A stretch of 56,652 bases of DNA, the filler included, from Jimgerdemannia flammicorona (lineage: Eukaryota), in NCBI GenBank assembly GCA_003990765.1. It is 2 parts of 2 records of this genome, joined end to end, with 100 filler letters (N's around TTAATTAATTAA, not from the genome) between each part and the next. Parts side by side here need not be neighbours in the genome. Positions count along the whole stretch, not along the records: positions 28,379 to 56,652 come from RBNJ01000575.1; 1 more part is not named here. One strand, 5' to 3'. Numbering within the stretch: position 1 is the stretch's first letter; every line of letters begins with the position of its first letter. The notes under the pieces were generated by a model. It made no database searches. It was given only the letters and a program-made list of their open reading frames with translations, and was not told the DNA's origin. The position numbers and the translations under genes were made by a program. This document shows, in pieces, positions 1 through 56,652 of this stretch.

Positions 1-431
1 GTCCTTGATACAAGAATCAAGTCCCCTCCACACACACACATTCCCCTGAGTCTTAGTAATGACATCTAAGTGACTCTAGTGTTTCTGACTAAACTCCAGA
101 AGCCTAGCTAACTTCTGCCAGAACTGAGACCGGTATATAAATCCCCAAAGACTTAAGTAAACCCATTGAACCTGAATTCCAAGGCGAATTCAGTCTGTGC
201 ATAGCAAGGAACAAGACCCTCGAAATAGGGCACAAGAGAAAGACCTTTGAAACAGAAGGCAAACCAGAAAGACCTTTGAAGGATAAGGCACTGCCGCTAC
301 AAACTACTTTAAGCGAGCGCTTCCTCAACTGAAGGCTTCTTGGTACACATTGTGTACTAAGTCCCTAAGTAATAGTCCACTTCCCTAATTATCCTAAGGA
401 TAAGAGAGGGGTAGAAGTGAGAGCTATTACA
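1..431 (+). mobile_element. Right end of an LTR (3' or solo LTR) inserted into a LINE RT gene
   Basis: TATATAAAT near 135 and a terminal ...CTATTACA ending at 431. The minus-strand LINE RT reading (…LLESSR) breaks exactly at 432. The left end lies outside the window. Confidence 0.5.
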
Positions 432-3127
432 CCGACTACTTTCCAGCAGACTCAACATAGAGGCCCTAAATATTGGGGGAACACCAATACGGTCCAACAC
501 CTTTCCCAGCCACACCCGCCGTACATGGTCATAGGCCTTCTCCTGGTCCAGAAAGACTAACCTCCCATCTAGTCCACAGGCCTGGGCCCCTTCAATGACA
601 CCATGAACCCATGCAGTCCCATCTCTTATTAGCCTACCCTCAACAAAGCCCCTCTGCTCTTCCCCCAGCACCTGTTGGGCAACCTTCTGCAGCCTCACAA
701 CAATCACCTTAGTCACCATCTTCTTGTCCATATCCAGAAGCATGATCGGCCTCCAGTTCTTCCAGTCTTCCCTTCTTCCCTTGTCTTTGTACAGTAGGGC
801 CACCAGCCCCAGATCCTGCTCTCCAACCCACATACCACTCTGAAGGACATGGTCACAAAGATCAGCCATCTCGCCCAACACTCCGGGGACATTCACCATC
901 TTCTTTCAGAAGTCCCAAGGCAATCCATCCTCCCCTGGCACTGTCCCAAGCTTAGTTGCTGCCAGGACACCCTGGATCTCCTCTCCCTGGACTGGCAAGA
1001 TCAAGTCCCTCAGTCCATCAACCTGCGGTGGTTTCCACTCCTCTAGTATATCTGCAATCTCTGCCTCATCTGCACCCCCTTCTCCCTCACTCCACAAACC
1101 CTGCCATCTCTCCTTCAAGACCCCCAGGATTTGTTGCGTGCCGTGAACCATATCCCCATCAGCATCCAGGACCCCATCCCACCAATGACACACCCTCCTA
1201 GCTTTGAGAAGTCTTGATAAGTACCTAGTAGGCCACTCACCCTCCTCAAGCCCCTGCCACTATAGCCTAGCAGTCATGCCCCACATATGTGCCTCCTCCT
1301 CTTTCCTCAGCACCTGTTGTAGTTCTACTATCTCCAATTTCGCTCTCTCTATCCTCCAATCCTCCACCCCTACAACAGTGAGCAAGCCCACCCAATCTAT
1401 TTGTAGTCTCCTCAGCCTGCTGGAAGCACACCTTGTGTGCCTCCTTCTCTGCCTCCCAGCCTCCCTACCAGCCTCTCCCCAATAAACCCTCACTACCTCT
1501 TTCAATCTCATCCAACAGATAGCCACAGGCAAACCCTCATGCTTCCAGATACAAACTTTTGCCTGAATGTCCTCCACCCATAGTTCCCACAGCTCCTTCT
1601 CAGCCAGCAGGGAGGAGTTAAGGCGCCAATGTCCAGGTCCATCTCCACTCTCCCCAAACTGCCCCTGCCCCAACAGTTCCCAGTGATCAGACCATGGGCA
1701 CCACTCTACTTCCAATGCCTTCCAAACATCCAAACCCCAGCACTCTGCCATCAAAATCCAGTCAATCATTGTACCCAGGCCATTCACCCAATGCATGTAA
1801 ACCCTGGTGGCACCCCACCTCATTCAGCCCATATCCCCCAAGGAGCTCAGCATCTCCACCTCCTCCCATGCATCCAGACCTCCACTTCTACCCCCAGCAC
1901 CCCTCCCTCCATCAGTTCTATCCAGATGCTGATCCCAAACCATATTAAAGTCCCCACTAAGAACATTGACCCCTTCCTCCAAGAGAATACCCTCCTTCAG
2001 CAATCCCCTAATCTATGCAGTCCTCTCACCCCTAGCCACAGGGCAGTAGCAAGAGCCCACCTTTACCGATTCCCACCCTGGCTGATGCCAATCTCCCTAG
2101 ACCAAGTGATTGCTCCAGCTCCTGATACCCCCCAAGTCTCCTCTGCCCTTCCTCACTAGAATTGCTACCTTTCCAAACCAAGCAGCAGCCCCCCCCCCAC
2201 TCCCTAGTCCACTCTGCCCGATTGTCCTTATCCTCACATCGAACATCCTGCAATAAATAGAGATCAGCCTCCAATCCCTTGAGCCAAGTAAAAATGTTTC
2301 TACGCCACCCAGAGCCCCTTAGCCCATTCACATTCAAGGAAAAAATGTTGGTTGTACTGTTCATAAAGAATAATGATATATGTCAGGGCCCATCCTCTAT
2401 AAGTTGGCATCCTGCCTCTCCTGCACCAAGTCCAAGTTAAGTTCAGCAGCCAGTTTCCTCTCCCCAGCTTCCCGTGCCTCCAACTCTCCCAGAAGTTCTA
2501 CCATTGCCCCATCCTCACACTCCTCAAAATCCTTGCAATACTCCAGACAGGCCTCCTGCCAGAGCTGCAGACCATGACGCTCTGCCCAACAGTAATCTGC
2601 CCACTCACCAGCGACCACCCCCAGCTCTGCCTTCCTCACCTCGTCAACCACATATCCCTTCTCCTCCAGCAAAATCACCAGAATCTCCACCTTCAGTGCC
2701 TCCACCATTCCATCCTCATGCAGGATCCTTGCCCAATGCTCCTCAGGCATCGCCCACAGGTCCACCTCCCCCAATGCTTCTGCTGCGAGGTTATCCATCA
2801 CCTTGCATACCCACAACAAGTTCTCCACCTCCTTCCCTCCCGGAGTCCCCAGTCGCCCTGCATCCAACATTGTGGTGTCAGCTCCTACACTAGCAGCCTC
2901 ATCCTACTCCTCCTCAGAGACATCCACCAGCTCATCCTCGCCAACTGCCACCACCTGACCCCCTTGAGCCATATCAGGGACCCCAAAGCATACCTGCTGG
3001 GCCCCCTGTATCCGTATATCCTCTGTCCTCTCTTGCTTCCCCACTGGGCCCCTCCTGATAAGTGGGGGGGGGGGTGGCATCCAACTCCAGCTCTCACACT
3101 TCAAAGATACCATCAGCAAACAGGTTA
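432..3127 (-). mobile_element. Decayed L1/Tx1-like LINE fragment (3' part of ORF1, APE endonuclease, 5' part of RT), truncated at both ends by other insertions
   Basis: ORF2 start MNSTTNIFSLNVNGLR at 2364. Endonuclease motifs LQD and WCPWSDH. RT motifs PGEDG, WRPIMLL, EEQRGF and LDQEKAYD (357-1193). ORF1 C-terminus at 2397-2870 is homologous to the other LINEs here. Many stops. Confidence 0.9.
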
Positions 3128-3299
3128 AGGACTTCTTTTGCTCGAACCATTTGGAGAGAGCTAAGCCACACAGACATCTTTCAGTGAAAGACAACACGTT
3201 TTTAAGTTTTTATTTCGAACATACTAGTGTACATTGTGTGGCAGGAGTCTACCTACACGGCACAATAAGTTTCAAGGAAAACCATCAAGTTTTGGTGAC

Positions 3300-5167
3300 A
3301 TGGCTAGTCAAGATTCTTCTAGCTCTGAGTATCTAGAGAGGAGGAGGCCTGGTCTGGGCATTCCCAAGAGTTTTGCAGCTGCTGCAGAGGCTGGAGTGGA
3401 TGCAGGAGGGGCTGGGGGACAGGGGAGGACTGGTGGGATCAAGACCTGGCAAACAGTGGTAGGGAATAGAAGGGCTGCCACTAGGCCCATGGGGGTGAGA
3501 CAGGGGGGGCGTAGTGTTGACAGGGAGAGGGGTCAGGTGACAAGTCAGGTGATAGGTCAGGTGGCTGGCAGGGGACAGGGGTCTGGTGGTGTGACACGGG
3601 GGACTGGTTCTTCTGTGGCTGGGCAGGTGGCTAGGGAAAGGACTGCTGGTGGTGCAGCTATACCTGGAGGGATGACCATGGGTGTGTCAGGGGCTAAGGG
3701 AAAGGTGACTCTGGTGGCTGGGACTGGTGAGCTGATAGTGAGGCCTTTCTTCCATAAATCAGTGTTGACGTGGGCAATCTCAGCGAACTTCCTGGGATTG
3801 GCGATGTCAGTGAGGGAGGTTCTGAGGATGGTGGGGGAGGAAGTGGCTGGGGCGGAGTCTCTGAAGTTCATCCCTTCGGCAGAGGCGGTGGAGATTGGCT
3901 TTGTGGAGGAGGATGCAATGGTGAAGGCATTGGAGAAAGGGATGACCATCAAGGATATTAAGATTGGGATGGCGAGGTGTCTGAGGTGGGATCCACGTGT
4001 GGTTTGGCTGGTGGTGGAAGGATTGCTAACTCTGGGCAGACAGGAGACCAAGGAGATAGTGGTTGAGGCATTGGGTGGATATGGCAAGATGGTGGACTTC
4101 GGGTTCATGTTCTGGGAGGGTACCAAGTTAAGGAACAGCAACTGCGAGGTGATGCTGCAGCTGGAAGACAAAGAGGCAACAGGACTGGGCTATGATTGGC
4201 CTGAAGGGATCCAGATTGGAGAGCAAGAGTGCAAGGTCTGGAGGAGGAAGGGAGCAGAACAGGAGGAGGAAGAGTTGGTAATTGCTCTGGAGGAGCGGGA
4301 GGCTGCCAAGGAACTATGGAAGAGGAAGTGGGAGGAGTATGCCAAGGATTGGGTCTGGATTCAAGTGGATGGCAAGCGGAAGAGGTCGAGGAAAGGGAAT
4401 TGGGAGCGTCTACAGGCAGCCCTCCAAGGGGCGGCAGTGGAAGAGGAGGAGAGAGCAGAGACCGCCAAGAATCAGATGGAAGGAGTGGAGGCAGCAGAGG
4501 TTTCCCTCTCCCAGCTGGGTGGTGTGGAGGACTCAGCATATGTGCTGGTGAGAGGCAAGTGGGCAGATAAGGAGGAGGTTGGTGAGGGAGGCTTTGAGGT
4601 GGATGATGAAGTGGTGCCGGAGACTCAGGTGGAGGACACCCATATGGCCAGAGCAGCGAATGTCCATTGGGAGTGCCCAGAAGCAGGTGAAGTAATTCAT
4701 TTGGAGAAAGTTGTAGAGGAGGATGAGCTGGTGAATGTGGCTTCTGATGTGTCGGCTGATAGGGAGCAACTGCAAGAGCTGAGCAGGACCCCAGGCCCTC
4801 GACCCCTGGGCCCCTGGTGATGACAGCAGAGAGCTGGTACCAGGCAGTGCTTGAGGAGCTGGTGGAGGAAGACATCAAGGAAGTGGACGTGTTTCATGGA
4901 TCTCAGGAGGCATGGGAAGGATTTCTCAATGTAGCCATGCAAGGACCTAAGCTGGTGATGGTGATGGTGGCTGCCCTTCTGGATGATGAAGGATATGATG
5001 TGGATGAGAGCAGAATGGCCGACATCAGGAAGGTGGCGACTGAAAGAGTGGACCTTTTCTGCGGCAGTGCGAATGGTGACCGAATCTGGAGGGCAATTTG
5101 CGAGGACCAGCGAGAGATTGTCCGGGGAAGAGCTGAGAAGGTGGTGGTGGTTCCAGCTGAGCTTTAA
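3300..5167 (+). pseudogene. LINE copy A ORF1 (Gly-rich N-terminus, acidic/coiled-coil C-terminus), frameshift near 4800
   Basis: ATG at 3300 (MASQDSSSSE…). ORFs 3234-4820 and 4817-5167 join into one frame by comparison with copy B, which reads through LGPMVMMADDW. Confidence 0.85.
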
Positions 5168-5182
5168 ACAAATTCCTTTATA

Positions 5183-7813
5183 ATGAAGAACAATCTAAGT
5201 ATTTTGTCAATTAATGTTAATGAATTGCGGGACGGTGTTAAACAACGGTGGCTGTTCAGATGGCTTAAAGTCAGGAGGTATGATGTGGTGTTTCTTCAGG
5301 ATATTTGGGCTTATGGCGAGTCAGATTACGAGATATGGAGTAAAGAATGGTATGGTGGAGCTGGCTGGAATAAGCAGGTGGGCATTTTGGTTGGTGTGGG
5401 CAAAGGTGAGCTGGTGGAGGTTGAGATCTATGGAGACAGACTGATTTGGGGAAGGATTACAGGAGGGGCAGGTAATGGGTTGACGGTTGGCTCGGTTTAC
5501 CTCCCTGTGGTTAGCAGAGAGCGAAAGCAATGGGTTGAAAGATGGCAGGCATGGGATGGGCAGGAGGAGGTTGCTTTGGACATTTTGGAGGGGGACTTCA
5601 ATATGGTGCATGATCAAACACTAGATAGGTCTGATGGTGGGGCAGGAGTCGCGGTTTCCTCTGAACTTTCACAATGGCTTCAGATGGAGCACGACATGGG
5701 CTTGGTAGATGGTGTTTGTCAATGTCAGGGGGACAAGCTAGGACCTTTCACTCAGTGGCACCCAGTTGGAACAGCATTGGTTAGGACATGAATTGATTGA
5801 GTGCTAGTGGCAGAGTGCTGGGGCAATGTACTGGATACTGCCGAGGTATGCTGGTGTCCATGGTCTGATCATTGGGGTGTGGAGGTTTGCAGTAGATTTC
5901 AAGCAGCGGGCTGTGGTGGAGGGCGCTGGTGCCTCAATGTGGCCCTACTCAAGAGGAAGACAGAGAGGGATAATTTTGTGGCAGTGGTGAGACAAGAAGT
6001 TGTGCGATGGCATAATGAAGGACAGTTGATAGCAGAATGGTGGGGTAAATTCAAACATCTGGCTGGGGCTTACTGGCGGGATGTTGGAGAAGTGGCGGGG
6101 AAGGAACAGAAGGACAAGGAGAGAAGAGTAGAGAAGGGGCTGCGATGGTGGTTGAACCTTTTGGAAATGGGGGACCTGTCTAGAGAGGTGTGCCACCAAT
6201 TGGCATTAGAGGTGGCAGAGCTACAGGTGGATTTAAGGGTGTCTGAGACCAGGGTGGTAGATGGCCTGCTGGCCAGGCTGCGGTCCAGGTGGCTAGAGGA
6301 AGGAGAGAGGCCAACAAGATATCTATCTGGAGTTTTGAAGGCTAGGAGGGTGCGACACAGTTGGGCCTCAGTCTTGCAAGAAGATGGAGTGGAGGTCTCA
6401 GGGATTGCGGACATGTTAGGGGAGGTGTCTGGTCAATGGCAAGCTCTTTGGCAGGATGGCGGGGAGTATGCTGAGGATACAGGGTTTGGAGAGGATGATG
6501 ACAATATGGTGACCAATTGGCTAGTGACTGCGATACCTGGAATAGGAGAGGCAGTTATAGGAGATATATCTCTAGATGAAGTATTGGAAGCGCTGAGGAA
6601 GACACAGACTGGTTCATCTCTGGGGGAGGATGGGCTGCCCTGGGAATTCTGGAAGGAGTTTAAGTCAGAGTTTGGTAACTGGTTGGTGGAGATGGCCAAT
6701 GCAGTTCTGAAGGAGGGCAGCTGGATTGGAAACAGTTCCTTGGGGCTAGTCTCTCTTCTATATAAGGAAAAGGGTGATTGATAGGTGTGGCGTAACTGGC
6801 AACCTATCATGCTGCTGAATGTAGATAGAAAGTTAGTTTCGAAGATTCTGGCAGAGAGGATGCAGCAGTATATTGGCATGCTAGTTGGAGAAGAGCAGCG
6901 AGGCTTTGTCAAGGAGAGGCAGATTAGAGATAGTACTGCTTGGGTGCAGAATGTCTTAGAAGGCTGTAGGAGCCAGCAGGTAGATGGCCAGATGGTCTTT
7001 CTGGATCAAGAGAAGGCCTATGACAGAGTGCGGTGGAGTTATTTGGAGGCGGTTCTGAGGAGGGTAGGGTTTGGTGCAGTAGAGGCAGGGCAACTAATGG
7101 GACTGGTAAGGGGATGCCGAGCAGTGGTAATGATGAATGGATGGTGTGGACCAGAGTTTGCCTTGGGGCAATCTCTCCTCTTCTTTATGTACTTTCTCTG
7201 GAGCCTCTGCTGGTATGGCTGAAGGGGCAGCTCTCTGGTCTGCAGATGGGAGATGTGGTCTGGCGGCTGGGTGCCTTTGCAGATGACATAGTAGTAGGGT
7301 TGGGCAGCTGGGAGGATGCCGAAATCCTACAAGAAGGGGTCGGACAGTATGAGAGGCTGGCAGGAGCAAAGTTGAACTGGGACAAGTGTGAGACTATGGA
7401 ACTTGGTGCTGGCCTGGGGGGATATGGACAATTTGGACAATTGGTAGCTACAGGGAGTACTGTTCATTATTTGAGTATCTGGTTTTCAGTGTATGGGACG
7501 ATTCTGCCAAGGGAGTAGTGGTGTGGATTGGTTCAGAAGCTGGAAGGTGTGCTGACAGGATGGTCAGGAAGGAGCTTCTCATTGGTTGGCAGGATTGTGG
7601 TCTTGAATGTGTATTGGCTTCCCAAGCTGTGGTATCTGAGTTATCATCTAGATTTTCCAGGGTGGGTGGTGCAGTGGCTGAAGAAGATTGTAGAAGGGTG
7701 GTTATGGCGGGGGAGGTGCCCGCAGATCGGATGGGAGACTTTGGTGATGAGGGTTTCTGATGGAGGCCTGGGGCTGGTGGATTTCAAGCAGCGACTGAAG
7801 GTACTTTGGGGCT
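5183..7813 (+). pseudogene. LINE copy A ORF2 (APE endonuclease + reverse transcriptase), disrupted and 3'-truncated
   Basis: Motifs SINVN, FLQD, GDFN, WSDH, GEDG, WQPIMLLN, LDQEKAYD and AFADD spread over several ORF pieces separated by stops and a deletion. Confidence 0.9.
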
Positions 7814-7985
7814 AGGACTCCTTTTGCTCGAACCATTCAGAGCAAGCTAAGCCACACAGACATCTTTTTGTGACAAGCAACACGTTTTCAAGTTTTCCCA
7901 TCATCTATTCTGGTGTACAAGGTGCGGCAGGAGTCTAGCTACAGCATACAACAAGTCTTGTCTATTTTGGTGGAGTTTTCGTCAG

Positions 7986-9830
7986 ATGGCGACCCAGGGT
8001 TCATCAAGCTCTGAGTGTTTGGAGAGAAGGAGGCCTGGTCTGGGTCTCCCCAAGAGTTTTGTGGTGACAGTTGGAGCAGGTGTAGGGGCAGGAGGAGTAG
8101 GTGGTCAGGGGAGGCAGGCTGGCATTGTGAGTTGGCACACAGTGATGGGGGGCAGGAGGGTGGCTACTAGGCCCATGGGGGTAGGGCAGGGGGGGCGTAG
8201 TGTTGACAGGGGTAGGAGTCAGGTGACTGGCCAGGTGATGGGTCAGGTGACTGGTCAGGAGCCTGCTAGGGGCCAGGGGTCTGGAAGTGGTGTGGCTGGA
8301 ACTGGTATTCCTGGGGCTGGGCCGGTGGCTGGGGTGACTGCTGGAGTATCGGAGAACAAGAAGAAGGCGACGATGGCAGCTGGATCTGGTGAACTGGTGG
8401 TGCATCCCTTCTTCCACAAATCGGTATCAACGTGGGCTATATCAGCGAATTTTTTGGAGCTGGGGATGTCTGCAAGGGAGGTCTTGTGGCTAGTTGGAGA
8501 GGAGATCACAGGGGCAGAGTCACTGAAGTTCATCCCATCAGCTGAGGCAGTTGAGATAGGATTCATCAAGGAGGAGGAGATGGTGAAGGCCTTGAAGAAA
8601 GGGCTGGTCATCAAGAGCATCAAGGTTGGCATGGCGAGGTGCCTGAGGTGAGACCCATGGGCAGTGCGACTGGTGATTGAAGGGCTGTCGACATTGGGGA
8701 GACAGGAGACCAAAGGAATGGTGGCAGAGGCACTGGGGGTGTTTGGTGAGATGGTTGACTTCGGGTTCATGTTTTGGGAGGGGACCAAGTTGAGGAATGG
8801 CAACTGCAAGGTGATGGTGAGGCTGGAAGGCAAGGAGGCCATGGGGCAAGAGAGGGACTGGCCAGAAGTAGTTCGCATTGGAGGGCAGGAGTGCAAAGTG
8901 TGGAGAAGGAAGGGCTCGGAACAGGAGGAGGAGGAATTGCTAGTCACCCTAGAGGAGAGAGAGGCTGCGAAGGAATTGCAGAAGAGGAAATGGGAGGAGT
9001 TTGCCAAGGATTGGATCTGGATTCCAACTGATGGGAAGAGGAAGAGGTGGCGTAGGGCAAACTGGGAGCGTCTGCAGACAGTCCTCCAGGGCTCGAAAAG
9101 GGAGGAGGAGGAAAAAGCAGAGATGGCCAAAAGTCAAATGGAAGAGGTGGAGATGGCTGAGGTGTCCTTTTCACAACTAGGGGGTGTGGAGGATTCTACT
9201 CATGCACCAGTGACAGGGAAGTGGGCAGATAAGGAGGAGGCAACTACTGGGGGCTTTGAGGAGGTTGTCAAGGTGGTACCAGAGACCCAGTTGGAGGATG
9301 TTCATATGGCAGGAGCGGCGAATGTGCATTGGGAATGCCCAGAGGCAGGCGAAGTGGTTCGGCTGGAGAATGGCACTGAGGAGGACGATCTGGTGGATGT
9401 GGCTTCTGATGTATCAGCAGATAGAGAGATGCTGCAGGAGCTGAGTAGGACTCCAAGGCCTGCCACCCTGGGGCCCATGGTGATGATGGCAGATGACTGG
9501 TATCAGGCAGTGCTCGAGGAACTCGCGGAGGAGAATATCAAGGAAGTGGATGTGTTTAATGGATCACAGGAGGCCTGGGAAGAGTTTCTCAACGTGGCAT
9601 TGCAGGGGCCAAAGTTGGTGACAGCAATGGTGGTGGTGCTTCTGGATGATGAAGGATATGAGGTTGATGAGGACCATATGGCTGAAATCAGGAAGGTGGC
9701 ATCAGAGCAACTGGTGGCCTTTTGCAATGGGGTGAATGGAGCATGCATCTGGAGGGGTATCTGTGAGGAATAGAAGGCTATTATTTGCGGTAGGGCTGAG
9801 AAGATGGCAGCGAATCTGGTGGAAATTTAA
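7986..9830 (+). pseudogene. LINE copy B ORF1 with in-frame stops at 8649 and 9771
   Basis: Colinear with copy A ORF1 (HPFFHKSVSTWAISANFL, DFGFMFWEGTKLRN). Confidence 0.85.
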
Positions 9831-9842
9831 ACATTTACATTC

Positions 9843-12800
9843 ATGATGATGAACAGTCTATGTATATTATCACTAAATGTCAATGGTTTGTGTGACGGAG
9901 TGAAGCGAAGGCATTTGTTTCAGTGGCTGAAGAACAGGAGGTATGACTTGATATTTCTGCAGGACGTTCGGGCCTATGGGAAGCAAGATTATGAGGAGTA
10001 GAGCAAGGAATGGTATGGTAGCACAGAGTGGAATGGGCAGGTGGGCATTCTGGTTGGCTTGGGGAGAGGAGAGCTGAAGGAGGTTAAGAGGTATGGTGAT
10101 CGATTGGTCTGGGGGAGACTGAAAGGAGGAGCAGGCGATGGGCTTGTAGTTGGCTCAGCATATCTGCCAGCAGTTGGCAGAGAGTGAAACCAATGGGTGG
10201 AAGGTTGGCTGGATTGGGAAGGCCGAGAGGAGATTGGGCTGGACATTTTGGGAGGGGACTTTAACATGGTTCATGACAGGACATTAGATAGGTCTGATGG
10301 TGGGGTCGGCATAGTGGTATCTATAGGGCTCTCATAGTGGCTCGAAGTTGAAAAGGAAATGGGATTGGTTGATGGAGTGCGACAATGTCAATGTGAGAAG
10401 TCAGGGCCATTTACTAGGTGGCATCTGGTTGGTGAGAATTTGATTGATATAAGGATTGACTGGATTCTGGTGGCAGAATGCTGGGGTAATGTTTTGGATT
10501 TAACTGAGGTACGGTGGTGTCCCTGGTCAGATCACTGGGGTGTCAAGGTGTATGGGAGATTCCAGGCAGCCAGTGGTGGTGGAGGCAGATGGTGACTTAA
10601 TGTGGCACTACTCAAGAGACAGGTGGAGTGGGACCAGTTTGTTAAAATTGCAAGACAGGAAGTGGCACAGTGGAAGAATAGTGGCCAGTCGATAGCACAG
10701 TGGTGGGGGAAATTTAAACATCTGGCAGGTGCATACTGGCATGATGTAGGAGAGGTAGCGGGTAGGGAGCAGAAGGATAAAGAGAGGAGAGTAGAGCAGG
10801 GGCTGCACTGGTGGTTGAGACTTTTAGAGGGAGAGAAACTCTCAGAGGAACAGTGCTCTCTGTTGATCAAGGAGGTGGCAGAGTTGTGGTCAGATTTGAA
10901 GGCTACAGAAGATAGGGTGGTGGATGGGTTGCTGGCAAGATTGCGAGCCAAGCGGTTGGAAGAAGGAGAGTGACCCACCAAATACTTGTCTGGCATCTTG
11001 AAGGCCAGAAGGGTGAGGCACAGCTGGGCTTCCATGTTGTGGGAGGATGGCACTGAGGTGACAGATATCACAGACATGCTTGGGGAGATTTCTGGTCGAT
11101 GGTGCACCCTATGGCAGGATGATGGAGGGATGGTGGAGGGAGAGGCAGCACTGGAGGACAATAACAATTTGGTCGGCAGCTGGCCAGTAGTGGCAGAGCC
11201 AGCAATTGGTGGGGCAGTAATGGGTAGGGTGTCCCTTGAAGAAGTGTTAGAGGTTCTGAGGAAAGCGCAGACTGGTTCATCACCAGGAGAGGATGGACTG
11301 CCTTGGGAGTTCTGGAAGGAGTTTCAAACTGAGCTTGGGGAATGGCTTGTGGAAATGGCAAACTTTACACTAGGGGAAGGCTGCTGGATTGGCAATGGCT
11401 CCTTAGGGCTAGTCTCTCTGCTCTATAAGGAGAAAGGGGACAGACATGTGTGGTGGAACTGGAGACCCATCAAGTTACTGAATGTGGATAGGAAGCTGGT
11501 CTCCAAGATTCTGGCAGGGAGAATGCAACAATGGATTGGCCAATTGGTGGGCGAGGAACAGCAAGGGTTTGTGAAGGGGAGGCAGATTAGAGACAGTACA
11601 GCATGGGTGCAGAATGTTTTGGAAGGTTGTCGAAGCCGGCAAGTAGATGGAAGGATGGTGTTTTTGGACCAGGAGAAGGCTTATGACAGGGTGTGGTGGA
11701 ACTACTTGGAGGCAGTTCTACGGAAGGCCGGGTTTGATATGGGGGAGGCTCGAAAGCTGATGGGTCTGGTGTGAGGTTGCCAGGCTGCAGTGTTGATGAA
11801 TGGGTGGAGTGGCCCGGAGTTACCCTTAGGGCGAGGTGTGCCACAGGGAGATCCTCTCTCTCCCCTGCTTTATATTTTATCTTTGGAGCCCTTGTTGACA
11901 TGGTTGAAGGGGAGGCTTACCAGATTGAAAATGGGGGATGTGGTCTGGAAGATGGGGGCCTTTGCAGATGATATGGTAGTAGGGTTAGGCAGTGTGGAAG
12001 ATGTGGCGAGCTTACAGGAAGGGGTAGGACAGTATGAGATGCTGGCAGGAGCGAAGCTGAACTGGGGCAAGTGTGAGACTATGGAGCTTGGAGCTGGATT
12101 GGGGGAGCATGGACATTTTGGACAATTGGTTAGACCTGGAGAAGTAGTTCGATATCTGGGCATCTGGTTCTCAGTTTATGGGATGGTGCTGCCAAAAGAG
12201 TGGTGGTGTGGAATGATACAGAAGTGGGAGAATGCCTTGGTGGGCTGGTCTGGGAGGGGCTTCTCCTTGGTTGGGAGGATTGTAGTTTTGAATGTATATT
12301 GGTTACTAAAGCTGTGGTACTTGGGGTACCACCTGGACTTTCCAGGAAGGGTGGTTCAAAAGCTGAAGAAGGTGGTCGAAGGATGGTTGTGGCAGAGAAG
12401 AAGATCGCAGATTAGCTGGGAAATAATGGTGATGGCAAAGGCAGATGGAGGTCTGGGGTTGGTGGACTTCAGAAGGCGGCTAAAGGTACTTTGAGGCTGG
12501 TGGAGTTGTCGAATGGCAGAATTAGGAGGGGAGGGTTGGAGCAAACTGGCTATAGACAACTGGGAAGTTTGGTTCTGCCCCCGGAGTGAGGTTCGGAAGG
12601 ACATGCGAGGTTTGCTCCAGGTTGGAAGGGTAAGCAGGCTACATTATAGGGGATTTTGGTGGGGTATTGTAGAAGCTTGGCTGGCAATGGGTCTCATGGG
12701 CCCAGAACCTGGCGAAGAAGAGGAGGACCCAGATCGACGATGGTGGCAATTTGGGGTGATTTGTATTGGCGGCCGCCCATTGGTGGAATACTCTTTGTCT

Positions 12801-13478
12801 GGGGCGATGGAGTGGATCTGGACAGGTCTGCTTGAGAGGTGGCCGGTTGGTTGGCAGAAGGCTGGGTTTGGAGAAGAATGGGAGTGGGGTCAGGTTTGGG
12901 GCTGGGGGACCTCGCTACTCAAGATTGCCCCACCCAAGTTCTGGGTGATATGGTGGCGATTTCTGTGGAGGAACATCATGCTGGGGTACAGGATGGGGTG
13001 GATGGTAGAAGAAGGTGTAAGGGAATGTGAGTGGTGTTGTGAGCTGGATGGGGGAGTAGTGCAGACTCCAGAGCATGTTCTGACAGCCTGTCCAGGAGTT
13101 GAAGGATTTTGGCAGACATTGGAAGGTTATTGGGGGGAGGAGAGTGAGCAGGCAGGGGGCCCCACTTGTCGGGTGATCAAGCGTCGCCTGGTGGGAGAAA
13201 TTGGGGACATCTGGGGAGGCCTAGGTCAGATTATCGGCATCTGGGTACTGATGGTGGTACACTGGTAATGGGTGTTCGAGAGGGATCCCTGGATGGGAAT
13301 TGGAGAATTGGTGGAGCAGTGGAAGGGGTTACTCTTGGAAGTGGTACAAGGGTGGTGGTATCAGGGAAAGAGGCACCAGTTGGGGGCCATGAAGAAGGTG
13401 TTAGACATTGTTCAGAGAAGTCGGGAACACCTTGTACTTGGTGAGAAGGGGGTGAGGTGGAAAGAAGGAGTGGGCTGA
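9843..13478 (+). pseudogene. LINE copy B ORF2 (APE-RT-zinc finger) with many premature stops
   Basis: Starts at ATG 9843 (…SLNVNG). ORF pieces 10359-13478 all lie in one frame and carry endonuclease, RT and zinc-finger motifs. Confidence 0.9.
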
Positions 13479-15759
13479 ATGGCCCTTCTTTGTATTTTTA
13501 TAAATAGTTGTGGGTTGGGTTCATTGTTGTTTTAAAAGTAATCGTAGAGATACATGGATAGTGTTCTCTTTCTAGACTAGTGGAATAAAGGAGTCCAAGC
13601 AACTATAAAAAAAAAAAAAAAAAAAAAAACTACCCTGACTACAAGGGTCACCCCTATAAGAATTCAAGACAAGATGGAAATGCATCCTCTCACATTCTAT
13701 GGATATACTACTGAAGAGTCAATCCTGATCTTCATTGAAGATTTTGAACAATTCACCACTATATGAGTCCTTGATGTGGATGCACAATTGGTCCTTCTAT
13801 CAGTCAGCCTCAGAGGACCTGCTAGAGATAAGTTCAATGCAGCCACTATTGCCAATAATGGTGCAGCCAAACTTGCCAACATAATGGCCTTCCTCAGAAC
13901 AATATATTATACTGAAGATATTAAGCAAGCTCTCAAGGATCAACTTAATATAATTTGCCAGAGACTTAGTGAAGATCCCAACTCATTCTATACCCAAATC
14001 TGCAACCAGATTGTCTTTGCTGGATATGATGACTGCCTTAAGGAACAAATAGTGGATTCAATCTTCCTCAAAGGAGTTCACCCTGAAATTGCCCTAGAAA
14101 TCTGATCTATCCCAGCTGCACTGACCCTTGATCAGAAAGTGGTCTTTACACAGAGATATTGGACTGCCAGACACTCTGCTGAACACTCAATGGAGAAAAT
14201 AACTGACATCAAGATAGAGCCATCAAAACCAACTAGTATCATACCTGCTACAGTTGTAAACAGATAACCAACCCCACCTATCCCAAGACAGCCAAAGCTG
14301 ACCCAGTGGAGGAACTCACCAAGCAGTTCACCAAGATGACTGCACACCTTAGTAATATTGTTAGAGAAGTCCAAAGTGCCAACAGAAGACCAGTGCAGAG
14401 ATTTGCAGCTGCTACAGAAGAATGTAATATTATATGCTTCAGATGTTAAGAAGAAGGCCACTATGTAAAGAATTGCATGACCAAAACAAGACATAAAGCC
14501 CAATCAAGCAATACTAGTAGAACCAGAGAACAAACCAATGCAGTAGTTATCAAGGAGATTGGTGATACTGATGATGAAGAATACTATAAGGAGCTCAAAT
14601 TCTACCCTGCTACTGAAGGTATCAGAACCCAGTCAAAGCCCTATGATAAGAAGAGTAACAGCAAGCCAGTTGGAAGACCAAAGAAGACCCCAGCTGTCAC
14701 TACTCAAAGCAAGACCCAACCCGAGGAGACAGATCAGGACATGGAGTTAGATGAAGCTGCTCACCAAATCATTGAAGGCATTACTCCAGTCTCAGGAGAA
14801 AGCAAAAGCAAGAAGGAACAGAAGCTGCGCAAGACTAAGATCCACCAGTATGATATCTACAAAGACCTCAAGGAATAGAAGGTCAATGCTACCTTTAGAC
14901 AGCTAGCTGAAGTCCCTGCCTTCAGACAGAGTTGAGAGTAGGACTTGCAACTACCACCAAGAATCAAGAGTACAAGATTGTAGAAGCTCACAATACACAG
15001 GAAGAATCTGAGAACTCAGGTAAAGAATCTAAAGACCAGTATAAGATATCAGCTTATACCCTATGTCAGATTGAAGACTGTATCTTTGATACCATCATTG
15101 ATACTGGTGCTGAAGGATGCCTCATGAGCAAGAAGGCAATTGACTATCTAGGCTAGGACATTGAAGAGTCCATCAAGATGGTCTATGTTACAGCAGATGG
15201 TATATGAGCTACCCCCCTTGGCAAAATCCAAGAAGTCCCCATTAAGATAAGAGGAGCTACTATCTCAGTAGATGTGATTGTTATAAGTGCCACCAACTAT
15301 GACATCCTCATTAGCAACTAATGTCTTCATAAGGCCAAGGCCATCATTGACCTCAATGCTCAGAAGATGCAGATCAACTACAGAGGAAGAAAGGTATAAG
15401 TCTCTATCAATGTCCACAAAGGAGTTCTACCAGACATGGAGGAAGAAGATGAAGAGGTCATAGAGGTCTTCATGTACTCAGTGAACAAGAATAAGAACAA
15501 GACACCCAAGCTCACAGATGAGCATTAGTACAACAAGATTATCGATGGCTGTACCCCTCAAGGAAGATGCCCCCATGGTTCTAGGATGTACTGTACTGAA
15601 TACCTGAATGACTGCTGGTCCTGTATCAGTGAAGTCAGGAAAATCTACCAACAGAAATATGAGCAAGAAGCTGCTGAAGCAAAAAAGAAAGCCGAAGAAG
15701 ATGACCAGCCCCCAGAGCTTCAAGCTGACAGTGACGATGAGGAGGAACAAGAATCAGAC

Positions 15760-16179
15760 ATCACCCTCAAGGTCAAGAAGTTTCACCCTGAAGCCAAGAT
15801 CTCAGAATATAAGACTGAAGGAGCCATAGGAATGGACCTTGCCAGCATTCAAGATGCTATACTTAAACCACAGACCACCACCCTACTTGGTACTGGAATT
15901 AGAGTCCAGCTGCCAGAAAACCATGCCAGAATTATCAAGACCAGGAGCAGTTTGGCCAAAAGTGAAATCTCAGTTGAAGGAGGAGTAATTGATCCTGATT
16001 ATACTAGTAAGATCTTCCTCATAGTCAGAAATCACAACTCCACCACTGCATTCGAAGTCAAGAAATACGATAGGATTGACCAGATGCTGATCCACATAAT
16101 CAAGAAGCCCAAGATCATAGAAGCCATCAAACTCATCAAGACCAAGAGAGAAGAACAAGACTTTGGATCTACTGGAAGA
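15760..16179 (+). pseudogene. dut: dUTPase domain between protease and RT in Gypsy element 1
   Basis: Trimeric dUTPase motifs GMDL, RSSLA, GVIDPDY, RIDQ and RE…FGSTG within ORF 15586-16302. Confidence 0.93.
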
Positions 16180-19100
16180 GGAGCCTATGCTGCCAATAAG
16201 ATTACTGAACTTGAGTACAAGAAAGACAAGGACCAGAACAAGTACACATATACTAGAGAAAACTTTCCCCTAGAAGAACAACTTCTCAAGGTCCTGCATT
16301 AGAATGAAGGAGTACTTGCTACAGACTTCAGTGATATCCACAATCAAGAACTCAAGTACTACCATGAAGTTGATACTGGCAATACCAAGCCCATCTACCA
16401 GAAAGCCAGACCTATACCACCTGCCTACAGAGAATGGCTGCAAGCAGAACTCAAGGAAATGGAAGAAGCCAGAGTCATCAAGCAAGCTATCAGCCCCTGG
16501 GCCTCACCCATTGTTCTTGCCCTGAAGAAAGGAAGCAAGCCTGGAGAGTTTGTACCAAGACTCTGTATTGACTACAGGAAGCTCAATGCCATCACCAAGA
16601 AGGATAGGCAGCCCTTGCTGAATATTCAAGAAATCCTTACCACTCTTGAGAGCAAAGCCAAATACTACACCACCTTGGATCTATTCTCAGGCTTCTATCA
16701 GATTGGTCTCACTCAAGACACCAGTGAGAAATCAGCCTTTATCACACCTGATGCCACCTATATCTATCTGTGAATGCCATTTGGAATGTGCAATGCCCCA
16801 GCAAGTTTTCAGCGAATGATGAACAGAGTATTCAGCAATGAGATTGGAAAATGGCTCTTTGTCTATGTTGATGATGTGATCACCTTCAGCAATATTGTAT
16901 GGGAATATATCAATCACATACAGCTAGCTCTCAAGAAGCTCAAGGAGTATGGCCTTTATATCAAGCCTAAGAAATACAAGTTTGCAGCTCAAGAAATCAC
17001 CTACCTAGGACACCTCATCAATCAGACCAGAATCCACATAGATCTCATGAAGATTGAGGCTGTTGCAGCCTACCTAAGACCCAGAACAACCACAGAAGTC
17101 CATGCCTTTCTTGGACTGGCCAGCTACTACAGAAGGTTCATCAAAGGATACTCTAACATTGCAGCACCTATCTACAAGCTACTGAAGAAGGAGACCAAAT
17201 TCAAATGGACCAAGGAGTACCAAGAAACCTTCAATGAACTCAAGACCAGGTTGACCTAAGCACCTATCCTCAGAAGACCAGATTGGAACCTAGAATTCAT
17301 CCTGCAGACAGATATAAGTACTATAGGACTAGGAGCAGTCCCAGCTCAGAAGAAAGATGGATATGAATATGTCATCTCCTATCCAAGCCGAGGTATCTGT
17401 GGAGTAGAACAGAACTACAAGTCATACAAGCTCAAATGCTTAGTAGTAGTTTGGGCAGTAGATAAGTTCCACTACTACCTAGCTGGGAAATACTTCACCA
17501 TTAAAACAGACCATTCTGCTCTTGCCTGGCTATTCCACACTCTGAACCCTAAAGGAATATATGTATATCAGATGGTTTTACAGGCTGTAAGAGTATGACT
17601 GTACTGTCAAGCACCACTCAGGAAGAACCAACACCAATGCTGATACACTCTCAAGGACACCCCAAAACACCCTCATCAAGACTATTCAACATGAATAAGG
17701 AGCTATACTATGGATTAATCAGCTATCTTGGGCAGCAGAAGATGCCCAACCACCTCAAACCCTGGACAATCACTATCATCAACTAGACTTAGAAATAGTT
17801 TGAACTAGATAACACTACACTCAGAAAAGTAGGAAAGCTAGTAATATCTGAACACAAGTATCAAGTAACGAAGGTAGTACACAAGCAAGGACACCTAGGA
17901 GGAATCAACACATACAACAAGGCAAGAAGAACCATGTAGTGGCCCAAGATGAAAGAAGACCTGTGCCAATTTGTCAAAGGATGTGATAAGTGCCAAAAAC
18001 AGAAACAAGATCACTAAGACCAGGTACCTGAGTCATTAAGAATTTAGCCTATCCCCTTCCACCACATCACAATGGATATCATTGAACCACTATCAGTAAT
18101 ATTATCAGAAAACTGCTATATTATAGTTATTGTAGACCTCTTCACCAAATAGATAGAGGCAGGAGCATTACAAGAAGCCAATGCCCTCTCTATAGCTTAT
18201 TTCCTACACCAAGAAATCATCTGCCACTACAAGACACTGAAGCAAATCACAAAAGACCATGGTATGGAATTTATCAATGGATTTCATAAGATAATGTATC
18301 AGAAATACACGATTCAGTACATCAAGACCACCATGTACCACTCTCAAGGAAATGGACAGACAGAGAGAACTAATAAGACTCTCAAGAACATCCTAGTAAA
18401 GATCTCAGAGACATATGAGAATTAAGATAATTATCTCCCAACTGTCCTCTCTGTCCTATGAGACATATGGTCACAGAGCACACACTTCACTCCAAGAGAG
18501 CTACTCTTCAGAGAAGAAGATTCTGATGAAACCTCAGCCACAAATCTAGACCTAACTTGGAGATGGGTTGATGCAGAAATCTGGAGACTACACTAAATCA
18601 GAAAGAAGGCTGAAGATTATATTATTAAGTCACAAGTGCTGACAAGGAAGAATGTGGAAAAGAATCACAAGGCCCTAGAACCATCTGAATTGGAGAAAAG
18701 GTCCTACTGTATTGAAATATGGTAGAAGCCTCATAGTTGTGAAAACTGGAGCCCAAATAGGAAAGACCCTTCTATGTTCAAGATATCAAGAGAACTACCT
18801 TCTGGTTTAGAAAAATCTCAGAAACCATACTGCCTACCATGGTACATAGGAACAGACTCAAGAAGTATCATGAACCTATACAAGAGAAGCAAAATGTGAT
18901 GACCACCCACAAGGTTCTAGTCTGTGAATCATAACAGCATGTTCCATGACTAGCAGGATATCTGTCTGGACAAATCTCTAAGGGATATGGCACTGGCAAC
19001 TACTCATCCATGAGACTTTAGAAGTTAGAGGAGTTTGAACTGTCCACTGATTGGTCAAGATCAGAATCAGGCCCTTGCTCTATATAAAGGGAGCAACCCT

Positions 19101-19247
19101 TCACCATTATGCCAAAATATAAAGAGAAGACATCAGCCCATAACTATCACTTTTTGACCCCTTGCCGGAGATTATGGGATCAGCAAATTTTTCAGAACTG
19201 GACCAATGAATAAGGACACTTAGGAAGATCCTTATTTAGGAGGAAGA

Positions 19248-20780
19248 TGTAATGGTGATCTCAGAATAATGACATCAGTATAGGAGACAGTCTTTTCTTG
19301 CAAGCTATCAGATTGGAGCACAAGAAGATCATACAGCATACAAGATGAGCAATGGTGACCAACTGTGAGTCATTGTGACCACAGTACAAGCATCTTGAGG
19401 AATATAAAAGAAGGATCAAGGAACCACAGTAATAGCAACCAATAAGACTCACCAATTCCAAAATAGCTCAAAGACTTACCACAAATAAAATGCCTGCTGC
19501 CTGCCAAACATCAAGGTTAAGGAACCACCAAGGCACCTCAGTTGAAGAAAGGATATTCCAAGACATCAGAAGAGCCATGAGGACCTGCTCAAGAAGGACT
19601 CCTAGTGTCACCTGGGTACTAGTGACCCTTACTACTATATCCTCTACTGCCATGAAATGGAAACAAGGATCACCATTGCTACCAAATACCTCCAAATGTG
19701 GCAGGAGTATGAAATAGGAAACCTCCTCTGCTGGGAGTTCCCACAGACCAGCCCCCAAGAGCTATAAGATGCCACTCCCATGGATATATGTGAGGCAAGA
19801 ACAGCTAAAAAGATCCATCAGATCTTCAGGCATACACCATGGTTGATCTCCAACTTGGAGTATGTTAGAGTCTCAGATTTCAGAGACCTGTCATCCCACT
19901 GTATCAATGCACTAGAAGCCAGGGTGGCTACAGAAACCCAGTCCACTATCACTCTCAACAGTGATGAAGTAGAAGACTTCTGGTATCCTATCCTCCAGGA
20001 CAACCCAAACCAATTCCTGCAAGGATTGATCTCAGTATTTCAAGGCCCAAGTATCCAGGTTAGACCTCCCCAGGACCCCACAATTGTTCCCAGAGAACCT
20101 CATAGACTGGAGAGCTCCAGATCTCCTTATTCCCACCACTGCCAAACATAATAATGTCATCAGCAATGACATCATCCCCCACGACATCGAAGCATGCAAA
20201 ACATGTGACATACATGAGATACACAATGAACCACACGAAGTATGTAAAATGTGTGACCTACACGATGAATTTGCAGACCTCATCTCCTTCAAAGATATCC
20301 TGACCTCTGATAATGAGGATGAAGCCTCTATGATCCTGAACATTCTGCTCTAAGTCTCCTGGTTACACTGAATAATGCCAGCACCAGCATTCTAAGGTGA
20401 TATGAAATTGTTCCAGCACTGGTATTCTGATGTAATACCAAATTATACTAACCCTGAAACATAGTAGTTTTTCCTGTTCTGGCATTTTATTTTAGTTATT
20501 GGAATTTATATTTAGCTTTATATCTTAGCAACAATGGAATTATATTTTATATAAATATCCCTCTTATTTCCTCTGAAATAAAGTCAGTCAAGTTCATTTA
20601 CACACACCTCCTTGCAAGCAATCTAAGAGATAACAAGACAGTTAAAGATAAGAAGTTTGAGGACTATAAGACCTTGGGAAGGCACTCCAATAAGAACTTG
20701 CTTATAACAAACTTGAGTTAGTCTAAGAGATATACCTTGAAGAGAATCTGGCATATTTGAATGACTCAGCAACTACTACA
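19248..20780 (+). repeat. Probable long (~1.5 kb) 3' LTR of Gypsy element 1
   Basis: Purine tract TAGGAGGAAGA lies directly before TGTAATGG at 19248. The end is CTACTACA at 20780. TATATAAAT near 20547 and AATAAA near 20577. No second LTR is available for confirmation; an alternative start is TGTAATA at 20431. Confidence 0.6.
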
Positions 20781-20790
20781 TGACAATATA

Positions 20791-21038
20791 TATATCTCTT
20801 ATTCTGTAATATAATGCAGCCAAATTTGGCTGCAAAAAAATTTTAAATTTTTAAATTTTTTTTTTGACTTAATATTTATTAAAAAAATTTTTTTGAAAAA
20901 GGTTAGGAAATTTGAAAAAAAAATTGAAATTTTTTTTTAATAATTTCATTTTTTTGATTTTCTTTTGATTTTAATAATATTTTTATAGTTTTTTTTTATT
21001 GCAGTCAAATTTGGCTGCATTACAGAGTAAGGGATATA
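20791..21038. mobile_element. MITE with ~35-bp terminal inverted repeats
   Basis: Left end TATATCTCTTATTCTGTAAT…GCAGCCAAATTTGGCTGC versus right end GCAGTCAAATTTGGCTGCATTACAGAGTAAGGGATATA. A/T-run interior. Confidence 0.75.
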
Positions 21039-21044
21039 TCTTAT

Positions 21045-21600
21045 TAATAAAGAGTGAAGTTTTAGATAAATTCAAAGAATTTAAAATAATTACTAAAAAT
21101 GAAACAGGATATAGAATATGTACTATTCACTTAAATAATATATATAAATATATCAAAAATATATTCAAGTAATATCTGAGAAAATAAAGTATATATCATT
21201 AGATAATATTATCATATATACAATAGCAGAATAGTGTGGCTAAGTAATTTAACTATATAGTATAGAAACAGTGAGAATAATTATCAATACAGCCAGATTA
21301 TTATACTCATATTAGACTGAAGCTATCAATATAGTAGAATATATATATAACTAATATATATTTTAAATATTAAGTAAAGAATCTAATAATAATAATAAGT
21401 ATTCCAGAAATAATTATAATCTTACTTCTGAAGATTTATAGAACAGAATGATGCTAGATATATTATATCTATATATATTCTGATATAATATATATATTTT
21501 TGATAAAAGTAATATCAATCAGTATAATTTTAAGCTAAAAGCCAGCAAATATATATATCTGAGTCAAAGTTACCTGAGCCAAAAATCAAGGATAGTATGA
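21045..21600 (+). mobile_element. Ty1/Copia integrase relic, heavily C-to-T/G-to-A eroded
   Basis: Hand translation gives KSEVLDKFKEFKIITKNETGYRICTI (Copia KSEVFxKFKEF…ENETG) and YTx*QNSVA (Copia YTPQQNGVAE). Confidence 0.7.
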
Positions 21601-22110
21601 CCTCTGATGACAACTAGAAGTTCTTCATGAAGAGTAAGCAAAAGTGCTCTAATATTTACTAAGAAACTTATACTAATTTAGAAAGTTATTAGAATATACT
21701 AGTAAGCTATAGATAGTAATATAAGGAATATATAAGCTATACCAAGATATATAAATATATATTTATTATAACTTTTAGTAAATCAAGTATATAATGAAGT
21801 GATAACTTCTCTTTTTTTATAGTTACTTTGACTTCACTCTTTATTACCCATTTAATCTATCAAGATATATATACAGTTCCCCAACCCACTATCCAATCCC
21901 CCTAGGGAGACTCCCACCCTCATATCCTCACAATTGAAAGTCACTCTGTTGTCAATCACAGCAACCCTCCCTCCACTCTACATATAGATCTTCTCTACTA
22001 ATCAGCAACAACAATCACCCTGCAGACCCCACACCAGTCACCAACCTGTCAGGACATCTTCTGCATTTCTTCTTTCTTTTTCTACACTCAGAACAGACTA
22101 TGCTAGGCGA

Positions 22111-24020
22111 ATTTCTTATTTTAATAATTTTGGAAGAATGCTCAGAACATTTGTGTCTTTTGAAACAGGTGGTACATTTTTTGATTTGTCCTGCTGTAAT
22201 GGCTCCAATACTAATAGAGATGGTATTCCTGGTCCAAACATTATCTTCTGACCTATCATCTACTAAGTTGATTTAGGAATTGAGTATGGAGTCATTTCCA
22301 TCTTCAGATTCTTCTTTTTCTTCTATAATAGAATCTTTACTGTAGACATACTCTTCCTAAATAGTGACTTTCTTCTTCTTTTTTGATTGCTCATAGCTGG
22401 TCACCTTAACTCTATACTTCTTGTCTCAGTAGTCAAATTTGAGTACTTATTGACCAATATTATCAGTTGTATTTATTTATTTCATTTAGTTGATACCAAG
22501 GATCATATTATAGATGACAGTTTCAGTGATAATTGTTTTTGGGATGAAAATCTGAATGTATCTCAGAGAGATACTGATGTTTTGTACTTCTCCAAGGAGT
22601 TGGGTTCAGACTCCATCTGCTACTATGATGCTGAGATTAGATGGTCCATCAAAGGGCTATTAGAGTGTATCCAGAATTGTTTGACAATAATACAGATTGT
22701 TGCTCTTATATCTATAAGGATTTTCACCTTTTGTCCTCTAATATCTCTATATAGGTGGGTGCTAATATGTCTTTCTGCAGCCTAGATAATAGTTGGAGCT
22801 AGTTCTTATTATAGAATTAGGACTCAGCTAGTGCTGGATCTGATAGTTCTCAATAATTCATTTTAGACTCTAGCAGTGTTAGTTGTAAAAACTGTAGAAG
22901 AGGAACTTCTATCTTGGCTTCTTGAATTTTTTGCTAGGCTTTATTGTAGATGTCTCTAAATATGGTCTTTGGAGTATACTTCTTCTTGGGCTTCAGGACA
23001 ACAGGCTCTTGTTCTTCTTACTATATTTCTTCATTCTCTAGAAGTAGTTCATTTGTTTCAGAGACAAAAGGTAAGAGAGATTAGAGAGGTGTTTCCACTT
23101 GTTCTTTCTTATATTCTTCATCTTCTTCCTAGATGATTCTTCTGCTGGTGTTTCTAGATGGTCTTCCTACAGATCTCCTCCTTTTTTCTGCTGGGTAAAA
23201 TGTCTTTTTAGTAATAACCTTAGCTGGGTATAAGTCTAGGTTACTGTAGTCTTCACTATAACTTTCTTCTTCAAAGTCTTCAATAGGGTAGGCTTCAGTC
23301 TTCTTGTACTGAGTTTCATTCTTTCAGTTTGAGGATTCTGAGTCTCATTAGTCACTTCTTCTATTATTATATTTAGTAGTACAGTGTCTGAATTGGCCAC
23401 AGTAAAAGCACTGAACTTTGGCTCTATTCCAGACAGAATATCTTCTTTCTTCTTACTAATAGCTCTTACTATCTCTGAGTAGATAATCTTGATTTCTTTG
23501 TGGTATATACTCTCTGTTATCTTGTGGATAGTTCTGATTTTTATATATAGTGAGTTTTTCAATCTGCCTAACTAATTGGTCTAGCTTGAAACTAAGGTCT
23601 TGGATTTCATTCCTATCTTTCTTCTATTTCTTAGCTGGCTTTCTTTATTCAGATCTTTTCTGTTCTTGGAGAAGTCTTTGTAGGAGTCCTTGTAGGGCTT
23701 TGACTAAGATATCCTCCTTATTATCCTTTTTATCATAGTTACTCTAGGTAGTTTCTTATCTAATATTGAAAAATTTTTAAGCTGTATCTACTTGCTCTTC
23801 AGACCTTCTGATATCTAAGGTACAGACATGCTGAGTAATGTTTGGGGGAATCCTATTCATGAAGGTCATTGGACCATTAATGTCTTAGTTAGTGGTATTG
23901 AATCTGACTGTATGTATTCTCTTTTAGATTTTTGTAAAGAATTCTCTGGGTGATTCTCTAAGATTCATTTTCATTTCTATGATAGATTCTTAAGCCTTGC
24001 AGTAGGTTTATTTTCTGCAT
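22111..24020 (-). mobile_element. Ty3/Gypsy gag-protease relic
   Basis: Minus strand gives gag-like ESPREFFTKI near 23950, similar to EDPNSFYTQI of element 1. Protease-like GQKVKILIDIRATICI…IIVADG…LLGEV…YNMILG at 22480-22750. Confidence 0.7.
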
Positions 24021-24029
24021 ACTTCTCAA

Positions 24030-24420
24030 TGAGCCAATGTATAAGCACACAACCTCTAAGCCACCAAAATCGCATGGCATCCTCAGAACTAATTTGGAAA
24101 CCACATGCGAGACTACAAAACAAGAGATCATCTGATTACACAAAATATACCAGAAAACACGAGAACCCACCACCAAGATATAAGAATACAAGAAGAAGTA
24201 CTACAACCATAAGACTGATGCTGAACTGCTATAACTAGTTTGGTATACTATACTATTACAAAAGGAAACTGAAAGTACCAAGCTCAAATTAGGACAAGAA
24301 GAACCCTATCTCATCTACCAAAAGGTTCACAAACTGCACTTATCAACTCAAGACCAAGATATACTGCGACTATACAAAACCTCATTACTTAGCAGAAGCA
24401 AAATGCATTTGAACAACTCT
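24030..24420 (+). mobile_element. 3' end of a Gypsy integrase (GPY/F region)
   Basis: QEII*LHKIYQK…TKLKLGQEEPYLI matches the element 1 integrase tail (EIWRLH*IRKK…) and the KL…GPY consensus. Confidence 0.65.
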
Positions 24421-24902
24421 GTTCACTCTATCTGTGTCACCTCTGTCGGAGAGTGACAGATGCTTCATCTGAACTCAAGAAAGCCGACAACGTCGAAACC
24501 AATCTCAAGCCATCCACGTGACAAATATTACTACTAGAAATTGTCTTGAATTACAGAAAATATCATTTCCGAGAGGTTCGAACCCCCAGCCGCGACTTTG
24601 GGAGCCCTCACCCTAGACGAGAATGGCCAGTCCTCGCAAATGCACCAGCAGACCAAAAAAAAAGAGAACCAAGACCTGTTATCCTTGTACAACCACCACC
24701 ACCAAGGATAGCCTTAATCTTGCAAGAGATAGAAGTGACGACACCTTTGAAACTAGTGACATCAGAAGTCAGAAAACTACTCAGACTTTGCTAGTGATGA
24801 TGTCATCAATGGTGATGTCATCGAAGACTACCCAGATAGCGCCTAAACCTATAAATAGCCTAGCAGTCATAGTATAGTTAGATTAGCCTTGTATGACGTA
24901 AC

Positions 24903-25401
24903 TGTAAACTGACTCAGCAGTCAGACGATCTCTTAATATGTCAGATCACTCTTGTACTATGTGACTGTATTCCAACTCAGCAAAGCACTTAGTGCTACAT
25001 CCATATTTAGCATAGACCAGATAGCCCCTCACTAGTATAAATACTCCCTCCCCCAGACCTCAGAATCTCAGACTTGAACAATCTGAACACAACTCCTGAG
25101 CACTTCCCCACAATATCCCTTCATACAACTACTCCTAGTATAGCAATATCATGAATAGCAAATAAACCTATTTAATAACCCACAAACCACTCTTAAGTAA
25201 ATCTGCTCCCTGTTAGGTCCTACTCCTAACCCCGTCACGAAATTTCCTAATTGGGTATTGTCTGCAGCGATACGCCAATTCAACTAAGCTGGTCTTAGTT
25301 TCTTGAACTTCCTGAAATATGGAAAATCCAGAACATCCAGAATATCCAGAAAACCTTTCCAGAACTACGTAATGGTCACCCTAAAAAGTAACCCTCTTAC
25401 A
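24903..25401 (+). repeat. LTR of Gypsy element 2 (left boundary uncertain)
   Basis: TATAAATA near 25036, AATAAA near 25161, and a terminal CTTACA at 25401 followed by a PBS. Confidence 0.6.
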
Positions 25402-25404
25402 ACT

Positions 25405-25416
25405 TGGTAGCAGCGG
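25405..25416 (+). promoter_or_regulatory. Primer-binding site complementary to the 3' end of initiator tRNA-Met
   Basis: TGGTAGCAGCGG begins 3 nt after the LTR terminal CA and resembles the tRNAiMet PBS type TGGTAGC…. Confidence 0.75.
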
Positions 25417-27914
25417 TTTACAATCCAATTCCGCTTCAAGATGCTTCCTCACCCCACTATAAACTCTTCTGAGAATTCCTACAAGTTGGTATAAAGCCCA
25501 ACCTCTGAACTGGAATTTATCCTGAACCATCTAACAATCTGGAGAGAATTGAACCTGATGTATAAGGACAATTTGACCTCCACACCTGCAACAAGTGGGA
25601 CAAACTTCACTCAAAGAAAGAAGTACTCCAATTAAACCAGCAAATAGGAGAAACCCTATTCACCGAACTCCTTGCACTATACCCAGCAAGTCAAGACAAA
25701 GAAGGTCTTATTGAAGCCTTCTTTACTCTTCTCAACAAGAGTTTTGTTAGCTCCATAAATCCGAGTGACCTAGGACAACCAGCAGCAGTCTTTCTAGCCT
25801 TAGTTCCTCACAAAGTCCAAGCCTCTGTAGCCAAGTGGCTCAACTCTACTGACTTTCACTGCACCAGGACCAAGACCGCCTTATACTACCGATTCCAGAA
25901 CAGCAAGACCCACCATATTCTTAAAGAAGAAGCAAGAGAAATCCTTCATCAACTACCTGACCCCGAACCTGAAGCAGGCCCTGCTACAGCCCTACCTGAA
26001 TCTGAAACCAATACTGAACCTGAACTTGACTTTGAATTAAGTCCATCTGAAATCAGATATATAACTGATTCCATCTACTTTGATGCCGAGCAAACCCAAT
26101 TACACGGGGACCAAACTGAAGAGGAGGAGGAGTATCTCACTGAATTCGATCCCGGATATACCACCAAAGGAGACGCACCTCCATCAGGACAGAATACACC
26201 TACACAGCAACAAACAGTTATCTATCAAGCCCTTACTCCAGATCCACAACTACTACTCCAGCAACTTACACAGACCCAAAGAACCCCATCACACTCTGCA
26301 CCAGTACCTCAAGTAGTACCAGTAACACCATTACCAGTAGTCCAACCACCTCCAGTAAACAACATGGCGAACCAACAGATTCTTGATCTTACAGTCCAAG
26401 TAGCAATAATGGCAGCAACCATTACTACACTAGCTGAACAGACCCGACCTACCAAAAATCTGAGCCTACCTACCTTCAATGGTACTGCACAAGAAGTCCA
26501 AAGCTTCATTAGTATAGTTGATACCAACTTTGAAACCAATCAATAGACCAATGAGTGAGTTGCTGACCGCGTTCTGACAAACAATCAAGACCACACCCTA
26601 GAACAACTCTTTGCTACCACTACAGCCTATGTCTGCCAAGTTGTTACATTCTTCCGAGGACCTGCTGAAGAATGGTAGTGAACCCTTCCTGAAAAACCCC
26701 TCACATGGGATACCCGACCTACAGTAGTTGCTCAGAATGCAGCAAATAATGCCCCAGGATATGGAGCCCATCCTGCAGCCCCTGGACTCAAACAACTCAT
26801 GATTGCTCAATATCGCAGTGAAACTAAGATTGCTGAATCTTGAGTAAAACTCTGCAACCTCAAATTTGATATACATAGCAAAGAAGAATTTGAAACCTTC
26901 TGTACAAAACTCGAGTCACTCTTGAACACTGTTGGACTAGGATATATCACCAATGATGAAGCATGAAATGGTACAAGAGCAGACCATTTATTTGATGCCC
27001 TGCCTGAATGGCTTACTAGAAAAATCTGAGAACAAGGCCGCCCAGTTGGTTGTGATCACCAACAATGGTGCCTGGTAAGAATCAAGACCATAGTCAAGCA
27101 AATCCTAACAGCTGGACCAATTCTGCCCCAAAGACAATTTAACAACAAGGAAAGGACTTGGACCAAGAAAGAAGAACCCAAGCATGAAGCATCCTGAGCT
27201 CCCTCCACATCCACCTCTTGGACACCCAGAAATCATGAACCCACCCAGCCAAGTATCTTCAAGAAACTAACTGAAGGCGAAAGGAATGAACTTCAAAGAA
27301 GTGGAGCATGCTTCTATTGCTGAAAGACAGGACATATGGCCAGTGCCTGCCCTAACCGAAAACCCTGAACAGCAATATGAGCAACTGTTACCACTCTTCA
27401 TTACCTCAATAACTTGACCACCAGAACACTGAACTTTGTCAAGTTAAGACAAACTGCTAAGGCCCCAACCAAAGGAAGTCAAAAAGCAGCCAGATATGAC
27501 CTGTATGCAGCCAAAGAAGCTACAGTTTCTAACCGAGAAGTCAAACAAGTCTATACAGGAATCAGTATCCAAATCCCTGAAGGATATGTTGGAAGAATAT
27601 GCTGTCGCAGCAGCCTAGCACTGAAAGGACTCTCAGTAGAAGGAGGAGTCATTGATGAAGATTATACAGGCAAAATCATTGTCCTCATTCGAAACCACAG
27701 TTGGACACCCTTCAAGATCCCTATTGGCTTCTGCATTACCCAGATCCTATTCGAAAAAATCGAGTCAACCCTGATAGTCAAGGAAGTCCCTGAACTACTA
27801 CCTACTATCTGAGGATCCAAAGGATTTGGCTCATCAAACAAAGCCCCAGCCCAACCTACCATGAACAAAGAAGAACAATTCTACAAGAAGATCGAAGATG
27901 GATATGTACCAAGT
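25417..27914 (+). mobile_element. Ty3/Gypsy element 2 internal region: extended gag, CCHC knuckle, then dUTPase; cut by a LINE fragment
   Basis: Gag core LPTFNGTAQEVQSFI (26364+). CFYC*KTGHMASAC near 27309. dUTPase follows immediately. Confidence 0.85.
27414..27836 (+). pseudogene. dut: dUTPase domain directly after gag in Gypsy element 2
   Basis: Motifs YDL, RSSLA, GVIDEDYTG, ITQ and I*GSKGFGSS (stop at 27810 where R of motif V is expected). Confidence 0.92.
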
Positions 27915-28278
27915 GTAATGGTCACCGAGGGAGGGCGTTTCCCTTGGGAAGAGGAGTACCTCAGGGGGACCATCTATCCCCTATTCTCTATGCCCTATCA
28001 CTGGAGCCGTTGATGGATAGAATTCGCCGGAGGATAGCAGGGCTCTCTATCTATGGTATAGTGTGGAAGGTGGGGGCCTTTGCTGATGATATGGTGGTTG
28101 GACTTGGGTCTGTGGTGGATGTAGGGGAACTTCGGGAGACGGTGGAATGGTACGAGGCTCATTCCGGGGCGAAACTCAACTGGCATAAGTGTGAGACAAT
28201 GGTGCTAGGGAATGGGTTGGTGGGAGGGGACGTCATTGGAACAATTGTCCCTACTGGTGAGGTGGTGCGATATCTGGG
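27915..28278 (+). mobile_element. 5'-truncated LINE RT fragment running into the scaffold gap
   Basis: GVPQGDHLSP, AFADD, LNWHKCE and VRYLG; same family as the other LINEs. Confidence 0.88.
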
Positions 28279-28378
28279 NNNNNNNNNNNNNNNNNNNNNN
28301 NNNNNNNNNNNNNNNNNNNNNNTTAATTAATTAANNNNNNNNNNNNNNNNNNNNNNNNNNNNNNNNNNNNNNNNNNNN
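28279..28378. other. Assembly gap with artificial linker
   Basis: N runs flank TTAATTAATTAA (28323-28334), which gives stops in all six frames. Confidence 0.97.
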
Positions 28379-29570
28379 TTTTTTACAGACTTATAGCCCT
28401 GCAGATTTTTATTGGAAGGGAACCTAGACTATATAGGCCAAAACCCTCCCCCACCACCCACCAAACAATATCTCCCTATTAATCTAGGCTACTAAATTGT
28501 CCAGTAGTCCCACCACTCCAGCTATACCTATTAAATACTAGCTATATTGACCCCTATGACATAGACCAGACTTGTCTGCTCACCAGGGCTAGATCATCAT
28601 TTACACATGAGAGCACACCTATGCATTAGATCTAGCAGTGCTGGGACTGAATAAAGAATAGTCCCCCAAACCCCAAAAGAAAGCCCGAGGCAAAGAAAAA
28701 ACCCCCCAACCAACCAATAGAAAGCAAAATAGATTCAAAGTGGGTGAGTAAAGGACTTATATGCAGAACCTTCCTCAAAGGACTAATATATGGGCTAGGG
28801 CCAGAAAAGACCCCACTCCTATTTCCTGAGCCTGCAGGCCTCAATCACGTTACTGTGTCAGCTCCCAGTTCTAGTTGAGTACTGCTAAATAAGGAAGGCC
28901 CCACTTCCCAAGCCTGCAGGCCTCAATTGCATTGCTGCATCAGCTCCTAGTTCCAGTTGGGTACAGCCAGGATGCTGGCCCCTGCACTACCCCACCCCTT
29001 ACTAGTCAATCGAAAGGCTTCACCGAAATATTGTCTACCTCAGCCTGAATGACCACCCCTAGCCTGGCACCCCACTAGTTCACCATTATTGCCCTTCCTC
29101 TTATCTGTAATGGCCATCTCCCCTCCCATCCTGACAACACCCAAAAAACAGTCACATACATCAGAACCACACTTGCTAGGAAGCTTGCCAAAGCCAGAGG
29201 GCTCTACCATAGATACTGAGAACCTGCAGGTAACCTATACTGGACACTTGATGCCTAAGATCAGCCAACTCTCTATGTAACCCATGACACACTAAGACAA
29301 CTCCTTGTTGGCAATAGCATAAGGAAGAAGGCACCACACCAAAACAAGTATATCCCAGATGCAGCTGAAGGCACCAGAATCCACAAAAAAGTAGAGAATG
29401 CACTGATCTGACACCAATAAAGAGGCAACTCATCACCATTGCCCTCCTCCCACCATGCTCATGCAGGTACAGCAAATCAATCCAAGGTAGAGGGGGTAAT
29501 AATAGGGGAAAGGGGACTTGGAAGGTTGTCTACCAAACCTTGTGATCGGTAAGGTAGCAGAGAAAGAAGC
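28379..29570 (-). mobile_element. ~1.2 kb non-coding poly(A) retroelement (SINE-like), copy 1
   Basis: Reverse complement of 47521-48700. 5' GCTTCTTTCTC at 29570; 3' AATAAA and A-tail run into the gap. Contains an internal ~83-bp tandem duplication near 28825-28970. Confidence 0.8.
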
Positions 29571-29678
29571 ATACTAATATATATCTACAACACTACTAAT
29601 CTATCCTAAAAGAATACTACTATTTCAGACAGACTCTATATAATCTATAAGTAGAATATTATAGTACTAATATAGATC

Positions 29679-32413
29679 TGTTGTAAAATTAATCAGTAGA
29701 TAGAGAGAAAGTAGTATTTATTTATTGATTCAAATAAGTTATATAAATACATATCAAGATTAATGCTAGACAAAGATTGGCTATACTACTATATATTAAG
29801 ATATAATAAAAAATTCGATTTTTAACTCTCTCTCTCAATAAGATATATATACAAAAGAAAATAAAAATACAAACTATAATATAATATAAGAACTATAACT
29901 AAAAATTAGAAACTTTTAGCAGTTTGAAAAGTATTCCAAAATATATCTATAAGAAATACAATGTAGAAATATATACAATATAGAAATGTGATATAAGACT
30001 TTGAGTATCTAAAAATTATCCCATAATCATCTACTAAACTTTATCAGATACTGGTATAATATTGTCTGTAATGTTCAAAAAAGAGTTCCAACATAATATT
30101 TATTGTCATATCTATTATAGAGATCATTGTCAACTGACCATATACTCCTGCTTAATCTATTAATTATATAGTCTGATATTCCTTTGATATGCTTGTTCTT
30201 GAGTATTATTTCTGATGAGAAATTTATATATATCTTTATCTACTTCTTGCAGTTTTCATTGGAGAGATTTATATACTCTTAGTGGAATATCTTTAGCTAT
30301 TCCTACTCTTTTTATAGTTTCTACTCTTTCAGAGATAATTCCTTATTATTGAACTCATCATTCTTAATCTCAATAATTCTAGATTTAGATAGCAGTTGAA
30401 AATAATTTTGATTTATCACTGGAGATATTGTTACCAGTTACTATTGTGGTTGTCTTTTCAGCAATTAATGTTCTTTTGGCAATTATTGCCATTTGTACTA
30501 AATGTTGTACTTTTTGTTACTCTATTTAATTATAGTTGGCTGCAGTACTCTTATTGATAGTACTTTTACTAAATTGACCTATTGGTATATAGTAATTGCT
30601 ATGTCATTAATTATATAAAAATCTCTTTATTTTGAGGCTGTCAATAGTCAATTATTTTATCTGTCATATACTATTGTATTTTTTGGAATATATATATTTG
30701 CTTATTTCTCTAAGCCATTGTTTTTTCTATTGAAATAATATTCTTAATGATGACTGAAATATATAGTATATCAATAAATATACTGGAGGACTTTATAATA
30801 CTTCTATGAAGATATATATTAATATTCTCCTTGTTCTAAGTATATATTATATTATTGTTACTTCTCAATTGAATAGAGACTGAATGCTCAAATAGCTCAT
30901 ACATCAAGAACAAATTATAGTATAATGTCATATATTATATAGTACTAGAATCTATAAGTCAGATATCATTATTATTGGCTATATTAGTATATTCATTATT
31001 GCTGGATATATAAGTGAATATATAACTGATACTGCTATTATATATACTGTTAATATCACTACTACTTTTCATCAGCCCAAAAGTATTTTACCAACTGGTT
31101 ATTAATATTAGGTTACTAGAGTTGGTAGAGCTGGAGATAAATTTGACAAGACTTTTTAGCTTAAAAATGACATTCTAACTAAGCTTTGTAGATATTGAGT
31201 TACTGGTAGAATTGGCAGTAGATAATACTTAGGCAAAAAATAGATCATTAGTCTTAATAGTATAGGTTGCCTATTCATATGACTCTTTATTATATCATTG
31301 ATTATTGCTATAGTTATTATGATTATTTTCTTTATTTTTACTCTTACTCTCTATTTTATTATTCTTATAATAATAGCATTTACTTTCATAGTGACCATAC
31401 TTACTACAATAATTATAATAGCTATTAAACTTAGCTTAGATTTATCCTTATTAGTTCTGCTAGTACTTTTGACCTTATTTGCTATATCTATAAGATCTAT
31501 AAAAGACTTTTTCATCATTGTTATTACTGTTTGGACCATTTCCTTATCACATTTTCTCATTTATGAGGTTTATGATAATATGGATATAGTTTGAGAGCTT
31601 ACTACTTTTATGTATAGCTGTTACTATAATATCATATATCTCAATAAAACCTCTTGTAAGTACCAGGACTTTATCTTCATTACTAATACAATTTATAGAT
31701 ATACTAAAGAAATTTATCTGATTTACCAGATCATTAATATAATTGGCATAATCACTGATATATATCTTAAGCTTCATTTATATATTAAATAGTTTCAATT
31801 TTAGGTAAAAATGATTAAATGTGTATATTTTTATATAATAGTTATATAGGGCTTCCCATATATTATATACTATCATAGTATGCATTATAAGCTTTATTTG
31901 TGAATTTAATAATATAAATATAATCTCCTATAATGCTTAGTGATCATTTATAATATCATAGTATGGAATTTATATTTGTAGTTTCATATAGTCTGCCAAG
32001 CCATATTCATCAAGAAGATTCACCCAAATTGCATAATCTTTCCTGTCAAAGATCTGGAGACCTCTTAATTATATTTACTATTATGAGAGTTCTTATAGCT
32101 ACACTCATGTTTGATATATTTAATATACTATTTTGACTTATATCTATATTTATACTCATACTTAGCAGGCTCAATATCTTCTTATATATATCAAAGCATA
32201 TATTAAAGAGGTGTTTTTGTTATTATTATTATCCACTTTTGCTAATGGGGCTCATAATCTTTATTATGAAATTAATTAGCAAATAGGAAGAAAGAAGCAT
32301 TTGTTTATTAATCTAAGTAAGTTGTATAAAATATGTATCAAGATTGATAATGTAGACAATGATTGGCTGTGCCACCACATATTGAGATATAATAAAAAAC
32401 TAGATTTTTAATA
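29679..32413 (-). mobile_element. Small (2.7 kb) Copia-type LTR element with both LTRs, PBS, PPT and TSD; no recognisable pol
   Basis: ~150-bp direct repeats at 29679-29827 and 32262-32413. 5-bp TSD AGATC on both sides. Minus-strand PBS GATTATGAGCCC (32248-32259; Copia GGTTATGRGCCC type). PPT TTGAGAGAGAG. Gag-like LTGKDYAIW…L near 32040. Confidence 0.85.
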
Positions 32414-33150
32414 AGATCTAGTTCACTTTAGATAATATATAAAGAATAAATATGGCCACCTATCTAAATATTATCAAATATGTTAAAATTCTATTCCTTG
32501 AAGAAGAAGAAGAGTCTTTCAAATAAAGTGACTCAGATATAGAAGAAGATGATAGTATAGATATATTTGCAAAAAATACTTATAGATATCAGAATGATGA
32601 CTAAAGAATAGTCTGAGACAGACTATTCTTTAGTAGAGGCTGATATAATGAGCAAATACTATAGTATAGCCAGATGACATACAAAAGACACCTAGCATAG
32701 TTACTCCACATAGTTATTACATATATTATCAATTTATATGAATAATCCAACATACTAAATTGAATAACCTAATTCTAAGTAAAATACTTGTTTAATGTAG
32801 AATACTTGTTCTAAGTAAAATATCTATCCTACAAGGAACAAGAGGACAAGTGATCACACATTTTCTAAATTAGCCTTATGGCACATTCTATAATTACCCT
32901 GATAGCAATCAGATAGCAACCACATCTGAATAAAATATCCCAGAGATTTGAGTGAATAAACCTCAGTCTAAAAAGTCAAAGAAAAGCAAAAGCCAATTGT
33001 CTGGTACACTTAGGAGGAATGCCTGCCAAAAGCTACTTGATCCAAGGAAAGGATTGCAACAATTAGGAGATATGCCTGCCAATGAGCCACTGCCAAGAAA
33101 TTGTGAGCTTTATTCCTTTCCACTCCATTCCACTTTCCAATACAAAGAAG

Positions 33151-33285
33151 TCTGCCGATTTTGGTCCACTTACCAGATTAAGCCAGAAGAGAAGTCCACC
33201 ATTTTGGTCTGCGTGCCAGACGAAGCCTGAAGAACTTTAAGATATCCGCCACATTTTGGTTTGCTTGCCAGACGAAGCCTGAAGA
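33151..33285. repeat. Three degenerate ~40-bp direct repeats, probably within an LTR/UTR relic ending near GTTACA (33538)
   Basis: Unit TCCRCC…ATTTTGGT…CCAGACGAAGCCTGAAGA at 33151, 33195 and 33245. Confidence 0.55.
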
Positions 33286-34655
33286 TTCGCCGCCCAAGTT
33301 CAAGAAAGGAACTTAGCCGCCATTTAATGAGAAATCCGCCAAATCGTCACGTTACGCAGAATCCGCACCTATTAAGGAAAAGCCGCCGAAATCGTCTGCG
33401 TTACGCGAACAAGAACTCGCACTTTTAGAAACCAATTGAACATTTTGTTACTTTTTGACAAAGTAACTGGGGGGCTCAAGTCAATCTACATAGCCACCCA
33501 AACCTTGTAATTTGCCTCCATAGAGCTGGCACGTTACAATATGGAAGTATTTTAGATTATATTACTAATTATTAAAATATATCGGATTTTTTTTTTTTTT
33601 TTTTAATAAAAATTATTGGCTAATGATATTACAAACTTGTTTACTATCAATATAGATATTATGTGACAAATCAATTTGAGCCAACGTCAACTTTAAGAGG
33701 TTGATAATATAAAACTCACGAACGTTAATGATCATAGTGATGGAAATAATAATAATAGAGATAGCCAAGATTAATAAATAGAAATCTGCTTAATATCTGA
33801 TACCATTTCTGATTTATTTGTGAAACTCTGATCGGTTCGAATGAACCGAATGGATCCGAATGATGACGCAAGAGCTTTGCTGGATGATGATCAGCCGATT
33901 AGCAGAACAAAACCACTGGACGACGATAACAGTAAGACGATTAACTACAGGACGACGCCAACTAATGGCAGAACGACAACGCCCTTACAGACAGTGGTGG
34001 TTGGCATGTGTTGGCGGGAGTTGAGTATGTCGGTGAGGGACGTTTGTGTTCTATTATTCGTTTGATTGGAGGTAGACGGCCAGGATCGTGCAGTCAGGAT
34101 GGCTTGAAGACGTGCCCTCCATATAGTGTAATGTAATGCGGAGGGTGCCATCGATTTATTATACGTTATGATTTTGTGATGTTCAACAACACATTTCATG
34201 GACAATAATACTTTAAATCCAACACACCGCCATTACCATCTCCCGTTACCTATTCTGAACGATTCTTCCGTCCTATTCGCTCGTCAACCTCCTCATTCCC
34301 ATTTTCATCAGTGGTGTACACAAACAATGATTATTTTCTCCTTATTGTTGTAAAAAGAGGCGATTTTATTGAAGTTGCGTAGGTCGCGTATTTCACGCGT
34401 TACTAATGAATGACGTAAAACTGATGAAATGGCGTAATCACGTGTTGATATATCGGTTGCCATCCCAACACTTATAATTTGAATGCCATGATGGGCATCA
34501 CATCAGGATCGAGAGTATAGCATTTGTGGGAACAAAAGGTCGTTTAATTTTTGACACATGGAATTAATGATTGTAAATAATATTAATAACTATAACGAAA
34601 TATTTTTCGAAACCGAACGAATGTCGCAATTTATCTAGCGTTTTCTTCGTATCAC

Positions 34656-36433
34656 TCATACAATGCCGGTGGCTGTGTCAAACGTGGGTGCCTGCGGCTG
34701 TATGTAGATGCTGTTGGCTGTTTCGGGCGTGGATGACAGCGGCTTTGAGTGAGAGACGGAGACAGTTTCAGGCGATCGACTCCGCGGCAGGTCGTCGGTG
34801 TCGGCGACTGGGTCAGGCGTGGAATCCCACTCCTCAAACTGGTCGTTGTAAATGAGGAGGAAGTACAGTACCACACCGAATACTGGAGTGGGAGATACAA
34901 GGATATTACCAAAGATGAAACGGAGAATATAGAAATAGGGTTGAGACTGGAAAAATATTTACAGCCACGGCTACAGGTGAGAACGGCCTGCAGCTCGCCG
35001 AGGGCCATGCCGAGCGCATCGCCGAATTTAGGGCTCATGCAATCCAAGTTCCAGAATCGGCTCCCGGAGGCGAAGCCCCTGGATCGGAAAATGACAAATG
35101 GCAGCGTCAGGTTAGTGCTTGTGGATTTTATGGCATGGGATGAGAAAAATGCAAACCCACCAGACGGTAATATTGATGACCAAGACCGAAGAGAAGGCGA
35201 CGATGCATCCCAGGCGCATATCCTTTACTCCTATGTAATCCCTAATGTTGGGAGGTACGTTGGAGAGTGTAAGTGCAAAGCGGAAAGAGAACGAAAAAAC
35301 AATCATGTTGATTGGACTCACCGAGAGTGCATCAAAAAATCGAATCCAATGCACAAAAGCACAACGAGGGCCAGGATTATAGCCAGCCACTCCCACACGA
35401 AGAAGAACATGAGTGTCTGGGGAGTTGAGACGAGAATGTAACTACCGAGTTCGATGAAAACGTGTCGCTGTAGTTAAATCGGAAACGTACATTTATGGAT
35501 TGTTCCCCGTCTTCGACCCAACACCAGTAATCTCGGGGGCCTTTGAGGAAGGAGTAAGTGTGTGCGAGAAATTTGTAAGACGAGCAAGTCCAACTGAAGT
35601 CAAAGTTTATCGTAAGTACAACTAACAAACCTGAGCGATTGATGGTTGCAATAGCAAACACTAACCCTCCAACCTAAATTAAGATGAAGAGAAAGCGCGC
35701 TTTGTAAACAATCAGATGTCTCTCAATGATCAACAACCAGGAATTGCCGATTCTCACATTAGCGGCCCAAATAGAGAACTTCTCGCGCTTCTGAAGATGT
35801 TGTCGCAAGTTTTCGAGGTGACCCTTTCGAAACGCTCGGATAATTGTGAACAAGATCCAAGCGAAGCACAGGCTCCAGACGACACCGCCCATGTTTCCGA
35901 ACTCGATTAAAAACGTCTGGATTCCGCAATAGGGACCACTGTTGGCTACACTGTTGTACATAAACGGTATATCGGGGTTGTTGTTTGCTGCCCAGGAAAA
36001 TGTCATGCTGGTGAGAGGGGGATAACGTTGTCAGTTGCGTGTTTGAAATGGAGTTGTTTCTCGGTGCGTCGAAACATTGTTAGGTAAGGCTTACTTGGCA
36101 AAGCATTTTCCCATCATTTCAACGAAGATCGGGATGAAGGTGCAGAGAACGACCCTTTCTACGGGGTTCCGGAAATTGCCATGGCGAAGGAATTTGCGGT
36201 AGAGAATGTACTGTTTATAATATCGTGCGTGATCTAAGTCGGAAATGATTTGTGAAGGATAAAAGGAGGCGTGGACAAGAATCGATGCTTACCCCAATCG
36301 TTACGACCATAGCCGCCATGCTGAGGCCACTCATGAGCTGAGTAGTCCCCCATATCGATTGCAACCTGGGGGAGACTTCGGGAGAACTGTTCCAGACTTT
36401 GCAGTTAGGTAAAGATGTGCTGTTTTGGCTCAT
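34656..36433 (-). CDS. 7TM G-protein-coupled receptor, cAMP-receptor-like (Dicty_CAR/Git3-like), ~372 aa, 9 exons
   Basis: Hand-spliced exons: 36433-36293, 36210-36095, 36007-35758, 35673-35631, 35540-35491, 35416-35322, 35241-35161, 35078-34963, 34882-34656. All introns are GT-AG; the 1119 nt are stop-free. Motifs FRNPVER, CGIQTFLIEFGNMGGVVWSL (TM3), GPRDYWCWV (ECL2) and LQAVLTCSRG (TM7). Confidence 0.88.
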
Positions 36434-38381
36434 AATTGCGGATCAGAAAGGTGTGCTGGTAGGATTGCGAGCAACCTTTTATTTGATCATTGTGACCTTG
36501 TGACTCACCTGCAAGAACAACGCTGTAACTTATATACGTCGTACACGGAACGGTTCAACCTGTCAACCTGCCAACAGTTGCCACCACCTGCCACTCGTCA
36601 TTCGCCACTATTGGTCACAGGGGTCACACGGCACCGGGGGGGTTGATCTGGGTACCAGGGGACCCAGTCTCAAAATTACCAAGTTACTGGTTCGCCCATG
36701 TTGCTGGTATCCGGATACAGATACTCTCGATGATCATCTTGGTAATCAAACCTTCGCGAATAACACTTAAAAAGATGATTTCGAGTCTAGGGTTTGGGCC
36801 ATTTTCTGTGTGCTTGCGACATTTAACGAACGACTTGACAACTGACAAGGGAACCATTTTTGGCGAATACATTCACCAATAAATATCTAATATTAATTTG
36901 TATGTATATATCACGTTGGACGGAAAAATCGTAGACAAATGTCTGCGGACAGCACATGTGAGACCACATCCTGTGCCGGCCTCTTACTTCCATGCACACT
37001 TAAGGCTTGTACATCACCCCTGAGGTTACCCTCATTTTCCTTTTAAGAACTATCAGAGACGGGTGTCCTTGCAAAATAAAAATAAAAATAAAAATAAAAA
37101 TAAAAAATCACATGCGTCTCCCATGCCGTTCGAGCGCTGATATACTACTGCTTTACGATCCGTGGTGTATATGTCCTGGCGCAGCGCCGATAATCAGTAG
37201 CATGACTTGCCAGGCTTTATTCTAAAAGTAGGTGCCGATCGGCACTGTATAATCCTTTCTCTAGTTGTTTGGTTCGAAAATTGAGGTCATCTGCCCAATG
37301 CTTCATGTGTCTGTTCCAAACATAGAGCTGATCTGGCGGATATGGCAAACATTATAGTTGATCTCGGCCTTCCGATATAATGGATTCCGTTTAAGCTATT
37401 ACATGGCAAAATTAGGCCTTTGCCGCATGAAAATGGAACCGTCTGTTGGCAAATGTCAATTCCGGCCCGAATTGCAGATCGATCTGGTTCATTGTGACTG
37501 GAAATAGGTGTTTGCCCTGTTTATTCCACCTCTGCGACTGCGGAATCTCCAACTCGAAATTCGCCTCCAAGCATAATGCGATGCTAGAAAGGCTGCGATG
37601 GTAATTTGCGTTGGAAACACCGTTACAGCTGAGTTTGAAGTAACGGCCCAGCCTGTTCCCTGTTTTGGCGTCATCAGTCAAGTGACATTCACATGCCTTC
37701 CTATTTTTCGCCGACGCGAGATAGCGCATTCTCAACGGAAGGCACTCAGGTTTTTTAGATCTCATGTCCAGCATATGATACTTCGTTGACGAGAACGTGA
37801 AAAGAACCCCGCGGACCTCACCTAAATGTAGGTCGACGCGCCGGTGGCACAGTTATAGTCGAAGAGGACGAGAGTTTGTATTGGCAAGCATCGAGTCTAT
37901 GACCATATGATAAGGTTTGGCGTCTACCCCGGACTCTCTCTGAAATACTTCTTTGCTTGTCAGGTGGTTCAATTGGTCCGACTTTAGAAGCATCTGTTTT
38001 CTGTGACAAGAATAGCACGTAACCAGTTTTGTCTTTCGAATGCATAATCAAGCTGTCCAGATGACTGACTTATTCCTGGCCTGTAGATTGGCATGTCGCC
38101 TTTCCTAGATTAGAAGTGGCCGAATTGGCCACGAGCGACAAACATTGTGGCCGTTAAGTCACATGGTTTTTAGAAGTTGCAATCAAAGTGAGACGTTGAC
38201 ATTGTTGAGTATTCTATCCTGCATCTCTCCATATCCAGATATGAATTCGGATGGTCGATTCGGGTTATGTAACCGAACGTTGAGAAAATGACAATTTGCT
38301 GCGGGTATGGCCTGAGGATTAGCTGTCATAATTATATATAATCTCGCATTCCTGCATCACATCAAGTATATCAAATGAATC

Positions 38382-39396
38382 ATGGACCTTGAGACAGGGA
38401 ACAAGATCAACACCACCGTCATTACCCTTGACGAGTTTGGCGCTGGGTATGGAACGCCGGTGACTCGCTCAAACATTGTTTCAAAATGTTGCACGGTATG
38501 TTTTGCAGACGACACTAGTTTCCGTTTGCGTTTACAAACAACTTAATGAATCCCCCTTTTTCTTTTTTTCTTTTTTTCTTTTTTTTTTTTTGCAGTATTA
38601 CATAACGTTGATATATACCACCTATGTAGCGGTGAAATTATCGGATGAATCCTACAACAACCGTCATTCTCCCGACCCAAAGAATTATCCTTCTGACCGC
38701 AACCGCGATATGCAGAGCCTTTATGTGGCACTTTTAATTGTGACAAGCACTTTCGTGCTTCTGCAAACGACACTTGGCATTGTGATTCTCGCCGGAAATC
38801 GAGATATCCTCGGAATGTATGTTTTGTACTACTCGTTGCATTTTCCCAAAGTTGAATCGCCACTAATTTACACATCTGTTTTTGATTTTAGTTTTGGTGC
38901 ATTATACAATTCTCCCTTCATGATTTGCTGTTTGCGCTTCAAGCCAGAGCACTCTGCAGATGGCGCCGATCGCCCTTTCGTGAAATCCGGCAAACTCACA
39001 CCCTCGCTACTCTCCCGCATACTCCAAGGCGTTTACGCTATCATGGCAGTCGCCATTCTGGGTAGTTTGCATTCCATATACCCGGATTCTTACGACGGTC
39101 GTACCGTTGTTGTGCCTCTGCTTGTCAAATTTGGCACAATGTTTCTGCAGGAGTATTGGGACGTTTTAGGCAGGGTAATAGAGAGAGATAAGCCCAAGCT
39201 TGTTGGGATATGCAGGAATTCTGATCGAGAGCCGACAATAGCCATCTGGTGTTACTATTGGACGACAATGGTGGTACTCGTGTTTTTCTCTGGAAGTCTG
39301 CTTGTTCTACTTAGTTGGATATTGCATGTTCTCTACAAAATAATAGAAAAACAAGGAGGCAGTATTATTTCAAATTCTCCTTTTCAATCAGCATGA
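38382..39396 (+). CDS. Uncharacterised multi-pass membrane protein, probably 3 exons
   Basis: Exons 38382-38495, 38596-38816 and 38892-39396, with GTATGT donors and TGCAG/TTTAG acceptors, in frame. Several hydrophobic segments (LYVALLIVTSTFVLL, VYAIMAVAILG, MVVLVFFSGSLLVLLSWIL). Confidence 0.7.
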
Positions 39397-40896
39397 CGTG
39401 TATATGATGTCCAATACTCTATTTTTCACAATAAAGATATATTTATATATTTGAAAGGTAGCCTTTGGCCAAAAAATATATTACAGTGAAGAGATGGATG
39501 TATTAGAGGTTGGGAAATGGACCATATAGACAGTTACCCGTTACATAGAAAACCGAGTCCTTTAATCACGTAATAATCGCATCCAATAAAACTATTTACA
39601 TGGAATTACCCCTCCAAAAATTGTTGCAATGGCTATATAACAATGTCCAGTTGTATTCCTTTTCAAATTAAAATGATTCGGACCACTTCATGGTTAATAT
39701 AGATGCGATTAACTCTGTCTACTTTGGCAGCGTGCCTGTCGATTTCCTCGACGATTTTCTACTGCCTCATGGAATCTGGGCAGCTTTCTTGTCTTTGGAA
39801 TTTCTGTCGTCCCCCGTATCCTCCCCATGCTGATGGGGGCGGAGCTGATTACAAATGAAAGGACCAAGTCAAGAATAGCGAATGTAATAGACGATGAAAG
39901 CAAAAATGGTCCCCGAGGAAATTATTAGGGACAAATTTCAGGTGGAGCAACTCAAAGCCAGTATTATACGGCAGAAGGTGGCGATGGTGTTCAAACTAAA
40001 GTTCCGATCCTATCCTGATACAGGTTGAAAGAAGTCAACCGGAATTCTGAAACCGGAAATGATGCTGATTCAGATTTGTGGTGCGCGACTTTGAGGCTTT
40101 GAGGAACGCGCACGTAATATTGTGTCCCCGCACAAAAGAATATGGAATCGTTGCAGTTCGGTTATAAATAAGTTCGGTATATGCTAAGCGTGCCTCCCCG
40201 ATCAACCAGTGAATTCCTAATATCGTATTTTGTGTATTTTCATCATTCTTGCTTCCCAAAGCAAGCACATTTCGTTCGTAATCATCCACTGAAATACCGG
40301 AACGGGCAGCTTGCGGTACCTTTGTCGTCAAGATTTTGAGGACAATAATTGAAGGGCAAATCTCAAGAAATGGTGTCAAAGGTAGATCCTCCGTCTCTAT
40401 ACCTCCTGCGACTTATTCTACCATTTGATGCCGACTTTTAAAAATCTTGTATATATATACTGAAGATATTGGACTGTCGTTTATTCAGACAAGTCACTGA
40501 GATATTTGTATGAAACCAATTTAAGCTTTAGTTTGGGATATTTTTGGACAGCTATTTTGAATGCAGAAGAGTTAAGATATTGTATAACTACGAAGAGCCT
40601 GAACATGCGGCAGCCAATCAGGGAAGAACGGATGCGAACACAAATTCATATGTTTACTTAATATAAAAGATTTCCTAAAATATACAACTCCCATATATCG
40701 AGCACATTTCCGTATGCACAACTCTCCCATCACCTTTCAACCTATGACCAACCATGCCGACCTCCTCGACCACGCTGACATCACCTGGAAAATGAGAGTG
40801 TAATTTTATAATTATGGCTGAAGAAAAGATTACTGTTTCAAAAAAAAAAAAAATCCGTAGGTGCTTTATACGTAACCCATACGTACCCAAATATGC

Positions 40897-41280
40897 TCAA
40901 GGGCAAAGAGAAGGAGCATTGGACGGACAGTAGATGGTATGCTTGGATGGAACATTAGTCATGTCCTGGTATCCCTGGTAGTCGATGCATTGAGCTGCAT
41001 CATCACAGTTGTAGCCGTTATATAGATAACAAGCTACTCCCGAAACTCGCGCCGAAAACAAGTTGGAAACGTAGGGTTCCTCGATGCTGTAACAGGTGTC
41101 GTAATTTGGGTAGTATGTTTGGCAATTTCCGGTAAAGTCTTTACCAGTACACAGTGTGTCGGTATTATATGAAGCGACTGAGACGTCAGTTTTGTTAACG
41201 TCAGTGGGAGGGGTAGTTGGGAGGACGGCGGCGGCGGCGGCGGCAGCGACGAGCATGGTCATGGCGGCAAAAATCTTCAT
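40897..41280 (-). CDS. Small secreted cysteine-rich protein (127 aa, 8 Cys), probable beta/gamma-crystallin-like fold; copy 1
   Basis: Signal peptide MKIFAAMTMLVAAAAAAA. Pattern LCTGKDFTGNC…SARV…CYLYNGYNC…GYQD resembles crystallin Greek-key motifs. Intact ORF with a TATAAAA upstream. Confidence 0.85.
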   Translation of the reverse strand: MKIFAAMTMLVAAAAAAAVLPTTPPTDVNKTDVSVASYNTDTLCTGKDFTGNCQTYYPNYDTCYSIEEPYVSNLFSARVSGVACYLYNGYNCDDAAQCIDYQGYQDMTNVPSKHTIYCPSNAPSLCP

Positions 41281-41571
41281 GGTTTTGGTTCAGTTCTGGG
41301 AGCGATAGTTGGATTTGTTATGCGATTGATCACTTGAGGTGGAGTTGAGTGAGGAAGGTGGGGGAGAATGCCGGTGGTTTTATACTCATTCATGGATTAC
41401 ATCAGGACCCCACAGAATTGGATTCGCAACCTCCTCAAAATTAGAGCGATAGTAGAATGTGAGATATTTTTAGGATTACGTCATATAGCATTTGGTTTCA
41501 GGCGGTGTGCGTATGCTTCTTTGTGTGTTCTATTTCCAGCTCTGATACATACCGGTTTGCTTGGCGTCTTA

Positions 41572-41980
41572 TGGGAATAAACTATTAGTTGGACCCCGAC
41601 ACGTCTTTTCTGTCGGACTCTGACACCGAACACCCTCCCCTCACTAGTAATAAGTCGATCGTCGAAGTTTCGGTTTGTGGGGGATTTTTATGGAATAAAC
41701 CATTGTTGGATTATGACACGTCCTTTCTGTCGGACTCTGGCACCGAATCCCCTCCCCCTTAGTTGTATGTAAATTGTCTTGTAACATCGAAAACTCGCTT
41801 TATGGGGTATAGATTATTAGTTGGATACGACACTCGGGCCCCGGCACCGGACCCCTTGTGGTATGTCGATCGTTTTGTAACATTGAAAACCCGGTTTATG
41901 GGGGGGGGGATAAACTATTAGTTAGACCCCGACACGTTTTTTCTGTCGGACTCTGTTACCGTCTTGTAATATCGAAATTA
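41572..41980. promoter_or_regulatory. Array of four ~105-120 bp degenerate repeats upstream of secreted-protein copy 1
   Basis: Units start near 41572, 41691, 41803 and 41907. Core GAATAAAC…CCGACACGTCTTTTCTGTCGGACTCTGACACCGA. The regulatory role is an inference. Confidence 0.7.
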
Positions 41981-43320
41981 GATTTTGTCTTTTACAAACG
42001 AATATCATTCATAGAAAACGATGTAATAATCTACCGTATTCTCATGTGCATAAAAGTTCCAGATGTCTCAGTTGCGAAGGAGGAAAGCAAATGTCGGAAA
42101 TGTGGAATAGTGGGACATAATGTCCAATAAGAATCAAGCGGATGTATGGGAAAGAATAACTTACCCTAACAGAGTTTCAATCGACAACCAGTATTCTCTG
42201 CGGGAGATTGTTTTTTTTTTTTTTTTTTCGTGGCGTATAAGCAAAAATAACTATGATTGATCCAATGGATATAACAGGGTGGACTGTGATTTAATAGGTA
42301 GGTAATGCCCCGAAGATGGCGAGACCCCGCATCGTTTCCCGCTTTGGTTTGTTTATATCCCACAGGGAAACGTGTTTGCATGTGACCGTCTACGGAGTAC
42401 CTGGTTATTGTAAATACGGTTTATGTTTATTTCGGAAGTATAGCGTTCATACCTTTCCCCATTAACTTACGACCGGTCCACCTGACAGTGGATCACGGAG
42501 AAAAGCAAGCCTACAATTGGCCAGTCAAAATAGCCGAAACCATAACGCCGTGTGGCGTGAACTTCCATAATAAATATTTATCTGCTTCCCGACGTTCAAT
42601 CGATCATTCCTTAAGAATATGAAAGAAAATCTGGGGGTGCAAATGAGAAAAGCATCAGTATAATTGGTTATGGAAACAATACGTATATACAAAGTAAAAG
42701 CATCATTATAATTGTTTACGGAAAAATACTTACAAAGTGGGGTTACTCGAGGGGGTTGTTTTTTTTTTTTTTTTTTTTTTTCATTAAAAAAAGTGTATCT
42801 TGTTGCTTACATCAACAGGTGGATCGCGCGGATGGGCGAACCGACTTGTAGATTATAAGGCAAAGTGTAGGTGTCATGGTGATTATCGAATTCAAGTGAT
42901 CATGTTTCATTCATGCCCGCCCCCGATTTCCCGGTGAGCGAAGCGCCCACTTAGTGAACATGTTCATTGTTTTCACGGCACTACCGCATCACGATTTAAC
43001 TCGATTTAGTTGTACTTATACATCACTTCGATCTGTTTAGTTGACAAAGTAATTGAAAACATATGGTAGATCCATCCGGGGAGTACATTGTAAATGTGAA
43101 GGGTGATCGCTAGCGCCGCAGATCGTCGTGTTTAGGTTTTGGTAAACTGAGGAATGATCAGTTTTACACCTTGAAGTCAGCAGCTCAAAATGTAAACGTC
43201 ATCATTACGTCAGCAAACGTCAATCAATCCATATGAACTTACAAATCTGTACTCTTGCTAGGCGAAGTACGATATCAATCGACGAAAAATCCGTAGCTTT
43301 TGGCGTAAAAAACCTTCAAT

Positions 43321-43534
43321 TCAGCCATAGCGATCGTAGCATTTGTCGTGGGCCCTGCAGGCTTCATCACCGGCGTCAATGGCCGTAGTAGATCGAGGGC
43401 TTGGAATGCTTGCTCCGCATCCTTGATATCACTGGATAGATCGTTGAGTGGGACCCTCGGGAATGAACAACACCTGTGAATATAACCAGAAGGAACAGGA
43501 GAGCGAAGAAAGCTGAGAACTTGGTGGAGATCAT
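43321..43534 (-). pseudogene. Secreted phospholipase A2 pseudogene, copy 1
   Basis: Signal peptide MISTKFSAFFALLFLLVIFTG, then across frameshifts VPLNDLSSDIKDAEQAFQA, SIYYG and IDAGDEACRAHDKCYDRYG*, which holds the sPLA2 His-Asp motif. Confidence 0.8.
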
Positions 43535-44461
43535 GTTTTGGGAGTATTTCAAATCAAGAGAGTGTGAATGCCATTGAATCGTGGGCGTTCGGTGAGGAAA
43601 TAAAACCTGTATTACTAGGGGCGCATCACTCCTCAAGCAAGCACATTTCGCCCGCCACCGTCCACTGAGACCCCATAACACCAGCCTCCATATTAGCACT
43701 GACACAAATATAACAAATTTTTGGCTTTCATCACTTGCGTTATTCGTCCGCAACTTTCTCGTATGACCCGCACGCCAACATTCCTGCACCTCGAAAATTG
43801 AATTTCACCTACGCCAGAAATTTGAACGATCAAATCTTGATCCTCCACATTGGCATGGGCGTCATACTCCTGAAAGGTGTCACCTTTGTCGTAAAGTTCT
43901 TTGAGGGCAATAATAGAAGGCAAACCTCAAAAAATGGCTTAAAACGAGATCCTTTATCTCTATATCTCACAGTTCTACTATTCGGTGCTGACTTCTTCGA
44001 AATTTTTTTGCCCTGAAGTTATTGAACTGTCATTTATTCAGACAAGTTGCTGGGATATTTATATGAAACTACTTTAAGCTATATTTTGGATAAATATTGA
44101 ATGCAGAAGAGTTACGATATCGCATAACGTATTTACCAGGAAGGAGGGGTAGGACGAATACGAACACATTTCCTAAAATATAATTACAGCTTCCAGAGAT
44201 CAGGTACACTTTCATATGCAAACTACCCACCAAGCCTCTTACACAACTCTCCCATCAATCTTCAGCCTATGACCAACCATGCTGACCTCCTCGATCATGT
44301 CGACCTCCCCGAACACGCTGACATCACCTGGAACATGAATCCGAATGAGAGATGAGAGCGGGTATAAGTTTATAATTATGGCTGATGAAAAGATCACTGT
44401 TACCGAACAAAAACACCCCCCCGTAGACGTTTTAGACATAACCCATACGTACCAAATATGC

Positions 44462-44845
44462 TCAAGGGCAAAGAGAAGGAGCATTGGACGGACAGTAGAT
44501 GGTATGCTTGGATGGAACATTAGTCATGTCGCGGTATCCCTGGTAGTCGATGCATTGAGCTGCACCATCACAGTTGTAGCCGTTATATAGATAACAAGCT
44601 ACTCCCGAAACTCGCGCCGAAAACAAGTTGGAAATGTACGGTTCCACGATGCTGTAACAGGTGTCGTAATTTGGGTAGTATGTTTGGCAATTTCCGGTAA
44701 AGTCTTTACCAGTACACAGTGTGTCGGTATTATATGAAGCGACTGAGACGTCAGTTTTGTTAACGTCAGTGGGAGGGGCAGTTGGGAGGACGGCGGCGGC
44801 GGCGGCAGCAGCGACGAGCATGGTCATGGCGGCAAAGATCTTCAT
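44462..44845 (-). CDS. Small secreted cysteine-rich protein (127 aa), copy 2
   Basis: Five amino-acid differences from copy 1; intact ORF. Confidence 0.85.
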   Translation of the reverse strand: MKIFAAMTMLVAAAAAAAVLPTAPPTDVNKTDVSVASYNTDTLCTGKDFTGNCQTYYPNYDTCYSIVEPYISNLFSARVSGVACYLYNGYNCDGAAQCIDYQGYRDMTNVPSKHTIYCPSNAPSLCP

Positions 44846-45209
44846 GGTTTTGGGTCAGTTTCTGGGATCGAGAGTTGGATTTTTTATGCGATTGATCGCT
44901 TGAGATGGAGTTGAGTGAGGAAGGTGAAGTTGAATGAGGAAGGTTGAGATAAGTGAGGAAGTTGGGCGGGAGCTGCCGGTGGTTTTTATACTCAATCATG
45001 GATTACATCAAGGCTGCACAGAGTTGGATTCGCAACCAGGACAATGGAAGGGTGTGAGATATTTTTAGGATTACATTATACAGCATTTTTTTTCATCTAT
45101 TTTCACGGTGGTATGCGTATATACGCTTCTTTGCGTGTTCTATTTCTGGCTCTGATTCCTATCCGGATTGCGTTGGCGTCTTTCCCTCAGTTTATAGGGT
45201 ATTTTTTTA

Positions 45210-45700
45210 GGGAATAAACTATTAATTGGACCCGACACGTCTTTTCTGTCGGACTCTGACACCGAACCCCTTTCCAGTGGTCTTGTAACATCGAAATCTC
45301 GGTTTGTGTGGTATTTTTAATTGAATAAACTTGGTTGGATCGATACGTCTTTTCTGTCGGACTCTGACACCGAACGCCCTCCCCTCTCTAATGATAAGTC
45401 GATCGTCGAAGCTTCGGTTTGTGGGGTATTTTTAGGGAATAAACCATTGGTTGGATCATGACACGTCCTTTCTGTCGGACTCTGACACCGAATCCCATCC
45501 TGTCTTAGTTGTATGTCGATTGTCATGTAACATCGAAAACTCGCATTATGGGGTATAATTATTAGTTAGACCCCGACACTCGGACCCCGACACCGGGCTC
45601 TTGTAGTATGTCGATCGTTTTGTAGCATTGAAAACCCGGTTTATGGGGGACGCGTTCTTTCTGTCGGACTCTGTCACCGTCTTGTAATAACGAAATTAAA
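45210..45700. promoter_or_regulatory. Array of five degenerate repeats upstream of secreted-protein copy 2
   Basis: Units near 45210, 45321, 45435, 45550 and 45650 (partial), with the same core as 41572-41980. Confidence 0.7.
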
Positions 45701-46933
45701 TTTTGCCTTTTGCAAACGAATATCATTTTAAAGCCGAGGCCAAACTCTTCATAGAAAACGATGTAATAATCTACGGTACCCCTTTTTCATGTGCATAAAA
45801 GTTACAGATGTCTCAGTTGCGAAGGAGGAACGCAAATGTCTGAAATGTGTAACAGTGGGTCATAATGTCCGATAAGAATCATGCGGATGTATGGGAAAGA
45901 ATAACTATCCTAACAGAGTTTCAATCGACAAGCAGTATTCTCTGCGGGAGATTGTTTTTCGTGGCGAATATAAGTAAAACAAGCAAGGGATATAACAGGG
46001 TGAAGGTTTTGTTTTGCCGTGAATAAGTTTGTAAAGGACTGTAATTTAATTAGTAGGTAATGCCCCTTGGATGGCGAGACCCCGCATCGCCTATCCCGCT
46101 TTGGTTTGTTTATAACCTACAGGGGAACGTGTTTGCATGTGACCGTCTATGGCTGTAACATCACAGTTTTCCCCAATAACCTAATTACGACCTGCCCACT
46201 AGTCTCAACCTGGCAGTGGGTCATGGTGAAAAGCAAGCCTACAATTGGCCAGTTAAAATATCAGAAACCATAACGCCGAGTGGCGTGCACCGCCATAAAC
46301 ACGTCACAATTCGGTCAATCGATCACTCCATAAGTAACAATGAATATAAAAAGAAAAGCTGGGGGTGCAAATGAGTAATAAAACAATCATTATAATTGGT
46401 TGTGGAAACAATACTTAACTTGTGGGGTTTTTTTTAAAAAAAAATTATTAAAAAAAAGTGTGTCTTGCTTACACACATCAACAGGTGGATCGCGCGGATG
46501 GGCGAACCGACTTGCAGATTATAAGGCAAAGCGTAGGTGTCATGGTGATTATCGAATTCAAAGTGATCATGTTTCATTTCTCATGCCGCTGATTTGCCGG
46601 TGAGCGAAACGCCCATGTTCATTGTTTTCACGGCACTACCGCATCATGATTTCACTCGATTCGGTTGTACTTACATATATTTCGCTTCGATCAGTTTAGC
46701 TGACAACGTAATTTGAAACAATATGGTAGATCCATCCAGAGAGTACATGGAGTGATCGCTAGCGTCGTGTTTAGGTTTAGGTAAACTGAAGTCAAGAAAG
46801 GAATGATCAGCTATACACCTTGGGGTCAGCAGCTCAAAATGTAAACGTAATCATTACGTCATCAAACGTCAATTAATCTTTATGAATACTCACAAAACTG
46901 TACTTTTGCCGTAGCTTTTGGCGTAAAAAACCT

Positions 46934-47170
46934 TCAATTCAACTGGCTCAATTTGGCATATTGTCCATAGTCACACCTGCAGTTAAACTAGCCATAGCGA
47001 TCGTAGCACTTGCCGTGGGCTTCATCAACGGCGTCAATGGCAGGGGATTCCCAGACGCGGAGTAAAATGGACCACAACAGTTTCCGTAACAGATCGAAGA
47101 TGCCGCGAAGTCTTGGATGGCATGCTCCGTATCCTTGACATCACTAGTTTCGGAAGGAGAGCGAAGAAAG
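46934..47170 (-). pseudogene. Secreted phospholipase A2 pseudogene, copy 2
   Basis: SDVKDTEHAIQDFAASSICYGNCCGPFYS, a frameshift, then PAIDAVDEAHGKCYDRYG*FNCRCDYGQYAKLSQLN*. The 5' end is removed at the MITE junction. Confidence 0.8.
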
Positions 47171-47284
47171 TGGATCCAATTTGAATTGAATCCAATTCGA
47201 ATCGAAAAATCCTCAATTTGATACAATTCGAATCAACCCCAATTTAATTTGATTCAAATTGATTCAATTCATTTGGAAGCACTA
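47171..47284. mobile_element. One end of the hAT-type MITE family seen at 54202
   Basis: GAATTGAATC/GATTC subrepeats ending in CATTTGGAAGCACTA, matching the right TIR at 54585. Confidence 0.75.
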
Positions 47285-47380
47285 ATTATACTTATATATT
47301 ATAAATTCTCTATAGCCTTATTGAAGTAAAAAAAAAAAATGAATAAATTTATAATTTATAAGCTTTTTAAACATACTCCC

Positions 47381-48939
47381 TGTTGTAGAATACTTGGGGA
47401 AAGACAGGTGGAGAGAAGCATTGTTTACTAGCAATTCACGCTTTTACGCGTCAAGATTGATGACATTTACATGATGACGTCGTTAGGATGCGCCATAGCT
47501 ATATAACTAAGATATTCAATGCTCCTTTCTCCACTACCTTACTGGTCACAATGGTTTGGTAGGCAACCTTCCAAGTCCACTTTCCACAATTATTACTCCC
47601 TCTATCTCAGGTTGGTTTGCTGTACCTGTTGTAGGGCAGTGGAAGGGAGGCAATGGTGATGAGTTGCTCCTTTATCAGTATCAGATTGGTGTCTTCTCCA
47701 CTTTTTTGCAGTTTCTGATACCTTCAGCTGTGTCTGAAGTGCATCCATTTTGGTGTGGTGCCTTCTTTCTTTTGCTGTCACCAACAAGGTGCTGTCTCAG
47801 TATGTCATGGGCTCTATAGAGAGCCAGCTGACCTTGGGTATTAAGTGCTCAGTATAGGTTACCTGTAGGTCCTCAGTATCTGTGGTGGGGCTTTCTGGCT
47901 TTGGTGAGCTTCTTGGCAAGCATAGTTCTGGCATAGGTGACTGTTTTTTGGGTATTGTCAGGATGGAAGGAGAGATGACCATTATAGATAGGAGGAAGGG
48001 TGATAATGGTGAACCAGTAGGGTACCAGACTGGGAGCAGTCATTGGGGCTGAGGTGAGTACTGCTTCAGTGGGGTCTTTTGATTGATGTAGAGTGGTTAG
48101 GTGGTAGGTATCACTCTTGGCTTCTTTTGGTAATTTGGTAGGTTGGATCCCAGTCATTAAGAGGAGTCAGGGGGCCTGAAGCTATCTATTTCAGATATCT
48201 TGGCTGTACTCAACTAAAACTAGAAGCTGACATAGTAACATGATCAAGGCTTACAGGCTTGAGTAGTGGGATATTGGGGGTCTCCTTCCACCTTATATGT
48301 AAGTTCTTTACTCACCTCAACTGGAAGAACCAGGTCCTACCTACTGTAATGTACTTTGATGAGGATTTTTCTTTATCTATCATTTTCTTTAGAGTGGCAG
48401 AGACTATTCTATTTGGCTCAAGCATGACCTTGTATATACATTGGGGTCTCAGGTATGTACTTTCAGTCATTGGTATATGGCTGAGTTCTCTCTGATAGTA
48501 GGAAGAGTATAGTGTGTAGAATGAGATGTGAACAAATATAGATCCTGCTGCATCTGATATGTATAGTTGAGCTGCTGGACAATAGCTAGCCTAGATTAAT
48601 GGGGAGACAGTGCTTGATGGGTGGTGGGGGAGGGTTTTGGCCTATATAGTCTAGGTTCCCTTCTAATAAAAATCTATAGAATATTAAGTCTGTTAAAAAA
48701 TATATATATATATATATATAATTAAGATTTTTCAACACTTCCACTCAATGAGATATATATGAAAATAAAAGAACATAATATGTAAGAATTAAGCTACTGG
48801 AATGTAATGCTGAAATACTATCTATATACTAAAAAATATCTGAATTCTCTGCTTATAAGCCAGAAAATAGGTCAAGAATATAGTAAAAGATCATCTGTAG
48901 CTAAATAAAACTAGTAATATTAAAGAGACTTATTAGTCA
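47381..48939 (-). mobile_element. Copia-type 3' LTR (47381-48737, interrupted by the SINE-like element), PPT and short internal remnant
   Basis: TGTTG…CAACA termini. Similar to the LTRs at 29679/32262 (AGAAGCATT…TCAAGATTGAT). Followed by CTTCCACTCAA, a minus-strand PPT. Confidence 0.7.
47521..48700 (+). mobile_element. ~1.2 kb non-coding poly(A) retroelement (SINE-like), copy 2, with ~20-bp TSD
   Basis: 5' GCTCCTTTCTC; 3' AATAAA (48665) and an A-tail. Flanks are CTATATAACTAAGATATTCAA (47499-47519) and TATATAATTAAGATTTTTCAA (~48715-48735). Confidence 0.82.
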
Positions 48940-49238
48940 GCTCCTTTCTCTACTACCTTACTGGTTCCAATGTTTGGTAGACAACCTTCTGAGTCCCCTC
49001 TTATTATTACTTCCTCTATCTCAGATTGGTTTACTATATCTATAAAAGCATGATGAGAGGGAGGCAATAGTGTTAAGTTGTCTCTTTATTAGTATCAGAT
49101 CAGTGTCTTCTATACTTTTTTATAGTTTCTGGTGCCTTCAGCTGTATCTGGAGTATATTTGTTTTGATGTGGTGTCTTCTTTCTTTTGTTGTTATCAATG
49201 AGATATTATCTGATATATTATGAGCTATATATAGAGTT

Positions 49239-52200
49239 TACCACACCTTTCACTAGTAACATTCTGGTGACACAAGACTTAGATAACACTTTTTACAATT
49301 TTTTTGATGAAAGAAGACTATTAATATAGACAGCAATAAATATACTAGTGAGCATGTCAGTCAGGAGAGCAGTAGTATCTTTGACTAGCAGTATGTAGTG
49401 AGGAGGCAGAGAGATGGTTTGGAGATACCAGAGCCTTCTATAGCTGGCTGCAGTGTTGGTGGTAGAGGGAGGGGTGGATTGAGACAAGAAGAGAAGAGGA
49501 CAATCTTTGCTGATAAGGTCAAGATGGAGAGAATGGTATCTGGTCTGGATAGTTGGTTGGGCCTGGAGAAGATGTCAATAACTTCAGTTGGAGGACAGAG
49601 AGGGGTCTCATGGGAGGTTCAGACAGTAGGGGGAGGGGAAGAGTAGGGGCCAGAGATATGACTACTGATAGAGCTGTAACTGATAATCTGAAAAAAAATC
49701 CAGATGTGACAGTTGTTAGTGGATCAGGACAGAGAGAGGGTATGAGGCCCAGGGATCTGATAGATGGCATGACTGGCATGGTGTTGGCACTATTACTCAA
49801 AAAGTCAAGATTAGAATTTATTATCACATTATACTTCTGAGGCTTAGCAGTAACTGTAAGGATAATTTTAGAGTTAGTGATATAGAAGGCAAAGGGGGTG
49901 GCTTCAGTAAAGTTCTTAAAGAGGAAAGAAGGAGTTGTGGTTAGATTTGAAGAAGAGGTGTCAATGTTAGAGGCTATGAAGAAGGGAGTAATAGTGGGCA
50001 GAGTAGTGGTTTCTATGGTCAGATGTATATACTGAGATCCCTGAGTAGTATAGTTGATGGTATTGGATCTTCCTATGGTATCAAAAGAGAGGGCCAGAGA
50101 GCTGATTGTAGAGGTGGTCAAAGAGTATGAGGAGATTGTAGATGTAGGGTTCAGAGTCTGGGAGGGTACTGAACTCTAGACAGGAGATATCAACATCAGG
50201 GTGAGGCTGACTGAAAGAAAGAATATAGGGAAGACAAGGGACTGGCTGGCAACTCTTAAGTGGGACCTGGTTGAATGTAAGGTATTGTGGGTAAAAGAGA
50301 TGCCAGAGGAAGAAAAGGACTTGCTAGAGGCTCTCAAGGATCTGATAGGAGCAGTAGAGAGGAGAAGATTGGCTTAAAAGGAGTATGAAACCAAGACAGT
50401 AGTGGAGATTATAGATGGAAAGAGGATTAAGATGGACAAAGTGGCCTGGGAGAAGGCACAGGGGAGGCAAATCCAGAAAGAGCTGTTGGAGAAATTGGGA
50501 GAGAGTATAGTAGACAGTAGGGTAGGTGAAGGTAGTGCTAGATTGAGAGAGAGTGTCTGGGCTGGAGAGTACAGGCAAGCTGAGGGTGTGGTATAAGGTG
50601 GATCAAGCAAGGAGGGATAGGGTGGTGTGGAGGAGGATGCTGAAATGAGAGAGGGAGTATATCCTCAGTTTGATATCTTAGGTGGGGTCAGTGGTGAGGA
50701 GGAACTCCTAAATATACTAGAAGAGAAGTGGGATGAGTTAGGGAGGAGGAGAACTTTGGTAAACCCTGTGGTGGAGGTTGAAAGAGTCACCCAGAGTATT
50801 GCCAAGGCAGTGGATGAAGAGAAGTAGCTGTAGAAGACTCTGGAGGAGGTGGCAGCTAAGAAGCTGGGGGGAGAGAACTTCTGGGTTCTAAGTAATAAGC
50901 ACTGGAAGGAAATTCTCTATAGTGAGGAGGTGCCAAAAAAGATTAGAAATGAGATCCTAGTAGTACTCTTGGAGTTAGAGGAGTATCAGATTGATGATCA
51001 GAGAGAGGAGACCCTTTGAGAGATTGTGAATGACTAGACAGCATACTTGTAGGGATCAAGAAAGAGGTTGGAGAAGTGGAGATTGGTATGCATGGATTAT
51101 TGGGCAGAAATGGAGATGGTGGATGAGGTAGAGTATCAGGAAATCTTGGAAGCACTGAATGCTCAGGCTGTAGTGGAGGAGGAGTTGGAGATAGAGTAGC
51201 ACTTGGAGCTGGCTAGTGATGAGATGAGTATAGAGTACTAGAATGGATTCTCAATATCAAATATTATTCAATCTGAATAGTATAACTAGAATCTTTTCTT
51301 TGAATATGAATGGGTTGAGGGGCATGATATGGCAAAGAAATATCTTTAGCTGATTGAAGAGGCTAGATATAGATCTCTTCTTACTGCAGGATATGCAGTA
51401 TGAGGTAGATGTGAATTTACAGAACTGGACTAGAAAATGGGGTGAGGCAGCTGTGTGGACTGGGTGGGTGGGTATTCTGGTTTGAAAGGGAATGGGGGAC
51501 ATTGGGGATATTGGACATTGGGGGAGTAGATTGGTATGGGGAGTATAGAAGAGGCCTGGGTGGAACTCTTTGACTGTTGGGTCATATTATTATCTAGCTG
51601 AGAGGGGAGAATGTATAAATTGGATCAGAGACTTGAGAGAGGCTGGTATTATGGATAAGGCAGAGATTGATTGCCTGGGGGGTGATTTCAATATAGTATA
51701 TAATAATGGAGCAGACAGGACTAATGGTGGGAGAGGAATGAGAGATAGAAGTGGTGGATTGGATGATTGGATGGAGATTGAGAGATTGAGCTTCTTAGTT
51801 GACTCAGGGTGACAGTTTTGAGTAGATTGCTGAATTTATACTCACTTGGTGGCAGGGCTGGGCTCCAGGATCAACTGGGTATTGACAGTAGAGTGCTGGA
51901 GAGTGAATGTCTAGGATATACTGGAGGTGGTTTGGTGCCCATAGTCAGATCACTAGGGTCTGATAGGAAGTGGGAGATTTGGGAGAAGTGGGGATAGGCC
52001 TGAACATTGGCAATTGAATTCTTCTTTGTTAGAGGATGATTCCTTATAGATAGACTGGGAGGTGGAAGTTATTACAAAGATTAATAGGTGGCAGAAGCAG
52101 GAATTGGTGATTGGGGATCACTGGTAATAGCTGAAATCGAGTGCTCAGAGGTACTGGAGAGAGGCAAGGAAAGGAAGGAGTGTTCAGCAGTAGCAGCAAG

Positions 52201-55200
52201 TATTATGGGCTTCATGGAGATTGGCAGCACTTCTGGGGAGATGGGCAGAATTACTAGAGGATTGAGGGGTAGCTGATTGGCAAATTCTACAGATATAAAA
52301 AGAAGTAGATAAGCTAAAGAAAGTGTTACAAATAGAGAAAGAGGTTCAGCTGAAGAGAATAGTGGTGAGGTTGTGGTGGCAAGAGTTGGAGGAGAGAGAG
52401 AGACTTATTAGATTTCTTTCATGGTTGCTCTAAGCTCAGAGAACCAGATAACAGTGGAATGGTATTTTGGATGAGAATAGAGAGATGGTGGCAGGGACTC
52501 CTAAGATTTTGGAATTGCTGAGAACTTACTAGAGGAATTTATAGAGTGAAGAAGAAGGGGGTGAGAATGTCCTGAACATTGAATGGCAGTTGGAGAATTG
52601 GTATCTGGACCCAGCTCTGGGCCTGGGGATACTGGGAGACCCAGTGTAGGGGGAGGAAGTATGTAAGGTCTTGGCTTTGACAAGTAAGGGGACAGCTCTA
52701 GGAGAGGATGGACTTTCCTGGGATTTTTGGAAGAATGACAGTATTATTGGAGGAGATGATAGTAATGAGTAATGAGGTCCTTTGATCTGCAACTTGGATT
52801 GGGGGCCAGCACCTGGGGCTGGTCTCCTTACTCTATAAAGATAAGGAGAGAAGAGAGGATTAGAAGAACTGGTGGCCCATCATGCTCCTTAATATAGACT
52901 GCAAGCTGGTGATGAAGATCTTGGTAACTAAGCTGCAGGAGATCACTCAGTAGATACTAGGAGTAGAGCAGAGGGGATTTGTTAGTGGTCAGTTGATCTG
53001 AGATGAAACTGCCTGGGTCTATGGAGTGATTGAAGGGGCTCAGACAGCTGGAGTTGATGGCTGGTTAGTGTTTCTGAATCAGGAGAAGGCATACAACAAA
53101 GTGAGGAGGATTTGGCTGGAAGAAGTACTGAAATATGTATGAGTTCCCTCAGAGTTCAGAAGGTCACTAATTAGTCTATTGGAAAACAGTCATACAGTAT
53201 TAGTGGTAAATAAGCACAGAGGTGTGACTTTTCTGCTAGATTATGAGGTACCACAAGGGGATCCTTTGTAATCCATTCTATATATCCTTTCCTTAGAGCC
53301 CCTATTGGACAGGATCTGGTATTGAATTGGGGGTTTGAACATTTTGGAAGGTGGGGGCTTTTGCAGATGATATGATGGTTGGACTGAATTTATTAGAGGA
53401 TGTGAAGGAATTAAAAAGAACTGTGGAATAATATGAGAGGAGCTCAGATACTAAACTCAACTGGCACAAATGTGAGACTCTGGTGCTAGATGGCAGAATA
53501 GTTGGCAGTGATGTAATTGGAACAGTGGTTCTAGCAGAAGAACTGTTCTGGTACTTAGAGATCTACTTTTTGGTATATGGGTCCCTTCTGCCCTATGTAT
53601 AGTGGAAATAGCAGCTACTAGTATGAAGGAATATTCTCTTGAGGTAGAGTGGTCAGTATATATCCTTGGTAAGAAGGGTGATGGTACTGAATGTATATTG
53701 GCTACCAAAGCTATGGTATATGGAGTATCATCTAGACTTCCCAGCATGGGTGATCAGATGACTTCTGTAGATGACAAGATTATAGATTTGGGCCAGATAG
53801 TATAGTCAGATAGGCTGGGAGGTTCTGACTCTGCCTATTGACAGAGGCAGCCTGGACTTAGTGGACTTTACCAAGTACCTCCATTGTCTGAGAGTTTGGT
53901 GGCTGAAGAGGGCAAGTGAGTTGAGGGACCAGGAGTGGGTACCACTTATGCAGAGGGTGTTGGAAGTCTGGTATTCCCCTCATAGAGCAACTGGTGACCT
54001 GCTTGCAATAGTGGTCATAGACAGGAGTAAGAGGATGTGTTATAAAGGCTTTTGGTAGGGAGTGGTGGATGGTGTAAGGAGAATTGGACTTTGGTAGTGG
54101 GGTAATGAGGGGAGGGAGAACTAGAGACCACAGATGTGGAAATGGGATTAGCTACTACTGGGAGATATATTGGTGGAGGATTTTCAGGTTGATGATGGAA
54201 TTAGTGCTCCCAACGAATTGAATCAAATCAAATTTGGCCCAAACTTGATTCAATTCGATCAAATCAAGGGTCCAATTCAATTCGATTTGAACCTTAATTT
54301 TCAAAATGTAATAACTCGACGAAAACTCATCCAAATTTAACATATTTTAGCTTGTTAGATTCACCGTATTAATGTGATTCTAACAAGCTAAAGTATGTTA
54401 TATTTGGATGAGTTTACGCTGAGTTATTGCATTTTGAAAATTAGAGTTCGAATCAGACCCTCAATTCGATTCAACTTTTGATTTGATTCAAATTGATTCA
54501 AATTGAAAAATCCCCAATTCGATTCGACTCGTTTAACCCTCAATTCGATTCGATTCGAATTGATTCGACTCATTTGGGAGCACTAGATAGAATAGAATGT
54601 ATGTGGGGGCTTAGGAGAGACATATGGCCTGAAGCATAGTAAAGAGTGGGGATTGGGGAGGAGTGAGACTGAAATGGTGTTTGGCTTTGGAGCAAGAGGG
54701 TGATGCAGTGACTTCCTCCCAAGTTCTGGATAGTATGGTGGAGATTTTTAAGACAGAATGTAATGCTGAACTATCAGTCAGAGTACTTAATAACAGATGG
54801 GACATTTGAGTATAAGAAATACATAGACATTGGCCAGGAGGGGAGAGTGGTACAAATACCCAAACATTGGTTAGAGAAGTGTGAAGTTTTGGGAAGATTT
54901 TTGGTACAGTATTACTAGTAGACTGGGATTGCAGCCTCTGGTGGAGGAGGAAGGAGAGAGATGGGAGGACCTTCAGCATAGGTTGGTGGGCAGGGTTTGG
55001 AATAAATAGTTGACCTTGGGATAGGCCCTGGCAATTTGGGTGGGGCTGGCCAGTCATTGGCTTCATGTCTTTGAAGAGTTGCAGTTAGAGCTAGGGTAGC
55101 ATATTGGGAATGGTTATTACTTGACATTTTGAATGGTTGGTAGAAAGGGTGGGGATTGGGTAGGGGGGGCCATCAGAATTTAGTGAAATATATTTATAAG

Positions 55201-55373
55201 AAGAGTAAAGAGAGGGTTTGAGTGGTGAGTAGTTGGGTTGTCCCTCAGCAGAGAGAGATGAAGAGTAGGGAAAGAGATCCAAGGGATATTGGCTTACATA
55301 TACATTATTATTTATGGATTGAGTGGTAATAAATAGAAGTTTGAGTAACTATAAAAAAAAAAAAAAAAAAAAA
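49239..55373 (+). mobile_element. Full-length but heavily decayed L1/Tx1-like LINE copy C with 14-bp TSD
   Basis: TSD CTATATATAGAGTT (49225-49238) / CTACATATAGAGTT (55374-55387). Eroded ORF1. ORF2 from ~51290 (FSLNMNGLRG, GGDFN, GEDG, LNQEKAY, PQGDPL, FADD). AATAAA, AACTAT and 21 A. Confidence 0.92.
54202..54585. mobile_element. hAT-type MITE (384 bp, fold-back) inserted in LINE C
   Basis: TIRs TAGTGCTCCCAA…TTGGGAGCACTA. 8-bp TSD GATGGAAT/GATAGAAT. Long central palindrome near 54322-54415. Confidence 0.88.
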
Positions 55374-55804
55374 CTACATATAGAGTTAGCCAACTTTAGA
55401 TATCAAGTATCAGTATAGATTATCTGCAGATCTCTAGTATCTGTGGTTGGGCCCTTTGAGCTTTAGTGAGCTTCCTAGTAAGTATGGTTCTGATATAGGT
55501 AACTACTTTTAGAGTGAAGTCAGGATGGGAGAGGAGATAGCTATTATAGATAGGAGAAAGAGTGATTATAGTAGACCAGTAGGGTACCAGACTGGGAGTA
55601 GTCATTGGGGCTGGGGCAGATATTGTATCAGTGGGGCCTTCTAATTGATGTGGAGTAGTTGAGTAGTAGGTATCACTCTTGGCTGCTTTTGGTGATTTGT
55701 GGAATTGGGCTCTGGTTATTGAGAATGGTCAGGGGGTCTGAGACTACTCAGATTAGATGTCTTAGCTACACTTAACTAGAAGCTGACATAGCAATATAAT
55801 TGAG

Positions 55805-56374
55805 CACCCTTATACTCCACCCGAGCAATTTGGTATCATTGAGAAGAGTGTATATTACTCCAACATGCTCCAGACATCTCACCTCCCCTTCATCAAGCAG
55901 CTTCACCTCAAAACAGTCCTGGTTCTCTGTCCAGAATTGCCAACACAGCCAGCTTTGAATTTCTTTGATGAGAATGGGATCAAACTAATACACCTGGGCC
56001 TCCCTACCTGGAAACTGACTCAGCTGCCAAGTTGGTGACCTGTGAGTGATGAACTTGTCAAAGAAGGACTAGAGCTGGTCCTTAATTATTCCATTCACCC
56101 TATACTAGTCATGTGCATTTCCGGGATCCATGAAACTGGTATCATTATTGACTGCATTTGACATCTCCAAAACTGGAACTTTAGCTCTATCATCATAGAG
56201 TATCAAAGTTATGCAAGTAGTAAGGCACACTATATGAATGAGCAATTCATTAAACTCTATGACCTTGATCTCATAATGTTGCCATCAAATCTACTACCAT
56301 AGTTTGTTGAGCAGCAGAAAATATTGGAGGAAGAGGAGTTGGAATATGAACAAAGCTTCAACACCAAAAGCTAG
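55805..56374 (+). pseudogene. Intronless pseudogene of an OCA/SIW14-family (Y_phosphatase2) protein, OCA4-like
   Basis: One frame gives YTPPEQFGIIEKSVYYS…LHLKTVLVL…HPILVMCISGIHETG…LQNWNFSSIIIEY…NEQFIKLYDLDLI. Stops at 56036, 56159 and 56300. Missed by the ORF track. Confidence 0.85.
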
Positions 56375-56652
56375 AATTGAATGCAACCTGATTATTATGC
56401 ATAAAAGTCGGTAGTAGTACTCCGTAGGTACCTCCATCAATTTGAGCCTTTTTTTTTTTTTATTCACTTAGTGCAGCAGGATTTGTATAATATATACTCA
56501 GTGACAATATATGTGTATAATGTAAAAAGGTATAATGGTAGGTCACTAGACTTTGTGAAAGATTCTCAGCTAGGTTTCTTTGTTAGCAAAAAAGGTTCTG
56601 GTCAATTGAATAGGGAAATTTGCAATTCTTTTAATGGGAGAGCTATGAAAAA

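Follow-up and report, generated by a model that had tools for sequence, protein, structure and literature searches.

The window, a 56,652-nucleotide stretch of repeat-rich eukaryotic DNA from the Jimgerdemannia flammicorona assembly (231 Mb in 35,354 contigs), very probably contains two pseudogene copies of one gene, likely for a small secreted Ca2+-dependent phospholipase A2 (PLA2), which was duplicated in tandem with an intact neighbor and has since been broken. Jimgerdemannia flammicorona is an ectomycorrhizal, root-symbiont fungus of Endogonales. The species is placed in Mucoromycotina in the accessible part of PMC10629195. What is new is the remnant of a calcium-loop secreted PLA2 (sPLA2) in an unexpected fungal lineage, whereas the enzyme class itself is known. 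Both copies are unannotated as well as dead.

Tandem duplication and the two PLA2 remnants

The region between 40.3 and 47.2 kb is a tandem duplication with a unit of about 3.6 kb. In both units, the minus strand carries a PLA2 remnant followed, about 2 kb downstream, by a gene for a cysteine-rich protein of 127 amino acids. The features of the region are:

40318..43600 (ends approximate), no strand assigned: unit 1 of the tandem duplication, from sequence comparison
40897..41280, minus strand: intact open frame for a 127-aa Cys-rich, likely secreted protein, the neighbor in unit 1
43321..43534, minus strand: PLA2 pseudogene copy 1, from motifs, alignment to copy 2 and a PF00068 match (E=0.002)
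43460..43534, minus strand: predicted signal peptide of copy 1, from hydropathy and start contexts
43882..47170 (ends approximate), no strand assigned: unit 2 of the tandem duplication, from sequence comparison
44462..44845, minus strand: intact open frame for a 127-aa Cys-rich, likely secreted protein, the neighbor in unit 2
46515..47243, plus strand: putative spliced non-coding transcript antisense to copy 2, from a GT..AG skip at 46600-46694
46934..47170, minus strand: PLA2 pseudogene copy 2, from motifs, alignment to copy 1 and a contig of public run X1
47172..47300, no strand assigned: high-copy dispersed repeat, matched by 40 of 40 scored candidates among 921 candidates

Copy 1 begins with an ATG at 43534 and a hydrophobic N-terminus, with a lysine at position 5, a hydrophobic core, and a hydropathy peak of 3.35 over 11 residues. 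The start context resembles that of the neighboring 127-aa gene, and by hydropathy and pattern fit the N-terminus is likely a signal peptide. The N-terminal 51 codons need no intron and contain no cysteine. The frame stays open for about 51-52 codons from the ATG and ends just beyond the YG of the calcium loop, of which YG alone remains. A stop at 43378 follows a 43-base deletion. The catalytic-helix stretch DEACRAHDKCYDRYG (43368-43324) is in a different frame from the N-terminus and includes the active-site helix DxxCxxHDxC at 43368-43339; a stop directly follows the catalytic-helix motif, and a 49-base deletion comes after it. In the pairwise alignment, copy 1 lacks 11, 43, and 49 bases relative to copy 2. 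The sequence-only reading, which gave copy 1 a signal peptide and DEACRAHDKCYDRYG but neither the full calcium loop nor the C-terminus, had the motifs in the right places. No contig from three public runs covers copy 1, a lack of cover that says nothing about silence.

Copy 2 has YGNCCGPFYS at 47088-47059, in which positions 47088-47070 form the calcium loop and 47088-47071 its YGxxCG motif, and retains IDAVD and FNCRCD (46987-46970). A frameshift at 47046-47045 separates the calcium loop from PAIDAVD. The catalytic helix is broken by deletion of the nine bases encoding CRA, and the sequence reads HG at 47014 where copy 1 reads HD. Stops are present at 46990, before the CxCD motif, and at 46936. 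The CxCD motif at 46981-46970 preserves its aspartate (46972), which occupies an alignment column (D45) almost invariant across relatives and, by analogy with known sPLA2s, would be the second catalytic Asp. The tail past this motif is 11 codons long, compared with 29-80 residues in all 16 of the 16 intact relatives checked. The signal-peptide region is reduced to 16 bases, and the start has been replaced by the high-copy repeat, likely a transposon end or a MITE (miniature inverted-repeat transposable element). The three motifs of copy 2, the loss of CRA, and the loss of most of the signal-peptide region are as the sequence-only reading had described them, but it left the frameshift and the HG for HD unmentioned and rendered the stop at 46990 as 'x'.

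The 127-aa gene of unit 2 is followed just downstream by a joint with intron-like ends, from 44325 to 44451. The N-terminus of the 127-aa gene product is common to a protein labelled Jimgerdemannia flammicorona. A third paralog of the 127-aa gene is located on contig C18491 (3,867 bases), which has no PLA2 match; this contig becomes repeats and stops short of the expected PLA2 position.

Decay of both copies

The likeness of the two PLA2 copies is 89.8% (137 columns, four large gaps) and that of three spacers of the duplication 87.7-93.3%, whereas the neighbor ORF is 97.7% alike without gaps. The PLA2 copies decay like spacer DNA. Of the duplicated pair, one gene decays while its 127-aa neighbor is kept. 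Two frames are candidates for the ancestral one between the signal region and the loop; none of five changed codons is silent in one of them, and one of five in the other.

The copies are not fully complementary, because the stretches deleted from copy 1 (43 and 49 bases) are the ones in which copy 2 has its frameshift and its stop. The full C-terminal tail is absent from both, and neither contains a single open frame with all motifs and the C-terminal helices. The proposed merger of the two copies into a whole protein of about 100 amino acids is not confirmed, with these two positions intact in neither copy and the tail of copy 2 only 11 codons long. Judged from their sequences, both copies are pseudogenes with overlapping lesions, and the gene is dead. 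Opposite the frameshift and stop of copy 2 there is no copy 1 sequence from which to time the breaks relative to the duplication.

A contig of run X1 spans 46694-47243 with no differing letter and no gap relative to the assembly, copy 2 lesions included. The run was labelled RNA by guess, and possibly comes from the same individual as the assembly. The lesions of copy 2 are not assembly errors, because the contig repeats them letter for letter. We infer that the transcript over copy 2 is antisense, since the GT..AG skip lies on the plus strand; its strand is assigned from the intron ends only. The longest ATG frame of this transcript has 34 codons. Contig depths in the public runs cannot rank genes.

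Searches of the genome with the DNA, the proteins P0001 and P0030, and the profiles PF00068 and PF09056 found no third or intact copy, with one or two candidates scored in each. Pattern searches, which a copy with introns in both motifs would escape, gave no further motif match in the assembly. Since the assembly consists of 35,354 contigs, it may lack an intact copy that the organism has.

The sequence-only reading had proposed a hidden enzyme that could be rebuilt from two complementary copies. For the enzyme to be functional, either an intact copy would have to exist in the organism or the copies would have to complement each other, with the breaks being assembly errors. It is true that each copy retains some parts missing from the other, and that the lesions of copy 1 are known from the assembly alone. 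Nevertheless, we consider a functional enzyme highly improbable: the X1 contig reproduces the copy 2 lesions, copy 1 has two large deletions in which two of the copy 2 lesions sit, the divergence of the PLA2 copies equals that of spacer DNA, and the transcript over copy 2 appears to be antisense. The proposal gives way to two pseudogenes, and the search for intact paralogs in the host genome found none.

Assignment to the calcium-loop PLA2s

The pattern DxxCxxHDxCY has a single match in the 231-Mb genome, which is copy 1, and the pattern YGN[YWFC]CGP a single match, which is copy 2; the reversed controls gave none for either. The two genome-unique motifs occupy matching places of the tandem duplication. 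With a profile of 17 relatives, the window scores above zero only at the two copies, with 21.7 and 16.3 bits, whereas the best score in the reversed window is -4.4 bits. With X placed at the breaks, copy 1 alone reaches 27.9 and 29.3 bits on two profiles of relatives, and copy 2 alone 30.9 and 37.4 bits, compared with best scores of 11.6 and 4.9 bits in shuffle controls (500 each, of which 445-491 were reported). Because the profile used to collect the relatives included the fungal pieces, look-alikes are favored among them. A 21-aa piece of copy 1 compared with the PDB matched 39 sequences at E up to 10, all 39 of them PLA2s, with the best at E=0.037.

A chance resemblance, or contamination of the assembly by bacteria, would be suggested by the shortness and cysteine content of the motifs, by the weak E-value of every single piece, and by the EGF-like chance matches that the copy 2 piece attracts. 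However, two independent motifs are correctly ordered and spaced, and neither of them recurs in the genome; the contig that bears them also has frames resembling those of retroelements, a repeat of high copy number in the genome, and a gene with an intron-like joint. The unique motifs and the profile scores relative to reversed and shuffled controls rule out this explanation for practical purposes; by these comparisons, the PLA2 motifs of both copies are more than chance.

Copy 1 matches PF00068 with E=0.002; the best score of a piece, one of 33 aa, is 19 bits, relative to a curated cut-off of 32.1 bits. The match of the pieces to PF08398 is weak (E=0.076, 13.7 bits, cut-off 23.9). No fungal piece passes a curated Pfam cut-off, and several intact relatives likewise score below that of PF00068. 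The calcium-loop piece by itself has no match to a Pfam family or in plasmids. The copy 2 helix piece found no candidate in a protein search. When it was compared by HMMER with 1.84 billion representatives, all three matches, two EGF-repeat proteins and a long repeat protein that has no PLA2 family, were rejected as chance. A tblastn search of phages with P0001 gave no match. The relatives found on plasmids are bacterial 'phospholipase A2 family proteins'.

Of the 37 proteins compared with copy 2, P0030 comes closest, with 24 of 38 residues identical, followed by P0043 (24/41) and P0042 (21/38). All three are metagenome proteins; P0042 and P0043 are encoded beside DUF2281, AraC, and Rhs genes, which makes the group likely bacterial. 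The domain model of P0042 (pLDDT 84.8) is best matched in VIA-align by the rice PLA2 2wg7, with a Z-score of 9.9 and an rmsd of 2.0 over 84 aligned residues, the next row having a Z-score of 6.6; the rice PLA2 is also the best match in Foldseek (E=0.031). The fold comparison was made on this likely bacterial relative, and the fold of the fungal sequence is taken from its relatives.

The assignment of the remnants to calcium-loop sPLA2s of a bacterial, plant-group-XI-like kind, apart from group XIV, holds on motif and profile comparison. The remnants share the order and similar spacing of YGNxCGP, PAIDAVD, DxxCxxHDxCY, and CxCD with bacterial PLA2 family proteins (PF00068-like, from Methylobacterium, Bacillus, Brochothrix, and Staphylococcus, together with P0030, P0042, and P0043). 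The bacterial proteins have a tail of 29-80 residues, which the broken fungal copies lack, and P0030 and P0042 begin with the leader MxLPGFTAEASL, in contrast to the eukaryote-style signal-like N-terminus of the fungal remnants. The family call of the sequence-only reading stands, but the closest relatives are metagenome proteins, and not of the Firmicute or parvoviral type that it had named.

Plant group XI sPLA2s, to which the rice enzyme with the best fold match belongs (PDB 2WG7), have a YGxxCG calcium loop and an active-site motif of the DxCCxxHDxC type, according to the accessible part of PMC6635587, and both are likewise found in the remnants. The same source, as far as accessible, gives group XI 12 cysteines and a second catalytic Asp that is mostly replaced by His, Asn, or Ser. 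The PLA2 frames of the remnants have at most six cysteines, with the C-terminus lost, and unlike most plant group XI enzymes they keep the Asp in CxCD. Because the 12-Cys pattern is not visible and this Asp is retained, we do not file the remnants in group XI. Enzymes of group XIV (PF09056), such as TbSP1 of Tuber borchii, VlsPLA2 of Verticillium, and that of Streptomyces violaceoruber, are also secreted His-Asp PLA2s, known from plant-associated fungi, but constitute a different family (group XIV is defined in the accessible part of PMC11525133). PF09056 was absent from the pieces at E up to 5 and from the genome at E up to 0.1 (two candidates scored), which bears out the earlier separation from group XIV.

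Origin and putative role of the ancestral enzyme

Transfer from bacteria is plausible, with about even chances; the likely bacterial nature of the best relatives and the published fungal screen described below favor it. The catalytic domain may, with similarly balanced probability, have come from a soil bacterium and been fitted with a fungal signal peptide. A word-limited search for relatives gave 26 matches from 212 candidates, none with a eukaryotic name; seven were named after bacteria, or carried a bacterial species label or 'hypothetical', and most were unnamed. For the closest relative, the listed Atlas clusters belong to bacteria or viruses. The tree gives the transfer no support: copy 2 is on a long branch (1.82) at an unresolved node, in a tree of 24 rows and 71 columns without a eukaryotic row, from which copy 1 (too short), fragments, and near-duplicates among the 37 relatives were left out. 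Also against a transfer, the G+C content of the PLA2 gene is 49-51%, like that of its fungal neighbor.

It is also possible, although we hold it only tentatively, that a plant-like calcium-loop sPLA2 was inherited from old eukaryotic stock, kept in some early-diverging fungi, mostly lost, and is now dead here. That the closest relatives find their best match among solved folds in the rice enzyme is consistent with such inheritance, as are the eukaryote-style N-terminus and the start context and G+C content shared with the fungal neighbor; moreover, fungi were poorly sampled among the 212 candidates. The lack of eukaryotic names among the 26 matches, the bacterial or viral Atlas clusters, and the intron-free N-terminal 51 codons of copy 1 speak against it. 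So does a published screen that covered over 60 genomes of fungi, among them Mucoromycota, and in its accessible part reports secreted PLA2s only in Ascomycota, although it looked for the Tuber/Streptomyces kind, that is group XIV (bioRxiv 10.1101/2022.03.19.484916). Because of this screen, the earlier description of the enzyme as unusual in fungi is reasonable, within the weak fungal sampling of our own search. A relic of an RNA virus or a parvovirus-like virus with a PLA2 domain, integrated in the fungal genome, is very unlikely. In its favor, the closest relative has a viral cluster at the top of its Atlas list (0.88, Kitrinoviricota), a related PLA2 domain occurs on three viral contigs, and PF08398 is weakly matched. 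Against it, viral contig L026 gives nothing better than E=0.42 in the window and forms a separate long branch in the tree. In addition, the N-terminus of the fungal copy is signal-like, remnants of a capsid or polymerase gene were not seen next to this copy, and none of the viral contigs matches the looser helix pattern.

The PLA2 gene was copied together with its 127-aa neighbor in the 3.6-kb tandem duplication, and its copies now show deletions, a frameshift, a stop, and an inserted repeat. The working of the enzyme would be that of a plant-group-XI-type calcium-loop sPLA2, since the model of its relative P0042 best matches the rice PLA2; the following steps are drawn from established sPLA2 chemistry. 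The ancestral protein would have been exported through the secretory pathway and folded with disulfides. To bind Ca2+ it would have used the YGxxCG loop together with the Asp that follows the catalytic His, and the Asp of CxCD would have been the partner of this His. Outside the cell, the enzyme would have hydrolyzed membrane phospholipids at the sn-2 ester.

The likeliest role would be to attack or remodel external membranes of microbes or of plants and their roots, as hinted by the signal-like N-terminus, the likely secreted neighbor, and the related domain that an Rhs protein has at its tip. This calcium-loop domain ends the Rhs protein on contig L014, whereas the fungal gene is stand-alone; its position hints at use in microbial conflict, as in polymorphic toxins. 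The published Tox-PLA2 is tied to the 1kp4 fold of group XIV in the accessible part of PMC3482391.

Descriptions of secreted PLA2 in fungi concern the ascomycete enzyme of group XIV (accessible parts of bioRxiv 10.1101/2022.03.19.484916 and PMC11525133), and TbSP1 is linked to mycorrhiza in the former. A literature search that covered few subscription journals, with some texts accessible in part, found no report of a calcium-loop sPLA2 in Mucoromycota, which is weak evidence of novelty. The accessible part of PMC10629195 names no secreted PLA2; in PMC9391592 the word 'phospholipase' is absent from the main text, and three PLA2 terms were unmatched in 11 supplementary files. With a calcium-loop enzyme in Mucoromycota, the fungal kingdom would have two classes of secreted PLA2, and a bacterial origin would make the new one a convergent gain by a root symbiont. 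We speculate, on a reading that we rate as rather unlikely, that Endogonales combined a plant-like calcium-loop PLA2 from soil bacteria with a fungal signal peptide and a small secreted neighbor into an export cassette of two genes, serving to attack membranes or to colonise roots. This would be a second mycorrhizal gain of a secreted PLA2, independent of the group XIV enzyme of truffles, and still intact in sister species. Since the gene is dead and unannotated, its value is that of a fossil: the remnants point to Endogonales as the place where intact orthologs may be sought.

The gene for a likely secreted protein in the duplication

Each half of the tandem duplication carries an intact gene for a cysteine-rich protein of 127 residues, which is likely secreted. 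A third paralogue is encoded by C18491, a 3,867-base contig of the host genome.

40897-41280 and 44462-44845, minus strand: intact cysteine-rich 127-residue protein
C18491, 2717-3091: third paralogue of this protein
41553-41971 and 45189-45652: degenerate ~86-base repeats arrayed upstream of the gene for the 127-residue protein
~42060-42165 and ~45805-45905, plus strand: CxxCxxxGHN knuckle-like relic, present in both units

The three paralogues share identities of 100, 96 and 57%. The protein has no Pfam family; in the Atlas it resembles small proteins of Ascomycota (0.92), which have no Pfam family in common. The gene is covered by many contigs from X1, a public sequencing run labelled RNA by guess. 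The gene model of the public protein P0004 (106 residues), which has the same N-terminus, departs from that of the 127-residue protein after residue 34.

In a DNA search, the ~86-base array matches only the two duplication units. Knuckles of the CxxCxxxGHN type are typical of transposase ends; the relic had no match in a Pfam search at E 0.01. DNA resembling the relic region is also located upstream of the third paralogue.

Putative transcript over the second PLA2 copy

46515-47243, plus strand: 634-base contig spanning PLA2 copy 2, with a GT..AG skip at 46600-46694

We infer that the contig represents an antisense transcript. Its longest ATG frame has 34 codons. In unit 1, the acceptor corresponding to the skip differs from that of unit 2.

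Viral and probable bacterial PLA2 relatives

The Rhs protein encoded by contig L014 (1175-2317) ends in a calcium-loop PLA2 domain, which is likely a polymorphic-toxin tip. The domain is unlike Tox-PLA2, which is of group XIV type. Two other relatives, the unnamed metagenome protein P0030 and L019 (352-855), have in common an MxLPGFTAEASL leader and a cysteine-rich tail, possibly an undescribed bacterial export or processing tag. Three near-identical viral contigs (L026-L028) each contain a calcium-loop PLA2 domain within a long frame, close to its start; judged by eye, this frame follows polymerase-like frames.

Retroelement-like sequences and repeats

357-13268, 14477-17259 and 47500-55750: several decayed retroelement-like copies of LINE-like and LTR-like kinds
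38710-39396, plus strand: hydrophobic 228-residue frame
47172-47300 and 54200-54585: ~110-base high-copy repeat (921 candidates)

By eye, we take the frame at 15586-16302 to be dUTPase-like, adjoining apparent reverse-transcriptase frames. The hydrophobic frame had no match in Pfam, NCBIfam or PHROG. Near 54300-54500, copies of the high-copy repeat sit on either side of an 81-base inverted repeat.
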